Below the pieces are notes generated by a model. The model had not been told where the DNA came from. It was given only the letters and a program-made list of their open reading frames with translations, and made no database searches. Shown here piece after piece: positions 1 to 64,000 of a stretch of 64,000 nt of DNA. Source of the stretch: Biomphalaria glabrata (Eukaryota); contig NC_074716.1 of assembly GCF_947242115.1 (NCBI RefSeq), forward strand, positions 24,176,637 to 24,240,636, in the 5' to 3' direction. Within the stretch, counting starts at the first letter, position 1. The number at the start of each line of letters is the position of its first letter. The position numbers were made by a program, and so were the translations under genes.

Positions 1-119
1 TTTATATAAATGTTTTCTTGCGCTGAGGGGTCCCAAACAGTAATTTAAACACAATTAATGCAATTTATTTACAAATAGTTATATATATAGAAGCATTTTT
101 AAATTTATGTTGTTCTCAG

Positions 120-241
120 AGAACCATGAAGGTAGTATGTGTTGTTAATGAGAATGGTGAGCTGAAGGGTCCTGCAGTCAGCAGTGAGCTATTGCTAGCT
201 AGAGAAAAGGCTTTTAAGGAGTTACAGACAGTTGTTAAAGA
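120..241 (+). CDS. MAP3K5: ASK1 exon (N-terminal region), partial gene start
   Basis: Acceptor ctcag| at 117-119, donor |gtaagtc at 242. Encodes (R)TMKVVCVVNENGELKGPAVSSELLLAREKAFKELQTVVK, aligning with human RTTVAYVINEASQGQL. The ATG at 126 could instead be a start codon. Phase out 2. Confidence 0.7.
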
Positions 242-706
242 GTAAGTCTTACCAATTTTTTTGGTACATAAAAAAAACAAATTAACATTTTTCTTCTTTT
301 GTCTTGCTACTTTTAAATAATGTTTAACTTTCTGTTTGCTTAGCAGCACAAGTAGCCATACAACTAATAAAAAATGTTTGTTCACTGATAAAGTTTAATT
401 AAAAAAATAATCAGACCTGATCACCTGTCCATGTTCAAGATTTCTTACTTTTTAAATTCAAAACCATTAACAAAAACACTTTTTATTGCTCTCATTACAT
501 TGCATTTGTAGCTCTATAACACTTCAATTTTAAATGTTTAATTTTAATACCTTTCTTGGAAAAGTACTAAGTACAAATCCTAACCAGGTTTCATACCTGG
601 ACCATCTTTTCAAAGGTCAGACCTTCACCTAATGCCTCCAATTTACAGCTTATGGTTAAATAACATTTAAAAAAAATATATTTTACTTTCTGTATTATCT
701 TTCTAG

Positions 707-929
707 AGCAAATGGCACTTTAGAATTAGTGCCTTTTCAGAAGTTAGACTTTGGTGAGACAGCTGTCCTTGACACATTCTACAATGCTGAGCTGGCAGTG
801 GTGGACATGTCTCTGTCAGTGCAGCAGGCACCACTGTTTTACCATATTGGCATTAGGCAGTCAATGGGTATGAAACACAATATTGTCACCATCTTTGATT
901 CAGATCCAGAGATGTCCATGTCACTCAAG
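707..929 (+). CDS. MAP3K5: ASK1 exon
   Basis: Acceptor tttctag|, donor |gtaattg. Encodes ANGTLELVPFQKLDFGETAVLDTFYNAELAVVDMS...MSLK, aligning with human HFGKLDFGETTVLDRFYNADIAVVEM. Confidence 0.9.
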
Positions 930-1122
930 GTAATTGATTATGAAATTAACTAATCAACTATATACATTATTGATCTAAATCAGTCGTTTTATATATTTAA
1001 TGACATGTTATTTTAATAAGGTCATTAAAAATATGGCCGGGAACTGCTTTTATTTAGATTCAAAGAGAAAAAAATTGTCTTTTTTTTTTTTAACAAGCTG
1101 TAATTTCTCTCTGTTCTTCCAG

Positions 1123-1298
1123 ATGTCCTGTCAAGCAGGCATTCTCTTTCTTCCTTACCAAATTGATGGCAATGGTCAGTGTGTTGTGAGTGATCCAGGA
1201 GCCACAAGAATGTCTGAACTATGTGTTATCCATCCTGAAACTATTGGGCTTGGGAAAAAACTGAAGACTATGTTTGAAGATATGGATGAAGATAATAT
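1123..1298 (+). CDS. MAP3K5: ASK1 exon
   Basis: Acceptor ttcttccag|, donor |gtaagt. Encodes MSCQAGILFLPYQIDGNGQCVV...FEDMDEDN. Phase out 2. Confidence 0.8.
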
Positions 1299-2059
1299 GT
1301 AAGTATTAGTTGAAACATTTTGTGTTGTTGTTTTTTTTACTCTTGTTCCTGTCTGACAATTGAACAATTCTTATTACATTAAGCATCTTTATTCTTATTA
1401 GCTAATTGCTCATTGACTGATTATGACTAAGATTTTTAACATTGGAACCAAATGGATTTATATATATATATCTAATTTATAAAGTACAATGTAAGGTGTA
1501 TTTATGTCTTTCATAGAAATAATAATCATTTGACCAATATCAATGAAACTTGGCATTAACGCTTCTTATATAATAGTGGTGATTTTAGGATATGTAAAGT
1601 TGCCCTGCAACAAGAGAGTTACTAGATTTAGGTCATTGAGGTATCTTGACATAGATTTTAGTTATTGAAACTGCATAGATGTCATTTATATATATGAGTG
1701 TTTCTCCAGTACTGGTTACAACTAGGTGTTGGTTCACTAAAAAGTCCGTATTTCATAAGATTGTTATTCAAATGTGACAATTTGCATTACATTGCATTAA
1801 GAAATGGTTAATCTATAAATTTTGATATTTTGAGCTCATAAGGTGCTAGGGAAATATTGAAATTGTAAAAAATGTGTGAAATTACTACCCAAAATGGCAG
1901 CTTTTGATGTAACACGGAACACCATGGTATGATTGAATTAATATCGTACTAAAACCAAGGGGCATAAAACTTCCATCTTTGTTGGAATATGTTAACAAGA
2001 TCCTCATATTTCAATGTCATTATTTAGTTTTTCTCAAGGTTATCAAAATATTGATTAAA

Positions 2060-3350
2060 CACGGCCACAAAAAGGCGTTTGAGGCGCATCGCGATGTGTC
2101 CCACTTTATACGGAATTACAATCCTCTATGAATTGTAAACAAGAAATAAATAATACGCTCAACATTGCATTTCTGTTACAACAAGCATTAAAGATTTCTT
2201 TTAAAGTATTTTTTTTGTTAAAAGCTTTCTAAACATGCATAACGAGCTTAAAATAGGTCGAGGTGTCCCAGATGAAGCGCCTGTGCTGCGTGTGTTAAGA
2301 ATGGGATTATTTTTCCCACAACACTACTTTTTATGAATGAGAGTTCTTTTGAGCATCACAGGTATTGTGTAGAACAAAAGAAGTGCCGTTTCCGCTGGAA
2401 ATACTAGCGTAGTAATTAACAGGAGTACGTAAACAATAGCGTGTCCCACAATTAACCATTGATGCGCCTCAAGCGTCGACACGATCAATCGCCGGCAATC
2501 TTGCACAAAAACCTCATTTAATCTGTTTTTTGTGATCTTTTGTGAATCAACAACCCATCAGGTACGTAGATATTTCATTATTCTACTGAAATTTAAGCTT
2601 ATTACAAATAAGTTTGATTGCAATATCCAAATCGAAGTGCTTTTTTTATTACGAGGTTACTAAATTTAACCATTCAATCATGACGTCACGTGAAGCGTCT
2701 TGAACACAATTTAGTCTTAAATCGTAAAGTTAATCAATTTTAAAGCCTGTTACTAAACAAAAAGTTTATATTTCTAAAACAATTATGTTGATGTAATAGT
2801 AGACGTGTGTAGCGATTTAAAATAATTAATTTGTTTTTATTTTGAGAAGTAAATTGGATTAGGCGTTGAGGCGCTCCTTGGGACCCCGTGCTGGTGTTTT
2901 CCATGCATAAATTATGGCGTCACATGTAGCGTCTAATGCGAGTTCAGGATTTGTTACGTTTTCTGTATTCATGGAAGTTTTAATTAAGATTAAATGATTT
3001 TAATATATGTAATAAACTATTTTCATAATTAATCATTTTAAATGAACATTTTTTGACATCTTTTATTATATATTTTTTGTAATTTTACTTTACATCGTTT
3101 GGGGCGTTTCAGTGGACACTACTCCGTTTGTTTACAAATGGTGTCCTAGTTTGCGTCTGTTAAGTCCAAATAGATTTTAGTGATAGTTTGTTAAAGATTT
3201 TACAGTGTCAGATAATATTAGCTACATCTAAAAGAAATAAAGCGGTACTGTTTAAGAAATATTAAATAATTAAAATTTACTTATTACTGTAAATAAGATT
3301 TAGAACTATTAGATCTTTCGTTTGAGGCGCATCTCGGACACTTGTCTTTA
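2060..3350. other. Cluster of GC-rich short motifs (GTGTCCCA / TTGAGGCGCATC / GAAGCGCC; CRE+E-box ATGACGTCACGTG at 2690) in the first large ASK1 intron
   Basis: About 24-bp modules GGTGTCCCAnnTGAAGCGCCTGTG at 2262, and in both orientations at 2073, 2441, 2862 and 3319. These stand out from an otherwise AT-rich, CpG-poor intron. Confidence 0.5.
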
Positions 3351-3369
3351 AAACTTTAAAGAGCTTAAC

Positions 3370-3790
3370 TCTAGATCTAGAAATCTAGACTGATTAGACC
3401 TCTAGACCTAAATCTAGATTTACTCTAGATCTAGATCTAATTATGTAATTCATTATCTAGATTTACTCTAGATCTAGACCTAGATCTAGATCTAATTATG
3501 TAATTCATTATATTATAGCTAGATTTACTCTTGAGTCTTGATCTAGACCTAGAGTAGAGTAGAATAGTCTAGTCAGTCTAGATCTAATTCAATATCTAGA
3601 TTTAGATCTAAACTAGATTATTAGATTAGAAATCATTAGATCTTTTATGAATCTAGACTAGTGACTCTAGACTAGATCATTTATGACTAGATTTAGAATC
3701 TAATTTTAGATTTAATAATATATTTTTCTTTAAATTGACCAGTATCTAGAAAAATATCTAGAGACTAGATCTATATTATAGACCTATTCT
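3370..3790. repeat. TCTAGA-rich palindromic low-complexity block (member of a recurrent family) with an internal about 50-bp duplication
   Basis: Dense tctaga, agatct and ctagat motifs. The segment tctagatttactctagatctagatctaattatgtaattcattat is repeated at about 3412 and 3462. Confidence 0.8.
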
Positions 3791-4099
3791 ATATTAAAAT
3801 GTAGATAGTATCTAAAACAAAGTTTGGTTTAACCTGCACTTAATTTCCATTGTATTGTTTATACAGTATATTCAATTATATTGTATTCAGTTCTTTCAGT
3901 CTACCACTGAATGATTATAACTTAAGTTAATATAATTAACAGTACTAGTCCTATACTATTGATTGAGTCTATCCCTATCAAGCAATTATGGGCATTACTA
4001 GACTAGATTTAAATAATGCACCAATATATAATATATTATATGTTTATGAAATTTATTAGTAGGCCTATATTATATATAATAGATCTATTTATTTAGATA

Positions 4100-5450
4100 C
4101 TTATACATTTTTTATAAATTACAGATTTCAGTAATGGAGTATCTGTTAGAGTTTCAAGGCGTCTACAAGCCAAGAAAGACTCTAAATTTACAAGCATCAA
4201 AGCCTGAGTCTCTAACACGTGTTGCTGTTTTAGAGCAGAGAGAAAAGGAAAGGTTGAGAAAAGCTGCATACAGGGCCTAGTTAAGCCCACATGAAAAAGC
4301 TTGGATAAACAGAAAACGCAAAGAAAGAAAACAGCAAGCTAATAGTCCACTTAATGTCATCTCAGCAGAGGTTGGTGAATCACTAGGTACTGGATTCCAG
4401 ACTCCAGTGGCAAAAAGAATGGCTGTTTCAAGGGCTTTGATGAAATTGCCTAGGTCACCCAAGAAATATGCTGCAGTTTTTGATGGTCTCACACAAATAT
4501 GCTCCCCAAGAAAAAGTAAAAGCTGTCCATGACATACGCTTTCTGCGCCTACCTGAGAGAAGAAAGCTCATCCTTCTAAACAACATTAAAGAAAGTATCA
4601 AAACCTAACTACACTCCACCAGCAAAAAAAAAAGTCAGATGTCTAGTGCTCATAGACAAGTACTCTGCAGTATCCTTAGTAAGTACAACAAACTCAGAGG
4701 TTGTGCTACTCATTTCTAACATTTGGTCAAGAAGTTTTATGTCCAAGTGCAAATCAGAACAAATTGCAAGAAAAAAAATGACGTGATTGCATTGCACAAA
4801 ATGCCTTGGAAACAATATTCATTTTTTACAGTAGAGGGAACTGATCCCTCTCAATCATCTGTTAGTGCTCAAACAGGAAAACGTTTCATGCAAAAGCTAC
4901 TTAACATAAGATGCAGTCTTGCTTATGTGAGTTGTGTTTGAAGATTTTTCTTTACATAGAGGGCATTAATAAATTTCTGATCAAAAAAGGACACAGAGAG
5001 CTGACATTAATAAATCCAGCTTCATCACTTGACTTAACTCTATGCCCAAGAACTAATGCCAATTGTTTTCATAAGCTGCAGTGCATTGAAAGATCATGTA
5101 GCAACTGTGGTGTGGATTTAATTAACAAGTATTGAGCCTTTAAAAGATTGCACAGATGAATTAGCAGAGTGGAGTATAGTATGTGGTCAAAGATGACGGA
5201 TGAGTATGTTCAGAGTGATGGTACACTGCAAAAGGTATCAAAGTGGCGACCAGTAAATAAAGAAGGATCTTTTAATGACCTAGTGAGAGGTATTACACCT
5301 AACACTATTGCTTACAGAAATAGAAGCTGTTTCTGCTATCCATACAGAAATTCATATATATGGCAGTCAGTGCCTGCATGATGAAATATGTGGCTCTTGG
5401 AAGGTGTTCAAACTTCAGAAACAAAATGGTAAGTACTTGTATTTATTTAT
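4100..5450. other. Block of short, mutually frameshifted ORFs on both strands (Cys/His-rich segments, e.g. CFHKLQCIERSCSNCGVDL) in ASK1 intron 3; probable decayed transposon or retrogene
   Basis: Unusually long open stretches for an AT-rich intron, and it lies next to a TCTAGA block. No confident family assignment. Confidence 0.25.
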
Positions 5451-6329
5451 TTTTAAATAGCACTTTACAATTATCTGAGAAAAAAACATTATTCATTTTA
5501 AAATTACGTAATTGATTTCTAAATGAAATTGTTTCTTTTTCTTCAGTAGTGCAATCTCAGTCAAATCTTGAAGACTCTTTGGATGTCAGTCCCATATGCT
5601 CAAATTCAAAGGTAAAGAGCTTTTACATATAAACATTTTAAACATTTTCATTGAATCTTATGTTACCTGTATTGTATAAGTTGTTTTTTAATAATATACC
5701 TTGCTAAATAATTTTAGACTCATTTTAGAAGTTAAGTATTTCAGCCTCATGTTGTTGTTTTTTCAGGCCCAAACAATTTTCTTCACTCATCAAAAGTACA
5801 TTGTAAATAGCTGTGTGATTGTCAAGTATGGGGAAATATTCTATCCAGGTTTAATTTTTTGCACTGTGTACCTTTTTATTTCAATAAACAAGTTCAAAGT
5901 ATGTTTTAGATTGAAGTATTAACTTTTCAACATTGCTGGTAATTTTTTCTAACAGGAGTTGTGATAGAAGTCCTGGATGATCAGCGCAGAAATAATTTTT
6001 TAAAAAGGCACAGAAATTAAAGAAATATATAAATATATATCCAGAAGTGCAGGACATACAGTTAGTGTATGCAGACATGATTGTTACTGAAGTGATGTTG
6101 ATACCAATGGCAATAGTTTGAGAGTGGAATGTTTTGATTTCTGAATTTGTCAAATAAAATTTGTGTACAGTTTTATGTTTTCTTTTCATTCTTTTTTTTT
6201 TCAAACCTTTTTCTGTGTGTTAAAACTAACAAAAGATATAAAATATATATTTGTCAATAATTAAAAATAATAATGATCATTCACTTGTGCACAGATAAGA
6301 CAAAAATATAAACTTATAAACATTATTTT

Positions 6330-6725
6330 AAAAAATGGTGTCCCATGAAGCACCCGCGACATTTTGTGAAATTAAAGCAGCATTTTTACAAATGGGTACT
6401 TTATGACTAGAATAGTGAACTTAATAACAAGTCTAATGGATCACTTTAGTGCAAAAATAAAATAATTTCTATATTCTCACAGAATATCTTTTAAAAAAAC
6501 TTTAACTTGTAGTGTCACAGGTGCTACGGTGTCCCAAATTTTGAATTGAGCTCAAATCCACTTTTTCTATGCAAAAGCATAAATTTCAGTATCTAAAGAC
6601 TAATATCAATAAAGACAGTTATATTATGCTAAAATACAATGAATTTATCAATTGGTCGTTGTTAAATTATCAAGTGGTGTCCCGGTGATGCACCTGTGAC
6701 GCAAAAGGGGGTACCCCTTGAATAG
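6330..6725. other. Second cluster of the same about 24-bp motif (three copies: 6335, 6516, 6677)
   Basis: ggtgtcccatgaagcacccgcgac, ggtgctacggtgtccca and ggtgtcccggtgatgcacctgtgacg. Confidence 0.5.
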
Positions 6726-7581
6726 ACACTGCTGTCAAAATCTACATCTTGCAATTCATTTTCTATTGATAAATTCTTAAAGTGAACTGGTTGAAGAAGT
6801 GAATACAGTTGAAATGAAACCAAAAACTTCAACTTTAATTTTTAGCATAATGTGACACTTTTTGGCACCAGTACTGGAGAAACACTCATATATAAAAACC
6901 TGAGCAAAGCCAGGCAAAAAAAAAAACATAGCTAGTATATATATATATATATATTGTTGGCCTCCCTCAGTCGTAGAAGGACTAAGGTTTATTTATCTGA
7001 CACAATAAAACAAGATGAAAGCTTGGGAATTATTTATAGTTGGAACAGTGTTGCCCACAGAGCAGTTCCCTCCATCCATGCAGATGATGTGTCCAAAAGA
7101 ACAGCAAATATCCAATACAGTTTTGGGATCAGTAGTGTCTCAGAATCTGCCAAATTGTGTCACTGTGTGCCACAAACTGTGCCAAAAGCTGCCTAAGGGT
7201 CACCAGCTCCTGATTTTTCCTCTTAGTTGTTGAATAAAGACTTTCCCATTTTGGGTATAGCCACAAGGCAGCAGAGGTTTGGATTCAAAGTTTTCCTTCC
7301 AACCAAAGCTAATGAGCTCCTACCCGAAGCTTACTGGTTTAGGCCCCAGTTGCTCGCCTTTTCCATTTCTCCTCTCAGTGGTAGCAGTTCCACTGGTCTC
7401 AATATCTGATCCGCACATGAAGATCAGGGGTTGGACTGGTTGTCAGTGGCTTTTTGAGATGCGTTCCATTCGAGGCATTTTATAGGTAATGCTGCGCTTA
7501 AATCAGTTACCATTTCCTGCGATATATACTTATATTTATTTGTAATGAAAAAAAAGTTAAAATTAATCTATTTCATCCTAG

Positions 7582-7657
7582 AATTCACGCTAAAGAACGA
7601 TTTTTAAGTGATCTCAGGAAAGCCAGAGAGACTTACAAAGGAGAAGATCTAAAACAG
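7582..7657 (+). CDS. MAP3K5: ASK1 exon
   Basis: Acceptor catcctag|, donor |gtttgt. Encodes IHAKERFLSDLRKARETYKGEDLKQ, aligning with human RESILNDIRKARNLYTGKELAAE. Phase consistent with the previous exon across a 6.3-kb intron. Confidence 0.8.
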
Positions 7658-7878
7658 GTTTGTTCATAACATAGTTTGTGTTTTACAAATTTATAGAGTT
7701 TATTAATATATATTTTTAAATTTCAGCTATCTTTAGAAAAGGGTTTCCTTTGCAAACACACACACACATGCTATAAATATGTTACATTATCTTCAAGCAA
7801 ATCTTTCTTTCTTCTTTTTTTTTTTTACATTTTAATTTATAGGCTAACTATATATTTATATATATTAATACTTAACAG

Positions 7879-7971
7879 GCCTTATTGGGAATGCGTAGAA
7901 GGCTTGACGACCCCCAGTTGTTAACTGTAGACACTGTATTCAATATGCTGATTTCCTTCCGAGAGGTCCAG
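7879..7971 (+). CDS. MAP3K5: ASK1 exon
   Basis: Acceptor cttaacag|, donor |gtcagt. Encodes ALLGMRRRLDDPQLLTVDTVFNMLISFREVQ, aligning with human VDNIEVLTADIVINLLLSYRDIQ. Confidence 0.85.
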
Positions 7972-8574
7972 GTCAGTATATTTCATACATTTAAGTCTTT
8001 TTTTCTCAATCAATGTTATAGAGAATCTTGTCCAAAAATATTTTCCCAACTCATTATTACTTCAATTAGTCAAATCAAAAGAAAAAAAAAAATCAGGATA
8101 ACTAAGAGAGTTAATGCTTTCACACATACTCATACATACTACTTGCTTAGTAAGCAATTAAGTTGAAAATGGAGGGTAAAATATTTTTGAGCATGTGAAC
8201 ATAAAAGGATTTGTGCTTTGAAAACTTAAAGTAACTAACTGTTCCAGCCATTTTGATTTCATTAGCTCTTTTAGTATTAGAGATCTGAATGTGACAGATG
8301 GAAAATCAGTCAACATCAGAGATGCCTACTAGTATGGATCCTGCGTATTTAGTAGGCATGTGAATATGAAAATAGCAAGTACGATTTTTCATCTAAAAAT
8401 GTGCTTTCCCTACCCAACTCAAAAAAATAGGAAAATAAAGAATGCAGTTTTGAAGTACATGGTCAGCATTCTCTGGTGACATTCTACAAGGGCAGATTTC
8501 ACTAGTTTCAATGTCAGTTTATTTCGATTCTTGTGAATTCAAACTGATCAGGAATAATTCTTAATTATTTGATT

Positions 8575-8760
8575 GGTTAGTTCTAGACTAAGTCTAATTC
8601 ATCAGGCTTTTATTCAATGTAGATCTATGTATAGACCTAGACTAGATCACAATCTGTATTGAATAATAGAGTCTAAGTCTAGTATTGTATCTTATGATGT
8701 GATGGATGTCAGGCAACTCAGATTGATGTAGATCTAGATTTAGAATTATTTTACAAGCCA
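8575..8760. repeat. TCTAGA-rich palindromic block
   Basis: Same motif composition as 3370-3790. Confidence 0.7.
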
Positions 8761-10174
8761 CCCAATTCTGGAAAGAGTTCTTTTGACAAGGGCTGAGGTT
8801 TTATTGGCAGAAAGGGTGGCTAAGCTAAATCTCCCTTTTAACATTGTTGACACATGAATACCATGACAAAGGGAATCAAATTGATTAGCCCCGTCTATAG
8901 AATGGCAGAAAGTATCTCCTGCAGCAGATTTAAAGCTACTGCTATAGTCATCAGTGACTGAACTAGGTTCCATCACTATAAAAGCCTAAATTCAAAGATT
9001 TGAAATCAAGGCTGAGTGTGCTTACAAAAGAAAAGCATTTTCTTATGCAGAAAAAGGAGCATACATTTCTTGATTCATTGCTCTCTCTAACACATCTGTT
9101 GGATGGTTTTCTAAAACAACTTCAAGCATAAGAACCTAGAATAAATAGCTTTAACTTACAATAGCTAGGGAATGAATCTAATTTGCAGACTCAATAGCCA
9201 AGCTTCTATATTAGAACCAAGTCCAGTGACTAATTACCTGTCTGTAAAAAAGAGCAGTGAGAGTTATAACATACAAATATTCCAAAGAAAATTCCAAAGA
9301 GAAAGAATTAGTTTGCCTGATCAGCCAGAAAAACCTATGACTTAGCAGAGTTTAAGTCATTGATTAACAGGCATAACTAGATTGACACATGAAATGAGTA
9401 GCACATAATTGGCTCCTTTTTGAAGTAACGTCTGTAATATATAAGATAAACTGGAAGTCACTGTTCCAGCCAAGCAAACCATTGCATGTGCTTTAAGTCT
9501 AAATTCACTTCTAACAAAAACTCCAGTTCTTTTGAATGAATTTTCTGTTGATGCAATTATATAATCAGGAATAAACACTAGAGGCATTTTGTGCATAAAA
9601 TCATTGACAGGTGGTGCTACTGTCAAAGAAAGGCAACATTCTGATATATTTCAGAAAAATTGTAATAAAGTCTAAATATGTTAATATTTTGAAAAATAAA
9701 AATGTGCTGAATGTAAAAGTAAAGTTCCCCTTTCAGACCTTGCAATCTATAGGGCAGATGATGTTAAGGTCATCTGTTTCTTTGATCTTATAACTTTATA
9801 CTTGGTTCATTTTCTGGGTTGTTTCATTTCATGTATTTTACATGCTAGAATGTTTTTATGGATTTCAGTCTTTCGTGAATATATTTCTTTATATTTAAGA
9901 AAATACTAATTTGGCCCTCAAAATACAAATTTTTAGGCCTGGTAATACACATTTCCATTTTCGGATGTAGGTATCTCTGCTAGCAACTTTTCTCCTTTTT
10001 GGGGCTGCCCAAAATATGTTGGCCTGGCTTTCAAACTATCTCTCAAATGTTTAGAGAACACCTATATTTTGTGCGTGTGTATGCAGCAAATAGAAGAGAT
10101 GAATGTTATCTGCAACTTAATAAATATGTACTAACATTATTATGTTGTCTGTTTTGTTACCATAACTATTGAAG

Positions 10175-10281
10175 GACTACAAAGCAATGGTTAAACTTGT
10201 TGAAGATGTCAGTACCTTCCCTTTCATTAAGATTGAGAACAACATTGGCATACAGTATTTGTATTCCTTTTCATTAAATAG
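10175..10281 (+). CDS. MAP3K5: ASK1 exon
   Basis: Encodes DYKAMVKLVEDVSTFPFIKIENNIGIQYLYSFSLN, aligning with human DYDAMVRLVETLEKLPTFDL..FHYAFALN. Donor |gtgaga. Confidence 0.85.
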
Positions 10282-10660
10282 GTGAGAGATTTAATAATAA
10301 TAATAATAATTTTATTTATAAAGCGCTGTTAACAAACAAAATGTAGGCTCAAGGCGCTGTGATAACATTACAAACAAAACGAGAGCTAAAATGACGAATT
10401 AATCTAAAAAAGTTTTAGACAGGTTTAGGCTATATGTAATATGAAATCATTCTGCATTTTCTTTTTGTTTAGACATTTCAATAAATATAAATTACTGTTA
10501 ACAATTTCTTTATCAAACATTGTTAAGTCAAACTTTTTTTCTTGTGAATCACTCACAACTTATTCAACATTTATTCAGTTCAGATTATGTTAACTTGATG
10601 TAAAAAATTGTATAAATATTATTTAACAAATTTTAAAGAAAATTCATTAAATTTTTTTAG

Positions 10661-10700
10661 GAATGGTAACAGAGAAAAAGCATTGAGTGTTATATTGAAG
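10661..10700 (+). CDS. MAP3K5: ASK1 exon
   Basis: Acceptor tttttttag|, donor |gtaatt. Encodes (R)NGNREKALSVILK, aligning with human RRNLPGDRAKALDIMIP. Confidence 0.75.
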
Positions 10701-10829
10701 GTAATTTCTATTACTTTTATTTTTTTAATTGTAATATTCATATCACATTGTATTGTTGCTGTTTTCTTGATATGATTTCTCAACTTATATGCTATCAGCT
10801 GTTCAATGTTTGTTTGTTTTTCTGTATAG

Positions 10830-10951
10830 GCAATAGAGAAGTCAGAAACTCCTGTTCCTGACATGATATGTTTGTGTGGTCGAATCTATAAGGACAAGTT
10901 TGTTGATTCTGATTACACTGATCAAGACGCTCTTCATAATGCAATCACCTG
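10830..10951 (+). CDS. MAP3K5: ASK1 exon
   Basis: Acceptor tctgtatag|, donor |gtaaat. Encodes [40 protein letters not shown](W), aligning with human MYCLVGRIYKDMFLDSNFTD. Confidence 0.9.
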
Positions 10952-11348
10952 GTAAATTTTAGCCCATTTTTTTATTACTTACTGTGCCAAATGTTAAAAT
11001 ATATATCTGGTTGAGTTTTAAATCTATATGTAACATGATAAGCATGCCAGCAGACTATCTTCTTGGCAAAGTCTCTATATTTTGCTGAAATTGGGTAGTT
11101 TCTATTTAAAAATTATTTTTTTTTTTTGGGGGGGGAGAGGGGGAAAGAAAAAAATGTTTATATTTGTGCATGTTTTAATGGGGATATCTATCTGTCTATC
11201 TATCTATCTCTTTAACTATTTATTATATATATATAATTTTTATTTTATTTTTATTATTATTTGAATTCCGAATATACTTACTTATTGACAATCAATCTTT
11301 GAGTACTTTGTATTTGCGCTCTAATTCTAGTCTATTTTGTCCCTCCAG

Positions 11349-11461
11349 GTATAGAAAGGGCTTTGAAGTTCAGCCCAATGAATATGCTGGGATAAATCTA
11401 GCCACACTACTTGTTATCTCTGGCAAAGACTTCAGTACTTGTACTGAGCTCCAGAGAATTG
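11349..11461 (+). CDS. MAP3K5: ASK1 exon
   Basis: Acceptor ccctccag|, donor |gtaggt. Encodes [37 protein letters not shown], aligning with human WFKKAFESEPTLQSGINYAVLL. Confidence 0.9.
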
Positions 11462-11844
11462 GTAGGTTCTCATAACTACTATATTTTTTTAGATTGATCA
11501 AACCAACAAATAACAGAAAGCTGAAAGATGAAACACGTCAATATCTTTCAAAGATTTTTTTTTTTCTAAATATAACTTCATGTCTCTATAAAATAATAAT
11601 GCTGATAAGAATTATTTTTAAATTACATATGAAACAAAATAGTAGTAACTCTTAAGAATTTGAATTGAACACTTCACATTGGCACCAATTAATGGAACTT
11701 CCTTAGGTTTGTTTTTATTTTATATCAAAGGCTATGAACTCATAATTCTGTGACTGCCAAGCATTACATGTAACGACCTTTTTCATGATTCTATTAAAAT
11801 TATTTCTTGTGGTACTTTTAATAATATTGTTCTATGATTGCCAG

Positions 11845-12004
11845 GTATTACACTGAACAACCTAATTGGTAAAAAAGGCAGCTTATCATCTCTGAACAAC
11901 TATTGGGATGTGGCAACATTCTTTGAGATTAGTGTTCTGGCAGAAGACTTCAACAAAGCTGTTCAGGCAGCTGACTGTATGTACAGACTGGAGCCGCCAG
12001 AATG
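11845..12004 (+). CDS. MAP3K5: ASK1 exon
   Basis: Acceptor gattgccag|, donor |gtaatt. Encodes [52 protein letters not shown](W), aligning with human LSSLLGKKGNLEKLQSYWEVGFF. Confidence 0.9.
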
Positions 12005-12272
12005 GTAATTAGTACCTTCTTTCTGGTGTATATTTCTATTTATTTCCTCCATTCAACGCTTTGTCTAAAATGTCATCATTTTACTCTGTTGTACAGTAAT
12101 TGATCATTCAAATTTTCAAATAAAAGGTTTTTTTAAAAAAAATTTTTTTAATTATTTAAGAAAAAAAAGGTTTTAATAGCTTAAAATTTTATATAGAAAA
12201 TTGGTAGTTTTTGTCCTTAATATTTCTTTTATTTCTAAAAACTATATTTTTGATTGTTTCTATTACATCCAG

Positions 12273-12360
12273 GTATTTAAAATCCACAATAGGGAACATT
12301 ACTCTCATAAATAGGTTTCGTAAGAGCAAAAATAACAATATCAACAGTAAGGAATCTCAG
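12273..12360 (+). CDS. MAP3K5: ASK1 exon
   Basis: Acceptor tacatccag|, donor |gtaatc. Encodes YLKSTIGNITLINRFRKSKNNNINSKESQ, aligning with human WYLKSIVETILIYKHF. Confidence 0.85.
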
Positions 12361-13193
12361 GTAATCTGAATTTTTGAAGTATTTAATCCATAGTCATTTG
12401 CTCCATGTATATCCATTATTAAATATTTAGTGGTCATGTGGTTTAAATACTTGGCTACTGAGTCTTACAGTTTGCTGTAGATTTGGATTTTTACTTGGAA
12501 TTCAAGGCCATTTTGATTCCACTCAGTTCTGATACATACCTGATATACTGATACAGTGGATCAGAAATACCAGAACTAAGGCCCGCAGGCTACGGGTCAT
12601 ATCCAGCTAGTACTGATATAAAATTAAGACAGTTGGTCAATATACATGCCTCTTAACTCCCTTAGGTACACATAATTATAAAGCACACAAAGTTCCAACC
12701 AATAACTAGGAAGATTTCCTAACCTCACAACTAAAGAATGCTATGCCAAACAGGCAGATAGTTTGATGTAGTATGTTTCTTAAAAAGCAAAGTAAACTAC
12801 TACACACAGTTCTCTCTTAAATCTTATCCCCATAACTCTATTCAAACATACTTGTCTTTATATAGAATCTAGCTTAATAGCATATTACTCATTCAATTAT
12901 CTTCATCCAAACATCTTACATCAAGGATATTATTCTAGTTGAATCCAGCTTTGTCCCTCCAGGTCACTAAGGTTATCCAAGCACAAAATAAACATGACCA
13001 ACTAATTGTAACCTTCACTCCCTTTCTCTAACTCTTAATATGTTTGTTGTAGCATTTCTAGTTTTCAAAAATACAATTACAAATATTTGCTGTCACTTTG
13101 TAGTTGTAGGTATATAATAAATTCAATGTAGAAATTCAGAATTATATTTAAAGTATTTTTATACTAATTTGATTTTTTAAAATTTTCACACAG

Positions 13194-13268
13194 CTTTTTG
13201 TTTTTTGGATGGATTTCTTTATTGAAGTCTCAAAACCATTATCAGAATTGACTAGCAGTCAGTTTCCT
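13194..13268 (+). CDS. MAP3K5: ASK1 exon
   Basis: Acceptor tttcacacag|, donor |gtaagt. Encodes LFVFWMDFFIEVSKPLSELTSSQFP, aligning with human LVDFWMDFLVEATK..VRFP. Confidence 0.85.
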
Positions 13269-13355
13269 GTAAGTATAGTTTGTGTATGTTTGTTATAGCA
13301 GATGTCATTTTTTTTGTAAGAAGCTCATCTCATTACCAACTGTCTGTATGGCCAG

Positions 13356-13427
13356 GTACTTCTTCTTGAACCCAACAGAGAGTTCATTCCAAGCTACATC
13401 CAAATTAATGTAGAAATCCAAGAAAAG
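13356..13427 (+). CDS. MAP3K5: ASK1 exon
   Basis: Acceptor atggccag|, donor |gtaaat. Encodes VLLLEPNREFIPSYIQINVEIQEK, aligning with human VLILEPTKIYQPSYLSINNEVEEK. Confidence 0.9.
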
Positions 13428-13598
13428 GTAAATACAACTGAACATTGGATTCATGTAAAAGCATGATGATTTTTCATACTTTTTTATTCTTATATAAAAT
13501 TCATATTTGTCTAAGTTTATTTTAAAATTTCAAAGAATTCATTCTTAACCTAAGTGTAAAAGTACCAGATAAACAATTGTGAATTGACACTTTTATAG

Positions 13599-13687
13599 AA
13601 TGTACGTTTGTGGCATGTTTGGCAAGACCCTAAAGATCATCGTCCAAATGATTGGACATTTCCTGCTGAAACTATCAAAAGAGTCAG
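13599..13687 (+). CDS. MAP3K5: ASK1 exon
   Basis: Acceptor ttttatag|, donor |gtgaga. Encodes NVRLWHVWQDPKDHRPNDWTFPAETIKRV, aligning with human ISIWHVLPDDKKGIHEWNFSASSVRGV. Confidence 0.85.
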
Positions 13688-13913
13688 GTGAGATACAAAC
13701 TGTACAAATTTGACCTTTCAACTTGGTAATGCTCTAAGTTACTATTGGAAGATTTAGTTTAACCAATTGAGACTGGAGACTAATAAGAGATTGTGCTCCT
13801 TTATTTCATGATCAGTTTTGTTGTTCTTAGTTCATGACCAACTAAAGACAGAAATCTATTGTAACAGACAGTTTTTGTTTCAAACATTTATAGTAAATGT
13901 GTATTCTCCACAG

Positions 13914-14012
13914 CTTGTACAAGCGAGACTCTAGAGCTATATTCCTGTATGTTCAAGATATCTCAGATGATGACTATCATATTTTTTTCTCATCAGATGA
14001 CCAGGCTCAAAG
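13914..14012 (+). CDS. MAP3K5: ASK1 exon
   Basis: Acceptor tctccacag|, donor |gtagac. Encodes (S)LYKRDSRAIFLYVQDISDDDYHIFFSSDDQAQ, aligning with human SISKFEERCCFLYVLHNSDDFQIYFCTE. Confidence 0.85.
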
Positions 14013-15109
14013 GTAGACATGTTTAGTTTTTGGGAGATTAATATTTATCATAGTATAACTATTTCCCCAATCACATTTTTTTTCTAAATTGTTTATCTGA
14101 TATATATTAAGAAATACATTTTTGTGCAGTTCCTGATTCTGTTATAGTTAAGGTTACCACATGACTAGGAAATATGGAAATGTCTGAGAATTTTGTTGAG
14201 GAACAATTAGTATAGGAAATTAAGGAAAAAAATTAATTCTTGAAAACTGAAAATAAAATGATAACTTACAATTTTTACTGGTAAAAAGAGTAAACGTCCC
14301 ATTTGTCTGAAAATGTAAACCTTGTTATTCATTGTATAATAATCGGCATGTTGTGTTAGCAATCTCAATGTATTCACCTTACTGTGTCCCACCTCACCAT
14401 TCAAGTTAATCTCTACCCCCTTCTCACCAGTTGAACAAGTCCATAACATCATTTTTTAGTTACCCCACTTGCCCATCCCTGTCTTCCAGTCATTCTTTAG
14501 GTGTGCCTTAACTGCCCCTACCACACTAGGTTTTGGCATACCCCTCCCTTCCCAACTAAACATCAGTCAGCATCCATTCCTCCACCCCCCTCCACTTAAC
14601 TTGGGTGACACAATTAGATCTAGTTCACTCCCTTTACACCTTCAAAACTTGTTAATTAGAGTCCATGTTAGTAGCATGGTGACATGTTTTTTTCAATACA
14701 GTTTTGTTTGTTCTGTGTGTTAGTCCTAGTCTAGGTCTAGAAACTTAGATCCTTTATTTATTTATTTTTTTAAATGTTATTAAGAGGAAAAAAGCAGATT
14801 AAAACATGAAATCATGCAGGTTTTAAAAGTATGTTTTTGTTTCAAAGTCTATATTAACTAAATCCATATGTATCATTTTGAGTTGTAGTTGTTGTGTTTC
14901 AATAATTAAATCTACTAACAATCCAGTCCAATTAAAAAAAAAAAATCTTTTTTAATAAATCTTTGAACTTGAACATCAACAAAAAACAAATGAGGATCCG
15001 GCTCTACACTGACTTTTTTACTACAGCTGATGTTTTGTTTTCATATTTATGTACTGTTTTATGACATTTGTTTGTTTTACATGTTTCGGATGTTCCTTCA
15101 GAGTTGAAG

Positions 15110-15265
15110 ATAGTTTACTTCCTAGTCCAAACCTCCCGCAGGACGACGGGGGATGGGAGCGGGCAGGGTTTGAACCCTCGACCGTCGATAAATCCGAACG
15201 ACAGTCCAGCGCGCAAACCGCACGACCAGGCAGCCATCCCGACCAGGCAGCAAAGAGGCATGAAG
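15110..15265. other. GC-rich island with a B-box-like GGGTTTGAACCC (possible tRNA-derived SINE fragment, antisense) about 50 bp upstream of an ASK1 acceptor
   Basis: This about 150-bp segment has about 60% GC, versus about 30% for the flanking intron. It contains GGGATGG...CCATCCC pairing ends but does not fold as a canonical tRNA. Confidence 0.35.
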
Positions 15266-15315
15266 GTTTTTATATGTTTATAAGATTATGACAAAGCTCT
15301 CTTCCTCTTGGACAG

Positions 15316-15394
15316 ATTTTATAGAATGATGAGTTCATTAGCCACAAGTCCTGACTGTTTGAATGATGAAGATGACATTGAAGATGTAGTGGAT
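15316..15394 (+). CDS. MAP3K5: ASK1 exon (pre-kinase linker)
   Basis: Acceptor ctcttggacag|, donor |gtaagt. Encodes (R)FYRMMSSLATSPDCLNDEDDIEDVVD. Confidence 0.8.
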
Positions 15395-15533
15395 GTAAGT
15401 GTGCTGAACTGTCAATTTGAAATGTTTTCATTTATCATTCACAACTTAGTCTTCATTTTTTTCATCCTTTTCTATTCAACAATTTAAATTGTTATTCTGC
15501 CCATTGTTACTTACCATATTTTGTCTCTCCTAG

Positions 15534-15667
15534 TATGTCTATGATCTGGATGATAAAGGTAACCGCATACTTCTGGGTAAAGGTACATATGGTGCAGTTT
15601 ATGCTGCTAGAGATAAAAAAACACAAATAAAAGTGGCAGTTAAAGAAGTGCCTGAGAAGTATCACCA
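15534..15667 (+). CDS. MAP3K5: ASK1 kinase-domain exon (Gly-loop and beta3 Lys)
   Basis: Acceptor tctctcctag|, donor |gtaagt. Encodes [44 protein letters not shown], aligning with human [34 protein letters not shown]. Confidence 0.95.
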
Positions 15668-15912
15668 GTAAGTAGGCTTAGTCATTCTTTAGTATAATTA
15701 ATTCTTTCTGGTAAATAGGTTTACTTTTACCTCATAGGTTTAGTTAAACTAGATTTGGATTTCTTTTTTCAAATGAAGTTTTTTTTTTAAAGTCTTATAA
15801 TAATTTGTCTCAATTTATATTTTTACTTTTCTAAGTAAGGTAATATATATTTATATAAATATTGGTGAACACATGGAACTTTGTATAATTCATCAACCAA
15901 TTTGTGTTCCAG

Positions 15913-16040
15913 AGAGGTGCAGCCATTACATGAAGAAATAAAACTACATATGAGACTTAGCCATAAAAATATTGTCAGATATCTAGGCTCAGTGAGTGAA
16001 GAGGGCTATTTTAAAATCTTCATGGAACAAGTTCCTGGAG
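15913..16040 (+). CDS. MAP3K5: ASK1 kinase-domain exon
   Basis: Acceptor tgttccag|, donor |gtgaga. Encodes [43 protein letters not shown], nearly identical to human [41 protein letters not shown]. Confidence 0.95.
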
Positions 16041-16514
16041 GTGAGAATTTTAATTTCATTCTTACCATTCACATGAGCTCATTTGTGAGAGTGATTAGAT
16101 TCTGTTTATATCTTTTTTTTTCATAAATAAGCCTATTCATTTAAAAAAAACAAGGATTCACCCAAGCCTCTCATTGATCCTTACACTGAGAATCCACAGC
16201 CTAGCTCTTTGAAAATTGTATATTCATTTGTTGTCATTCTTCTGTTTCGTTCAGAGAATATGATAACTAAAACAATGTTCAAGTCACAGTGAGAGACAAC
16301 TTCTTGTTTATCAACATGGTTAACCAAAAACCTTTCTTTCATTACCTCACATTCCTGACTGCACAAGTATTGAGTACATGACACAATGCAAGTGTACAGA
16401 CCTAACAGTATCATTTGTATCTACAATCTTTCTTCATCATAACCTCTATACTTTTAGAGAAGATCTGTTCATTGCAAACTCATTTTAATTCATTACATTA
16501 TTTTTGGCGTACAG

Positions 16515-16618
16515 GAAGTCTTTCCCAGTTATTGAGGTCTAAGTGGGGTCCCCTGAAAGAAAATGAGCCTACCATTGCATTTTATACCAAACAAATATTG
16601 GAAGGATTAAAATACTTG
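16515..16618 (+). CDS. MAP3K5: ASK1 kinase-domain exon
   Basis: Acceptor ggcgtacag|, donor |gtaagc. Encodes [34 protein letters not shown], aligning with human [34 protein letters not shown]. Confidence 0.95.
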
Positions 16619-16755
16619 GTAAGCTTTCTTGTGGGCTTGATAAGAACAAATATACCACTTTGCTTTGCATAGATATGATATCAATTAATATCTATATTTA
16701 CTTATTTGGAACTAAAATATCCTTAAGTAATAAAAACTAAATGCTTATCTACCAG

Positions 16756-16894
16756 CATGATAACAAGATAGTCCACAGAGATATCAAAGGTGACAATGTT
16801 CTTGTAAACACTTACAGTGGAGTTTTAAAAATCTCTGACTTTGGAACTTCTAAAAGGCTGTCAGGGATCAATCCCTGTGCTGATACTTTTGCTG
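16756..16894 (+). CDS. MAP3K5: ASK1 kinase-domain exon (catalytic loop [11 protein letters not shown])
   Basis: Acceptor tctaccag|, donor |gtaagt. Encodes [46 protein letters not shown](G). Confidence 0.95.
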
Positions 16895-17394
16895 GTAAGT
16901 CAATTAGTTTTAATCACTGTTACTATTATTTGTTGCATAGTCTGTTATAAATTGTTATGCATCAGTTTGAGACATTTTCATTAATATGTTCTTTTTTTTT
17001 TTTGGTTTCTTTATCCTGCCTTTGTTCCTTTTTTAGTACTGTTCTTTATGTGTGAGTCTTTGCAAGACAACAATCTGGAGATTTGGACATACCTCCTGAT
17101 TTTGTTAAAAAATATAGTACAGGTCTTGATGAGGCCCAATTTGAATTGTATGATCCTGCCCTTAACACTCTTACATCCTTGTTGGTATTGTTTGCTCCAA
17201 CACTTCTATTCAGTTTTCATTTCTTGTCAGACTATACCATAATAGTCATGAGTGTGATGTTTATTTAAAGAGTTAAATTTACCCAAATATTTCTTTCTAA
17301 GTGTAAGATATAGATTTTGTTGTTGAAGCACTGGTAAAGTAACACTAATAATAGTTGATTACTTAAACACACCTTCACACACAAAATCTATATC

Positions 17395-17426
17395 TTTGAA
17401 AAAAAAAAAAAAAAAAAAAAAAAAAA
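17395..17426. repeat. poly(A) tract (about 30 nt)
   Basis: Homopolymer within an intron; possibly the tail of an older retroposed insertion. Confidence 0.8.
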
Positions 17427-17791
17427 ACAGATACTCACTAAAACAAAATTTAATGGGAATTTTTTTTTTAATAGAAAGGAAATTTCAAAACATACAGAAT
17501 AAAGCACCAGTTACATAAAATGAGTACACACACACACACATACAAATTCAAGAAAGAACTACAACCTAATGAAACTAATTGTTCTGCATAAAACAGTACT
17601 ATGAATTAAAACATTACATGCCAATCTTTAAGTTTTAAAGAAACAAAAAAATCATTGCCTAATGGTGACACTTCAACAACCTGGCATCACAATGTCCTAC
17701 TTTCAGATTTGCAGTCATGTAAAAAATGTGGCCATGATCATAGCTTTATTTATTATGGCTTTTATAAATATAATTTTGTTTTGTTCTAAAG

Positions 17792-17853
17792 GTACAATTC
17801 AGTACATGGCACCTGAAGTCATTGATAAAGGTATCAGAGGATATGGCCCACCT
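17792..17853 (+). CDS. MAP3K5: ASK1 kinase-domain exon (APE motif)
   Basis: Acceptor ttctaaag|, donor |gtaagt. Encodes (G)TIQYMAPEVIDKGIRGYGPP. Confidence 0.9.
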
Positions 17854-17990
17854 GTAAGTAAATAGAGTCAGCATTATGATATCATTTTATCATTTAGATA
17901 GTTCACATTTCTTTAATTTCTGTTGGATTCTTTATGTGTATTGCAAAATTTTTATTTGAAAATCTTATATATTCAAAATTTTGTTCCCAG

Positions 17991-18056
17991 GCTGATATTT
18001 GGTCTCTAGGCTGTACAGTTATAGAAATGGCTACTGGTAAACCACCTTTTATTGAG
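17991..18056 (+). CDS. MAP3K5: ASK1 kinase-domain exon
   Basis: Acceptor ttgttcccag|, donor |gtaact. Encodes [22 protein letters not shown]. Confidence 0.9.
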
Positions 18057-18405
18057 GTAACTATGAACACTTTTTTTAATTAGCAGTTTTGACAAATTTC
18101 CAGTTTCATGAGCATTTATTTTTACCTTATCTAATTGTACAATGGTGAGTCAGAAAGTAATCTTTTCAGCCCTTGCACCCAATTGAACATTTGGAAACTT
18201 ACACATGTTATCTATCCCATTTTTCTGTACACAAAATCTTAACATCAGAATGATCTTGATATTGACAATTTTAAGTTAAAGAAAATGCATTGCTACCCCT
18301 CACTTAACAGTAACAATCTTGATTTAATGGATGTAATGTTTTAGTCTTTAAAGCAGATGTAAATAGGGTAAGGACTAATCATTGAAAGTGTTTGTTGTGT
18401 TGTAG

Positions 18406-18506
18406 CTTGGATCACCAGAAGCTGCCATGTTTAAAGTAGGTTTCTACAAGATGCATCCACAAATACCAGAGTCCATGTCATCTCGAGCTAAAGAATTTTT
18501 GCTGAG
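18406..18506 (+). CDS. MAP3K5: ASK1 kinase-domain exon
   Basis: Acceptor gttgtag|, donor |gtattg. Encodes [33 protein letters not shown](R). Confidence 0.9.
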
Positions 18507-19403
18507 GTATTGTTGCATAGAAAAATCTGTTTTGAAGTAATTAAAGATACAAAAAAGATACAAATTGATTTTGTTAAACAAAAAAAAGGAACTCTGAAAA
18601 ACAATGTATTGAATATTGTTCTTCAACATTCTTGCTAAATGGATTAATTTGAATGTTTTTGTTCCTAATACATACATTACAATAAAGTAGATTTATGGCA
18701 ACATGGTCCAACTTTTGACTTCGCTGGTGTAATCCAAACCTATGGAATATTATAGCTGATAGTTTCAATGTCTAAGGGGCGCCTCTCTTGATTTTTCATC
18801 TGTAGCTTTAGCATCCCAAGGCAGTAATGATCTAAGATCAGAGTACCCCTCTCCTAAATAAATGGCCTTACTTGGCTGATGACTGAAGCACCTGGTTTTG
18901 ATGCCCTGGGTATTAGCTTTCACTACTTTACTTGTCAGCACTAACAGTTAGTTGGGTTTAATATCTAAGTCACACGAGCTGCACTTTGTTGTCTATGGTT
19001 ATTTGAGATGTATGCCATTAAGGAGTATTTTATAAACTGTAGCAGCTTACCCCTAGTGACACTCCTTGCTAACTATAAATACTGATAATGAAAAATTAAA
19101 ATGAAATTTTTGATACATTTGATTTAAGGGCTTTATATATATATATTTTGCTATTTGTATTTTGAGAAAATTATTTATGCTTAAGTTAATACTTCCATAT
19201 TTTTTGCTGTTAAACTACACTTTTACATTTATTCATAATTGTTTAAAATGTAAATATATGACTGTTGTTACTTAGTATGCAGGTTGCAACTGGTTTTGTG
19301 TAGACATGTGAAACACTGAAAACCCATCCTTAATCTTCTGAATTGAAGACATTGCCAATTTGTTCTACCTAATAGCAGAGCTGACATTTTTTTCTATTTG
19401 CAG

Positions 19404-19472
19404 ATGTTTTGAGCCTGAACCCCAAAACAGAGCTACAGCAACAGAGCTTTTGGACCATCCATTTTTATATGA
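19404..19472 (+). CDS. MAP3K5: ASK1 kinase-domain C-terminal exon
   Basis: Acceptor ctatttgcag|, donor |gtaatg. Encodes (R)CFEPEPQNRATATELLDHPFLY, aligning with human KCFEPDPDKRACANDLLVDEFL. Confidence 0.9.
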
Positions 19473-19730
19473 GTAATGACTTTTTTTTTTTGCCATGATA
19501 ATTAAAAAAAAAATAAAGAATTACTTATTACAATAAACTAGCAACTAGTTCCTTCTTGCAAAAATTCTGGTATGAAGCAACAGTAAATTTTTAAAGATTT
19601 AAGATAATATTTAAAATACATGAGAACTAGAGTTAGAGCGAAATAGTTAATATTGATTGTTCATCACATTCCAGTTACTGACCCTATGAAACATTTTCTG
19701 TCATCTGATTTTATTGTTTGTTTTGTTCAG

Positions 19731-19810
19731 AAATTTGGGCAGCAGAAGAAAAAGAGCTAGAAAAACAAAAGAAGAGCATGAACATGTTGACTTTCTGAGA
19801 AGTGTTTCAG
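19731..19810 (+). CDS. MAP3K5: ASK1 exon (basic stretch + first half of RSxSxP motif)
   Basis: Acceptor ttttgttcag|, donor |gtaattg. Encodes (E)NLGSRRKRARKTKEEHEHVDFLRSVS, aligning with human KKKKTQPKLSALSAGSNEYLRSIS. Phase out 1. Confidence 0.8.
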
Positions 19811-20199
19811 GTAATTGTTAGTATTCGGCTCTAGAAAAGTTAATGTAGCTGTGTTTTTGGTTTAAATTATGAATGTGATTAACAGGAATGTTGTACAACT
19901 TCATCACAAGGTAGGTTGTTGTTAGGCTATGCTGAGAAAGCTGTTAACAAACATTATAATCTATATTATTATAAGGACAAAATACCACTTGCTGATTTAT
20001 TGATTTTATGTACCTATGTAGCAAGAGATCTGATCAACTGCTATATGGATTCGCATGAAATTTCCTTTTATCCCTTAGTTGCTTGCCTGAACACAGCAAT
20101 TCGAGAAAAAAATGCAAGCATTCTATTCAATCTTTGTATTTTATTTTAGCTATTTCCCCATAAGGCAGTGTCATGTTTAGGAATTATTTGTGTTGTTAA

Positions 20200-21110
20200 C
20201 TAGCTGTACACAATTAAGGTCCCTTGGTTCACCCTGACATAGTCCACCAGATTCTGACCGACTGGCGTCACAAAGCTGCCAACCTCGGTAATAGTAAAGT
20301 TAGATCTCAGATAATCGCCAATTTGACAATGACACTGAATACTGTAATATATATTTCTGAGACCGCAAGCGACGCCCACACTAGCATAGACTTGAGCTCA
20401 GTATATACTACTCCAACACTGTCACCCCTAAACACTGGTCCAAAAATCCTACTGAGTAATAAGTCCAAGAAAACTAGTACAGACTATAGATATAATAACC
20501 TTTTATGGACCAAAACACCGTCCATTTCAACCAAACTCAGAGGGTGAACTGCCTCATGACAAAGAGTGACCAATACATGTCACCGGACTTAGTGACGTAG
20601 CAAAACAATTCAAAACACAAATACAGGGCACTCTCGCCCCAAACAAGTACTACGAGTAGAGGAAATAAAAAACAGAGTTAGGATAACTACGCGACAGGCA
20701 GCAGTCTACATATAAAGCTTAAGTGCAAATGTTTTAATTTCACAAAACAGACTTCCATATTTAAAAAAAAATTTGAAGCATATTTTCTTTCTTTTTCCCT
20801 AATATCCAAAATAGCTACATAAATGCATGTTTAAAAAGTTTCTTAAAACGAAATTGCAATCGTCGACGCTTTAAACAGTTAACTAACAAAAACAAGTTAA
20901 TATTTTAATTTCTTTTAATCGAAAACACCAAACATCTTTTTGGGCCTATTAAAAGTGGTATCTATGTTAGAGAGGGACCGTTAAAATGCCGGCAATGGAA
21001 GTGCACAATGTACAAAACTAAAGGATAGGAGGTTCCTGACAAAATAAATCAAATAGAGCCTGGGAACAAATCCACAGGCCTAGCCTGGGTATAATGCTAG
21101 TCATCTATAC
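20200..21110. other. Compositionally distinct (C/A-rich, CpG-containing) about 0.9-kb block inside an ASK1 intron; unclassified insertion
   Basis: It departs from the flanking AT-rich intron and contains GTGACGTAG and gtcgacgc. Its 107-aa ORF (20224-20547) has no recognisable domain. Confidence 0.3.
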
Positions 21111-21381
21111 ATTTGTTCAAACTTCTTTTAGCAGTGTACTGTTTTGTTTCACTTTTTATTATTATTTTTTTTTACATATGTTTATTTTTTGTGCCATTTA
21201 TTAATTAGTAACACTTAAATTTAAAAGCTTATGTTATGTTCAGTATTTTATTAGTGCTGGTAGATGTAGACCAAATTTCAAGTCTGAGCATGTTTGTGAA
21301 AATAACTTTTCATTGTAACTTGGCTGCCAACTTTACTAAAGACAACCAATAATGCTGTATTTAATGCTTTCTATTTGACAG

Positions 21382-21442
21382 AACCAATGGGGAAAGGTAA
21401 AAGCATGGATGAACTGAAACTAAGGATACCTAGAATCACAAA
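21382..21442 (+). CDS. MAP3K5: ASK1 exon (completes RSVSEP 14-3-3-type motif)
   Basis: Acceptor tatttgacag|, donor |gtgaga. Encodes (E)PMGKGKSMDELKLRIPRIT. Phase-compatible with the exon ending at 19810 and the one starting at 22446. The junction gives FLRSVSEP, matching human YLRSISLP. Confidence 0.6.
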
Positions 21443-21639
21443 GTGAGAAACTTTCAATGATGTATGGATAGCATCCTTATATAGCTTACATACAATAGTT
21501 CAAACACAAGTTCTACCACATTACAACTAAGTCCTTAATCTACTTCTGTATGCCTCAGTACAATGTAGCACAATTATTAGCTTTCATTATACTCATGGCT
21601 TTTACTATTTATAGTGTCCTTATACCACTTTACTTAATG

Positions 21640-21800
21640 GCCTATAGAAACAGCCTTGTATTTATTAGTTGATTTTAATGCCCTAAAGAAACAGGCTTGT
21701 ATTTATTAGTTGATTTTAATGCCCTAAAGAAACAGGCTTGTATTTATTAGATGATTTTAATGCCCTAAAGAAACAGGCTTGTATTTATTAGATGATTTTT
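21640..21800. repeat. About 43-bp minisatellite x4 (gccctaaagaaacaggcttgtatttattag(t/a)tgattttaat)
   Basis: Visible tandem copies. Confidence 0.9.
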
Positions 21801-22445
21801 CTTTGAAAGTCATAAGCTATTAAATTATTATTTTTTAAATAACTGAGTAGCTACTAAGTTTAATGCATGCATTTCTTTGTCTTTTTTTTTTTTTTTTTTT
21901 AAAGACAGTGAATTTTGTATGTTCTATGTTTTATATGTTATTCCTACAGGGGTAAATGCTTTAGGATTTCATTTTACTATTGATTTATCTATTTTTAATT
22001 GGAATCCTATTCAGTTTCCCATTTTATAATTTTGCAAGGTTAGCATGCATGCCATTGATCACACTCATTATATGAAATATACACTGGCTTAAGTGATACT
22101 CTCTTATAGTAGCTTCTGACTAAGTAGAAACAGGGAGCATACTTTCAATCAGTACAACAACAAAAAAAAGAACTCTTCTTTTTGAAAAGTACAATTTTTC
22201 AATATCCGTATTTGATATTAATATAATAATCCACCACCAACCCATCCCAACGTAATCATGTTTAAAAGAAACTTTCTTTAATTTCACTGTCATGCCTTTA
22301 GATTCATAAATCTGTAAAGAAAAATTAACATAAAAACATACACTTTTTTTTTATTTTCATTGGGGGTTGACTTCTTCAGGTTTTCTTTGTTGTTTATTTT
22401 GTTCCTCTATTTCCCTCCCTTTGCTCTGCTACTTTAATTGAGCAG

Positions 22446-22513
22446 ACTTCAGACAGAGCTGTTTGGTAGCCAGGAAAACCTTCGTGAAGAGCTTGATACA
22501 ATAGATGAGGGGC
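22446..22513 (+). CDS. MAP3K5: ASK1 exon
   Basis: Acceptor ttgagcag|, donor |gtgagt. Encodes (K)LQTELFGSQENLREELDTIDEG(R). Open only in this frame; phase consistent. Confidence 0.65.
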
Positions 22514-23662
22514 GGTGAGTATACGAGAATTATATTCAAATGTAATTGCATAAGAAGCCTAAATAAGTGTTTTTTGTCAATAACATTCATCACTGTGAGA
22601 TGGTAATCGTTTTGCATTGTTTAGCAAACATTCAGAAATATTAAAAAGGGGGGGGGGATGTTCTGTCAGTTTTGGCATGTTTTTGCATTGCTAAATGTGT
22701 TTATTTTTAACCTATGTTTTCCTCTGTAAACAAAAAAATTAGTTCTTACAATTCATAGTTGCCAAGTAAAACAAAAATTATTGAAAAGAATTAGAAAATC
22801 AGGAATAGGTTCAGTAACTTAGTCAATTTAAAAATGTTTGTGTCTATATGCTTTATTTAGATACAATGATTCTCAAGTAGTTTTACAAAATAAATATGTC
22901 TATTGTATTTATCCATGTTTGATACTGGCTCTACTTTAATTGCATGTAACTTTGGTTATTTATTTAGTTGTATTAGTTTTACTCTGTGACTTCTTTTTGA
23001 TTACCTTCCCTGAGATTAGTGGTAACCAAACACAAAATCTAAAACAAATTTATGTTTTTTTTTGCAAAACATTTATTAACACATATTTCATTTTCCTTTT
23101 TTTTTTAATAATTAAATTGATGTTAAAGATAAATAAATAAAATCATAATAAATTAAATAACTGACTTTTTAAATCAATATTTTGTCATATTTCATAACAT
23201 TTGACAATTAATTCAAGATGTTATAATATTAATTCCTAAAAACTTTAGTTTTCATTATTCCCTCAATTAACCACAAATCCAGCTTTTTTATTGGACTAGT
23301 TGAATATTATCTATAACAATGTTTACTGTATGTAATCATTCATTGTATGTGTATTACTTAATTTAGTGGTTCCCAAGCCAAAGGTTAAAAACTCTTATAG
23401 AACTGTTTTTTGGGGCCTTATCTAAAATGAATTGGGATGTGTTATGACATGATTAGGAATTAGTTATTTGTTTCCTTAAATGGTAATAACTTGGAATTTT
23501 TATAACTGTGAGTTTGAGAACCACTTGACCTCTGAAGAGTTTAACTTTTTGTTGGTTTCATTGCTCTACCTCTAGCTCTGTCAATGTTGTTGTGTAAGTT
23601 ACTTGTTAGTTCTGAGTGTTGTTGTGTGCTTGACCAATGTTTCTCACTCCTCTCTCTTACAG

Positions 23663-23689
23663 CAGGCTCCTCAGTGTCCCCATGACAAT
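23663..23689 (+). CDS. MAP3K5: Possible ASK1 micro-exon (optional; phase-neutral)
   Basis: Acceptor ctcttacag|, donor |gtgagc; 27 nt. The chain also closes without it, and there is no homology support. Confidence 0.25.
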
Positions 23690-24749
23690 GTGAGCATGTC
23701 TCTTTTTTCTTTTATAACTGGCCCACTTTTATTTCCTTAGCTTAACCAGCTCTTTAACATTTGGTGTGTATTCTTACATCAGCTGCTAATTATAACAGCA
23801 CATTTTTAAAAAAAAATATCCGGTAGTAGAAATAATTTTAATCAACAAAAGAAATCAAATAATTTTGTTTTAAGGATTTTTAAAAATTGGATTGATTTTT
23901 AAATTTTGGGTTTATGTGTGGGTTTTTTTTCTGTGTGGAACATTTAAATTTTTGTCATTTCCCCCCTTTAAATGTGTGATTGATACATTGGAGAGAGAGT
24001 AATGCTTGTGTTGTAGCTGTGTTCATTCTTAAAGACCAACAGATGAGATTTAAAAAAAATATTACTATTAATTATTGATTCAAATTTTGACATCTAACAA
24101 ATTAGCAAATGGAGATTATATTACTAAAATGCATCCTAAGGTGATAATATATACATGGATAAAAGAAGAACAAACCTTTTACAATTTATATCCAAAATTG
24201 TAGGAATTTCATGATGATAAAGTTTACTGCATGGGTATAATAATTATACACAATAGCTACGTGGAGATGGGAAACTGCAGTGTGGGTGACATTACTTTGA
24301 CCATAGCTAATACCTAGGTTTACATCTCATGTATGAAAAGTACCATAGGTGCTCCACAATGAAATAATAATACAAAGAATAGCTCCTTGAAAACAAATAA
24401 TCACCAGAATGCTTTTCTATTAATATTATAAGAGAAGTTCCTTAACTTTTACAAAATTTTTTAGTCACTGTAAAATATTCAGATTTTAGTCAATTTAAAA
24501 TTGTTAGATTCTTGTGCTGAAATAAGCAGGATTAGATATCACAGTTGAGTTAGTTGTTTTCATTTAAAAAGCCAATAGTAGTGATGTTAAAAAAAGAATC
24601 CCTATATATTTCTATTTTATGGAAAAATTACAGATTAGATGGTTTCTTATTCACATAGAACAAATGCAAATTACCATGTGGTTTGTGTCTGATGATATAC
24701 TGATCTAGGGTGTCTTCAAGAAAAAATATGCCAGTTTCCTTTCTTGGTC

Positions 24750-25815
24750 ACATTCCTCGCTTTAAAATAAATAAATCTCTTACTTGAGCCTAATTTTTCT
24801 AGGCTACATACTATGGGCTAATGAATTTTTGACCCAGAGAGCTCAGAGGGTTAGGGTAAACAATGTTATATCTAATGAACGCATAGTTAACACAGGGGCG
24901 CCCCAGGGGGCTGTGACATCGCCATTGTGGTTCATTTTGTACACCAATGATTTTCGATCCGATAGTTCTTGTTGCTCCTTCACAAAATTCGCTGATGATG
25001 CGGCTCTTCTTGCCCTGCTCTCAGAGAGCTCAGACGTAAATGAGTATTTCAAAGAATTAGAACACATTGAAGAATACTGTAAAGATAATTTTTTATTATT
25101 AAATGTAAAAAAAACCAAAGAAATGATAATCGATTTTCGCAGGGACAAGAAGGAAAATGATATTGTTTCTGTAGCTGGAGAGACTATTGAAATTGTGCAA
25201 ACCTTTAAATACCTTGGTACTATCCTAGACAATAAACTAAATTTTACTGCAGATACTGATTATATCAGCAAAAAAAGGGCAGCAAAGATTACGACTACTA
25301 AGAAAACTGTCCTCGTTTAATGTTAGCGAAAAGGGCTTGGCTATGTTTTATCACGCTCACATCTGCAATATTTTCAGTTTCAATATCACTGCCTGGTATG
25401 GCAATCTGAGCATTAAAAATAGGAATAAACTTAATAGAATCCTCAATGCTGCTGGCAAAATCATTGGCAAAAAACAAACCCCATTTGGGCAGTTGTTTGA
25501 GACAAACATCTATAAAAAAGCTAACAAGATCCTCGAAATAAAGAATCACCCTTTGTCTCAGGATTTTGTGATTTTACCATCACAAAAGAGATACAAGACA
25601 CCGATAGCAAAGACAAACAGACACAAACACTCTTTTGTTCCCCTGGCAATCAAATCATTAAATAAGAACAATCTGGTATAAACTTTGTCACATGTAAATT
25701 ATGAGTGAGTCTGGTGTGAATGTACACTTTGGTTTCTTATAGTTATAATGTTTTTTGTTTGGTGTAATGCACAAATTGTAAGACAAATTTCCTTACGGAT
25801 AATAAAGATTATTAA

Positions 25816-25855
<40 letters not shown>

Positions 25856-25860
25856 AGAAA
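24750..25860 (+). mobile_element. 5'-truncated non-LTR retrotransposon fragment (RT C-terminal half + 3' UTR + (ATT)16 tail) inside an ASK1 intron
   Basis: Encodes RT motifs GAPQGAVTSPLWFILYTNDF and FADDAALL. There is a frameshift between ORFs 24784-25320 and 25337-25681. Terminal (ATT)n at 25813-25857. Confidence 0.7.
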
Positions 25861-26689
25861 CAGAAGTTTCACCACTTATAACTCTGGCAATAATTACTTT
25901 GAAACACATCAAAACCTGTATCAAAATGCTAATATCTAAACAATATAAATTTTTTAAAGAGTATTTTATTGACATTTTACTGGTGAAAACAAATATGAAA
26001 ATACATAACCTGGTTACATACTAATCTCCTCTGTTGGTCTTTATGTAGTTAGGACAGTAGAATTTTTATTTTTTTATTTTTGCATTCAGTAGATATTTAA
26101 AACATTAAACTATTATCTAATGAACTAATCTTCTGTGGAATTTTACAGTGTCGCTACAGTAGTATCTAAGTACATAGAAACTAAATAAATACATTTAAAA
26201 ATATAAAAACATCTCTAAGCTAAGTTCATGTAAATAATTTGTGTGTTAAAGCACTAGTTCTTTTATGAGAAAAAAAAGGTCATTTGAATTGGGTCTGACA
26301 GCAAGAGCTCATATACCAGGTGAAGCTCATTGTGTAGGAATTGTTTCTGTGATTTCATCAGCTAATTCATTATTGACTTCTAAAAGTTTAATTGAAAACT
26401 TATTTGCCCACTGCTTAACATGAGTTAATCTGATCCTTAACTGGCTTTGACACAATGTCTCAATTGAAAACAGAATACAAATTTGTCTGTCATATGAAGA
26501 ATTTTGGTTGAACACAATTTAAACAAAAAGCTTTTCTGTCCTATTGAATGTCAGACTGGCTTGAAGTTTTGACAATTCTTTTTTTTAATCATTCTAGGGA
26601 GCCTTAGTTCAGCATTCAATACATAGACCTACATATTCGTGAATTTCATTTTCTTTTAAAGATTATTGCTTTGATAAACATAAGCGAGC

Positions 26690-26850
26690 TTCAACAAACA
26701 TTAACTGAACTTTGGCAAACATAAACTTAGCATCTACAAACATAAACTTAGCTCATTAAACATAATTTTAGCTTTGACAAACATAATTTTAGTTTTGACA
26801 AACAAAAACTTAGCAGCTTAGCTTCCACAAACAAAAACCTAGCTACCACA
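26690..26850. repeat. Degenerate about 21-bp tandem repeat (caaacataaacttagc...) x about 7
   Basis: Visible imperfect tandem units. Confidence 0.7.
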
Positions 26851-29800
26851 AAGTTATTGTTCTTATCAATTTGGTCACACAGATTTCATTTGTCAAGAGC
26901 ATGTTATAGAGTTTCTCTAGTATTTTCCTTTTTAGTTTTTCTTGAGGGTTGGTTTGTGTGATGTCACTAGTGGAGTATCAAAAAGGGACCATTGTGGCTG
27001 CTACTTTTTTTTTTTTTTTAAATAGATTTGCATTTAAGGCGATTTGTAATAGATGTACAAACTTATTTAACTTCTTTAAGAATGACATCTGTTTGAATGT
27101 AAACAAAAGGTGGACCAACTATCACAATAGATTAGTACAATAGTCAAAAATTGTGTTTTATGTGTTGATGTTGTAATATACTGTTCAATTTTGTTTGAAA
27201 AAAAAAAATTAGAGCTATGATTAATATATTTTTTGCATATTCTCTAGTTGGCCAGTTAGCTTTACATAGAGCTTAGCATATTAAAAAGAATTTCCTTTTT
27301 TTTTCTAACCAAATAAATCTTCTTTTCTAAACATTTGCCAGAAAGTTTCATTTCATTATCATTCAAAAATTGTATTTGTTCACATATTTTGGTTTATTGT
27401 AACTATGTTGACTAGACATATTTAGACTCGCTTGACATTGTGACTTTTTCAACCCAATTACCAACTCAAATATTAAAATGAGAATTCTAATTTTATTTTT
27501 CCCACTTCTCTATTTCTGTTCCTATCTAGTTGTCTACTTTCTCTAACATCCAATGGCTGCGATGATGGCTTCTACATTTGGTTTCAACGCACTCAAGCTC
27601 TAACACATTTGTTTCTTTAGTGTTTTTTTTCTCTGTTTTACTCATTCTTCACTTGTTGCTTGCAAAGTTCTTGATACTAACATTCCTAGTTATTAAGTTT
27701 TAAGAGTTCTTTGTTTTTAAGTTGTTTTTTGTTACTAAACATGAATTTTATTTGTTTTATTTTTCACAATATAATAAGATTTTAGTGGATAAAAACTTGA
27801 AGCCTAAATTTCATAACATGATACTAATCTAATGCTATATAGATATTGTGGCTCTAAAATAGTTATGAAACTAGTATTTCGATCAGTTTCTATAAAATAT
27901 TTTTTACCCTTTTGATCAGATATCAGGGTGAGACAATATAAATGTCAGACTTTTATCTGCATACTATCAAAGACAGCCCATCTTATAGCATGTTTGGCTT
28001 AAAAGTGCGCATGGTTTAATATCCATATAGCATCTTGACTGAAAATTCTAGCAGTCCAATGTGTGAGCAAGATAATAGCTTTAATTAACTGCCATGTTCA
28101 CATTTATAGACCATTTACTAAACTGTCTCAACATTTGTTTATTTTGTATCATCCGCTACACATTATTTCAGTCTTACACCTGCTTCCAGTAGTGCGGATC
28201 TCAATTCAATGGATGATCATCCAAGGTATGCCTATTGGAAAACATTACTAAAAGTCTTTTTCACTGAGTTTCATATTTCCTTTTCTTTCTGCTTGCTTTT
28301 ATTTTCCATGTTTAACTATTCTTATGTATACTATTAATATTGATTATTACTATTGGTTAGACATAGAATATATAGATATTAACATCTAGTCCTAAATGTC
28401 TGTGTTGGTGGTATTTTTTTGGGGGTGACTCTTACTAATGCCTAGTTTAAAAATTAACTCTTTTATGGGAGTTTTTTCCTTGCCTGAATTCATTTACCAC
28501 ATAGAAGTTAACATTTACTTGATGTTGCAGTACTCTATTTATAGATGGAAATATTGTTGAGGTTAAGTATAGGTAATAGCAATATGTATTAATTCAAAAT
28601 ATTGATCATTTGTATAGGAGGAAATGTTAGGTTAAAGATTATAATTTGTTATATGAAATGTTGTGTTAAAGATTATATTTGTTTAAGATGGAATGTAAGC
28701 TAAAGATGAATTTATTGTAATTTAGTGGCTAGAGAAATCTGATAGTAATGCCTTCATGTCTGAATCAAACTTTAAAACATTGCTTGAGGAGATGGTGGGT
28801 TGATATGTACTTGTTATTGAAGGGTATTGTGTTGGTTTCAATAAGACCCCCCCCCCCCCCCAATGAAAGTAAAAATAAGTGTATTGAATACGTCCAACTT
28901 TCACATGACCTCTAAAAAGTAAAGATGACCTTTTTTTATCTTTAACTTTGTTAACTCTTGGTTGCTATGGTAATCTAGCTTGATGGGTAGCTAGCTCAGG
29001 TACCAAGTAAACTTTCTTATTCCTGCGAACTCCCATGGAAGCATAGAGTCCCACCTAACCTTAAATTGAATTGCATAAATAAAAGCCTTTGGCTACTTTT
29101 CAGAAACACTGTTTTTACTATTTCTCTATTCTAAAACTTGAATAAAGTTTTAGTCCAGCCCATTTAAAAAGGAGGATTGGGGTCTCTTGTTTTTCTGATT
29201 GGACACTTTTTATCATGGTTTAAATTCTTGTTCTGAATGATCAAACTGAAATAGTTCATGATCTATTTAAATGACAAATTCATTGTGATCTACAGTAACA
29301 GTCCAATTTATGGCTTGCAGTTTGAAATCTTTCAAGTCCCTATGTGATGTGATATTTTATTTGTATCTCATGTCCTAACTGAGTTATTTCTCCACATGAC
29401 ATGTTTGTCTAGAACTGCTTCATATTTGTACACCTCCTCCTTGTCCTGGACTTTCTTTTTTACCACTTACAGTGAATTATTTTATTCTAATTCATTTCAA
29501 TATGTTGACCTTTTTTTCTTTTTCTTTTTTTTTTTCTTAGCATGTTAATGTCTTAATAATTTTCGTGTTTCATTTTAAATTTTGATTTAAAGAATTTAAC
29601 TTTGCAAGCTCATGTTCCACCACATTCTCTTTGAAGCCATATAGGCAAAGAGCTAGCTACTCCTAATCCATGGGTTGGATAGCATGACTCTTGTGGTCCT
29701 ATACAGAACTTTTGTACAAAAAAGGGATTACATGTTGCTTTCATGCACTATGGTTCCTAAGAATAGGTTGGAAGCCCCTGTTTTGTACTATCTCATTTAT

Positions 29801-30737
29801 TCATCCCAACCTTGTTATAATTAAAGTGCAGAGAGAGAGGCTTGTGTCACATTATACTCTTGAGCTTTCCACAATTCAATGAGCAGTCGTTGTGAAATAG
29901 TTGACTAAATTTAACACATTCTCTCATATTAATCACCTGAATCTTTGTCAGTGAAAATTGTATAATGCAGGTCAGTTCTGCAAAATGTGTAACAATTACA
30001 TGTGTTTTGAAATGGGGGTTGGTAGCTTGGCTTGATTAAATTGACCTGGTTGCTTGCTTTTACTACTGGAGCCTACACTCAGATCTCTCCCTTGTTTAAC
30101 ACCTCTGTTATGTGTTTCATTATTGTCTCATTCAAGTTTCTTTTTATGATTGTCCTGTAACACTCATGATTCCATTTCTGAATGCAAACTTAGTCTTGAT
30201 TTCTCCTTCACTAAAGCAAGGTTATCTATATTTTTACACATTGACACAATGGTCCTCAAAACACTTTGGAAGTTAGCAAATCTACTTTCTATTGACAAGC
30301 CAAGTGACATTGGGTTCTTTGGGTGATTCAGAATGTGAAATGTCTTAAGGGGGATTCTTCAATGAATTGTTTCATAGAAATTATGTTTTAAATTGTTTTT
30401 GTGCTGAATTTATTAATAATGAGGTTGAAGTACTTTATGAATTTCTGATTTAAAAAAAAAAGTAAAGTAGCCTAAGTTTTGACAGGTAGACAATGTTTCA
30501 AGAAAATACTTATAATCTGGGAATTTTGTTGCTGACTTTTGTAAAAAAAAATTTTGTGGGCCATGGTTATAAAATAGTATGATTGTGAAGCTAGTAGTCT
30601 TTTGTGTTCTATCTGTGTGAATTGTTTCTGCTTGCTTTTTTTTCCCTCTCTTTCTTTCTCTCTCTCTCTCTTTTATGTTTTAATTGTGTTCTTGTTCTGT
30701 TCTTTTTTTTTTGTCTGCCCACTATTCCTCTTGTCAG

Positions 30738-30794
30738 GGAAGACTTCAGACAGAGAAGTCTTTCCGACAGCCATACAAGGCTACCTCGGAGAAG
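30738..30794 (+). CDS. MAP3K5: ASK1 exon (Ser/Arg-rich linker)
   Basis: Acceptor ctcttgtcag|, donor |gtgaga. Encodes EDFRQRSLSDSHTRLPRR. The frame is open and the phase links 22513 to 36132. Confidence 0.6.
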
Positions 30795-32637
30795 GTGAGA
30801 TTTGTTTTCACTGTTCATGTCACAGTAACCATTCTACCCACCAACCCTTGCCAATACTGTATCATATCTATCCAAGAGGCTCAGTGTTTGCTACAGAATA
30901 TATGTTTCTAGAAATGAGTATCATAGTTGCACAGACAGAGGCCACCTTCATATTTTTATTCACATAACTTCTTTATTAGATAAAACAAATTGTTAAATTA
31001 AAAAAAAAAAGTCACCAGTTTTAAACTCAAACATTAATTTTTTTTACTTGTGTCGTAGTTTTTATTATTTAAAAAATTGTAACCATTAAAAATTTACAAT
31101 AAATTTTTATAACAAAATTCCATAGCTTTAAAAAATGTATGTTTCTTACACGCTACACAATAAAATTCTTCTCTCATTATACATTATCTGTTATGCTTTC
31201 GTAAAATTATTTTTGTACAAATGTCTTAATGAAATGAAAGTTTGCAAGCTAGATGGTTTACCTTTTTATTTGTAAAGTTCTGATTGATAGAGCAAGAAGA
31301 AATTGGGGGAGGAGTGGTGAGGCCTATCTTACCTATTGGAATCAGTATTTTAGAATGAGCTAAGTGTGTTGAAGTGTGGACATTAGAATTCAACATTTCT
31401 CTTAAATTCTGTACACCTAGGAAAGTGAAGGAAAACAAGGTTCTCATTGTTCATTGTATAATGATTACATGTTTTTTTTTTTAAATATTGTAGAATGTAA
31501 CTGGTCTTTAGAATGGGAAGTACATTGCTGTCTTAAGTTGATAGAATAATAGATGGTTAGTTTGAGTTGCTAATGCATTTAAGGTGACTATTTAATTTTT
31601 AGTTTAACATGTTGCTGTTACACAGAAGGTTTCCAAAATGATAGAGTAGACTACCCTCTGACACTGGTTTGCCTTAGCTTCCGACCTGTCAGTTTATCAA
31701 TGGGATCTCCAGGGGTTATTGTATTTAGATTTGTTGAAGACAAGTTGCAATGACATTAATGTTGTCACACATCTTAGATTGGAGGTTACAAGGTCACATT
31801 AGCATACTGCAGTGTTTCACATGTGTACCTTTCTTTTCATGTTCTTCCCTCTTCATGCCTAAAGCAGAGCTGCTGCTTTGTCTTGTCTTGTTGTTGTTGT
31901 AATCTAAACTTGATATACTGGACTTGGCTTTTCTGTATCCAGGCTTATGGTAAATTACATTTCAGTAACTGTTTTGATATTAACTAAAAACTGAATTCTA
32001 GTTGGTTAGATTTAGTGGTTGTAATGCAGTGGTGCTAGTCTGAACACAAGTTGTGTAAACTGGATTGTTGATCTTTAATATTAGGGAACTCTAAATTCTG
32101 TGTTATTTATATTGTCCTTTGAAGGAATTAATGACCAAGATAGCGTTCCAAAGAAATGTTATTGTATTAGTCAGTCCTTGAAAATTTGTATGGTATATTA
32201 TGACTTATTATTTTAAGTTTAATTTTTTAGGAATTTTTTTTTTTCGGAGACCCAAGCTAAAAAGAGATTTAATTTTACTTACAGCATAATTATTCCTAAA
32301 CATATTTCAAGTATATGTTATCTACATAGCATATAATCTACATAGAAAATTCATTAATTATAAATATTTTAAAGTAGTTATTTATTGGTCCTTGTATTAT
32401 ATTGTTTGAATTTCAATATTAGTTTAGCTTGCTTATAGTTATCCTTTTATTTGAACACTATAATTAAATGTAGGTAGTTTGCCAGTCTGTTAATGGATTA
32501 GCTGCTAATTTTGTGTTGTATTTATAAAATTGACTTTTAAATCTCTATGCATTTTACATTGGCTCAATTTCATATATACCAGAAATAAGTTAATGTCTTG
32601 CATAAACTTTTCATGGACTTGCATTGATCAAAAGACT

Positions 32638-33130
32638 CTTCACCATTCCCTCTGGTCTCTTCCCTCAGCTCCCAACCCACCACCATTCCCTCTGGTCTCT
32701 TCCCTCAGCTCCCAACCCACCACCATTCCCTCTGGTCTCTTCCCTCAGCTCCCAACCCACCACCATTCCCTCTGGTCTCTTCCCTCAGCTCCCAACCCAC
32801 CACCATTCCCTCTGGTCTCTTCCCTCAGCTCCCAACCCACCACCATTCCCTCTGGTCTCTTCCCTCAGCTCCCAACCCACCACCATTCCCTCTGGTCTCT
32901 TCCCTCAGCTCCCAACCCACCACCATTCCCTCTGGTCTCTTCCCTCAGCTCCCAACCCACCACCATTCCCTCTGGTCTCTTCCCTCAGCTCCCAACCCAC
33001 CACCATTCCCTCTGGTCTCTTCCCTCAGCTCCCAACCCACCACCATTCCCTCTGGTCTCTTCCCTCAGCTCCCAACCCACCACCATTCCCTCTGGTCTCT
33101 TCCCTCAGCTCCCAACCCATCACCATTCAC
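32638..33130. repeat. 40-bp minisatellite x about 12 (caccattccctctggtctcttccctcagctcccaacccac)
   Basis: Near-perfect tandem copies. It generates the stop-free 220-aa and 173-aa ORF artefacts with 40-aa protein periodicity (3 DNA units). Confidence 0.95.
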
Positions 33131-34308
33131 TCTGTCTCGGCATGATGTTTGTTTTTAATCAAAGTTATGAATGTCTACAAATTGATACATGAACCTACAT
33201 TTTGTATGCCCATTCTTAGCAACTTGTAAACTTCATTTCATTCTAAACTGGGCTGACAGACAGCATGCATTTGTTTTGATTTTAGTTTTGAATCAATTTA
33301 TTATCAATTAAAAATACTTAAAAATCTGCTATGTTGGAAAGCTGTTTCAAAATTCTCTTATCAGTTGACTATTTCTTTGAAATAATAACCTTATGTGCTG
33401 ATATTCCCTTGCTGAAAAGGATGTTATATCAATTTTTTTGAAAGCGAATGTTCACTCAATAAAGCTTTGCTTTAGATTCTCAGATTTACTGATTGTGATT
33501 TCTTTTAAAATTTGCATAAAAATACATTGTCAAATAATTTCTACTTGTTACACTTTGTTTTGTTAAATCACTATAAAGTACAGCCATTCCACATCATCTG
33601 TTGATAAAAACACTTTTAACAAAATCGTTTTTTTTTTTTTACATTTTACATTCTGATTAAAAATGAAATCTATGGCCATATAAGTTGACTTTCCCGATAA
33701 GCCTGATCATGAACTGTGTATTGCATATACAAACGTATCCATTATTACTATGTCCACTAATCACATGTTCTGGTGTAGGGGATGATTAAACATCTCTTGA
33801 TTTGTAATCTATTTTACTCTTCTCAATTGATATAAACTTTTTCAAGGTCATTTAAATGCTTACATCTTTAAATAAAAAAAAAGACAAAGATGATGACATT
33901 ATTTTTTGTTTCACTCATAAATTTCAGATTTTATTTGACCTCACCCCAACAGCAAACTCAGAGTTTCAGGTACCATCAATGTAGACCAGATTTTTATCTC
34001 CCTTTAATTTCCTTTTTTCTCACATTGATGGGCCATCTTTGACCTTTGACACCTACTATTAATATATATAATATATCTATATAACTGTTTGGCTTGGACA
34101 CTAAAGCTGCATAGAATTTTACTGTTTGCATAAAATGTGTGTGTTTTTAAAAAAAAAAATTTTAATTAAATGCCAGCCTAGGCATGACTGTAACTATTTC
34201 CAATCTATAATTTAAAGCCTGCCAACTCTTCTCTTAGAAAAGCTTTGTTTTTCATGACTAACTGTAAACTCTCATTATTGTAAAAAATAGCCCACTGAGA
34301 TGTATAAA

Positions 34309-34312
<4 letters not shown>

Positions 34313-34356
<44 letters not shown>
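34313..34356. repeat. (AT)n microsatellite
   Basis: About 22 AT dinucleotides. Confidence 0.95.
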
Positions 34357-34361
<5 letters not shown>

Positions 34362-36131
34362 CAAAACTTATTATAAAATTATAAATGGCTTCCCTTAATA
34401 GATTTTAAAAATTTAGTCATTTAGCATGTCTCTATATATAATTCATGCCAATTAAACCTAGCCTGACTTTATTTTTTTTTGCTTATTGTTTTTGTGTGTA
34501 TAGATCTATGTAGATATGTATATGTCATGAGGTGCATTCCTTTATCATTTCGTTTTACTATGCAATTTGTATGCTGACTTTTTGGTACTGGGTTGATTCC
34601 TGATAGCATTGTCTTTGCAAATACCACATAATGCTTTATATTCTGGTCGCTTTTCTTTCTTAGAAATCAAAACTTTAGTTTTTTAAGTGCTTTATATGTT
34701 ATATGTTATATTTTTCCTCTTTTTTTTTTTCTAATTTACTTAAAGAATAACTTTTATTTCTGTTTTCTCATGATTCTATCCATGATCAAGTTTATGTCTT
34801 GTTATTTCAAACGATGGATCAAATTAGGTTAGAAAAGAACAAGAATATTAAGTTAAATTTTCTCAATCCTTTGATGATGATTTAATCTTGACATTTATTG
34901 TAGACATAAAATAAAAAACAATTCAGAAATTATGAATTCAGATATGGGAGGCTTCAAAGTAGGAGTCATTTTTGTTGGTCATTATGGGTAGTGACTATCC
35001 TGCCACACATTTCATTGGGCTTATTTTATAAGTGTGTCTTTTGTGACCTTTGAACTACTTGGAGATAATGCTTGGTTTGGTTTAGTTCTCCCCCCATCCC
35101 CCGCTTCCCCCCCCCCCCCCCCCCCCCCAAGCATGCCATCCGCTACCAAGATACCTTTCATTTTGAAATGATGCTCAAAATAAAAATAAGCTGATCAAGA
35201 ATTAGGAAATGATCAAAAGGTTATAGCATTTTTTTATGTCCAGCAACTGAGACCACGAGTTCACAAATTGTTTCTGCTTCAATCCTACCCACCTTTTTTT
35301 TTTACCCAATAATATTCACTATGCAAAAATTTTGTCCTTGATATGAACACACAGCTGTTATCAAAGAACCCTGGGGCCTCCACAACAGTAAGGACTCTTA
35401 AGAAACTTCTGTTGCTTGGCAGATATCTGTCATCTAGCCTTAAAAGATTTTCTTAGTCCACAGCATAAGTCCACTCAGATCTCTGTCCCTTTACATGACA
35501 AACATCTATAATCTGCCCTCCTTAGAACATTGGGCCCCAAGACCTTAACAGAAAACATGTTTTTAAAAAAAATATTTAAAAAATCAAAGCATGATAATTT
35601 TTTGTAGAACGCTTAAGTAATACACATATCTAGTAGTCATATTAAGCATGTAAAATGTAGCCATGTTTGGAAATATAACCAGGACTTGTGTGTGTATTTT
35701 TAGAAGTAGATCTGTATGTACATTTAACACCAAATCTTGATATTATCTTATTACGTCAATATATACACACTATCTCTACTCAACATTATAGTGACTTATT
35801 TTCTTTGCTTTTAACTGACTTTTGAAAATATTTGTATCAATACAAAATTACTCTATTCATTGGTCCTTTTTTTTGTATTCTGTGTTGTACTAAATTAATC
35901 AATCAATGCTATATATAACTTCTTGGAATCCTGTATCATAACTTTGACTTGTTTATATTAAGAGAGCTTATCCAACTGTGTAAAATTGTTAATGGTTATT
36001 TTTTCAAATGGTATTATCCATGAGCTGTTTATTTTAATGTTGCTTACAATCTGATGTGAAATTTCTGAGAGAAAATGTTTTAATGTTACTTATTTCAAAA
36101 TATTTTTGTTTTGTTTGTCTGTTCTTTACAG

Positions 36132-36300
36132 CTCTGAGTCAAACATGTCTACAGACACAAGCCCTGTTCAGACGTACTTGTTATCTCCTGACATTGAATC
36201 TCATGAGTCATACAATCGAGAAGGAGGATTTTATCTTCTGCGCAAGGATTCAGAAAGAAGGCAGACACTAGGACGAATACTAGAGCAGGATCATGTTAAG
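36132..36300 (+). CDS. MAP3K5: ASK1 exon (conserved KDSERR region)
   Basis: Acceptor ttctttacag|, donor |gtgtga. Encodes SESNMSTDTSPVQTYLLSPDIESHESYNREGGFYLLRKDSERRQTLGRILEQDHVK, aligning with human GFFMLRKDSERRATLHRILTEDQDKIV. Confidence 0.9.
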
Positions 36301-37275
36301 GTGTGAGATTGCTAGATATATTAGTTGTTTTTGAAAAGTAGTTTGTTCTAGTTTCCAATGGTTGAACTGCTGTCTTTTGAGGGTTTAAAAACTCATCACC
36401 TGAGACAAGAATATTAGGTTGTAACTTTGTATTTGTTAAAAATTAGTTGCTTCACACATATTGGTTTTTGCTAATCCTCTTTTTCCCTTCTTATGTAGGA
36501 CCACCCCTCCCTTTAGCATACTAGAGGGTCTGGTTGTTTGCTGTAAGGTGCCTCAATGCCAGGCAACTTCCTGCATTCTGCTAGTGTCTCCACTGCTCAC
36601 TTGTATTCTAGTCAAAAGAGAGTAGGTTTAAGTCAAAGAAAGGGGGAAGGAAAGGCTGGTGAGAGACATAGGGGCTTCATTGTATTCAGCATTATGTGTT
36701 GTGATTAACAGGGTTTAGTCTTGTGAACTCAATTATGTGACTGCTTGAGAGAAAGTCAACAATTGTGAGACAGAACAGATTGAATGGATTTAATTGCATT
36801 GGTAAAAACAATATTTTCAGTTGATTTTTGTTACAGATGCCTTTCTTCAATTCCGTTTAAAAGGTCATACTTTGAAAATATATATTTTAATAATTTAATT
36901 TTTAAACTTAGGGAAGTAATGTTCAATGTAAATGGAATTTTTAGTCCCTTCAAATGACCCCCTTATCAGCACCCAAGCCCTACAGGTTGAGAAATACTCA
37001 TCAATTTCAAAATGGTTCTAATTGTTTGTCTTTACTTATGGGATAAATAAAAAGAGTAGTTTCATATTTGTGTAGTGTTTTATGTAAACAACTTTTCTTT
37101 TTGTTTTGAAATATTTCGAAAAGTAGTGGCTTGTCTGTTAAAATTTATATTCAAAATTTGACCACCTAAATCTTGTTAAAAATAGATGCTGTAACTACTT
37201 TTGCTGTTCTAAACATGAATTCTTTTATTTTTAAACAATGTTTAAATTTCCAATTTTTTTAAAATTTGTCAACAG

Positions 37276-37341
37276 ATTTGTGCTAACTGGTACACTATGC
37301 TACATAAAGATACTACTATATCAAGACCAAAGCTTTCATTG
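37276..37341 (+). CDS. MAP3K5: ASK1 exon
   Basis: Acceptor ttgtcaacag|, donor |gtaagt. Encodes ICANWYTMLHKDTTISRPKLSL, aligning with human ..AEEPKLKW. Confidence 0.75.
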
Positions 37342-37449
37342 GTAAGTACAAAATTGTGCTCATTCAATGTCATGTCATTTACATAGGTTTAAGGAAATAT
37401 TGCAGAGTCTTGTTAAGTTTCACAATGTTTTTTCAATGTTAATTTTCAG

Positions 37450-37540
37450 GATCATTTGATGTATATTTTGATGGGTATAAAAGAATTCATACTAGAGCAA
37501 TCTAAAACATCTATTAAAGAAGCAATTGATAAATTATTAG
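37450..37540 (+). CDS. MAP3K5: ASK1 exon
   Basis: Acceptor attttcag|, donor |gtaattt. Encodes DHLMYILMGIKEFILEQSKTSIKEAIDKLL, aligning with human EHITTLIASLREFVRSTDRKIIATTLSKLK. Confidence 0.8.
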
Positions 37541-37808
37541 GTAATTTTTTTTCTTTTCATCTTACTGGTTAAGTAACTATTAGAACATAAAGATATTATG
37601 AGTAAAAAAAAGGGTGTCATGTGTCCATGTTTATTAAACATTCTTTTTAAGTTTAAAATTAGAACCTGACATTGTATTTGTTGATAAAACTGAACCAGTG
37701 AACCGTAAATTAACAACTTCATTTCTTTGAAAGTTTTATTTTATATCTCATGCTAATTAATTTATAAACACTAAAGTGAAAAACATTGACTGTGGTTTCC
37801 TCCTGTAG

Positions 37809-37891
37809 ATACACTGAAGAAAGAAGAGCTGGAGTTAGATGCACCTGTACTTATGGAAATCCAGTTAGCCCTTTATGTCTTTCAAGATGCT
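37809..37891 (+). CDS. MAP3K5: ASK1 exon
   Basis: Acceptor ctcctgtag|, donor |gtaagt. Encodes (D)TLKKEELELDAPVLMEIQLALYVFQDA, aligning with human LELDFDSHGISQVQVVLFGFQDA. Confidence 0.85.
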
Positions 37892-38216
37892 GTAAGTTGT
37901 GATTTCAAAGTTTTATCTTTGAATAAATAAATTAAAAGATAATACAAAAAAATAAGACAGGTGATGACAAAATGTAACTATTGTAACTAATGTAACTATT
38001 CAAGACTATGCAAGAAAAATGTTTATATTGAAAAATAGTTGTTACCTCTATTTTGCTTGTCCCCCTGTAGGTATCTGCTTGATCTTGAGAATATTCTGTC
38101 CAATCAAACATCTTGACATTATTCTTTTTTCATTCTGTAATTTTTTAGCAAATGTATTTATGATGATACTATATTTCAATGTCTGTTTGACTTGACTCAT
38201 TGTGTGTGTTTACTAG

Positions 38217-38322
38217 GTGAGTATGAACCTAAGAGAACACAGCATCAAACCTCACTGGATGTTTGCCTTGGACAACCTTTTACGACAGGCTGTGCAGGTT
38301 GCCATTACTATCTTGTCTCCAG
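38217..38322 (+). CDS. MAP3K5: ASK1 exon (KPHWMFALD box)
   Basis: Acceptor gtttactag|, donor |gtaaac. Encodes [35 protein letters not shown], aligning with human [35 protein letters not shown]. Confidence 0.95.
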
Positions 38323-38438
38323 GTAAACTATGGTCAATAACTTGTGAAAATGTTCTTTATGTATTCAACCAGGAAAATATATATTTATATATAATATATA
38401 TACAATTCATTTTAAAAGTTTTGTGTTATATTTGTAAG

Positions 38439-38595
38439 AATTAGGAGCCAATCTGACCAGTACAACCAGAGGTGATGAGGAAGTTGTGACATCTGGAGTT
38501 TCATCTGCCAATTCTTTGAAAGCACAAACGTATCGTAAGCAAGTAGCCAATGAGTTAGAGAATCAGAGTGCAATATTACAAGAAGAAAACTTAAG
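38439..38595 (+). CDS. MAP3K5: ASK1 exon
   Basis: Acceptor tttgtaag|, donor |gttaat. Encodes (E)[26 protein letters not shown]...[12 protein letters not shown], which continues human ILVPEL. An alternative acceptor at 38444 is in the same frame. Confidence 0.7.
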
Positions 38596-39067
38596 GTTAA
38601 TGATAAACTTGTGTGTTACATTTAGTCTTAGTTTTTAATTTTAGAATTAGAATATTACAAGAAGAAAACTTTTAAAGTTAATATTTAACTTACTTTTAAA
38701 TGTAGAATGTTGAAGAACTTTTTTTAAAAGTATTGCTGGGAAATTACTGTATGTTTAATAATTACATTGTTCATATTTTTATTTGTTTGCTTATTATATT
38801 TATGTACATTGTCTGTGTGATCTGAATGTCATATTTCTATACATTTTGTCTTTCTTGTACAAAGTGTTGGCCTATGTTTGAGATTATTATTATATTTGTC
38901 AGTTGTTGTGTGTGAAAAATAGTATATATGTAAAAATTCTCTATCTTTAAGAAATGTTTCATTATTAAGTAATTATGTGAAACCTTTGTCTAAAAAAGAA
39001 TTGTGGGCTGGAGAAAAAAGTAAAGTTAGTCAAAAAGGTTAACTAAATTAATTTTTTAAATTTAAAG

Positions 39068-39160
39068 ATTGCTTTATGAACTGGTGGAGACTCAGAAGGA
39101 ATATCAATCCATTTTAAAACAGTCATTGCAAGAAAAGAAAATGTCTATTTTACAATTAAG
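39068..39160 (+). CDS. MAP3K5: ASK1 exon (coiled-coil region)
   Basis: Acceptor tttaaag|, donor |gtaact. Encodes (R)LLYELVETQKEYQSILKQSLQEKKMSILQL, aligning with human NRLLEELVRKEKELQALLHRAIEEKDQEI. Confidence 0.8.
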
Positions 39161-39315
39161 GTAACTCTTCACTTAGTCAGCTGTAGTCTTTGTCTCATTT
39201 CAATAGAATTATTTGTCCTTTTATTTTGTATTCTGTCTCATGTACTAAAATATGACTTACAGATACATTCTATGTAATGTAGAATTTCTTTTCCTTTTTT
39301 TTAATTTTTGTTCAG

Positions 39316-39374
39316 AGTAATACTCACAGGGGAGGGAAGTCTTGATAATTCCAAAGAATCCTCACCTGCACCAG
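39316..39374 (+). CDS. MAP3K5: ASK1 exon
   Basis: Acceptor ttgttcag|, donor |gtaact. Encodes (R)VILTGEGSLDNSKESSPAP. Phase fits the neighbouring exons. Confidence 0.6.
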
Positions 39375-40188
39375 GTAACTGTACAATTTATTTAACTTCA
39401 TTTTAAATGACTACTACTGTTACCTCTTAATGTGAAGGTCAAGTACAGATATAATCTAAATAGTTTAGATGTTGACTGACATAACTAGCTCCAAAAAAAG
39501 TTTTTCTTCATAAAAGTTTGTTTTTAATCTTATGGTATATCATGTAAAGAAAATTTAAGTATTGTGATGGTATGGACATACACTAAATGGTTGGAACATT
39601 AAACAGAGTAATGATACATTTATACAAAGAAATAGCAAAAGTGACCAACAATACTTACACAATTGTAAAAGTAATTATCCTCATTGCAGTAAAAGTAATG
39701 AAGGAATAATGAGATAAAATACTAATATTTATCTGGGAATGATGCCAACATCAGTGGGTAGGCGGATCAAACCTTCTCGAAGTAAAAAAGATTGCTTTAA
39801 AAATCACTCAGACCTTAAAAAGGGGGCGGGGGAGTTTGGAATCCTGTATAAATGTTAAATTCGAGATTTAAATTGTGCTAACATTTGTTTGCTGAGCTGG
39901 ATGAAAAAGGGAGCCAAATGGTTGGTTCTTCTACTGCATCATTGGCACCATCTACTGCATCGTATGCAGACAGGAATGTTTCTAGAATAGGGCTTCACCG
40001 TCACATGAAAAATTGCTCTCTGAGATGAAACATACTAGTCCAATGACTGACAATAAAAATATATATGGATCATTAATACGTGGACTCTGGTTAAGTGAAC
40101 TCTGGTTTGAATGTACTTTGTACTATGTTGATAAACTGTCCTCTTTTGTCAGAGTTGTATGTGTTTATTTTTATCTCTTTATGGTTAG

Positions 40189-40289
40189 ATGCCATTGATG
40201 AAGAAGATCATCCTGATCTAACCAAGTGTGATCAAGATTTAGTTGCTTGGTTACAACAGTTAAGAATTGATGCTGACTCTATCCAGGCT
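40189..40289 (+). CDS. MAP3K5: ASK1 exon (start of C-terminal SAM-like domain)
   Basis: Acceptor tatggttag|, donor |gtaagg. Encodes (D)AIDEEDHPDLTKCDQDLVAWLQQLRIDADSIQA, aligning with human EDSELTDWLRVNGADEDTISRF. Confidence 0.85.
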
Positions 40290-40419
40290 GTAAGGAATTT
40301 TATTTTTGTTAAAAGGATGTTTACTTATTAATTAGAATCACTTTATAAATGTATTATATATATGCTAACTTCCATTATCTTGAAGGGATAACTATGTGTC
40401 ATAGGCAATTTTTTTCTGG

Positions 40420-40735
40420 TTGAGCTGAAAGGAGGAAATTCATGGCTGATTGGTCAATGGCTTGGTTTCCAAACATAGGGGTCCTGGGTTTGAATCTTGG
40501 TGAAGACAGAGATTTTGAATTATGGGATTTTTATAGTACCCTGAGTCCACCCAACTGTAATGGGTACCTGACTTTGGTTAGGGAAAGAAAAGGTGTTTGG
40601 TCATTGTGCTGGCCACATGACACCAGTTGGCCAAAGAAAATTCTGCCTGATAGATCACAAGGTCTGAAAGGGAAACTTTACTTAAAGGAGGAAAACAGAT
40701 GTGTTTCTAGGCAGCACATCTAGCAGCAGTTTTTG
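40420..40735 (+). mobile_element. tRNA-derived SINE copy 1 (intron of ASK1)
   Basis: tRNA-like head with a B-box-like GGGTTTGAATCTTGGTGAAGAC and a body with GGTACCTG..TGGCCACATGACACC. The 93-aa ORF across it is spurious. Confidence 0.6.
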
Positions 40736-40800
40736 TTTAATACTTGACTTAAAATCTTTGGATAAGATCCATAAAACTGGTCTGATAACTTTTGCTCTAG

Positions 40801-40877
40801 GTTTGTGATGAAGAGTATACTCTGGATGATATCCTTGAACTTGTTACTTGGCATGACCTTCAGCAACTGAACATTAA
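40801..40877 (+). CDS. MAP3K5: ASK1 exon
   Basis: Acceptor tgctctag|, donor |gtaagtc. Encodes VCDEEYTLDDILELVTWHDLQQLNI, aligning with human LAEDYTLLDVLYYVTRDDLKCLRL. Confidence 0.85.
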
Positions 40878-41499
40878 GTAAGTCAACATGATAGCAAAAT
40901 TTCATTTCATTTAACATGAACTTCTTTATTAGCGGCCCCTTAAAGGGGAAGGCGCTATTAGTTTTGTGTGAAATGTCTGTCCATCCTGTTTAGATCTCAG
41001 AAACTAATAGAGAAAATGAAAATCGGACATCATGATATTTTAGATCATTCAAAGTTCTGATGCAATGGCTACTTTTTTTTTTCCAAAAGTGAACCATCTA
41101 ATTTTTAAAATTATATATGCAAGCAGATTTTTCAAAAAATTACACCACTTTTCAATGAAAAACTTCAGGGGAAGTAAGTCTTATTAAAAAGTTCACAAGC
41201 TTCTTCATTAATAAATCAAGCTTCATAGATTCGCGCATTGGTACAAAACATTTGCATCTAAGGTCACAATGGTAAAAGTGTCAATTTTCCATTTATTAAC
41301 TAACTCATTGAATACAATACTGATTCAAATGTTATTTTTAAAAAAAGAATTTTGATACGAACTTCGTTTTAGTTATAAGTTTAAAAAATAACTAACTACT
41401 TTTCAGCGTGCAGTTTTGACATATCGTCGTGATAGGGACCTACATTGACAGTCTAAGTAAGACTAAATAGAGCCCAGATCAACATATATTTATAATAAG

Positions 41500-41730
41500 A
41501 GTTCTAGTCTAGATATAGTAGATTCTATATCAAGATTCTAGATCTAGATATAGACTTATATCTAACTCTAGATCTAGACTTAGAGACTTGGATCTATTTC
41601 TAGATCTAGACTTAGAAACTTAGATCTATTTCTAGATCTAGACTTAGATCTTGAATCTAGATTTAGATATAAAACTAGGTCTAGATCTAAAACTAGGTCT
41701 AGATCTAGCTAGATCTATGTCTAGATTGTA
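41500..41730. repeat. TCTAGA-rich palindromic block with about 38-bp internal tandem units (tctagatctagacttagaaacttagatctatt)
   Basis: Visible repeats of ctagatctagacttaga. Confidence 0.8.
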
Positions 41731-41984
41731 TGACAAAAGACAATGGAGATATTAATTTTTATTTGAGAGGGGAATGTCTTGTCATCTGTACACAATTGTA
41801 CCTTAAAGTGGGTCAAGAATTTTTTTTTTTTCCTGTTGCCACTTTATCTAATTTTGTTAGAAGAATAAATCTTTTTTAGTTTCTCTTTATTACAATGTAA
41901 CATGTTATTAATTTTGAATGTATGGATAAGGTTAATAATTATTATTTAAAAAAATATAAGTGTACGCTAATTGAATATATGGAG

Positions 41985-42110
41985 ATGCTGTGGCTGAGGG
42001 GTAAAGCACTTGGAACTGAAAGTTCCGTGTTCGAATCCTGGTGAAGACTCTAGGTGGACCACTTTAAGGGGCCGATTTTGAGTTTGTGTTTCACACAAAC
42101 TGTCTTTGTA
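41985..42110 (+). mobile_element. tRNA-derived SINE copy 2 head (last ASK1 intron)
   Basis: A-box-like TGGCTGAGGGGTAAAGCAC and B-box GTTCGAATCCTGGTGAAGAC, related to copy 1. Its body TTTAAGGGGCC..GTTTGTGT resembles the fragment at 40921-40975. Confidence 0.6.
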
Positions 42111-42335
42111 ACCTTGTTTCTTTTGTTTCAGTTTAGCTTCTCTACTCTTTGTTTCAGTTTAGCTACTCTACTCTTTGTTTCAGTTTAGCTACTACTCTAC
42201 TCTTTGTTTCAGTTTAGCTACTCTACTGTTTGTTTCAGTTTAGCTACTCTACTCTTTCTTTCAGTTTAGCTACTCTACTCTTTCTTTCAGTTTAGCTATT
42301 CCTTGATTCAGTTTAGCTAGCTTGTTTCAGTTTTA
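42110..42335 (+). repeat. About 27-bp tandem array (about 8 units) tttcagtttagctactctactctttg forming the SINE tail
   Basis: Directly visible head-to-tail repeats. Every unit carries a TTTCAG acceptor-like hexamer. The array ends about 60 bp upstream of the final ASK1 acceptor (42396). Confidence 0.85.
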
Positions 42336-42396
42336 TAGTATAACATTTTTTGTAATAGGCTTGTGTGAATTAAAACCTTTTATGTTTTCTTTCTAG

Positions 42397-42466
42397 AGGT
42401 GGCATTCGGTGTCGTATATGGCGAGCCATTCTAGAGCACAGAACAAAGCCTCGGGAAAATGGATAA
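42397..42466 (+). CDS. MAP3K5: ASK1 terminal coding exon with TAA stop (42464-42466)
   Basis: Acceptor ttctttctag|. Encodes (K)GGIRCRIWRAILEHRTKPRENG*, aligning with human RGGMLCTLWKAIIDFRNK. Confidence 0.85.
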
Positions 42467-42518
42467 ATTCAAGTTGTGTTTTTTTTTTCTTTCTGCCTTA
42501 TTTGTACATAACTCATGA

Positions 42519-42524
42519 AATAAA
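42519..42524 (+). terminator. AATAAA polyadenylation signal candidate for ASK1
   Basis: First canonical AATAAA, about 55 nt after the stop codon. Others lie further downstream (for example near 42648). Confidence 0.4.
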
Positions 42525-45500
42525 ATGTCTATATTTCATTTGTGTAAATAGCCCAATATAATATTTGAACATTTTGTTGCATTTGTTTGAAATCTTTATT
42601 TATGCCAGTCAAACTTTTGACCATTTGCTTCAAAGCATAATTTCAGTAAAATAAAACTTCAGTATTGAAATTGTAGAAAAACAATATCAATTGAAATAAA
42701 AATTCTTAGCAATTTTTATTAAGGAAGACATAATGTTTTGTTTTAGGTAATGCTCAATGTATTAGGTAATGTTATCTTTACTTATGACATAATGTTGCTG
42801 TCATAAGAAATAGAGCTGTAATGTTAATGAAATGTAGCTGAAAGTATTCTAGTTGAGCAAATTTGAATCTCAGTCCAAAACTTGTGTATTAAATTGGATA
42901 ATGTTGCTTTAAATTGATAGACTTGAAAACATGAGATGATCAGTTTATTTGCCTAATAGCTAAATAATACATTTAGACTTGTAACATTTCTTGCTGTTGC
43001 TTGTCAATGTGTTATTGAGTTGCAGAGCTCATTTGTATAAACTGCAGTGCTGGTCGTATCAGTTGTGCTTGTTGAGGTTTTGTTGAAACTAAGCAAATAT
43101 TGTTAACTATTGTTTGTTGGTTGCATTCTTGTTTTTATTCTGTTCATATGTCCACCTCAAGTCTTGAAACTTTCCTTTCATTGTTTGTATTTATAAGTAC
43201 TGTACACAAAACGTCTTTCTCATCTTGGTGGCCTCTGGGCTTATGCTAGATATGATATAAATATTTAACTTGATATAAATAAAGATATTAAGTTGTGTGC
43301 ATTAGTTTTGTGTTAGGTTAACTCCAAGATGGTGGAAATCCCTCAAATCCTAGTCGGCTTTGTGTAAGAGGCTAAGGAGTCAAATACTGGAGTTTCACAT
43401 AAGCTTAAACTTGACAAGGAAACTTGAAGAGTCAAACTTGTTTCAACTACCAAAGCTAAATATAGTTTCAGCATAACATTTCAGAAATTATAAATTGGAG
43501 ATCCTTTACATACTTAATTGTAGGGCTTATCTGAAGGCTTGGAAACCAGATTCTGGCAGCAACAATCACATTTGGTCATTTCCTAACCTGAAATCTGTCA
43601 AAAGTTTCTTGTTGTCTCAACATTCCTTCCGATGCCTTCATTAACTTCTGATACCATAGTTAGCTCACTATCTAAATAGTTTCACTTGTGCAGGGTATAC
43701 TAGACTTTCTGTGATCCTTAAGTAAGATAACTACAAATATTCTGATATAAGCTGTCATCAGTTTTCAAAATAATTTCTTTTTCTCATATCATTTTCTTTG
43801 ATTCATACAGAATTAGTGATATAGTAATAATAAACAACATTCATAGTACATCTGTCCAGCCATAAAAAATGTTTCATTTTCTTGTCTATGTGTAAAGGAA
43901 ATGTACAGCACTTCTTTCTTTGTCTTGATTTTACTTCCACTTGCCTATATTAATCTTTGGTGCTTTATTTATGGAAGAAAGTTAAATAATCAAAAGTTCA
44001 AAAGAACAGAAATAATTTGATTACCATAATTAATTTACCTTAAGATTTATAGTTGAATCAAGCAAATTTCTTTTTGATGTCTTTTAAAAACAAAAACTAC
44101 CAACTTTTAGATGAATTTATGGTGAAGAGATTTGGTTGACTTGAAATTATGCTTTTGGATTTCTGAACAAATCTTTAAGATGTAAAGCACCATTTGACAA
44201 GTGAAGTTTCTTGAGTTTCACATGGTAAGTTGTGAACACTCACTTTTTCTTCAGATTGTGCAAATTTAAGACTTTATCGGGTAGATTAGCTGACAAATTC
44301 TCCACATTTCAACAGGTCATTTCCACATTTAGTTTCAAATACCATTTTAAATTTGTTTAGAAACTTTTTGATGTAAAGACAACTAAATGACAAAACATTA
44401 AAAATTTGTTTAGAAACTTTTTGATGTAAAGACAACTAAATATTGAAACATTTAATTTTTGTGTAACCCTTTGCGTGTATTGTGTAAGACTATAATGATT
44501 GCTTCAACACAAACATCACTTCACTGTTACCTTAGACACAACCCATCACTCAGAAGATTGGAGCCCAATTCCTTTACCAAATTAAGTCAAATACTGCACT
44601 TTATTTACTATAAACATCTCAAACTAGCATTCATTTATTTTTTAATACAATGCCACCTTCATTTTAACTTTCATTTATTTAAATTAATAGTATGTTTTTA
44701 GGAAAATTAAATAAATATGTAGTTACTAAAAAAAAATAATCTAATAGTGTTTTATTTGAGTGATGGCTATTTAGGATCTAATCCAATATTTTCAATATCC
44801 TGCCTAACCTCCATACATTTGGTCAAATTGGTCTTATTACTTTTTAAAGAAATTCATTATAATTTGTTTTTATCTGTGCAGTAATTAAAAATGGAGGACA
44901 GTTAATTTATTAAAACAAATAATATTTTTTGTGTCCAAGAGAAAAGATTTTTTTGTTAACAACTATTCCCTGTACTATCCCTTAAGGGTACTGGTAGTTG
45001 ATGCTGTCTGAGGTTACCATAAATGTATTTTGTGTGATCAGTTGTGGAGAATATTTAGTTCTTGGAATAATCAGCTGTATTAAGACCTGGTCCTTGATGT
45101 AATCAGCTGTAGAGACTTGGTCATCAGTGCTTCGCATACTAATATTGCTAATTCTTATTTTAGGTAGAGTGATGTTTATTGGGTTTGCAGTAAGACACAT
45201 ATTTCAATGTTGTTGATGGAATGTCCACAAAACATTTTTGTGATATATGCTTTTGATTGATTTATACATGAAATAATCTGTACATAGCAGTTCTGTGTAG
45301 TTTTAGTCAAGTATTTAGTGACATGGTATGCTGTTGGTAGTTTAAGCTTCCTGTTTGAGGTGGAGTGTCTTGTGGTGCTGCTCTTATAAATATTAGCAAC
45401 TGTGTGAATCTTGATACTGTTACTGTTAGTATTAGACACTTTCTGTTGAGCCAAGGTTTAGTGCATACATTTGTTTAAAGAATATTTTTATGCTTTTTTT

Positions 45501-46595
45501 GGCAGTGATTTTTTTTTAAATCTTGGCTTAGCTTCCCCCACCCCACCCTCCTTTTCATCCCCCCTCCCAACTACAGACAAGGGAAGAAAGTTTTAAATCA
45601 ATGGTAATGAATTTTATTTCACTTGTCAAGTCTGCCAACTTTATGGAATTTGGCAGAATATAAGTCATTGATTAACATGCATGACTAGTTGGATCTAGGG
45701 ACATTCGTAGGACATAATAGTATTTTTTTTAAAGTAATGTATGTTATTTATAAGATTAGTTCAAAAGCTTCCATTAGCAACACTTTACAAGGGTTTCAGG
45801 ATGCCTGCTTACCGACTGCCTTCTCTCCACAATTGATAGACTTTGACCTGAAGGGTAGCGTTTGGTTTCAGCTCCACCAAATTGTATTCTTACTCTTGAA
45901 TGCTTATGTGTTTACAATGTTAGATACATACTTAAGCCAGTAGTAACCTAATTTACAGCTACTGATGACTCCATAATGTGTAACTTTTGAAAATATTTTA
46001 TTTATGTCCATTGTCTTGTATGAACAAAGTAAACTAAAATCTATATCTAATATATTAACTGGTATTGTTAACACTATTTTTTTTTAATACAAGAATTTAT
46101 TTGTGTTAAAAATCCTATCCATAATTTAGATCATTTTTGTTATTGTTAAAGGTGGTTATTTCATCAAAATTTCTTATTTTATCACATTTGCAAACACTTG
46201 CAAAGCTAATAAATAAATGATTTTAATTGTTAAACTTTTTGTTAATTGCAGCAATTCAAATTAAAAATATAAATTTTAACATTGTTTAAAAAATATATGA
46301 TTTCTTGAATGCAAGTGATAGATATTCCATCTGTATGTGATACTGATTTCACTGAATACATTGCTTTGTAAATATTGACGATGCAATTTGGCTTGAAAAT
46401 ATTTGACTGAAATTACTTTGTGTATATTTGTAATGATATTAAACATGTTTTGAATAAGCCTTTTAGTTGTTTGGTGTATTAGTTAAGTTACATTTACAGC
46501 AAGAAAGCATAAAATCTGGCATAATGAAATATTTTTTCTCCTAAGCAACAAACTAGCTATAAAAAAAGTTATTCCAACATACTAGAGATAATTTA

Positions 46596-46745
46596 CTTTA
46601 GTTTAAATACTTGGTATAATTTAGTTTAGTTCAAATGCTTGGTATAATTTAGTTTAGTTCAAATGCTTGGTATAATTTAGTTTAGTTCAAATGCTTGGTA
46701 TAATTTAGTTTAGTTCAAATGCTTAGTATAATTTAATTTCATCCA
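46596..46745. repeat. About 30-bp tandem repeat x5 (ttagtttagttcaaatgcttggtataat)
   Basis: Visible tandem copies in the ASK1/TOLLIP intergenic region. Confidence 0.9.
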
Positions 46746-49136
46746 AATACTACATATAATTTAGAATTCAGTCCAAACAATAGGTATACAATTGTACCAC
46801 ATTACACAATGTTCAGGTGAATTCACCTTTTTTTCCTTCAGAGTTATTATTTTTCTGAGCTTTTCTATTGACTGGCTAGCTTTTTTTATAATCTCTAGCT
46901 ACTATCTCATGTGTTATTTATTTTTAACACAGACATAATCATCATTAAAATGAGACAAAATGCTTTGTACAGATGCTTTTCCTTTTTTTGGGGCCCCAAA
47001 TAGGCTTTTGCGATCATTGTAAGTTAAGTGGGTTTGATGGTTCTAGAATTAACTTCAAGTTATGTGAACTGGTTGAGTTTCCTTTCATTGAGTTGCCTCC
47101 CATTAAACAATACTTTCGTCAGCTGCACACTATGTATGACAAAGCAGTTTGTATCAACTCTTGAGTAATCTTTGACATGCAAGCTTCAATGTGCCCTATG
47201 AACCTATTATTAGTAACAAGAATAATTATAATACTCTTTATTGTCCTTTAGTAAATTTGCCTTGCACAATGATCAACTGATTCTACTTTGCCCAATGACT
47301 GCCAAGTACTAATTACAAGTTGGTATACTAAAAACTTACTCCAGGATTCTTTCTCAAGACCATCAGTTTGACTGTCAAGTACTTCACCATTTGATCACAA
47401 GATAGTATTTATAAAACTAGTTTGATAGATTGGATCATAACTTGCATCCTTATTTAAAAAACATTTTAAATTAACAGACTTTAAAATCGCTTAAGGCTAC
47501 AAAAAAAAGAACAAAGGCAACAACTATTGAAGGTGTACATTTTAATTATTATAATGGTATATATAAAGAGTGGCATATCATCCTCGATGATTGCATATAT
47601 CTCAACACAAAAAGCTCATAAAATCTATACATCTGCCATTAACACCAAGTGGCTCTCTACAGATGTTGTTGCTTCTAAAAAGTTAAGTAGGTAGAAATTT
47701 GACAGTGGAACACCAATTACATATCTAGAGCAAAGTGTATTAGATTTACTTATACTGGTTTCATCTATGTCTAGATCTTTTGTTTTTCTGATGTAACCTG
47801 CAGTTTTCATAAATGTAATCAAGTTGTCAAGCAAATCTAGGCCTAGATCTATAAAAAAGTAAAAAGTTAAATTCCCCTTTCAGACCATGTGGTCTAAAGT
47901 GCTAACTTATTCAAAAATAAAATGCTCATGCTATCTGAGATGCATGCCATTGGAAAACATAGGTAGTGGTGGAGCTCTTACAGCCATTGTCTCTTTTGGA
48001 ATAACAACTTTTCAGAACCAATCTGAATCCAGGCCCCCATATATGGCTTAGAGAGCAAAACTGTTAACAATGACAGAAGGAACAATGGTGAGTATCTTCA
48101 GGAAGGTTCTCATTTATATAGGTTGGCTACCAACCTACAAGAAAAACTGAATAGAAACATCCTCTGCCTAGTGGCTAAACCCAAATAAGGGAAAGGCTTT
48201 GGGAGTCAATCCTGAGAAAAAAATCAGGAGCCTATGATCCTGAGGCAGCTACTAGCAAAGTACACTATGGCAGACTCTGTGAAAATACTGATCTCAAACT
48301 GTATTGGCTAACTGCCATTCGTTTGGACCCAATAGTTGCATGGAAAGGGAGGAAGTGGGTGAAAAAGTGACTACAATAGCCAATGCCTCATTTTGTCTAA
48401 AGCCCAAACTTTATTTTTTGCTCCATAAGATAAACCACAATTGTCTGACCACTAAAGGTAGCCATAGAGATAACTAGATTTAACTAACTAAACACCTGGG
48501 TTTAAACAACATGCATAAATGGTAGGGAATTTTCAAACAGTTTTTCTGCAGTCTTTTGTGTCTTTTATGACTTAGGTCATGATTTTAATTTTAATAACTA
48601 GGATGAGTGAAAATTTTAGGAATTAAAACTGCATGTAGCAAAAAAGTTTATTGTAAGAGACACTATTGACATAATAATAAAAGATCATTTGACTAACTTG
48701 CTAACCATGAAAAGAAAAGTTGAAAGAGACACTACTGTCAAGTCAATAACAGCATCTAAAGTACACTATAAAATATTCTAAATTACTTTAAAAAAAAACT
48801 ACAACCCAGCCAATCATTATTAAGGGATTAAACCAACATGATGATGCAGTAATGCAAACTAAATCATTTTACTATTAGCAGGGGTTGTTTTGAACATGGT
48901 TATGATATGGGGATCCTAAGCAGAACTTAATTAATAGAATTAAAGAAATAAATTATTAACATTTAACAACAAATGTTCTAGTGTATCAATAAAAAAAGCA
49001 TCAAAATAGTTGCGCCTTAAAATTTCATTTTCTCCATAAAATTTTAAAAGACATACGAAAGCTAATTTAGAATGAATTATATAATTTTACACACATATCA
49101 AGACAAACTGAAGAACTCTACCTGCCGGTAGTAACC

Positions 49137-49232
49137 TTGTGACCAGATAAACCTAGGGATAGACACTGCGCTGCCACTCAGGTTACTTTCTTCAAAAGGG
49201 GCCTTCGATTGAAATTTTACCTTAATTTTTTC
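49137..49232. repeat. Short dispersed repeat copy 1 (about 80% identical to 61648-61745)
   Basis: cggtagtaaccttgtgaccagataaacctagggatagacactgcgctgccactcaggttactttcttcaaaaggggccttcgattgaaattttacc matches cagtagtgaccttgtgacctgattactgtagcgatagacagcgcggtgctgccacttgtgtaacattcttcaaaagggtccttcgatgtaaagttttacc. Confidence 0.7.
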
Positions 49233-50269
49233 ACTAAATATTTTCAACGTTTGTTTTTCCTCTTTTAAATTAATATAAAATGTTAATTATTTTAGATTCA
49301 CAACCAGCATGTCTGGTATTGTATAGTATTTTTAAAAAGTCATGAGATCATCCAGGAATACAAATAGTTGTCACTAGCGCAACATAACATACCAAGCAAA
49401 GCACAAGAAAAAAAAAGCAAAACAGAAAACTTGATTTAAAAAAATACATTTTTCTTTTCTAAGTTTTTTTCACCATCACAGAAAACGTTTTAGTGTTATA
49501 TATGTGTATATATAATAACTTGAAATAAATCTTTTTCTATGCATCACTGAATGTTATATGTACAATAAAAATGTGAGCATCCAAAATGGTTTTACAAACA
49601 TGTGGAATAGGAATTGAGAGAGGAGGGGGGGTTTTATAAAGAAAAATAGAGACAATAAAAATGTTGCCATTAAAAAATAATTACAACATAAAAAACAAAC
49701 ACCACAGAATCTGAATCACTAAAAGCAAGTGCTTTGATAATTGTTGACACATTCAAGTTTGAGAATGTATTACTGAAAAAACAAAAAACAAATAGGAAAT
49801 TTAAAAGACAAGAAAAACAAAATTTTGAGCTGGGCTATTCAAAAAAATTAAATGAGGACAAATTCTAAAAAAAAAAAAAAGCCATTAAAATTTCACTAAG
49901 AACATTTAAATGTTTTCATCAAAATTAGCCTACATTTAGACACTGCCAGGAGCCAGTGATAACAAAATGAATTCCACAAAATCAAAAAAATATTTCAGAA
50001 ATATGGTGGACGAAGTGATTCAAGAAACACCTTGTACTTTGTCATTGCCATACCAAATAAAATATTTGTCTTTTTGTTTTTAGGTTAAGCAAAGTCAAAA
50101 TATAAGAAGAGGATTCTCTTCTTGATTATACACACAATGTATGAATATGGACATATAATATTGTTACATGGATTTACATAATTCAGAACAGCAATACATC
50201 AAGTGTTGAAACAGAAAGTGTCAGGTCAGTAATTCAGTTAACATTGGTATTCTTCTCATCCAAAAGGCA

Positions 50270-50383
50270 TCACTCTGTGCCCATTGATAATAAAGAGTTA
50301 ATGGTGGCATCTTTATTTCCCCTGTTGGCTTCCATCACAGACTTGATAACTTCATCTTCCATGTTGGGGAACATGTCTTTCAC
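50270..50383 (-). CDS. TOLLIP: TOLLIP terminal exon (CUE domain) with TGA stop
   Basis: Acceptor tcaccag|. Encodes [37 protein letters not shown], aligning with human [38 protein letters not shown]. Confidence 0.9.
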
Positions 50384-50536
50384 CTGGTGAATACATTAGT
50401 TCATCTAACAATTGTTGTTTACAATTTTAATAAGTTTCAAAGTAAGAATGAATAAAGAAAACTAATTTAAAATCACCAATTATACGCTTAAATGGATGTA
50501 TCTGATAAAAAGCTATGTGTCTGTTATTATAAAAAC

Positions 50537-50664
50537 CTGTTTAAAATCTTCTTCTGTATACAAAGGGCCAAGAGGTTGAGGTGGATAAGCTGGCATCTGT
50601 CCTGGCATGGGTGCCATACCAGGCATGGGTGCCATACCAGGCACAGGAGCCATACCAGGCATAA
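50537..50664 (-). CDS. TOLLIP: TOLLIP exon 6 (linker with a 3x PGMAP(V/M)P coding tandem repeat)
   Basis: Acceptor ttttag|, donor |gttttt. Encodes (V)MPGMAPVPGMAPMPGMAPMPGQMPAYPPQPLGPLYTEEDFKQ, aligning with human CSEEDLKAIQ. Confidence 0.8.
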
Positions 50665-51187
50665 CTAAAACAGAAATAAAATCATACACAATCAACACTA
50701 GGAAAACATTAGCTCATAACAGAAGAAAACAAAAACATGTTATTTGCAAGGCCTACCCAGGAAATTTAGTCTTTCAAAAGTATTTATTTTTGTTTTAAAC
50801 TAGGCATATTGTTCTGTTGTTTCATGCATTTTCTTTTGTATTATAATAATTTAAAAACTTTTTGAAGAGTTACTTATTCCTATTAGACACAACTTTTAAA
50901 TAAATTGGGAATTTCAGCTAGTGGGTTAAAAAGTTAATTTTGCTGAAATGTTCCAATGACCAAATTTGTGAGGTAGCGTATGGATAATATATCGAGAGCC
51001 ATCTGTCTTTAAAATACCTCCCAAAAAGGTCCAGGTGGCCATTTTTGTTTTCTAGCTGCAATTCATAATAACAAAAATGTGTAGATTTTGAAAATATGAA
51101 CTCTTAAAAAAAATTATTTACTCCAACAAAAACGTAGTAGGACTACAACTGTCTTTAGCAATGAAAATGAAATAATTCAGTTGATAC

Positions 51188-51278
51188 CTGGTGCTGGTGT
51201 TGGGTAATAGACAGGCATCATCATAGGCACTGGAGTGGTGTAGGAATAACTAATGATATTGCTCTCAATTGGAGCCTG
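51188..51278 (-). CDS. TOLLIP: TOLLIP exon 5 (linker)
   Basis: Acceptor actttcag|, donor |gtatca. Encodes QAPIESNIISYSYTTPVPMMMPVYYPTPAP(G); Pro/Met-rich like the human linker. Confidence 0.7.
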
Positions 51279-51508
51279 CTGAAAGTGCAATAAAACATTT
51301 AAATAAAAACAAAATACAGTTGTAGAGAATCTGTATGCATTAATGTTGTACTAAATATAATTTCATCATTTTTAAATTTATTAAATTAAATTAATATCAA
51401 ATTCATAATAATACCTTTGAAATCTGTATTTTTTTTTAAAACTACAAATGTAAAGTAAAAGAATATATTCTTGACAAAGGCTGAAGTCTGTAGTAACATC
51501 AAACTCAC

Positions 51509-51661
51509 AGACAAGGACAAAACTAAGTTGATAGAGCCTTCTTTATCATCACCCAGTCGACCACTGAGATGGAACCATTCATCGACAGTCTCACCATTCA
51601 TGACGGCTTCTGGAAACCTGATGTGTGCCCAGGCTATACGATCATCCATTGTAAATGACCT
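51509..51661 (-). CDS. TOLLIP: TOLLIP exon 4 (C2 domain)
   Basis: Acceptor ttaaccag|, donor |gtgagt. Encodes [51 protein letters not shown], aligning with human [51 protein letters not shown]. Confidence 0.9.
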
Positions 51662-51835
51662 CTGGTTAAAAGTAAAAATGTTTTAAAAAAATATTTTTTA
51701 GGTAGATAACAACAACATTAACAGATTTTATGTAAAAGATAAGAATTTTTCATTTGTAATGGTGCTGTTTTGTTCTTATATGATACTAAAGATAGAATGT
51801 TATACAATATATATATAATTAAATATTAAACTGAC

Positions 51836-51884
51836 CTCATCAAATACTTCAATATACATCGAGTCAACACCTAAAGGAAGATAC
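51836..51884 (-). CDS. TOLLIP: TOLLIP exon 3 (C2 domain)
   Basis: Acceptor tcctcctag|, donor |gtcagt. Encodes (A)YLPLGVDSMYIEVFDE, aligning with human VPPGVDSFYLEIFDE. Phase links it to exon 2. Confidence 0.8.
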
Positions 51885-52279
51885 CTAGGAGGAAAAAAAA
51901 AAGGATTTCCATTTTTTAAAAGAAAAAAAGTTGTTAAGGGTGTACTACTTACGTTTGTAAAAATGACTGATAGGCAATAAAAAGTAAAACAAGGTCTCTT
52001 ATTTGGAAACGAAAGATAATGATGATTTTTTTTAAACACAAGCTTTGAACTAAATTACTGAATCTACTGTTTCCAAATAGATAGTGTAGTTGTAATAAAG
52101 AAAATTAAAAAAACTAAAATTGTTTCATTTCAACTCTTGCAAAAAAAATAAATAAATAAATAAAATGTCCATTTCCTGAACTCTATACCCTTTCATGAAT
52201 TCAAAGACAAATATCATAATTAAAAACAATATTTCTAACTACTACAAATTGAATGAAATTAATAACAAAGTCAACCTAC

Positions 52280-52413
52280 GCTGTTACTGTTTTGTTCCAT
52301 CTTGGATTTTTAGCTCCATTGTAAGCTGTTGGGGTCTCAAACACTGTGTGCCCAATACGAACTCTGCAATATGGGTCCATTTTGGTGATCCCATAATTTT
52401 TATTCAGCTTTGC
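52280..52413 (-). CDS. TOLLIP: TOLLIP exon 2 (C2 domain)
   Basis: Acceptor ttttctag|, donor |gtaggt. Encodes [44 protein letters not shown], aligning with human [41 protein letters not shown]. Confidence 0.85.
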
Positions 52414-52779
52414 CTAGAAAAAAAAATAAATAGAATTCTAAAAATGAATGAGCAAAACTTTTGACCAAGCACAAAGTAGTTCTTTAAGGATTTTCTAGCT
52501 TTAGTCCAGAGTATGAATCTTAAAAAAAAAAGAAAAAAAAAACAAAGCGTGTGATCTGTTATGCTGTCAATCAGAACCACTACACTTGCTACTAGCCAGC
52601 TAAAAGTGGAGTGTGTGTCTAGTGCCTGGTGAAACTTTTAGAAGTACTGCCACTGATGAGTGGATAAAAGGAAGTGAATGGAAGAAGAATGGGGAGAGAG
52701 GAACTTAAAGGATTATTGTATGATGAAAGCTGTACACTTCTAGTGAGAGATAGTTTCAAAATCTATCTACACTTAGTAC

Positions 52780-52941
52780 CTGTACAACAGAAATGCTCAA
52801 CCGACCAGCAAAGTTAGATGAGGACATGACATGACCAGCTTGTTGTTGTGCCTGTAATGCCCTGGCAATTCTTTCATCCTCCTGTTCTTGGGTCAGGGCA
52901 GGTCCAGTGCGGAGAAAATCAGATGGTAGTTCACCAACCAT
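52780..52941 (-). CDS. TOLLIP: TOLLIP coding exon 1 (ATG at 52941)
   Basis: Encodes MVGELPSDFLRTGPALTQEQEDERIARALQAQQQAGHVMSSSNFAGRLSISVVQ, aligning with human [20 protein letters not shown]...VGRLNITVVQ. Donor |gtacta on the minus strand. Confidence 0.85.
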
Positions 52942-54609
52942 AACCTAATTTAAATTTGGAAAGCATTTTACAAAATTGTAAGTTAGTTGAACTAACAAAG
53001 CCCATACATGCCAATATAAAACTTTCACACTTTAAGGTTATTTCAAGGTTATTTTCTTCCATACTGCATCTAACCAAAGAGACTTAATTGTAATTATCTT
53101 CTCCTTTAAGTAACATATTTTATAATTTATAAAATAAGATTTTAAGAAACCAAACAATTTGCATTATATTAAATCATCAGTACAACAAAAAGTATTATAA
53201 TTAACGATATGATACTAATTGTCATAGATCTTAACTCCAATATTTGCAGATACACGGTAATGCTAAAACTTGATAACCAAATATATATATATATATTAGG
53301 GGTGCGTCCGGAGCCAGATATGACAGGATAGTAAAATTTGATATTCGGCCGGAGCCGGATACCTAAGTGTCTTGTTAATAGCTTGTGTTGCTGAACATTT
53401 TACGAATCTGTTAAATATCATACATATATTTGTTGGTTTTATTATTTTTTTGCTTTTATATACCTTATTGTTTTAAATATATTAGTTGGTTTTATTTTTT
53501 TTTCCTTTTATATACCTTATTGTTTTAAACTCTGTTACTAATTGATTTATTCAAGCTTTACAGTATTTCTAAAAATCTGTATTGCATGAGTGTTTCTTTT
53601 GTGTATGTACGATGCCACCAAATGTAAAGGCTGTATGTGGGAGGGTCAATGTAAAATATGTTAGTATACATTTAACTAGTTACTAATGTAAATCTCTCAT
53701 AAGTGAAGTGCAATCTGCCTTTAATAGTGGTCGGATGTATGTGTTCATTTCAGACCAACAGCCTGGTCAGATATACCTAGTGAGCCTACACATGTAGTCC
53801 TAGTGTAGTGTGTATAGCTGTTTGTGTTAACCATCAAGCATTGTTTTTTCCTTGAGCATATACATGCAATAGAGTTGGGTGTCAGTCAAAAAAGATAACA
53901 TATTGGCATGGTCAGTCAAGCATATAAATAAATTATACCCGTCCATGAGTTAGAGGTCAAGGGTTGTTGTTTTTTACGCTCCAGCATATTGTTTCTTTGT
54001 TTGCTAGATCTAACTGCGGTACTATTATTCAATTTATTTTATGCAATTTTAAAATTTACTGTAAGGTTTTCTGTTATTTATTAAGTCAAAAGAATTAAAC
54101 AATGAAATTAGCCTTCTTTCTATAAAGTTTTTAATACAAGGCAAAAAATACACACACGCAAACATGCACATCTTTGTTTTATTTTATTGTGCAAAGAACA
54201 TACGTTAGAAATATTAAATGCAAAGAACGTATGTTAGAAACATCTTCCTTAATTATTACTTATTAATTATTTTATTCATGGTTTCAGTAACTGTTACAAA
54301 AGGGAACAATAGTAAGCCTATGGATGTCAGGTGTGTAAATGTCATCCTAGCCTGATACACAGTGGCTATGTACGCATCTTAAGTAAAAAAAAATAGAAAT
54401 AACAAGGAGTTAATTGACTTTCACATATTATTAAGAATATTGTTATCAAATCAAGACACTTAACTGCAGGAGTAATATTCAAGTTAACACGTTAGAAAAA
54501 TTATTTAACCGTAATATTTATTGACTGTGTAATATCCTATGTTGGCACGTTGTGTTTTTTAAAATTCTGGCTTCAAATGGTCAATGTCTATCAATAGAAT
54601 GGGTATCAA

Positions 54610-54975
54610 GGACCAAAGAAATAAAATAAAGAGTAGGGGGTGTTAAGCTCTCCATTTAAAGATAGCCCTGATCGTGTCTTCTACAAAATAATTAGTTACT
54701 GGCTTACTGGGCTACATAATCTCGTGGTTTGTGTTCTGTGTAGCTAAAGGTCATTCGTTTAGGTGTGTGTGATCTTTAGTCCAGCTTACACACACCAAAG
54801 AAAAAAAATAAAGAGTAGGTGGTGTTAAGCTCTCCATTCAAAGATAGCCCTGGTCGTGTCGTCTACAAAATAATTAGTTACTGGCTTACTGGGCTATATA
54901 ATCTCGCGGTTTGTGTTCTGTGTAGCTAAAGGTCACTCGTTTAGGTGTGTGTGATCTTTAGTCCAGCTTACTAAT
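54610..54975. repeat. About 185-bp tandem duplication (x2) inside the DNA transposon
   Basis: aaagaaa..aaagagtagg(g/t)ggtgttaagctctccatt(t/c)aaagatagccctg...tgtgatctttagtccagcttac is repeated head-to-tail at about 90% identity. Confidence 0.8.
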
Positions 54976-55089
54976 TGAGATTTATGTTCAAGTAACTCGG
55001 CACACTTGAAAACCGAACCATGTGATTCAGATTTTTCTCCAAATAAGCCAATTCTTTGTCCGGATACCAGTGTAGATGTTTGGCTTGAA

Positions 55090-55700
55090 GTCCAGCCCCC
55101 CCTCCCCCCAATTAAGATTAACTACTAAGTAAACAAACCTAGTTCCCTCGTGTGACCTCTAAAGAGTGCTTACGTCCATCGTATCTGACTTGGGGTCACC
55201 TGTCAATCAATGAACTCAATGTGATGGACTAAACAAATAAAAGGGGGAGGGAGTTGTTCATCTGGAAATATACCTAGTTTCCTTAGGTGGCTCTTGTAGT
55301 CCAGCCCCCCAATTAAGATTACTAAATAAACAAACCTAGTTCCCTCGTGTGACCTCTAGAGAGTGCTTATGTCCATTGTATCTGACTTGGAGTCACCTGT
55401 CAATCAATGAACTCAATGTGATGGACTAAACAAAGAAAAGGGGGAGGGAATTGTTAATCTGGAAATATACCTAGTCCTAGTTACCTTAGAGGTGTGGCTC
55501 TTGTAGTCCAGCCCCCCTAATAAAGATTAACTACTAAGTAAACAAACTCAGTTCCCTTGAAAGGTGTGACCTCTAGTGAGTGTCAATACGCTGACATTAA
55601 ACCTACGTCCATCGTATTTAACTTGTGGGCACCTGCCTATAAAAAAAACTCAATGTGATGGACTAAACAAATAAAAGGGGGTGGGAGTTGTTCATCTCTA
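55090..55700. repeat. About 208-bp tandem repeat (x3) inside the DNA transposon
   Basis: Units begin cagcccccc..aattaagatta(a)ctac..aaacaaacctagttccctcgtgtgacctcta.agagtgctta.gtccat.gtatctgacttgg.gtcacctgtcaatcaatgaactcaatgtgatggactaaacaaa.aaaagggggagggag. Confidence 0.8.
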
Positions 55701-56470
55701 CCTCTGGAGTTATACCCGCACAGCTAGACAGACGTCTGGTCAGCATGACGTAATCAAGGAATGTAGCATTTTAACATGTTAACTAACCTACTCAAAGGTC
55801 AAGACAAATTGAAAAAATGTGCTAGCCATTGCTGCTCTGTACGTAAAGTGCATTTATGATGTAAAGTATCATTTCTATTAAGACGCCTTGTATTTATAAT
55901 AAACGTTGTTTCGTGTAAATTCATAATGTAATGGCTCTATTTTTAAGCACATTATTTTGTTTTTTAAATTAAAATATAAACATTAATACATTCTACAACA
56001 GACATTAACGGAACGAGGTCCACTTTATGCATATTAAATAGTTGTACTTTTTACAATTCTGTAGTGATATCCGGGTGGAGCCGAATATCGCCGGATAGTA
56101 AAAAATGCCGGTTATTCGACAGAAGTCGGAGCGACTATCCGGTGCACCCCTAATATATATATATTTATATATAGATCTATATTATATATTATTTTCAATT
56201 ATTTATTAAAAATAGAGAAAACTTGCAGAAATCATGAAAATGATCAGTTTCTATTGATTTGTGTCTAATACTAACACAGTAACAGTCTATCACTGTCTAA
56301 GTCTAAGGTAGGATCCCAGTAAGAACTGTATTTAAATACCTTAAAAAAAGTTTTTAAGTAGTAGGCCTAATAGAAATCTAGGTTAAATTTTCTTATTTTA
56401 TAATTTTTATATTCCCCAATATTCTAACCCAACAGTTACAGTCACATCATGATTACCCATATCCTACTTT

Positions 56471-56487
56471 GTACACTGGCAGTGTAC
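56471..56487. other. Hairpin motif GTACACTG-g-CAGTGTAC followed by TTTTTCAAAAA (copy A)
   Basis: Perfect 8-bp inverted repeat, related to the copies at 56829 and 57979. Confidence 0.6.
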
Positions 56488-56828
56488 GTTTTTCAAAAAC
56501 TTATATAAAAAAAACTATTAAAGTTTTTTCTATTTTTTCTTTTGTTTTCATTTAAGAACATGTTTGTCCACATTTTGCCACTGCTGTTTGACTTTTACAA
56601 TTGCGTTTTATTATTTTATTGCGCATGAAAGTGACAACATTGTCAAAAATTGAAAAAAATGAAACCAATTCGGAAAATGTAAGTAATAACACATTTATAT
56701 AAATATTTTCAAATAAAACTAATTGATTTAGAAACATAAAGTATCCTAGTATTATAATTAATTAATAGATTTAAAATTTATAGCATGGTCTTTTCAAATT
56801 TTAATTTTTTGTAACGTACACTCCCAGT

Positions 56829-56845
56829 GTACATGGCAGGATATG
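56829..56845. other. Hairpin motif ACGTACACTcccAGTGTACAT (copy B)
   Basis: Shares aCGTACACnnCCAGTGTACAT with the copy at 57975-57997. Confidence 0.6.
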
Positions 56846-57978
56846 CCACTGTAGGAATCAATGACTGATATATGAATCAAAATAGATCAAGACTTCATTT
56901 AGAACATAGATTTGCTTGTTTTAACCAATATTATCATATATTATTGCTATACAACATACATACCATTATAATTGCAAATTATAGAACTAATTATGATGAT
57001 TATAAGGTTATTATTTGAAAACATATAAACAATAATATAATAATTCCTTTTATATATTTTCTTTCTTTTTGTTTTATTTTACTTCATGCAGTTCTCCTAG
57101 GCTATAGTATTTTAACTGACTGCTTAGAAAAATATTGGTCCCATTAGCAAATTATAATACTATTGATGTATGGTTATGTGAAAAAAAAATTATAATAATA
57201 ATTATAGATATTTATAATATTTTTTAGGGTCTCAAGTAAATATTAACAGTTCACAATGTCATCATTAAGAATCAAGATGAGAACCTGATATCTAATAGTA
57301 AATAAATGAATTAGACAAAAGCATGATTGAGTTTCAGTGACATTAGAATCTTATAATTTGTTATTAGGACCTTGTGTTATGTCATAACATAATATGTTTA
57401 CCTCTGAGACACCGTTATTTATTATGTATTCTTATTTTTACAATTTAGTCACAATTTAGTATAGCTAATTAGCAGAGCTAATATCACGAGGGAATTGAGT
57501 CTATAGACTTTATCAAAGCTAACAAACTTGAAAATGCCAAAATTATGACTGTGACCCAATGAAAAGAATTAGAAAAAAATGGAATTTATGATTATTACAT
57601 AACTGATAAGCATATAAATATACGAATATACGAGCATATAAAGGTATGTTTGGTTCAACCGCACTTCAAATATTAAAATCTTTGCTTATGGACATGATCT
57701 TTGAATATCTCACTATTGTACATTAATTTGTTGTTGTAAAAAATATATCTGGATAGTACTGGTTAGTACCAGATAATGTTGTACATTTGATGCCTATTTT
57801 TTTACTATATTGTAATAATTTTTTAGTAAAAAAAGCATTAAAATATACTTTTTTTTTTTGCGTTAAAATGCTTAATTTGTGTGTTTTTCAATGTTATTAA
57901 CTATTCTGTTTTCACTTAAAGATTGTAAAAAAAAAATATTTTTTTTATATATGTTCCTCACGGGCCACTTCCTGCTAC

Positions 57979-57995
57979 GTACACCGCCAGTGTAC
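57979..57995. other. Hairpin motif ACGTACACcgCCAGTGTACAT + TTTTCAAAAATTC (copy C), about 105 bp upstream of the RTE ORF ATG
   Basis: Shares the 5' part with copy B and the 3' part (CAGTGTAC..TTTTCAAAAA) with copy A. Confidence 0.6.
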
Positions 57996-58099
57996 ATCTC
58001 ACAGAATTTTCAAAAATTCTTTTTGCAGTGTCTTAGTTTGACAAGACAATAATATATTCAGGACATGACAAGGAGCACATTGGTGGTGTAGGAATCATC

Positions 58100-60814
58100 A
58101 TGTCTAAAATAGCAGCTTCAGCGCTAATTGCTTGGAAGCCGATCAGTGACCGCATCATTACAGCTCGACTCCAAACAAAGGAAATTAAAGTCACTACCAT
58201 CCAAGCTTATGCCCCTACAGAGGATGCAGAAGATACCATCAAAGATCAGTTCTATAATCAACTACAAACCACTCTTGATGAAACACCTACTCACGACCTA
58301 ATTCTACTGATGGGAGATTTTAACGCCAAAATCAATCCCAACCGAACTGGCTTTGAATATGTAATGGGACCATATGGCTCTGCAGAAAACATCAGTGATA
58401 ATGGCGAGCGTTTGATTTCTCTCTGCACATCCAACAGCCTTTCAATTGGAAACACATATTTTAAGCACAAACAAATACACAAAAAAACATGGCGATCACC
58501 AAATGGGGAAACCTTCAACGAGATAGATTACATTTGCATCTCCAAACGATGGAGGTCATCTCTGTTAGACGTGCGGACCCGCAGAGGAGCTGATATCGGC
58601 TCAGACCACTACCTTGTCAGTGGCAAATGTAAGCTCCGATTGAAACGCCAACCAAAACGAGCCACACGACCCCGCCCATTTAATGTAGAGAAGCTTAAAG
58701 ACGGCAATACTGCAGCACAGTTCCAATTGAAACTAACGAACCGCTTTGAGGCTCTTGCAGATATATTGACCCTTGAAGAAGAGTGGGCCAACTTCAAAGA
58801 TACCACTATTGGGTGCGCAGAAGAAGTTATCGGAAGGAGGCGAGGTTCATACAAGAAACGGTGGATACAAGACAGAACATGGAAATTGATAGATGAGAGG
58901 AAAGAGGCCAAACGTAGACGAGATCAGAAAAATGAAACACAGGATCGCAGCCTAGCGGAAGAAGCCTATAGGGAAGCAGATCTGAAAGTAAAGAGAAGCT
59001 GTCGGCAAGATAAACGGGACTGGATTGAGCAGAAGGGACAAGAGGCACAAGCAGCTGCAAGCAGAAATGACACAAAAACCCTCCATCGTATTGTCCGAGA
59101 TCTCACTGGAGCAAAGAGTGGACATGGGGCACCAATAAAAGACAAGCAAGGCAAAACTTTGTTAACGAAAGAAGAACAGGATGCAAGATGGGTAGAGCAC
59201 TTTAAAGAGACCCTTAACCAACTGTCGCCAGACATAACTTACATATTCAAGGACCCCTCTCCAGACAATGATCTCAAGGTCAAGACAGACCCAATAACTG
59301 CTGAGGAGGTTACCATGGCCATTGCAGTGCTAAAGAATAACAAAGCACCAGGACTAGACATGATATCAGCAGAAATGCTAAAATATGGGGGACAGTGCAT
59401 TGTTAACAGAATGACTGATCTCTTAAATCTCTGTTGGCGAACTTCAAAAGTCCCAGAGGACTGGCAAAAGGGAGTGATTGTAAAGCTTCCAAAAAAGGGC
59501 AACTTGGCAGACTGTAACAACTGGAGGGGCATTACTCTCCTCTCTGTCCCAGGCAAAGTTTTCAGCACTGTTTTGTTGAGACGGCTTCAACAGTCTGTAG
59601 ATGAAAGGCTCTGAGAAGAACAAGCAGGTTTCCGAAGAGGCAGATCATGTACAGAGCAGATTTTCGTTTTACGAAATATCATAGAACAAAGTTTTGAGTA
59701 CCAACAACGGCTAACGATCAGTTTCGTGGACTTCAAAAAAGCGTTTGATAGTGTCCACCGAGAATCACTATGGAAAATAGTTAGAGAATACGGTATACCA
59801 GAAAAATTCGTCCAGATCCTACGACACCTTTACAGTCAGTCTAGTTGCTGCATTAAAACAGAAGAGGGAACAACAGAGTTTTTTACAATCGAGACAGGTG
59901 TGAGACAGGGGTGCATCTTATCTCCCTTCCTTTTCCTCCTAGCCATCGACTACATAATGAGGAGAGCAATGAACCAGACTGCCTTTGGTATTCCATGGCA
60001 TGAACAACTCCGATTGACGGACTTGGACTTTGCTGATGATGTTGCACTACTCGGGGCTACAAATAAATGCATTCAAGAAATGACGGAGAGCCTAGACAGA
60101 GAGGCACCCAAAATTGGCCTCCGCATAAACTTGGATAAGACTAAAATTATGCGAGTGGGATATAAGGCAAAGGGTGTCCCCGTCAGACTTGGCGAGTCAA
60201 AGCTTGAAGAGCTGGACAAGTTCACGTACCTTGGCAGCATCATAACAAATGATGGAGATGCTTACCATGATGTAGCGTGCCGAATAGGAAAGGCAGGGAG
60301 CATTTTCCAAAGGCTGCAGCCTATTTGGACTAGCCAAGCCATTGGACTCGAGACAAAAATACACCTTCTCAACACAATCGTCATTCCAACTGCTACATAT
60401 GCATGTGAGACGTGGAAGTCATCTGTCAAAATTGAGAAAAGACTAAATGTGGCTCAACAGAGATGGCTGAGACGGATTTTGGGAGTCAGTTACACAGACC
60501 GGATCTCAAACAAGGAAATCCTTTGCCGAACTGGGAGTCGAACACTTAGTGAGGTTGTGACTGAGCGTCGCATGAGGTTTGCGGGACATGTTCTACGTCA
60601 AAATGAATTACGCACACCAAGAGTTGCGATAACATGGAAGCTAAAACGAGGAAAGCGCAAACAGGGACGTCCTCGTATTACCTGGCGACATACCTTCATG
60701 GAGGACCTCAGAACAGTGGACACCAGATGGGAAGAGGCTTCAGACATTGCCAGTGACAGATCATTATGGAGACAGCTTGCCGCCCAATGCGCCGAACGGC
60801 GCGGGAGGACCTAA
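58100..60814 (+). pseudogene. RTE-like pol ORF (about 905 aa) interrupted by one in-frame TGA at 59612-59614
   Basis: ORFs 58100-59614 and 59726-60814 are in the same frame (both frame 2). The only interruption is a TGA between the endonuclease/linker and the RT domain. Confidence 0.7.
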
Positions 60815-60959
60815 GTCTAAGTCTAAGTAAGTTTGACCAATAGAAATTTATATTTAATAGAAAATTTATATTTAATGCAGTAATAAAGTTTTGGGGGTTA
60901 ATGGGTTAAGTCATGATTATTATTAGACTTCCAAGATTAATTAGATATATTAAAATTAA

Positions 60960-61080
60960 ATAGACAAGATCTAATCTAGATCTAGAATAGATAAGATCTA
61001 GAACTTGAGTACAATAAAAAAATAATCTAGGAGTCTAGACGCTAGACTCTAGATCTAGAATAACCTAGATTTACATTACT
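60960..61080. repeat. TCTAGA-rich palindromic block
   Basis: Motif composition as above; about 130 bp downstream of the RTE stop. Confidence 0.7.
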
Positions 61081-61129
61081 ATTCCTCTATGGTAAAACTT
61101 CCCATCAAAGGCCCCTAGTTTTTCAAGTC

Positions 61130-61260
61130 AATTATTTGGCAGCTGTCTATCCGCATGTATGATGACGTAGTGACGTGACCTTACCTGCCCACACGCGCTC
61201 TACTAGCAGAGCGCGCCCGGTCACTGGTCCCTCTCTCTCTTTCCTCTTTTAGTACGGTAA
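61130..61260. promoter_or_regulatory. GC-rich promoter-like segment with tandem CRE half-sites (TGACGTAGTGACGTGAC) and a 7-bp-stem hairpin GCGCTCTactagcAGAGCGC
   Basis: It is directly visible and bracketed by TCTAGA blocks. GTGACGTAG recurs at 20590. Confidence 0.3.
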
Positions 61261-61647
61261 ATCTTAGATCTATGTAATATAGATTTAGATTTTTTTCTAC
61301 AAATTATTCTTGGAATAATATTAATGTTTAGATGGTATTTTATGTTTTTAATTTGGGAATTTTAATTAATATATTATTAATTAATTAATTATAGACTTAC
61401 GTATCTTTGCTAAAAAAAATAAAATAATAAATCTAATCGTGTGTTAACTGTTTTGTTTATTTTAAATACATATTTAAATAAATTTTTTCTGCCCTCGTTT
61501 TTTTTTAGATTATGACTCTCCGATTGAATCATTTTAACAGGATAATAATAAGCAAAGCATAAGTTTTAAAAAAATAATATCTAAAGATACAATGCCATAT
61601 TTTAGAAGAAAGATGTAATTTTATTTTTCTACTTTAAAAATAGCCAG

Positions 61648-61745
61648 TAGTGACCTTGTGACCTGATTACTGTAGCGATAGACAGCGCGGTGCTGCCACT
61701 TGTGTAACATTCTTCAAAAGGGTCCTTCGATGTAAAGTTTTACCC
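61648..61745. repeat. Short dispersed repeat copy 2
   Basis: See 49137-49232. Confidence 0.7.
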
Positions 61746-61794
61746 AGAGAGTAATAGTTATAATAGTAGACAATCTAAGAGTAGTAAGACTACT

Positions 61795-61905
61795 ATTAGT
61801 AAGTATTAGACTAGAATCTAGATAAACTATATCTAGTCTAGATATACTATACTAGTATAACTAGATCTATAGATCTAGTATCTATAGGTCTAGCTCTATT
61901 CGGTA
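61795..61905. repeat. TCTAGA-rich palindromic block
   Basis: Motif composition as above; with 60960-61080 it brackets a GC-rich about 700-bp segment. Confidence 0.7.
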
Positions 61906-63096
61906 ATAGTTTAGATACGCAGATACCTTTGCCGACCACCGTGTTGTTTGTTAACAATATTTATCTCCCTTACCTATATTGAACTTTCAATAACTTTTTT
62001 TAAAGAGAGTTTTTGTTCTTATGCTGTCAACTTATGATTTTTTAAGTGTATTTACTGAAATGAAGGTCTAAATAAAATGTTATTAATAAATTGATGAACT
62101 TGTTGTTTCTTCTTTTTTTTTTCTACTTATGAAATTATTAATTAAAAAATATGTGTTAACAATTAGATCTATAATTAATATATTAACTCACCAAGCAAAG
62201 CGAAATAATGATAAAATAAAAAAAACAAATATGCATGAATTAAATGAAATGAAACACGCATCTATATATACATGTTATGTTTAATTTTTATTTTTTTTGA
62301 ACAAAATTATGCATTATGACTTAGTGATCTTTTTAGAGCAATGACAATAAATGATGTAGATCTAGTACGGGAAACTTATTACTATAAGAAATAATACTTT
62401 TATGTTTATCTGTTGATGATTAAGACTACAGTTAGATCTATACATTTCTAACGAATTTTGAGCGCTCTCTATTTTCGTAAAATCACACCACGAAGAGAAA
62501 GAATTTTATGAAGCTGACACAGATCAGTGTCCCTTTCTCTTTCGCCGTAAGGTCTTCTGAGTGGAGTCTACTGTCTACCAGAGATTTTTTGGCGTGTGTT
62601 TTATGATCAGATAGGACTAATGTCTGTGTTTATAACTCTTACCACTACATCTGGCTCCACTTCTCTTGGAGGGAGGATAGGTCGAGTGTAACTAGATCAC
62701 GAACGTCTTTGTTAAACGTTACGTAGCACCTGTTAAACTATCATGTTTCACAATCTGAAATTTACTTTGCGTAGAGTGGGGAACAAAAGCCAATGTATAA
62801 AGAAACAGGTAAGAAGCATATACACTACTATTTAGATAATTTATGCATCTTTACTTTCGGAGTTCATTAAAAAAAAACAACTCCTCACCTATTACACTAA
62901 ATTTGTTTAAGATGTGTAGTTGTGTGTGTGTGGGGGGGGGGTAGCGACTCCACCTACCAACCCTTCTCTTCACATGGATCCACTAGCGCCCATGTATTAC
63001 ATTCCGTTACGGATTCCAAATCAAGTTTTTCTCTCCCGCCGTACCGTACAGGTGGCGATTGTCTCCATTTATTCTTACGTACCTTTAAACCCTAGC

Positions 63097-63258
63097 TGCG
63101 CCGGCCGTCACACGCGATCTTTGTCTTTACGGCAGAACTAGGTGTGATGTAATCACCTTCCCCTGTTCGGAGCTTCGCTGCGCCGGCCGACACACGCGAT
63201 CTTTGTCTTTACGGCAGAACTAGGTGTGATGTAATCACCTTCCCCTGCTCGGAGCTTC
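63097..63258. repeat. 81-bp GC/CpG-rich tandem duplication (x2)
   Basis: gctgcgccggccg(t/a)cacacgcgatctttgtctttacggcagaactaggtgtgatgtaatcaccttcccctg(t/c)tcggagcttc is repeated head-to-tail. Confidence 0.9.
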
Positions 63259-63473
63259 GCCGGCGCCGTGGTCATATTAGGTCATCTACTGCTAGGATCG
63301 CTGGTATGCTCATAAAGGGAGAAGGGCAAGGTACGGTGTTTTACTTGGTCAAAATTTATCCTTCTTCGCTTTCTTTGTCGGTTCGTTTCACCGACATGCA
63401 GTTCAACTGAGGTCTAGTCGGATGAGACTAAGACTGAAACGTGATGCAACATAAACCATGTCACGATCAAAAC

Positions 63474-63612
63474 TCTCTTGGTTGTATCCTATAATGTCGG
63501 CCAGCTTGTACAGATAGTTATGTACGACAAAAACTCCCGTGGTTGGATCATATCGTGTTGGCCGGCAGTCTATAAGTAGTTACATCAAGAAGTAGTTATG
63601 TATGACAAATAC
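63474..63612. repeat. About 65-bp imperfect tandem duplication
   Basis: ctcttggttgtatcctataatgtcggccagcttgtacagatagttatgtacgacaaaaa is followed by ctcccgtggttggatcatatcgtgttggccggcagtctataagtagtta...gtagttatgtatgacaaa. Confidence 0.6.
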
Positions 63613-64000
63613 ACTCTGATTGTCATAGAGTCTAGTCCCCCTCCCCTATTTGGTCCACAGAAGTAGTGACATAGTATTTTTATCTTGAAGCTCTTTCATC
63701 TCATTAAAGAGATTTGATAAAGCCTTTGATTTTCATCGCCCCATCCCTATTTGGAGCCATCACAAGGTTACTAACTGTGATGCCATTGTAACATTTCCCG
63801 AATCTGTTATAAAAGCAGTTCCCTTCCACTCTTCAAGCCTATCATTACTTTCTCTACCTTGTTGTAGATATTGTTTGTTCTTATATTGTGCATTGTTTTT
63901 CATTCAATATGATTATAAGTTACCTTACAAAATAAGATAGAAGGATAAAGAACTTGTACTTATAGCTACCATATTTTTTTTTAACAGCAGCATATGGAGC

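Follow-up and report, generated by a model that had tools for sequence, protein, structure and literature searches.

The best-described relatives of the gene considered here are the human ASK stress kinases, of which invertebrates appear to have a single co-orthologue of ASK1, ASK2 and ASK3. Human ASK1 (MAP3K5) carries C-terminal to its kinase domain the sequence R-S-I-pS-L-P, whose phosphoserine (Ser966/967) is an inhibitory 14-3-3 site (PMC2685135, PMC7700312); changing the serine to alanine raises kinase activity, and stress causes its dephosphorylation (PMC2685135). Human ASK2 (MAP3K6) has the homologous 14-3-3 site at pSer964, likewise C-terminal to the kinase domain (PMC7700312), and the mode I 14-3-3 motif is defined as RSXpSXP (PMC8093981). 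A different kind of precedent is provided by the tandem-duplicated mutually exclusive exons of Dscam and tropomyosin. Both precedents bear on a gene in a window of 64,000 nucleotides from the snail Biomphalaria glabrata, in which the first-pass annotation saw a motif of the ASK1 type split across an exon junction and deciding between two alternative exons, of 25 nt (19886-19910) and 61 nt (21382-21442), whose mutually exclusive use would produce a 14-3-3-insensitive isoform. We favor, with a probability of roughly 0.9, a simpler reading, in which R-S-V-S-E-P is a conserved motif interrupted by an ordinary intron, every protein model read joins exon 25 to the 61-nt exon 26, chance accounts for the 25-nt segment, and isoform diversity arises downstream.

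The gene is the annotated B. glabrata ASK (MAP3K5/15-like) stress kinase, named 'MAP3K15-like' in RefSeq, with a coding span of 126..42466 on the forward strand, where all features described below also lie. RefSeq isoform X2 (XP_055887663.1; P0388) can be placed exactly on the window in 42 coding exons, all of whose junctions are GT-AG; 1326 of its 1327 residues fall in exact-match segments, and the last was recovered after junction placement. This mapping includes the junctions 19810/21382 and 21442/22446, so that the locus and its splicing at these two points are already known in the RefSeq annotation, whose models (X2 and at least 17 further isoforms) describe exactly the present locus without difference; the 25-nt exon is in none of the models read. 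A protein search with a window-derived query returned B. glabrata MAP3K15-like as its top match, and full-length orthologues were retrieved with a 1144-aa query, a short composite query having given kinase-domain fragments only. The precomputed Pfam domains are DRHyd-ASK, MAP3K_TRAF_bd, ASK_PH, Pkinase and HisK-N-like (for protein P0270: PF20309, PF13281, PF20308, PF19039, PF00069 and PF20302), and their order is that of an ASK kinase, with N-terminal regulatory domains, ASK_PH, the kinase and a HisK-N-like C-terminal region. Together with the RefSeq identity and a best PDB match (phmmer) to the ASK1 kinase domain, these domains bear out the earlier assignment to the ASK family.

The motif lies shortly past the kinase domain, whose last exon (19404..19472, CFEPEPQNRATATELLDHPFLY) ends in phase 2 and aligns with the final part of the kinase domain in human ASK1. 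Coding exon 25 (19731..19810; 80 nt, acceptor ...ttgttcag, donor gtaatt...) is translated as (E)NLGSRRKRARKTKEEHEHVDFLRSVS and supplies a basic stretch and the first four motif residues (…HVDFLRSVS), with one base, G, left over to give phase 1; it is 87% identical in nucleotides to its Bulinus truncatus counterpart. The R-S-V-S codons (AGA AGT GTT TCA) occupy 19798..19809, and of the two serines the second, which corresponds to Ser966/967 of human ASK1, is predicted to accept the phosphate. Coding exon 26 (21382..21442; 61 nt, bounded by tttgacag and gtgaga) is translated as E-PMGKGKSMDELKLRIPRIT-K and completes the motif through G/AA CCA (E-P), so that R-S-V-S-E-P corresponds to 19798-19810 plus 21382-21386, with Arg at -3, Ser at -2, Ser at 0 and Pro at +2 all present in the spliced product. 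Exon 26 is real: it agrees residue for residue with the RefSeq proteins and is conserved across further molluscs, sharing 50 of 65 bases with Bulinus and encoding the segment LKLRIPRIT(K/R) that is conserved in gastropods (16 proteins). The spliced, land-snail-like fragment P0115 (131 aa), which comes from a related snail, is colinear with exons 25, 26 and 27 and the exon at 36132.

Much of the first-pass description of this region stands. Exon 25 does end in ...DFLRSVS in phase 1; both candidates are open, bounded by AG and GT and end in phase 2, fitting the exon at 22446; and translation of each shows that only the 61-nt exon yields R-S-V-S-E-P, which is complete only on the join of 19810 to 21382 and is thus assembled only by splicing. 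The exon at 22446, taken to be the next certain one, proved instead to be a cassette: coding exon 27 (22446..22514; LQTELFGSQENLREELDTIDEG-R, 69 nt, phase 2 to 2), which ends at 22514 (donor GT at 22515-16) and not at 22513 as given before, is skipped in RefSeq isoforms X9, X16 and X18. A direct join of 19810 to 22446 was considered and rejected, since the shifted frame runs into a stop. All 15 Biomphalaria protein models read join 19810 to 21382 and contain DFLRSVSEPMGKGKSMDELKLRIPRIT; these comprise 13 RefSeq isoforms (X2, X4, X6-X10, X12 and X14-X18), one GenBank model and one from B. pfeifferi, and make up half of a 30-member protein cluster, RefSeq X1, X3, X5, X11 and X13 being outside the set.

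The likeness to human ASK1 extends over family, domain order, the mode I motif and its distance from the kinase end. In the phmmer comparison with PDB chains of human ASK1, FLRSVSEPM stands ungapped opposite YLRSISLPV, which upholds the proposed match to the human site, and conservation among orthologues, which had been suggested as a check, is likewise found: RSxSxP occurs at the equivalent position in 33 of 42 anchored ASK orthologues, 65-82 residues past the MFKVG anchor with one exception among the 33, and RS[VAST]S[ED]P is carried by all 16 gastropods with complete models. In a distant relative with fused kinase exons (L001), no RSxS exon could be recognised over the 8 kb that follow the kinase domain. 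Two further loci, L002 and L003 of Plakobranchus, stop short of the upstream exons. The snail differs from human ASK1 in its +1 residue, which is Leu in the latter and Glu in the former (an acidic residue, Glu or Asp, in every gastropod read), and in the phase-1 intron that molluscs have between the phosphoserine and +1 codons. The sites in human ASK2 and in fish ASK paralogues (RSMSVP) are homologous as well, and the ASK-family 14-3-3 docking motif is deeply conserved in animals, a schistosome vector snail included.

The splice from 19810 to 21382 creates R-S-V-S-E-P some 25 residues past the kinase domain, as the snail orthologue of the docking sites in human ASK1 (RSISLP) and ASK2. Phosphorylation of the second serine and binding of 14-3-3 in the snail are inferred from homology with the mammalian work: in cells free of stress the serine would carry a phosphate and be bound by a 14-3-3 dimer that keeps the kinase inactive, and dephosphorylation under stress would free the kinase, so that the role of the site is expected to be inhibitory, as in human ASK1.

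What splits the motif over two exons is an old phase-1 intron (19811..21381) directly after the phosphoserine codon. We compared this intron across gastropods (Bulinus, Aplysia) and one bivalve, with an ant and a sturgeon paralogue in addition. Its position and phase are common to Bulinus (with a total intron length of 247 nt), to Aplysia and to the pearl oyster Pinctada, where the junction reads TCA A/gtaagt … ag/TG CCA. The intron is absent from the ant and from the sturgeon paralogue, both of which carry the motif uninterrupted in genomic DNA; at the sturgeon locus it lies within a single exon that starts three codons before the Arg, whereas it is split in the snail. From this distribution, the split appears to be an inherited phase-1 intron of heterobranch snails and a bivalve, an old molluscan character directly 3' of the phosphoserine codon, and not a regulatory device.

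The annotated isoform diversity arises just downstream, where different combinations of seven symmetric cassettes give at least 18 RefSeq isoforms, the 14-3-3 motif being kept in all of those read. The cassettes lie between 22446 and 33969, are 69, 18, 27, 51, 54, 57 and 42 nt long and all run from phase 2 to phase 2, and they form a cassette array in that every length is divisible by three, the phases are equal and presence varies among RefSeq models, the last of these being an annotation-based observation. Exon 27 is followed by two microexons, of 18 nt (23576..23593, SVNVVV) and 27 nt (23663..23689, RLLSVPMTI, RxxSxP-like, also in Lymnaea protein P0271), and then by exons of 51 nt (27530..27580, CLLSLTSNGCDDGFYIC, with boundaries set by eye from the flanking ag and gt), 54 nt (28172..28225, LTPASSSADLNSMDDHP), 57 nt (30738..30794, REDFRQRSLSDSHTRLPRR, with a basic-Ser-x-Ser-Asp-Ser motif) and 42 nt (33928..33969, RFYLTSPQQQTQSF). 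The next exon in every model read (36132..36300, SESNMSTDTSPVQTYLLSPD…GGFYLLRKDSERRQTL…) begins the conserved C-terminal region.

This array offers the alternative that survives best, albeit as an improbable one, to which we would give about one chance in ten: that in molluscan ASK the downstream cassettes let splicing adjust control by 14-3-3 while the primary RSVSEP is kept, with optional secondary docking sites, altered linker length or both resulting in graded avidity. By the first route, the RLLSVP microexon (23663-23689) or the RQRSLSDS exon (30738-30794) would offer the remaining groove of a 14-3-3 dimer a second, weaker docking sequence; by the other, inclusion or skipping would alter the length of the linker. 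The proposal draws on the seven freely combinable phase 2-2 cassettes, which begin 21 residues past the motif Pro, on the sharing of RLLSVPMTI with Lymnaea, and on the presence of an FR[RK]R.xSDS cassette in protein models of six other mollusc genera (Physella, Aplysia, Pomacea, Mytilus, Crassostrea and Pinctada). It is, however, drawn from sequence alone; RLLSVP has no Ser at -2, basic-Ser motifs are frequent in disordered linkers, and the RefSeq isoforms are computational models. If any part of the locus deserves follow-up, it is this array of conserved cassettes in the disordered linker, through which control of a stress and immune kinase could be diversified in a snail of medical relevance. 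A variant with the 25-nt segment as a rare exon specific to Biomphalaria is much less likely.

The switch between two exons that the first-pass annotation proposed fares far worse, and we regard it as very improbable. Under this model, 19886-19910 and 21382-21442 are mutually exclusive, and a short form without the motif Pro and the residues downstream of it, reading …RSVSGMLYNFITR…, escapes 14-3-3 inhibition. In its favor, both segments are open, phase-compatible and bounded by AG and GT; inclusion of both leads to premature stops within the 61-nt exon, so that only one could be productive at a time; and the short segment (aacag/.../gtaggt, translated G-MLYNFIT-R) has a strong donor (AAG/gtaggt). 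Against it stands usage: the 61-nt exon is present in 15/15 Biomphalaria models and the 25-nt exon in 0/15, GMLYNFIT being absent from all those read, and thus the two do not each occur singly as the members of a mutually exclusive pair do. An exact look-up of two constructed 25-nt-exon isoforms in a collection of 15 billion proteins gave no match either, which is a weak negative. Nor are both exons conserved in relatives, for the 61-nt exon is found in Bulinus, Aplysia and Pinctada, whereas the best match to the 25-nt segment is 16/29 in each of Bulinus and Aplysia, the level of shuffled sequence. Similarity in length and sequence, typical of such pairs although not obligatory, is also lacking (25 vs 61 nt; GMLYNFITR is unrelated to EPMGKGKSMDELKLRIPRITK). 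The resemblance to the Dscam and tropomyosin pairs is only formal, in that inclusion of both exons breaks the frame; the snail candidates are non-homologous, differ in length, and only one of them is conserved and in gene models.

The 25-nt segment is also what chance would be expected to supply. The interval 19811-22445 holds 86 open, phase-compatible AG…GT segments of 9-300 nt, of which 26 are no longer than 30 nt, and 200 dinucleotide-preserving shuffles of the interval gave 68.9±13.9 and 27.9±5.2, respectively. A short phase-compatible AG…GT stretch is thus no evidence for an alternative exon, because such stretches are expected dozens of times by chance in a 2.6-kb AT-rich interval. The acceptor of the 25-nt segment is poor: its pyrimidine fraction is 0.41, whereas none of the gene's 41 real acceptors falls below 0.53, and its score lies below 40 of these 41 in a crude position-weight matrix with frequencies from general knowledge. 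In B. pfeifferi the segment is intact but for one change, which would be synonymous; the intron around it is conserved to the same degree (96.6% identical), and this species is too close to discriminate, so that conservation there is uninformative either way. The 25-nt segment is one among many open AG…GT stretches that occur by chance in the intron and is most likely never used, and the result mostly corrects an over-reading of such a stretch. Just as improbable is a poison exon, whereby the segment, as a young Biomphalaria-specific microexon, is occasionally included with the 61-nt exon and tunes ASK dosage through frame shift and nonsense-mediated decay: the stops on joint inclusion, the strong donor and the presence in both B. 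glabrata and B. pfeifferi agree with it, but the poor acceptor, the chance-level occurrence and a conservation no higher than that of the surrounding intron speak against it, and nothing singles this candidate out among the 86.

A long open stretch in the same intron, at 20218-20544, was also considered as an exon and rejected; its splice scores are poor, and it lies inside about 530 bp (20169-20696) that are missing from the B. pfeifferi intron and are present in that of B. glabrata.

We put at about nine in ten the probability that exons 25-27 reflect an ordinary arrangement, namely a conserved ASK-family motif, an annotated junction and no supported alternative exon, a reading that rests on annotated models (15 of the 30 members of the top-match cluster were read). 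The window is AT-rich animal DNA (~31% G+C), and an ASK-type MAP3K is recognised in it from kinase motifs upstream of exon 25. One protein search with a short query returned kinase fragments only, and a 1144-aa query built from the window's exons found 'MAP3K15-like' of Biomphalaria glabrata as top match, followed by Lymnaea, Physella, Aplysia and other molluscs. RefSeq isoform X2 (XP_055887663.1, 1327 aa) maps exactly to the window in 42 GT-AG exons (126-42466), with junctions that include 19810|21382, 21442|22446 and 22514|23576; the window therefore holds the annotated snail MAP3K15-like gene, and the exons under discussion are its coding exons 25, 26 and 27. P0115, a spliced 131-aa protein fragment from a related snail found with a query restricted to the post-kinase region, reads LGTRRKRTRKTKEEPEHHDYLRSVSEPVGKNRTTDDLKLRIPRITKLRSEVYGSHDNLSDDLDTIEEGRSESNMSTDTSPV… and is colinear with 19731-19810, 21382-21442, 22446-22514 and an exon at 36132.

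The sequence description in the first-pass annotation was right, and its coordinates, phases and frame compatibility for exon 25 and both candidate successors check out on the + strand. Exon 25 (19731-19810, +; flanks cag| and |gtaatt) translates as NLGSRRKRARKTKEEHEHVDFLRSVS and leaves one spare base, G, so that it ends in phase 1. The 61-nt exon 26 (21382-21442, +; tttgacag|…|gtgaga) reads on as E-PMGKGKSMDELKLRIPRIT-K, and the 25-nt candidate (19886-19910, +; aacag|…|gtaggt) would read on as G-MLYNFIT-R; each exits in phase 2, compatible with the exon starting at 22446, and stop codons are reached by a direct 19810-22446 join, as they are by including both candidates. The start of exon 27 (22446-22514, +) also stands, but its end lies one base past the proposed 22513, with the donor GT at 22515-16.

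The conserved 14-3-3 motif claimed to match the human ASK1 site is real. In a phmmer search against PDB chains, the window model and human ASK1 align ungapped, beginning in the last kinase helices and running on through …FLRSVSEPM / …YLRSISLPV, and RSxSxP occurs in 33 of 42 ASK orthologues bearing the MFKVG anchor, 65-82 residues past that anchor in 32 of the 33. The motif is RSVSEP or RSVSDP in heterobranch snails, RSASEP or RSSSEP in caenogastropods, RSTSEP in vetigastropods and limpets, RSISMP or RSTSVP in bivalves, and RSVSVP in an annelid and a nemertean, with RSISVP, RSVSMP, RSVSAP, RSVSVP, RSMSVP and RSHSMP among other invertebrate and vertebrate representatives; one divergent group, which we take to be nematodes, keeps RSxS but is devoid of the proline. 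Glu was reportedly among the favoured residues at +1 in the original peptide-library work. The snail motif is the already well-known ASK-family site, and by homology RSVSEP would serve as a 14-3-3 site. In mammals, 14-3-3 binding to phospho-Ser966/967 of ASK1 and Ser964 of ASK2 suppresses kinase activity, ASK1 S966A is hyperactive, and oxidative stress brings about dephosphorylation and release (PMC2685135; PMC7700312), RSXpSXP being the mode I motif (PMC8093981).

The motif had been described as assembled only by splicing, and it is indeed split by a junction (19810|21382), one that is already known from the RefSeq annotation; the idea of that junction as a regulatory switch found no support. 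The intron, in phase 1, interrupts the codon next to that of the predicted phospho-serine, after its first base, and its position and phase are identical in Bulinus truncatus (L004 19137|19385, TCA G|gtagta … acag|AA CCC), Aplysia (L006 30393|~31246, TCA G|gtaatg … cag|AG CCG) and the pearl oyster Pinctada (L009 38972|~39680, TCA A|gtaagt … acag|TG CCA, giving RSTS|MP); the split thus reflects an intron position that these molluscs inherited, and nothing in these comparisons marks it as a regulatory novelty of one lineage. The intron is absent in the ant Pseudomyrmex, where FSRSISVPADR is genomically contiguous (L007 5363-5410), and in a sturgeon ASK paralogue, where GDYHRSMSVP starts three codons into an exon (L008, ~position 320). 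P0286, a deposited partial model from Plakobranchus ocellatus, reads …HDFNRSVSVFFHYRIFLTVHRNLGTRRRRARK…HDFNRSVSEPLGKG…, which looks like intron read-through after RSVS and then an exon repeat; the oddity is either an artefact of annotation or, at this same intron position, a local duplication.

Mutually exclusive use of the 25-nt and 61-nt exons, proposed to yield a 14-3-3-insensitive isoform, is without support. The models compared (13 of at least 18 RefSeq isoforms, namely X2, X4, X6-X10, X12 and X14-X18, plus a GenBank model and the B. pfeifferi protein) all join 19810 to 21382, with DFLRSVS-EPMGKGKSMDELKLRIPRIT in 15/15 and the candidate's GMLYNFIT in 0/15, and two constructed isoforms carrying the candidate had no match in the protein collection, a weak negative. 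Between 19811 and 22445, 86 AG…GT segments are open and phase-compatible, 26 of them of ≤30 nt, against 69±14 and 28±5 in dinucleotide-preserving shuffles, and the candidate is statistically not unusual. A crude splice score ranks the 61-nt exon first and the candidate fourth; its donor is strong and its acceptor very poor, with a pyrimidine fraction of 0.41, where none of the gene's 41 real acceptors falls below 0.53, and a crude acceptor score lower than that of 40 of these 41. The orthologous Bulinus intron is only 247 nt long, and the candidate's best match in both Bulinus and Aplysia is 16/29, which shuffled sequences reach as well; for the 61-nt exon the Bulinus match is 50/65, and identity to that species is 87%, 77% and 81% for exons 25, 26 and 27. 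B. pfeifferi retains the 25-nt segment, which is uninformative because the entire intron is 96.6% identical. These comparative data agree with the segment not being a real exon, and we regard it as unsupported on the 0/15 models, the chance-level count, the poor acceptor and the missing Bulinus and Aplysia counterparts. In the same intron, ~530 bp (20169-20696, with a long open stretch at 20218-20544) are missing from B. pfeifferi, elsewhere 90-97% identical, probably through a recent B. glabrata insertion or a B. pfeifferi deletion.

Annotated alternative splicing is located downstream of exon 26 rather than at the motif junction, and differences among the RefSeq isoforms read are confined to that region. 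There, in the disordered linker C-terminal to the motif, an array at 22446-33969 (+) holds seven symmetric phase 2-2 cassettes, each a multiple of three in length: 22446-22514 (69 nt), 23576-23593 (18), 23663-23689 (27), 27530-27580 (51), 28172-28225 (54), 30738-30794 (57) and 33928-33969 (42), combined in at least 18 RefSeq isoforms. The first of these is exon 27, which had been called certain and is skipped in X9, X16 and X18 (…RIPRITN|LTPASS…). Two cassettes encode basic-serine motifs: 23663-23689 gives RLLSVPMTI, RxxSxP-like and also found in Lymnaea, and 30738-30794 gives REDFRQRSLSDS / REDFRQRSLSDSHTRLPRR, whose core FR[RK]R.xSDS is seen again in models of proteins from Physella, Aplysia, Pomacea, Mytilus, Crassostrea and Pinctada. 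Judging from their sequence, both could be isoform-specific phospho-regulatory sites; that they might influence 14-3-3 binding is speculation.

The introns also carry repeats. A near-perfect 40-nt tandem repeat (32641-33138; 12.5 copies, 99% matches), open in all three forward frames, lies within a large intron and accounts for the strongly negative GC skew (-0.32) of 32001-34000, and a 41-nt repeat (21634-21799; 4 copies, 96% matches) lies between exons 26 and 27. The 13.6-kb interval from exon 27 to the exon at 36132 contains a reverse-transcriptase fragment (24775-25317, +). Downstream of the MAP3K15-like gene, there is a non-LTR retrotransposon (58037-60811, +) in which a single stop divides two long ORFs (525 and 399 aa) that match Exo_endo_phos_2 (slightly below the Pfam cut-off) and RVT_1.

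Follow-up and report, generated by a model that had tools for sequence, protein, structure and literature searches.

A probably neutral, lineage-specific insertion with a SINE-like head and an acceptor-mimicking minisatellite in the last intron of a gastropod ASK1 orthologue

The last intron of an ASK1/MAP3K5-like gene of Biomphalaria glabrata contains two sequence elements, a SINE-like head and a minisatellite, both of which are known kinds of element. They were analysed within a 64-kb stretch of DNA (hereafter the window; ~31% GC) and probably represent a lineage-specific insertion into this heterobranch ASK1 orthologue, which is presumably neutral. By the insertion and the minisatellite the intron was extended from 130 nt to 1.5 kb beside a conserved splice site. 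The minisatellite repeats motifs that resemble 3′ splice sites; judged from its sequence, the insert appears to be an ordinary intronic repeat for which a role in splicing is unlikely.

The ASK1-like gene and its terminal exons

The ASK1-like gene is located on the + strand and extends from near the window start to position 42465. Its identity as ASK1, which had been proposed in the initial annotation, was confirmed by the kinase exons (15534-18059), which share 76% identity with the kinase domain of human MAP3K5, and by the C-terminal 81 residues of the product, which match the SAM domain of ASK3/MAP3K15 (PDB 6v0m, E 2e-13). Related proteins matching the kinase exons carry an ASK_PH domain. 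The match to 6v0m covers all three last coding exons, while the match of the same 81 residues to Pfam SAM_2 was weak. The exon coordinates given previously (donor 40877, acceptor AG 42395-96) were found to be correct, and the 3′ part of the gene is organized as follows.

40189-40289, + strand: third-from-last coding exon, start of the SAM domain; AG at 40187-88, GT at 40290, in-frame join to the next exon
40801-40877, + strand: penultimate coding exon; donor AA/GTAAGT at 40877/40878
40878-42396, + strand: last intron, 1519 nt; the Physella acuta orthologue has 130 nt
42359-42396, + strand: AG-free zone, polypyrimidine tract and authentic final acceptor ttttctttcTAG; AG at 42395-96, the exon continues AGG
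42397-42465, + strand: coding part of the last exon, (K)GGIRCRIWRAILEHRTKPRENG followed by the stop codon at 42463-65; last SAM helix

A Tollip-like gene is located downstream on the minus strand in tail-to-tail orientation to the ASK1-like gene, and its best relatives are found in the heterobranch gastropods Candidula (87%), Bradybaena (87%), Physella (85%) and Elysia (85%). In Physella acuta (GCA_028476545.3) the ASK1/Tollip synteny is kept and the last exons are conserved, with an orthologue of exon 40189-40289 present at locus L005. The last intron of Physella has the same splice phase and acceptor position, and none of the head, body and array described below is present in it. Because this orthologous intron has a length of only 130 nt, the insert in the last intron is regarded as lineage-specific. 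At the Tollip loci of Elysia, Candidula and Bradybaena, ASK1 was not reached within 10 kb.

A tRNA-derived SINE in the penultimate intron

The penultimate intron, which comprises 511 nt here versus 292 nt in Physella, contains an insertion of 256 nt, consisting of a SINE (hereafter copy 1) and one copy of its target-site duplication (TSD).

40428-40438, + strand: left TSD of copy 1, AAAGGAGGAAA, perfect 11-bp direct repeat
40439-40683, + strand: SINE copy 1, 245 bp, tRNA-derived, with A and B boxes and TSD
40684-40694, + strand: right TSD of copy 1, AAAGGAGGAAA, perfect 11-bp direct repeat

With its A box TGGCTGATTGG (40443-53), its B box GGTTTGAATCT (40487-97), a spacing of 44 nt between the two and a perfect TSD, copy 1 is a true tRNA-derived SINE. 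Its ~40 terminal nucleotides are common to two further elements of the minus strand, at 9717-9758 and 47864-47896, and all of them stop at the same nucleotide. A LINE with the tail of copy 1 was not found in the window; the LINE at 58037-60811 showed no match to it. A central stretch of 58 nt in copy 1 (40560-40617) has a counterpart in an element of Physella acuta, L005:7025-7082, with 81% identity. With regard to the CORE-domain elements, local alignment of copy 1 to a MIR consensus was not significant (score of 27 versus 28.6 ± 4.8 for shuffled sequences).

The head module shared by copy 1 and element 2

The window was scanned for the A box TRGCNNAGTGG (at most 1 mismatch) followed 25-60 nt on by the B box GGTTCGANNCC (at most 2 mismatches). 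Counting both strands, the 64 kb contain exactly two such pairs, 40443/40487 and 41991/42028, compared to a mean of 0.16 in shuffled sequence. The former pair belongs to copy 1, the latter to an element in the last intron that is here referred to as element 2.

41985-42050, + strand: tRNA-like head of element 2; A box TGGCTGAGGGG at 41991-42001, B box TGTTCGAATCC at 42028-38, followed by TGGTGAAGAC
42051-42121, + strand: short body of element 2; perfect 9-bp hairpin (42081-42089 / 42093-42101) and T4 runs

The two heads are ~68% identical from the A box to TGGTGAAGAC (GAAGAC end), which directly follows both B boxes, and the B box plus 10 nt agrees at 18 of 20 positions. The 20-mer GTTYGAATCYTGGTGAAGAC occurs in the window only at the two heads, and the motif GATTTTGARTT recurs in both elements. 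Past the head and this motif no similarity between copy 1 and element 2 was detected. The earlier description of the two as related SINE copies is thus upheld for the shared head module and for copy 1 as a real SINE; it does not extend to the bodies and tails, which are unrelated, nor to element 2 as a whole, for which no TSD was identified, since no direct repeat brackets either 41985-42333 or 41985-42110.

Searches for tRNAs with ARAGORN and with Rfam, both at gathering thresholds and at E<=10, yielded no tRNA match for either head and no intact cloverleaf for that of element 2; the sole Rfam matches were spurious miRNA/sRNA assignments on a palindromic TCTAGA array. The predicted fold of the head plus body of element 2 has a stability like that of shuffled sequences (z -0.63). 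No second copy of element 2 is present in the 64-kb window, and neither element 2 nor the array sequence was found in 178 kb of four other heterobranchs. The head motif had no match in viral contigs. Four GC-rich matches in metagenome contigs were discarded, as they cover only a B-box stretch of ~20-28 nt and are unrelated to the SINEs. A 44-aa ORF spanning the junction of body and array gave 0 matches among 1.84 billion proteins, which is uninformative, and sequence strings looked up in published papers returned primer matches only. The T4 runs were not taken to speak against transcription of element 2 by Pol III, given that T4/T5 runs are found in the bona fide copy 1 as well. Because no TSD and no second copy were found, the label SINE is given to element 2 for its head only, and a SINE is therefore only the putative source of the array.

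Anatomy and origin of the tandem array

Downstream of the body of element 2, the last intron contains a tandem array.

42122-42333, + strand: pyrimidine-rich minisatellite, delimited by TRF and by unit-by-unit reading
42110-42129, + strand: AACCTTGTTTCTTTTGTTTC, adjoining the first array CAG; repeated directly at 42374-42393 with 16/20 matches

TRF reported the array at 42122-42319 with a period of 26, 7.7 copies, 90% matches and the consensus TTTGTTTCAGTTTAGCTACTCTACTC, values that correspond to a minisatellite, i.e. to head-to-tail units of ~10-100 bp with high identity. Reading unit by unit extended the array to position 42333 and resolved units of 26, 26, 29, 26, 26, 26, 21, 18 and 14 nt, of which six are full and the last three are decayed. 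The array end lies 63 nt upstream of the G of the acceptor. Within 42126-42330 the motif TTTCAG occurs eight times on the + strand, in addition to one ATTCAG, compared to about 0.56 TTTCAG per kb elsewhere (window, both strands). Thus, the approximately nine tandem TTTCAG-type sites that had been noted beside the final acceptor are present, and the unit reading agreed with the description of each unit as a pyrimidine tract plus CAG. The exons starting from the nine (T/A)TTCAG sites would begin at 42132, 42158, 42184, 42213, 42239, 42265, 42291, 42312 and 42331. Every full unit also contains a TTTAG, located 23 nt upstream of the CAG of the next unit. The 22-nt core of the unit is unique to the array within the window, in which minisatellites with units of 21-41 nt were counted seven times, and a search of the unit in prokaryote genomes and viral contigs gave no match.

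The gap between the head of element 2 and the array amounts to ~70 nt. According to our own calculation from array density, a head would be located within ~75 nt of an array start by chance in only ~1-2% of cases, and a link between head and array is favoured because of this low expectation. In the preferred reading the SINE-like head is degenerate and tRNA-derived, and its Pol III A and B boxes belong to the head module that copy 1 also uses. A body of ~70 nt comes next, and then a minisatellite of 26-bp units, which slippage or unequal exchange most likely expanded at the 3′ end of the element or beside it. The anatomy, the splice-site scores, the effects on the reading frame and the lack of the insert in the orthologous intron of Physella are direct results; the classification of element 2 as a SINE, the reading of the array as its tail, the union of head and array in one unit, the mode of origin of the array and the neutrality of the insert are inferred.

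Alternatively, the array might not be the tail of the tRNA-like element at all, and the head would be a neighbouring SINE fragment; the array would then either have been inserted on its own into the acceptor's polypyrimidine tract, with a TSD of ~20 nt (42110-29 / 42374-93), or have grown in situ from a duplicated acceptor tract plus AG. We regard this as possible, at odds of a minority view, and it is hinted at by the flanking repeat: AACCTTGTTTCTTTTGTTTC agrees at 16 of 20 positions with 42374-42393, AACCTTTTATGTTTTCTTTC, which lies in the authentic acceptor tract and abuts the real TAG, so that both copies adjoin an AG. Such agreement was reached by 4 of 2000 shuffles and by none of 215 other pyrimidine-tract AG sites (maximum 15), but the repeat was noticed post hoc and in T-rich sequence of low complexity. 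A separate origin would also be in line with the lack of a TSD bracketing head plus array and with the unit length of 26 nt, which is far above the 2-8 nt of SINE/LINE tail repeats, e.g. (CA)n, (CAAA)n and (CACCT)n in molluscs, where terminal repeats of SINEs comprise 2-5 nt (PMC4758252). On the other hand, an insert made of a 40-nt unique stretch and an array fits no known element type, and the adjacency of head and array would have to be accepted as one of the rare coincidences calculated above. Growth of the array at or beside the 3′ end of element 2 is preferred.

Acceptor mimicry by the array

The resemblance of the array units to 3′ splice sites was quantified with two position weight matrices (PWMs). 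The generic PWM was built with frequencies from classic human compilations. With this PWM the eleven real acceptors of the gene scored between 3.7 and 12.1 bits and the authentic final acceptor 10.7 bits, while the nine array CAGs scored, in order, 10.1, 7.6, 7.6, 7.6, 6.1, 9.6, 9.6, 4.8 and 5.0 bits. The TTTAGs of the array reached 4.6-6.2 bits, or 2.0 bits in the decayed eighth unit. Thereby the array sites rank in the 89th-99th percentile among the 2319 other AGs of the gene, 73 of which score at least 7.6 bits over the 42 kb of the gene. The second PWM was trained on the window and is small (14 acceptors). It assigned only 2-3 bits to the interior array sites versus 8.2 bits to the real final acceptor; these scores lie inside the leave-one-out range of real sites (-4.9 to 13.4); the first site, 42132, obtained 14.7 bits and thus more than the real acceptor.

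Hence, acceptor mimicry by the array is real but model-dependent. The initial annotation had held that scores far below the authentic acceptor would speak against its proposal of decoy or alternative splice sites. With the generic PWM, which places the array CAGs among the real acceptors of the gene, the scores are not far below (4.8-10.1 versus 10.7 bits); the window-trained PWM weakens this outcome for the interior sites.

Another intron of the same gene contains an array of 12.5 copies of a 40-nt unit (32641-33138, 99% identical) with 12 tctcttccctCAG sites of 9.55 bits each, and because of these 12 mimics, arrays of this kind are not special to the last intron. Pyrimidine-rich minisatellites on the sense strand generate such dense mimics in this gene as a generic by-product. 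In the case of the TTTCAG motifs, they would result from the repetition of a T-rich unit that happens to hold a YAG, and would not constitute a selected splice signal.

Predicted consequences for splicing and for the ASK1 protein

The array is set apart from the authentic acceptor by three AGs (ends at 42330, 42338 and 42358), and the AG-free zone of this acceptor, 38 nt long, is typical of the acceptors of the gene (17-89 nt). The AG-exclusion-zone model describes 3′ splice-site choice (Gooding et al. 2006, PMC1431707); it is a concept and not a family of elements, and was used here to place the array outside the functional 3′ splice-site unit. The final acceptor fits the model with an AG-free stretch of 38 nt, and such stretches also precede the other acceptors of the gene. 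By this logic and because of the 38-nt zone, the branch point of the final acceptor is expected downstream of the array, and therefore the array is no extended branch-point or polypyrimidine-tract region, contrary to what had been suggested. Since the authentic acceptor keeps its own compact unit of branch point, pyrimidine tract and AG within these 38 nt, beyond the array, donor 40877 is expected to be joined constitutively to 42397.

Splicing from donor 40877 to any array AG would add 4-28 out-of-frame codons followed by a stop (e.g. NLATLLFVSV-stop), and the products would lose the last SAM helix, the one aligned to the ASK3 SAM structure. None of the array AGs opens a plausibly functional reading frame. 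The idea of a C-terminal isoform with a variant SAM tail is weakened by this result, since use of an array AG would break the domain. Products of mis-splicing of a last intron likely escape nonsense-mediated decay, and because of this a truncated ASK1 isoform could accumulate. At most, low-level cryptic use of array AGs may give rise to transcripts for ASK1 without the last SAM helix.

The proposal that the array provides alternative or decoy 3′ splice sites, which would generate C-terminal ASK1 isoforms or modulate how the last intron is removed, has some plausibility from the motifs but no support, and we consider it improbable; any meaningful use of the array AGs is rated equally low. The generic scores within the range of real acceptors argue for it, as do the strength of site 42132 on both PWMs, the TTTAG located 23 nt upstream of the next CAG, which could serve as a weak branch site, and the expected escape from decay. 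These points are outweighed by the low scores of the interior units on the window-trained PWM, the frame disruption with junk residues and loss of the last SAM helix in every product, the typical AG-free unit of the authentic site, the equally strong mimic array deep in another intron of the gene and the lack of the insert in Physella. A search of protein records with the C-terminal peptides matched nothing, neither for the normal nor for the variant form. A functional role of the array is rated as very improbable. The same low rating applies to the specific view that the mimics are used or bound, either as regulated alternative 3′ splice sites yielding a stable ASK1 without the last SAM helix or as a U2AF/branch-site sink delaying the excision of the last intron. 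If the former were true, altered SAM-mediated oligomerisation might follow from an ASK1 without this helix, and in either version the array would amount to a regulatory switch on a stress kinase that arose from a repeat and is specific to this lineage. Likewise, use of the array acceptors would mean that a repeat has created a truncated-SAM isoform of a stress kinase; nothing in the present data points in this direction.

Very improbable as well is a function of the CU-rich array as an intronic splicing regulator of the last exon, e.g. as a binding platform of the PTB/hnRNP type. Such a function would be compatible with the array composition (73% pyrimidine) and with 7 UCUU motifs at a distance of up to 275 nt from the acceptor, but motifs of this kind are expected of any T/C-rich repeat, and the array shows no conservation, being absent from Physella. 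A probably neutral intronic insertion with a SINE-like head and a minisatellite remains the preferred interpretation.

Comparison with other repeat systems

According to reports by Lev-Maor, Sorek and Ast, poly-U tracts of antisense Alu elements can act as cryptic 3′ splice sites derived from transposable elements and lead to exonization. The present case is similar in that a repeat supplies a pyrimidine tract and a YAG in or near an intron as potential competitors of the real acceptor. It differs in that the acceptor mimics, known here from sequence alone, lie in a minisatellite on the sense strand rather than in an antisense A-tail, and in that their use would lengthen the terminal exon and disrupt its frame instead of yielding a cassette exon.

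SVA-type elements are SINE-VNTR composites, and the SINE-derived satellites of squamates are tandem repeats born from SINEs (PMC10702118). As in these systems, the head of element 2 is physically joined to a minisatellite with tens of bp per unit. In contrast to them, the array unit is without clear derivation from the body of element 2, and only one locus was seen here, with no sign of satellite-like amplification or of mobilisation of a composite element.

Molluscan SINEs are modular, with heads in common and different bodies and tails (PMC4758252), and bivalve SINEs with highly conserved domains have been described (PMC11481361). Compared to the modular tRNA-SINEs of gastropods and bivalves (Matetovici et al. 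2016, PMC4758252; PMC11481361), element 2 deviates by the lack of a TSD, of a LINE-like tail and of a second copy, and by a 3′ part that consists of an array of 26-nt units instead of terminal repeats of 2-5 nt. Copy 1 conforms to them with its TSD, its shared tail and its centre conserved in Physella, and the intronic position is usual for such elements. Copy 1 and element 2 likewise share a head and differ in body and tail, and the case illustrates the modular build of molluscan SINEs from a shared head and different tails.

Sequences in the last ASK1 intron and tandem arrays of the window

In the last intron of the ASK1 gene, a direct repeat matching at 16 of 20 positions was observed between window positions 42110-42129 and 42374-42393, its copies adjoining the first CAG of the pyrimidine-rich minisatellite array (42122-42333) and the TAG of the real final acceptor, respectively. 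This match level was reached by only 4 of 2000 shuffles and by none of 215 other pyrimidine-tract AG sites, although the repeat itself was noticed post hoc. It may represent a target-site duplication (TSD), or may have arisen by duplication of the acceptor tract. In the same intron, AACTGAAAG (42014-42022), located in the anticodon-loop-like part of the tRNA-like head of element 2, is perfectly complementary over 8-9 nt to (C)TTTCAGTT, which was found in all units of the minisatellite array; this complementarity is possibly due to chance.

Further arrays were located in the window:

32641-33138: tandem array in an ASK1 intron other than the last, 40 nt x 12.5 with 99% identity, its sense strand rich in C/T
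41519-41726: palindromic TCTAGA/TAGATC-type array, higher-order period 32 nt, in the last ASK1 intron
3356-3616: second locus of the palindromic TCTAGA/TAGATC-type array, higher-order period 32 nt

Each unit of the 40-nt array contains tctcttccctCAG, scoring 9.55 bits with a generic 3′ splice-site matrix built from classic human frequencies, and the array thus provides 12 deep intronic acceptor mimics. All three reading frames are open across it. The miRNA- and sRNA-like Rfam matches to the last-intron palindromic array were below the gathering thresholds and were rejected as spurious.

SINE-like elements and retrotransposons

The following elements were identified:

~15090-15262, minus: third tRNA-like element, GC-rich, SINE-like, antisense in the intron immediately 5′ of the first kinase exon
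9717-9758, minus: element with the SINE copy 1 tail
47864-47896, minus: element with the SINE copy 1 tail
58037-60811, plus: non-LTR retrotransposon, ORFs for an endonuclease (Exo_endo_phos_2) and an RT (RVT_1, DUF6451)
24775-25678, plus: second RT fragment, within an ASK1 intron

In the third tRNA-like element, the B box (GGTTCAAACCC) is located at 15176 and the sequence TGGCTGCCTGG at 15236 resembles an A box; the element's sequence is unrelated to the tRNA-like heads of SINE copy 1 (penultimate ASK1 intron) and element 2. The two tail-sharing elements have the final ~40 nt (…GGTCTGAAAGGGGAACTTTACTT) in common with SINE copy 1 and end at the same terminal nucleotide; they probably derive, as 5′-truncated copies, either from the partner LINE or from further SINE families with the same tail. 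An in-frame stop separates the endonuclease and RT ORFs of the non-LTR retrotransposon, and (ATT)n is present at 25808-25854, 3′ of the second RT fragment.

Neighbouring gene and comparison with Physella acuta

The features concerned were:

~50273-52950, minus: Tollip-like gene (C2 and CUE), tail-to-tail with ASK1
54612-54971: tandem duplication, 182-nt unit, about 2 copies
55104-55557: tandem duplication, 197-nt unit, about 2 copies
63095-63268: tandem duplication, 82-nt unit, about 2 copies
Physella acuta locus L005 (GCA_028476545.3), ~20150-20340, minus: tandem repeat, unit roughly 60 nt, about 3 copies (…tttgctaaataagcactcaaaataatactgtagatt…), in the penultimate ASK1 intron

Physella acuta shows this tail-to-tail order of ASK1 and Tollip too, and its ASK1 product is annotated as a protein of 1330 aa with ASK-family Pfam domains; the intronic repeat of this species is unrelated to those of the window. 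The three long-unit duplications lie in a GC-richer region downstream of Tollip.

Follow-up and report, generated by a model that had tools for sequence, protein, structure and literature searches.

What is the noncoding unit bounded by inverted repeats that lies next to TOLLIP exon 2 in Biomphalaria glabrata, the snail vector of Schistosoma mansoni, and does it bear on the promoter of this gene, a regulator of Toll-like receptor signalling? Within the window—the whole 64-kb stretch of DNA analysed—the unit sits in a TA tract and occupies 53297-56152 (2,856 bp), which replaces the limits of 53295-56162 given in the preliminary description. Its features and immediate surroundings are as follows.

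52780-52944, minus strand: TOLLIP exon 2 (V-MVGELPSDF...SVVQ), starting after the acceptor ttaaattag
53281-53296, no strand: left flank (AT)8; its last 8 bp, 53289-53296 (ATATATAT), are a candidate target-site duplication
53297-53305, plus strand: left terminal inverted repeat, the exact 9-mer TAGGGGTGC
53297-53362, plus strand: left subterminal region, CpG-rich, with motifs TCCGGAGCC, CAGGATAG, GCCGGAGCC and CCGGATAC and a gapped alignment to the reverse complement of the right end
53424-53529, no strand: internal tandem repeat, 52 bp x2, 94% matches
54612-54971, no strand: internal tandem repeat, 182 bp x2, 95-96% identical
55073-55710, no strand: internal tandem repeat, three units, each about 197-237 bp long, with a mean column identity of 79%
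56061-56152, minus strand: right subterminal region, CpG-rich, with CCGGATA at 56068 (minus), 56091 (plus) and 56136 (minus), GGAGCC and GTCGGAGCG
56144-56152, minus strand: right terminal inverted repeat, GCACCCCTA as read on the plus strand
56153-56164, no strand: right flank (AT)6; its first 8 bp, 56153-56160 (ATATATAT), are a candidate target-site duplication

The ends of the unit are defined by a short and locally unique inverted repeat. The exact 9-mer TAGGGGTGC is found only twice when both strands of the window (128 kb of strand) are read, once at each end of the unit; the copies are inverted relative to each other, and each adjoins one of the nine (AT)n tracts of at least five repeats present in the window, two of which are the unit flanks. 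When the window was scanned for exact inverted 9-mers with an identical 8-bp flanking direct repeat, only the unit and one AT-rich chance pair came up. The perfect terminal inverted repeat (TIR) measures 9 bp, or 11 bp when the flanking T/A bases are counted; past the 9-mer it continues for about 65-90 bp in a degenerate, gapped form with CCGGATA-type motifs. The TIRs of about 70 bp described earlier are perfect over only 9 bp, the remainder amounting to 54 matches over 94 gapped columns, and the best block of 22 nt is offset by 20 nt between the two ends.

How long was the target-site duplication (TSD)? An 8-bp ATATATAT duplication fits the flanks, and lengths of 2, 4, 6, 10 or 12 bp fit them equally well; the ambiguity already pointed out thus stands, since both flanks are (AT)n. 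The phase of the AT repeat is nevertheless informative. If the termini are symmetric, a left flank ending ...TAT (or ...ATA) faces a right flank starting ATA... (or TAT...), so that no direct repeat of odd length can exist. Among the three superfamilies that had been left in contention, hAT and Tc1/mariner fit an even TSD, but PIF/Harbinger, with its 3-bp TSD (TWA), is barred by this phase. PiggyBac and Kolobok were also rejected: the flanks read ATAT/ATAT, neither junction carries TTAA, and the termini are not of the CCC...GGG type.

The similarity of the two ends extends inwards. When the 9-mer is left out, the gapped inverted-repeat alignment of the subterminal ends has z = 4.15, a score that was not attained once in 3000 shuffles or in 3000 genomic segments of matched GC; without gaps, the local score of the ends is equalled by 2% of random window pairs. 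The two 130-bp ends contain four CCGGATA motifs, and both orientations are represented, in agreement with the repeated subterminal CCGGA motifs first noticed there. Sites resembling CCGGATAG number 16 in the window against 8.5 expected, five of the 16 being inside the unit ends. The observed-to-expected ratio of CpG is 1.2-1.5 at the unit ends versus 0.32 for the window, which is compatible with a fairly young insertion.

The interior of the unit consists of unrelated sequence and includes three arrays of tandem repeats. Both of the modules reported at the outset exist, with periods of 182 bp (x2) and about 197-237 bp (x3) instead of 185 and 208 bp, and the array of 52 bp x2 is additional to them. 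There is no coding capacity, as had been claimed: a single reading frame holds 68 stops, no open stretch exceeds 62 codons, and six X-masked frames of the unit contain no Pfam domain. No transposase remnant was seen inside the unit, a regular expression for the hAT C-terminal motif found nothing in six frames of the whole window, positions 52900-58200 match no Rfam family, and the tRNA scan found no tRNA. With inverted-repeat ends that abut (AT)n and a noncoding body, the description of the unit as a non-autonomous, TIR-bounded (class II) element in a (TA)n tract is upheld. A comparable architecture is known from the mollusc 'pearl' elements, bivalve families of oysters that are TIR-bounded and noncoding, carry internal arrays of about 150-200 bp and have been linked to the origin of satellite DNA; the resemblance is one of layout rather than of demonstrated sequence kinship.

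To which superfamily does such an element belong? The TIRs of hAT elements are short, about 10-25 bp, and start with (C/T)A(A/G)NG. The first bases here, TAGGG, conform to this pattern, and TAGGGGTGC is exact at both ends. The candidate duplication ATATATAT also agrees with the Ac TSD consensus nTnnnnAn. Non-autonomous hAT elements and MITEs such as Ds (of Ac/Ds), dTph1 and Mar have in common a short TIR starting (C/T)AG(G/A)GG. Mar, a Drosophila family of the Buster group, has the terminus CAG(G/A)GGTAGGC and an 8-bp TSD (PMC3517528); the corresponding terminus here is TAGGGGTGCGT. ATATATAT likewise matches nnnTAnnn, the TSD consensus that this paper gives for Buster (PMC3517528). As in non-autonomous hAT elements, an 8-bp TSD is compatible with the flanks, subterminal repeats occur in both orientations, and the noncoding body implies mobilisation in trans; compared with hAT MITEs, however, the element is far larger (2.86 kb), and its interior consists mostly of tandem arrays. 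The medaka hAT element Tol2 has termini CAGAGGTGTAAA at both ends (also CAGAGGTG) as against TAGGGGTGCGT here (PMC4818426), a similarity that ends after the first ~8 nt, and unlike our element Tol2 is autonomous and encodes a transposase. In the part of that source which cites Urasaki 2006, Tol2 transposition is stated to depend on the repetitive subterminal region (PMC4818426).

The composition of the host genome points in the same direction as the termini. Among the 133,439 annotated pieces of DNA transposons in B. glabrata, 120,466 are assigned to hAT and 2,303 to Tc1-IS630-Pogo, and MuDR and Harbinger are represented by zero annotated elements (PMC10903818). The hAT-like terminus, the exclusion of odd TSDs and a hAT share of about 90% of these pieces together make hAT the best guess, and we think it likely, though by no means certain, that the stretch 53297-56152 represents a single copy of a class II DNA transposon that moves by cut-and-paste, is non-autonomous and belongs most probably to the hAT superfamily. 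An autonomous relative would then have provided the transposase in trans; this enzyme would bind the short TAGGGGTGC termini and the subterminal CCGGATA/CCGGAGCC repeats, excise the unit and integrate it by a staggered cut, duplicating 8 bp (ATATATAT) of the TA microsatellite. Points against this reading are the 9-bp length of the perfect TIR, the range of TSD lengths that the microsatellite admits and the lack of any hAT transposase or remnant in the window.

An origin in another superfamily with an even TSD is unlikely but is the strongest of the alternatives, with Tc1/mariner as the main candidate and MULE or P-like elements (8-10 bp TSD) as further possibilities. Tc1/mariner elements insert at TA, and the target here is compatible with this preference: a TA duplication with the element taken as TTAGGGGTGC...GCACCCCTAA or as GGGGTGC...GCACCCC restores a perfect (AT)n, the corresponding limits being 53296-56153 or 53299-56150. 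Starts of the TTAGG type are presumably known in mariner ends such as those of Hsmar1/MADE1. The ends of Tc1/mariner elements, however, normally consist of a well-matched TIR of more than 20 bp, and those of their non-autonomous derivatives are usually far longer than the perfect TIR seen here; in place of a well-matched stretch of about 20-30 bp the unit has 9-11 perfect bp followed by gapped similarity. The genome census weighs against these candidates as well, with the 2,303 Tc1-IS630-Pogo pieces facing 120,466 of hAT and with no annotated MuDR or Harbinger element (PMC10903818).

Further copies of the unit were looked for. A blastn search of the window (word size 9) gave self-matches and the internal tandem repeats only, and no second copy is present in 23 kb of B. 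pfeifferi or 12 kb of Bulinus. Six-frame open stretches of both ends had zero matches at E <= 10 among 5.8 billion proteins. A 58-aa stretch of the left end retrieved two low-complexity matches from 1.84 billion representatives, which we judged to be due to chance; one of them, P0243, is a tandem-repeat protein that has only 'ISCHLW' in common with the left-end stretch. Likewise attributed to chance were two metagenome matches of 19-22 nt to the 19-nt left end, one of them in compost DNA of 55% GC. No match was obtained in prokaryote genomes with a 33-nt right subterminal stretch, or in viral contigs with both ends. The metagenome, viral, prokaryote and protein collections and the snail segments searched in this way contain no Biomphalaria genome. 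A literature search for the terminal sequence brought up primers and telomere motifs only.

Comparison with related snails shows the site without the element. The sister species B. pfeifferi is collinear with the window, at 92.7% identity over 13 kb, as far as 53292, where the alignment stops inside the (AT)n tract, 4 bp short of the left terminus; at the insertion site it has an uninterrupted (AT)6. This empty site is clean at the left junction only: B. pfeifferi lacks the whole 8.45 kb of 53293-61744, that is, the element and a further 5.6 kb on its right (56153-61744). The B. pfeifferi 16-mer that adjoins (AT)6 on the exon-1 side has no match in the window, so that the right-hand junction does not permit a clean match. 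TOLLIP intron 1 exceeds 11 kb here, as against about 750 bp in B. pfeifferi and about 1,090 bp in Bulinus truncatus, and the short intron in both relatives identifies the long one as derived. At the far breakpoint of the 8.45-kb difference (61744/61745) there is a transposable-element terminus too; the presence of such termini at both homology breakpoints favours insertions in this genome over a deletion in B. pfeifferi. The view of the insertion as derived and not ancestral is borne out by the short introns of both relatives and the intact (AT)6 of B. pfeifferi, and on the strength of these alignments the insertion can be placed in a B. glabrata-like lineage, later than the split from B. pfeifferi. 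It did not act alone: the element, a 5'-truncated LINE and two MITE-like units are lineage-specific and together expanded intron 1 from less than 1.1 kb to more than 11 kb. A protein search with the reverse transcriptase of the neighbouring LINE gave best matches of at most 63% identity, none of them from Biomphalaria.

The same comparison bears on the improbable case that there is no mobile unit at all, and that the 9-bp inverted repeat arose as a by-product within the 8.45-kb indel (53293-61744), itself the outcome of a different insertion, a rearrangement or a deletion in B. pfeifferi. That B. pfeifferi misses the full 8.45 kb, well beyond the 2.86 kb of the unit, would agree with this, as would the failure to find further copies in the sequences searched (no Biomphalaria genome among them) and the 2% of random pairs that equal the ungapped end score. 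A by-product would not, however, be expected to consist of a 9-mer that occurs in 128 kb of strand only twice, inverted and each time at (AT)n, nor to be flanked by subterminal regions whose gapped similarity is reached by zero controls; a random deletion would not be expected to have transposable-element termini at both of its breakpoints, and the intron of the outgroup Bulinus is short as well.

We return, then, to the non-autonomous transposon and its position relative to TOLLIP, which had been given as the promoter region. The distance of about 355 bp to the ATG at 52941 holds, but this ATG is not the annotated start codon: it is Met28 of the annotated TOLLIP protein, and GTT ATG is preceded by a splice acceptor (ttaaattag|GTTATG), conserved in B. 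pfeifferi, and by an in-frame TAG. Annotated Biomphalaria and Bulinus TOLLIP proteins start MAASNGVTS...RNQ-V-MVGELP, and a 26-residue exon 1 is present in all annotated planorbid TOLLIP proteins, including those of B. glabrata, B. pfeifferi and Bulinus. This exon 1 (MAASNGVTS...RNQ) is absent from the entire 64-kb window and thus lies more than 11 kb upstream, past the window edge; an exact look-up of the exon-2 ORF returned no record. The acceptor before the ATG, the identity of the ATG as Met28 and the location of exon 1 outside the window make the element intronic, and the promoter placement is abandoned: judged from the gene structure, the element is within TOLLIP intron 1, 353 bp upstream of exon 2, and any promoter at exon 1 is over 11 kb away. 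Transposable elements can in principle provide alternative promoters, and an in-frame ATG (52941) lies 356 bp from an element with CpG-rich ends, but it is highly improbable that the TOLLIP promoter draws on the element or is displaced by it, for instance with a shorter isoform beginning at this ATG, given the 26-residue exon 1 shared by all annotated planorbid proteins, the conserved acceptor, the remoteness of exon 1 and the occurrence of the same exon 2 in B. pfeifferi and Bulinus without the element.

The element is ordinary genomic debris, and its present effect on TOLLIP is most likely a longer intron and nothing more. Its significance is small and consists in a correction of the gene model, in which exon 1 lies upstream and the element becomes intronic. 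Intact transposase was not found in the B. glabrata genome by Adema et al. 2017, and its DNA transposons were described as not being recent invaders (PMC5440852), a point against the transposon reading preferred here. Against this report, activity of B. glabrata DNA transposons after the split from B. pfeifferi would be worthy of attention; we consider it doubtful, though conceivable, that the element and the neighbouring insertions record such activity, that the insertion is polymorphic and that it alters TOLLIP splicing or expression. Were the insertion polymorphic in B. glabrata, it would provide a marker at an innate-immunity gene and a hint of recent hAT activity. Intron 1 itself has grown more than tenfold through lineage-specific insertions of transposable elements.

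The 2,856-bp non-coding element at 53297-56152 is bounded by exact inverted 9-mers that adjoin AT repeats, which bears out the preliminary description of an inverted-repeat unit in a (TA)n tract. Its parts, read from left to right, are the following.

53281-53296: left flank, (AT)8, directly before the left 9-mer
53297-53305 (+): left terminal inverted repeat (TIR), TAGGGGTGC, read from the sequence
53424-53529: tandem array, 52 bp x2, inside the element
54612-54971: tandem array, 182 bp x2, 95-96% identical, inside the element
55073-55710: tandem array, three units of ~197-237 bp, inside the element
56144-56152 (-): right TIR, the reverse complement GCACCCCTA, read from the sequence
56153-56164: right flank, (AT)6, directly after the right 9-mer

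An exact search finds just two occurrences of TAGGGGTGC on both strands of the 64-kb window, where (AT)>=5 tracts number nine. Scanning the window for exact inverted 9-mers with 0.3-10 kb spacing and identical 8-bp outer flanks returned nothing besides one AT-rich chance pair and the element itself, recovered in five registers because its flanks are an AT repeat. Past the 9-mer there is no clean TIR: the best ungapped block between the ends (22 nt, 82%, 53340-53361 against 56068-56089) is displaced by 20 nt, and its local score is matched by 2% of random window pairs. Aligned globally with gaps, the left 70 nt and the reverse-complemented right 92 nt share 54 matches, and the end similarity without the perfect 9-mer (z = 4.15) was equalled by 0 of 3000 shuffles and 0 of 3000 GC-matched genomic segments. 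Since the ends align only with gaps and offset, the TIRs of about 70 bp proposed initially reduce to 9 perfect bp, the remainder being, by ungapped, gapped and control alignments, a degenerate, indel-ridden subterminal inverted region. The two ends have in common GGAGCC/CGGAGC motifs, CCGGATA in four copies and both orientations, and, at 53310-53336 and 56077-56103, a direct repeat of 27 nt. Their observed/expected CpG ratio (53297-53426 and 56023-56152) is 1.2-1.5, against 0.49 in the interior and 0.32 in the whole window; the ends are mostly spared the CpG depletion affecting their surroundings. The claimed lack of coding capacity holds, with open stretches of at most 62 codons, 68 stops in a single frame and no Pfam domains in six frames; Rfam and tRNA scans at the element found no families or tRNAs. 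The two tandem modules described before (185 bp x2 and 208 bp x3) exist, but with periods of 182 bp and ~197-237 bp, and are joined by the 52-bp pair.

Which superfamily could have produced such an element? The AT-repeat flanks are compatible with direct repeats of 2, 4, 6, 8, 10 or 12 bp, and their phase makes odd-length target-site duplications (TSDs) impossible, assuming symmetric termini. Of the hAT-, Tc1/mariner- and PIF-like origins first entertained, the even TSDs fit the former two, while PIF/Harbinger is ruled out by the phase along with other superfamilies with 3- or 5-bp TSDs. The absence of TTAA from both junctions likewise rules out piggyBac and Kolobok. Tc1/mariner ends are usually longer and better matched than the inverted repeat seen here, and membership in any superfamily other than hAT appears unlikely. 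hAT transposons such as Ac/Ds and Tol2 combine a short TIR with short subterminal repeats in both orientations, a layout that the element shares. Its terminus TAGGGGTG matches the hAT start pattern and is similar to the ends of Mar, CAG(G/A)GGTAGGC, which has an 8-bp TSD with the consensus nnnTAnnn (PMC3517528), and of Tol2, CAGAGGTGTAAA (PMC4818426). Of the 133,439 DNA-transposon pieces annotated in the B. glabrata iM line, 120,466 are hAT and 2,303 Tc1-IS630-Pogo, and none belongs to Harbinger or MuDR (PMC10903818). Flanks, terminus, layout and the hAT share of the annotation together lead us to favour, with some reserve, a non-autonomous hAT transposon, an assignment that is probable but unproven.

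That the element is not a mobile unit at all seems decidedly improbable; the transposon reading is well supported. No second copy was found in the window, in two planorbid loci (the B. pfeifferi TOLLIP locus L001, GCA_030265305.1, and that of the outgroup Bulinus truncatus), in three contig collections, or by two translated-ORF searches of large protein collections. Its absence elsewhere in ~100 kb says only that it is not among the very abundant families; several short repeats, unlike the element, are common to the window and L001.

Tblastn with human TOLLIP as the query places the TOLLIP exons between 52944 and 50273 on the minus strand. Joined by eye on the window sequence, they encode a protein that matches B. 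glabrata TOLLIP A0A2C9JMZ2 at 99% identity, which marks the window as Biomphalaria, glabrata-like. The element had been assigned to the TOLLIP promoter region on the assumption that the ATG at 52941 is the start codon. Annotated TOLLIP of B. glabrata, B. pfeifferi and Bulinus truncatus, however, has 26 extra N-terminal residues (MAASNGVTS...RNQ) before V-MVGELP, and the GTT ATG codons in the window have an upstream acceptor (ttaaattag) and in-frame TAG, because of which this ATG is Met28, within exon 2 (52780-52944). Exon 1 is absent from the whole window at the protein and DNA level. With exon 1 beyond the window and the ATG behind a splice acceptor, the promoter placement is refuted, and the element lies 353 bp upstream from exon 2, within intron 1. 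A tandem acceptor (cag/CAG) of exon 5, at ~51265-51275 (-), accounts for two B. glabrata UniProt isoforms differing by one Gln (302 vs 303 aa). The PGMAP repeat of exon 6 varies in unit number and sequence among the window, B. glabrata BB02 and B. pfeifferi.

L001 aligns with the window from 53292 down to 40118 (92.7% identity across 13.4 kb), ending within the (AT)n tract 4 bp short of the left terminus. In gene orientation, the B. pfeifferi sequence is ...gtaaatgga-(AT)6-ttagttttcaag..., and that of the window at this point is (AT)6-element-(AT)8-ttggttatcaag. B. pfeifferi thus has (AT)6 without the element, but this empty site is one-sided, clean at the left only, the right junction having no clean match. 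Homology resumes at L001 10306-10449 (window 61898-61745), and from the positions of these blocks 8.45 kb in the window correspond to 30 bp in B. pfeifferi; the far breakpoint coincides with the end of the 654-bp MITE-like unit listed below, and the 5'-truncated non-LTR retrotransposon and the ~388-bp unit of that list fall in the 8.45 kb as well. Beyond 61898, homology to B. pfeifferi intron 1 is lost again in the window. Intron 1 exceeds 11 kb in the window, compared with ~750 bp (B. pfeifferi) and ~1,090 bp (Bulinus); because both relatives have a short intron, the short state is ancestral and the long one derived. Serial insertion in the window's lineage appears much more likely than a single deletion in B. 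pfeifferi, since both breakpoints fall on transposon termini. The preliminary description caught a real structure and overstated it. What it describes is an unremarkable insertion into an intron, specific to this lineage, by a defective DNA transposon. Two points are mildly interesting, the more than tenfold growth of intron 1 and the apparent youth of the element when set beside the description of B. glabrata DNA transposons as not recent (PMC5440852).

Further repeats in the window are these.

56458-56845: ~388-bp unit, 33-nt inverted repeats (88%) around the near-palindrome GTACACTGGCAGTGTAC
58037 to ~60930 (+, antisense to TOLLIP): 5'-truncated non-LTR retrotransposon (LINE), two long ORFs with APE, RVT_1 and DUF6451
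61091-61744: 654-bp MITE-like unit, 26-nt TIRs GGTAAAACTTCCCATCAAAGGCCCCT and reverse complement, 85% complementary
61899-64000: sequence with no match in the 5' portion of B. pfeifferi intron 1
24775-25678 (+): second reverse-transcriptase fragment, RVT_1 (E = 5.6e-11), then an ALKBH8_N-like stretch
32509-33189 (+): tandem repeat, ~40-aa unit, ~5 copies, seen in ORF translations only

The right end of the MITE-like unit is the exact point of renewed homology with B. pfeifferi intron 1, and a 77% similar piece at L001 14519-14615 indicates that the family is common to both species. The ~388-bp unit probably represents another small TIR element family; a third copy of GTACACTGGCAGTGTAC lies 1.1 kb onward (57977-57997), directly before the LINE. 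The APE domain of the latter starts at profile position 76 of 225, and the closest relatives of its proteins in a 5.8-billion protein collection, at most 63% identical, are metagenomic or belong to fishes, amphioxus and a nematode; none is from Biomphalaria. The stretch at 61899-64000, which contains a GC-rich 82-bp x2 tandem repeat (63095-63258), looks like a further insertion moving TOLLIP exon 1 past the window edge. The fragment at 24775-25678 is another degraded LINE. The repeat at 32509-33189 is open in three frames (units ...PSGLFPQLPTHHHSLWSLPSAPNPPPFPLVSSLSSQPTTI...), and the GC skew around it is strongly negative.

Follow-up and report, generated by a model that had tools for sequence, protein, structure and literature searches.

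The CpG-dense stretch at positions 61100-63650 of the Biomphalaria glabrata sequence analysed here (a window of 64,000 nucleotides) is probably the distal part of a lineage-specific nest of insertions, mostly transposable elements, in the first intron of the Tollip gene, and as such an ordinary feature of this genome. This reading draws on direct observation of the orthologous locus, from which the extra DNA is absent, and of exon and intron positions, inverted repeats, LINE domains and base composition. In this Biomphalaria lineage, insertions would have swelled intron 1 of Tollip, on the − strand, from less than about 1 kb to more than 11 kb. The stretch itself appears to comprise three pieces, namely a MITE-like element (61091-61744), an ancestral block (61745-61898) and a non-coding insert that spans 2.1 kb or more, from 61899 to beyond 64000.

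Tollip intron 1 and the orthologous locus

The + strand of the window carries an ASK1/MAP3K5-like gene, the kinase exons of which match ASK1/MAP3K5 (a protein search with the kinase returned only short non-Biomphalaria proteins), and the − strand carries Tollip (Toll-interacting protein), whose assembled exons are 99% identical to the UniRef entry A0A2C9JMZ2_BIOGL. Coding exon 2 of Tollip lies at 52780..52944 on the − strand (VMVGELPSDFLR...SISVVQ; 98% in tblastn to residues 25-81 of B. glabrata Tollip), and all window sequence to the right of it is intron 1. Exon 1 (MAASNGVTSSPVNGQNSALSGSKRNQ), which on the + strand reads CTGATTTCGTTTGCTGCC...GCAGCCAT, was not found in the window at either the protein or the DNA level. 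Intron 1 is hence longer than 11 kb here. In B. pfeifferi it measures 0.74 kb and in Bulinus truncatus, the outgroup, about 1.1 kb; as it is short in both of these species, the long intron is the derived state.

The comparison covered one sister species (B. pfeifferi) and one outgroup (Bulinus truncatus), the 23-kb B. pfeifferi locus (L001) having been reached via the B. pfeifferi member of the Tollip protein cluster. A single 13.4-kb HSP of 92.7% identity pairs L001 10480-23474 with window 53292-40118, and L001 10306-10449 corresponds to window 61898-61745 at 80.5% identity, so that the alignment breaks at window 53292, 61744|61745 and 61898. About 30 bp in B. pfeifferi stands in place of window 53293-61744, and neither this stretch nor 61899-64000 has a match anywhere in L001; the latter has no counterpart in B. 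pfeifferi over the 10 kb upstream of Tollip, a span that also has no called genes. Tollip exon 1 of B. pfeifferi lies 228 bp beyond the shared block, and the insertion points are only 0.2-0.5 kb from that exon.

Members of the probable insertion nest

The first member of the nest is a non-autonomous element at 53297..56152 with a TIR (TAGGGGTGC...) at 53297-53305 and 56144-56152 and subterminal inverted repeats at 53340-53361 and 56068-56089; its TIR suggests, by likeness to the hAT consensus, a candidate hAT-like element. It is followed by a small inverted-repeat element at 56458-56845 and, on the + strand at 58037..60828, by an RTE-type non-LTR retrotransposon, which lies directly to the left of 61100-63650 and outside it. 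The last of these combines an apurinic-type endonuclease and a reverse transcriptase in one element with a simple-repeat 3' end, as expected of the RTE clade: Pfam profiles recover Exo_endo_phos_2 (PF14529, 26.7 bits, just below the cut-off of 27.4), RVT_1 (PF00078, 81 bits) and DUF6451 (PF20049), and TRF reports a (CTAAGT)3 tail at 60811-60828. In its endonuclease, reverse transcriptase, DUF6451 and short tandem-repeat 3' tail it resembles the RTE/BovB-type LINEs; unlike intact LINEs of this clade, it is 5'-truncated and frameshifted, and the family itself is unmatched, in that a protein search with the reverse transcriptase returned 1712 homologues with a top identity of 61% and near-identical copies are absent from the protein collection. 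Transposable elements make up 44.8% of the B. glabrata genome and unclassified repeats 17.6%, with LINEs as the commonest classified repeats (PMC5440852).

Between the LINE and the stretch of interest lies a window-specific TCTAGA-rich low-complexity block (60959..61073; TRF rows at 60959-61059, motif block at 60974-61070), for which no B. pfeifferi counterpart was found at that position. It is succeeded by an inverted-repeat, MITE-like element at 61075..61761 (the element proper at about 61091-61744), with arms of about 100 bp and an AT-rich core. The arms are 81% complementary over 61075-61116 and 61719-61761, and 85% complementary over 61091-61116 and 61719-61744; some 100 bp of them can be aligned at about 65-85% likeness, and the inverted similarity continues for about 16 bp into both flanks. 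The arm alignment also takes in a third copy of the family at 49124-49221 (78%) together with the B. pfeifferi orthologue (L001 14519-14615). At its right end the element adjoins, at 61744|61745, host DNA common to B. pfeifferi, in which the empty site is found at L001 ~10449/10450. Its terminal inverted repeats, further copies and empty site in the sister species, along with a size of about 0.65 kb, the lack of an ORF and the AT-rich core, are those of a MITE. Unlike MITEs, it has long arms that are only about 65-85% alike, inverted similarity reaching 16 bp into the host sequence, and no target-site duplication that could be found, the flanks tcctctat and cagagagt not being direct repeats. 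The left flank is instead an inverted copy of the right-flank host DNA, a pattern that an inverted duplication would explain at least as well as a clean cut-and-paste insertion.

Two motifs to which the preliminary description had drawn attention are indeed present on the + strand of the left arm of this element. One is a CRE half-site pair, TGACGTAGTGACGTGAC, at 61163..61179, which the arm alignment pairs with ATCAGGTCACAAGGTCAC and ATCTGGTCACAAGGTTAC in the other family copies; from this position it is to be seen as the GGTCAC motif that recurs in this family, in diverged form. The other is a GC-rich hairpin, GCGCTCT/AGAGCGC, at 61195..61214 (7-bp stem, 6-nt loop), which folds weakly better than shuffled sequence (-8.1 kcal/mol for the 36-nt segment, z -1.86, equalled by 9 of 200 shuffles). 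To the right of the element stands the TCTAGA-rich block of 154 bp at 61745..61898, identified as ancestral host intron DNA by its alignment to B. pfeifferi, in which about 30 bp separate it from the match to window 53292. The TCTAGA blocks, proposed earlier as flanks of the whole CpG-dense region, bracket at 60974-61070 and 61816-61878 only the inverted-repeat element of about 0.65 kb. Further TCTAGA blocks occur at 3370-3692 and 41508-41726.

The second insert begins at 61899 with TTCGG, not with an LTR-type TG, and its right part lies beyond the end of the window. It can be divided into an AT-rich left part (G1, 61899..62449; 24% GC, CpG o/e 0.87), a CpG-dense part (G2, 62450..63620; 44% GC, 56 CpGs, o/e 1.00) and a CpG-poor tail (G3, 63621..64000; 2 CpGs, o/e 0.18), the last of which likewise has no B. 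pfeifferi counterpart and contains a 101-bp-spaced repeat CCCC(T/A)TCCCTATTTGG. Both tandem duplications reported earlier lie within G2, with their dimensions revised. The supposed two copies of an 81-bp unit are a genuine tandem repeat with copies 95-98% identical, but the unit is 82 bp, repeated 2.1 times at 63095..63268 (TRF period 82, 95% matches, score 318; 63095-63176 and 63177-63258 are 98% identical). The pair of about 65 bp corresponds to an older and looser duplication at 63466..63616, with units of about 65-70 and about 85 bp, 78% column identity, a 17-bp indel and 20-nt cores 78 bp apart.

Inspection of X-masked six-frame translations gave no long ORFs in G2 and no coding signal in 61899-64000, and an 85-aa ORF of G2 obtained only two junk tandem-repeat matches in a HMMER search of 1.84 billion proteins. 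Rfam returned nothing at the gathering threshold for the whole window or at E <=1 for 60800-64000, and ARAGORN no tRNA; these searches likewise gave no tRNA-, 5S- or 7SL-related SINE head at 62450-62880. Inspection by eye of the 61899 boundary and of about 62450-62880 provided no convincing LTR, Helitron or SINE hallmarks. Neither the 64-kb window nor the 23-kb locus of B. pfeifferi contains a further copy of the insert, and the 82-bp unit had 0 exact matches in JGI metagenome contigs. G2 may belong with the tandem-repeat-bearing non-coding parts of transposons: as in LTR U3 regions, the monomers of LINE 5' UTRs or the cores of non-autonomous elements, it is non-coding, GC-richer than the host DNA and furnished with short recent tandem duplications. 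It differs from these in having no demonstrable LTR TG...CA ends, primer-binding site, poly(A) tail or downstream ORF. We infer that the insert is a transposon rather than other inserted DNA.

CpG retention and the probable age of the inserted DNA

The contrast in CpG content that first singled out this region is real but was drawn too narrowly. CpGs are rare elsewhere (o/e 0.32 window-wide, and 0.23 in both the ASK1 region and Tollip exons 2-8), and the 80 CpGs of 61100-63650 give an o/e of 1.00, i.e. no depletion; the CpG-retaining zone, however, spans 53.3 kb to 63.6 kb, and comparable patches occur at 1801-3450, deep in ASK1 and far from any promoter, and at 20101-21150. To speak of a GC-rich region of 2.5 kb is not warranted, as its GC content is 35.4% against 32.3% for the whole window, with 20-27% in 61200-62400 and 48-53% solely in the approximately 400 bp of 63000-63400. 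The earlier alternative of a young GC-rich transposon was therefore close in so far as young inserted repeat DNA has kept its CpGs, but at least two insertions are involved and most of the stretch is rich in AT.

Methylation of CpGs is present in B. glabrata, and the CpG o/e of its transcripts peaks at 0.21 and 0.69 (PMC3681652). In the window, the inserted pieces have o/e values of 0.60, 0.63 (the RTE LINE), 1.03 (the inverted-repeat element), 0.87 and 1.00, whereas the ancestral pieces within the nest are CpG-poor (0.41 for 52945-53292, and no CpG at all in 61745-61898). In B. pfeifferi the ratio is 0.05-0.5 over the 10 kb that lie upstream of Tollip. These values are consistent with a scheme in which the old sequence of this locus, whether within or between genes, was subject to germline CpG methylation and decayed to an o/e of about 0.2, while the inserts, being younger than the split from B. 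pfeifferi, would be too recent for such decay and would have stayed at 0.6-1.0. Youth, and not protection from methylation, would then be what preserves the CpGs of the last insert. The equation of CpG retention with unmethylated intergenic DNA, as against methylated gene bodies, was rejected because depletion is just as strong in the intergenic DNA between ASK1 and Tollip and in the 10-kb upstream region of Tollip in B. pfeifferi. G3 is CpG-poor and yet absent from B. pfeifferi, which makes the correspondence between absence from that species and intact CpGs an imperfect one.

It is unlikely, although not without points in its favor, that the inserted DNA keeps its CpGs mainly by lying in an unmethylated promoter-proximal domain of Tollip, as a hypomethylated 'island', rather than by its youth. 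In molluscs gene-body methylation is usually lower toward 5' ends, and the proximity of the B. pfeifferi insertion points to exon 1 would accord with such a domain, as would a mild rise in CpG in the 1 kb around that exon (o/e 0.37-0.60 versus 0.1-0.2 nearby); the B. pfeifferi promoter region is nevertheless itself depleted relative to 1.0. Against such a domain also stand the CpG-poor ancestral pieces of the nest, the depletion of G3, which is nearer to exon 1, and the CpG-intact patch at 1801-3450, distant from promoters. The ancestral start of Tollip is no more than about 1 kb from the site, where promoter-proximal hypomethylation could add to CpG retention. On the preferred reading of recent insertion, local CpG richness in this genome would flag recently arrived DNA, not promoters, and scans for 'CpG islands' in Biomphalaria would mainly pick up young transposons.

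Promoter-like features

The preliminary description had offered, as one option, a CpG-island promoter and a non-coding first exon, which would belong to a downstream + strand gene past the window. We consider this highly improbable. The use of vertebrate-type CpG islands is not known from mollusc genomes. By the CpG-island criteria applied here (at least 200-500 bp, GC of at least 50-55%, CpG o/e of at least 0.6), 61100-63650 attains an o/e of 1.0 but a GC content of 35%, and 63000-63400 alone comes to 48-53% GC. An o/e of locally about 1 amid depleted surroundings and a core of some 400 bp at about 50% GC do recall the vertebrate-type promoters, and the return of CpG depletion after 63620 is what might occur in a methylated gene body. 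Unlike such islands, however, the region lacks conservation in B. pfeifferi, whose orthologous locus is without the sequence and has no called gene over the 10 kb upstream of Tollip; the region is situated in an intron of a gene on the opposite strand, and its LINE and TIR neighbors retain CpG equally.

The geometry of the putative core promoter is also wrong. The string of CCAAT (62790-62794), TATAAAG (62796-62802) and CAG|GTAAG (62806-62813) is present on the + strand at 62790..62813 as reported, but it cannot work as a transcription start plus first donor: a TATA-directed start is expected about 25-31 nt past the TATA and CCAAT normally tens of bases upstream of it, whereas here the first TATA base (62796) is followed after 13 nt by the donor G (62809), which falls upstream of any such start, and a single nucleotide separates CCAAT from the TATA. 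No other CCAAT/TATAAAG/CAGGTAAG string occurs in the window, a second TATAAAAG occurs at 63806-63813, and Markov simulations yield expectations per window of 0.08 for the CCAAT/TATA/donor combination (as a loose pattern) and of 0.003 for the CRE pair; the patterns were set after seeing the sequence, and this rarity is therefore not a valid test.

A role acquired after insertion is conceivable but very unlikely, namely that 62450-63620 stays unmethylated and might serve in Tollip intron 1 as a new regulatory element, i.e. an alternative or antisense promoter or an enhancer. Tollip is a negative regulator of Toll/IL-1 signalling and this snail transmits Schistosoma mansoni; if such a role were true, Tollip regulation could vary between Biomphalaria species or strains. 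By itself the nest carries little weight, since repeats account for about 45% of the B. glabrata genome and intronic nests of young insertions are commonplace.

There is finally scant probability that B. pfeifferi has lost an ancestral sequence by deletion, or that the long intron is an artefact of assembly or haplotype, since, for all that the comparison involves one sister species and one outgroup, that 61075-61761 shows no target-site duplication and that the shared block is 80.5% identical in surroundings of 92.7%, the Bulinus intron is also short, the extra DNA is made up of mobile elements that can be recognised and have termini of their own, the undecayed CpG points to recent arrival and the window has no Ns. 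The more than 10-fold difference from B. pfeifferi in the length of Tollip intron 1 is relevant to comparisons of immune-gene regulation and to marker design at this locus.

Lineage-specific DNA in Tollip intron 1

Stop-to-stop ORFs of the window delineate two host genes, an ASK1/MAP3K5-like kinase on the forward strand (kinase exons at 15.9-18.1 kb) and the Toll-interacting protein, Tollip, on the reverse strand (exons at 50273-52944), to which the features of the preliminary description are antisense. For the Tollip exons assembled from the window, the identity is 99% against the B. glabrata protein (UniRef A0A2C9JMZ2) and 82% against its Bulinus counterpart, which places the window in B. 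glabrata or a very near relative. The first 26 residues of the published protein, MAASNGVTSSPVNGQNSALSGSKRNQ, have their own separate exon, which was found in the window at neither the protein nor the DNA level; therefore, the DNA from 52945 to the window end belongs to Tollip intron 1.

We compared the window with L001, the genomic locus of the B. pfeifferi Tollip-cluster protein with 10-kb flanks. Window positions 53292-40118 align with L001 10480-23474 in one 13.4-kb HSP at 92.7% identity, and 61898-61745 align with L001 10306-10449 at 80.5%, a drop relative to the surroundings that probably stems from microsatellite-like instability. The intervening 53293-61744, in place of which B. pfeifferi has about 30 bp, aligns nowhere in L001, and neither does 61899-64000, even with 7-mer seeds. 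Exon 1 of B. pfeifferi Tollip lies 228 bp past the shared block. With intron 1 at more than 11 kb in the window, against about 0.74 kb in B. pfeifferi and roughly 1.1 kb in Bulinus truncatus, the outgroup, the extra DNA is derived in the window's lineage.

CpG content of old and new DNA

The window is AT-rich (GC 32.3%), and its CpG observed/expected ratio (o/e) is 0.32 as a whole, with most 1-kb bins at about 0.1-0.2. Against this strong depletion, the central claim that CpGs are dense at 61100-63650 holds (80 CpGs, o/e 1.00). However, the region is not GC-rich as described: its GC content is 35.4%, falling to 20-27% at 61200-62400 and attaining 48-53% solely at 63000-63400. Nor is the CpG density peculiar to it: the CpG-retaining zone starts at about 53.3 kb, and comparable patches occur at 1801-3450 and 20101-21150.

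CpG depletion is the background state of all old DNA at this locus, with o/e values of 0.23 in both the ASK1 region and Tollip, 0.03 to 0.4 in the DNA between them, and 0.05 to 0.5 in the 10-kb flank upstream of Tollip in B. pfeifferi. Among the segments missing from B. pfeifferi, the ratio is 0.60 and 0.63 in two mobile elements (a terminal-inverted-repeat element and a LINE), 1.03 in an inverted-repeat element, and 0.87 and 1.00 in the first two parts of the last insert, G1 and G2; its third part, G3, is CpG-poor despite having no B. pfeifferi counterpart. Ancestral pieces inside the nest of insertions are depleted (52945-53292, o/e 0.41; 61745-61898, no CpG).

CpGs are methylated in B. glabrata, with transcript o/e peaks at 0.21 and 0.69 (PMC3681652). 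On the simplest reading, CpG richness at this locus would be a mark of recent arrival of the DNA. The insertion points lie near the ancestral Tollip start, and promoter-proximal hypomethylation there could have contributed to keeping the CpGs; this explanation ranks second for us, given the depletion of G3 and of the embedded ancestral pieces and the presence of a comparable CpG-intact patch deep within ASK1.

Members of the nest

The leftmost insertion is a 2.86-kb element (53297-56152), presumably hAT-like, with subterminal inverted repeats and terminal inverted repeats TAGGGGTGC; these termini sit within a (TA)n tract. It is followed by a small element of about 390 bp (56458-56845) with 33-nt inverted repeats (88%), an extra 20-nt copy of which lies at 57977-57996, by a 5'-truncated, frameshifted RTE-type LINE (58037-60828) with endonuclease, RT and DUF6451 domains and a (CTAAGT)3 tail, and by a TCTAGA-rich block (60959-61073).

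An inverted-repeat, MITE-like element occupies about 61091-61744. Its paired arms align over roughly 100 bp, and a further copy of the arm family at 49124-49221 is conserved in B. pfeifferi (L001 14519-14615). The CRE half-site pair of the preliminary description, TGACGTAGTGACGTGAC, is present at 61163-61179, but in the arm alignment it stands where other copies have ATCAGGTCACAAGGTCAC; this makes it a divergent form of the GGTCAC motif repeated in the family, and we reject it as an independent regulatory site. The hairpin reported there also exists in the left arm (61195-61214, 7-bp stem), albeit weakly (z -1.86). No target-site duplication was found at the element's flanks. The inverted repeat runs about 16 bp into both flanks (61075-61090 versus 61745-61761; ctattcctctatgg / cagagagtaatag); the right one consists of host DNA that B. 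pfeifferi has as well, without the element, and the left is an inverted copy of it. Judging from this arrangement, element and flanks may have arisen by inverted duplication instead of by a clean insertion.

The last insert, from 61899 to beyond 64000, comprises G1 (61899-62449; GC 24%), G2 (62450-63620; GC 44%) and G3 (63621-64000; GC 35%, o/e 0.18). G2 carries both described tandem duplications: the 81-bp repeat, recovered as 82 bp x 2.1 at 63095-63268 (95-98% identity), and the one of about 65 bp, a looser duplication at about 63466-63616 (78% identity, 17-bp indel). No ORF of note was found in 61899-64000; its longest had two matches among 1.84 billion proteins, both tandem-repeat junk. 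The insert matched no Rfam family or tRNA and had no second copy in the window or L001, and the 82-bp unit had no match in JGI metagenome contigs. Its lineage specificity, its position in a mobile-element nest, a composition differing from the host and recent internal tandem duplications point to a putative transposon origin.

G2 also contains the CCAAT, TATAAAG and CAG|GTAAG configuration (62790-62813) proposed as a transcription start and first donor. The CCAAT/TATAAAG/CAGGTAAG string occurs once in the window, where Markov simulations expect 0.08 for a loose version; this rarity weighs little, the pattern having been drawn up from the very sequence in question. The geometry of the string fails: 1 nt separates CCAAT from the TATA, and the donor G (62809) follows the TATA's first base by 13 nt, which puts it upstream of the expected position of a TATA-directed start; an exon cannot begin and end here. 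As the sequence is moreover absent from the sister species, lies in an intron of an oppositely oriented gene, and in B. pfeifferi no gene is called in the first 10 kb upstream of Tollip, a promoter at 61100-63650 is very improbable. The young-transposon option was right in spirit, and the preliminary description is partly confirmed as a whole: what the region holds is an ordinary nest of young intronic repeats, one member of which matched no family in the searches described.

Other features of the locus

The CpG-intact patch at 1801-3450 (48 CpGs, o/e 1.14) lies in an ASK1 intron and is likely to be one more young insertion. A full CRE palindrome, TGACGTCA, occurs in it at 2681, and the motif CGTTTGAGGCGCATC occurs twice, at 2076 and at 3319, with inverted forms near 2456 and near 2861; the right border of the patch is a 320-bp TCTAGA-rich block (3370-3692). 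Such TCTAGA/CTAGAT-rich, palindromic low-complexity blocks recur at 41508-41726, 60974-61070 and 61816-61878, and in L001 at 2729-2782, 10304-10386 and 21877-22062. Of the window's four blocks, two are common to B. pfeifferi, namely 41508-41726 and the right-hand one, within 61745-61898, which is ancestral intron DNA; three adjoin CpG-intact inserted DNA. This hints at preferred insertion sites or parts of elements.

ASK1 and Tollip form a convergent, tail-to-tail pair whose coding ends lie about 7.7 kb apart (window 42.5-50.3 kb; L001 13474-21220). This arrangement and its sequence are kept in B. pfeifferi (92.7% identity, no large indels), quite unlike intron 1 of Tollip. The PGM-repeat segment of Tollip (50516-50713, reverse strand) reads MPGMAPVPGMAPMPGMAPMPGQ in the window and MPGMTPVPGMAPMPVMAPMPGQ in the B. 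glabrata UniRef entry; B. pfeifferi has one repeat fewer. As the window matches neither database version, it may stem from another strain or from a very closely related species. ASK1 introns also harbor a reverse-transcriptase fragment of another retroelement (24775-25678, forward strand; RVRVNNVISNERIVNTGAPQGAVTSPLWFILYTND...; CpG o/e about 0.3-0.7) and a C-rich tandem array (32509-33189) with strong negative GC skew, open in all three forward frames and repeating ...PTHHHSLWSLPSAPNPPPFPLVSSLSSQPTTIPSGLFPQL...
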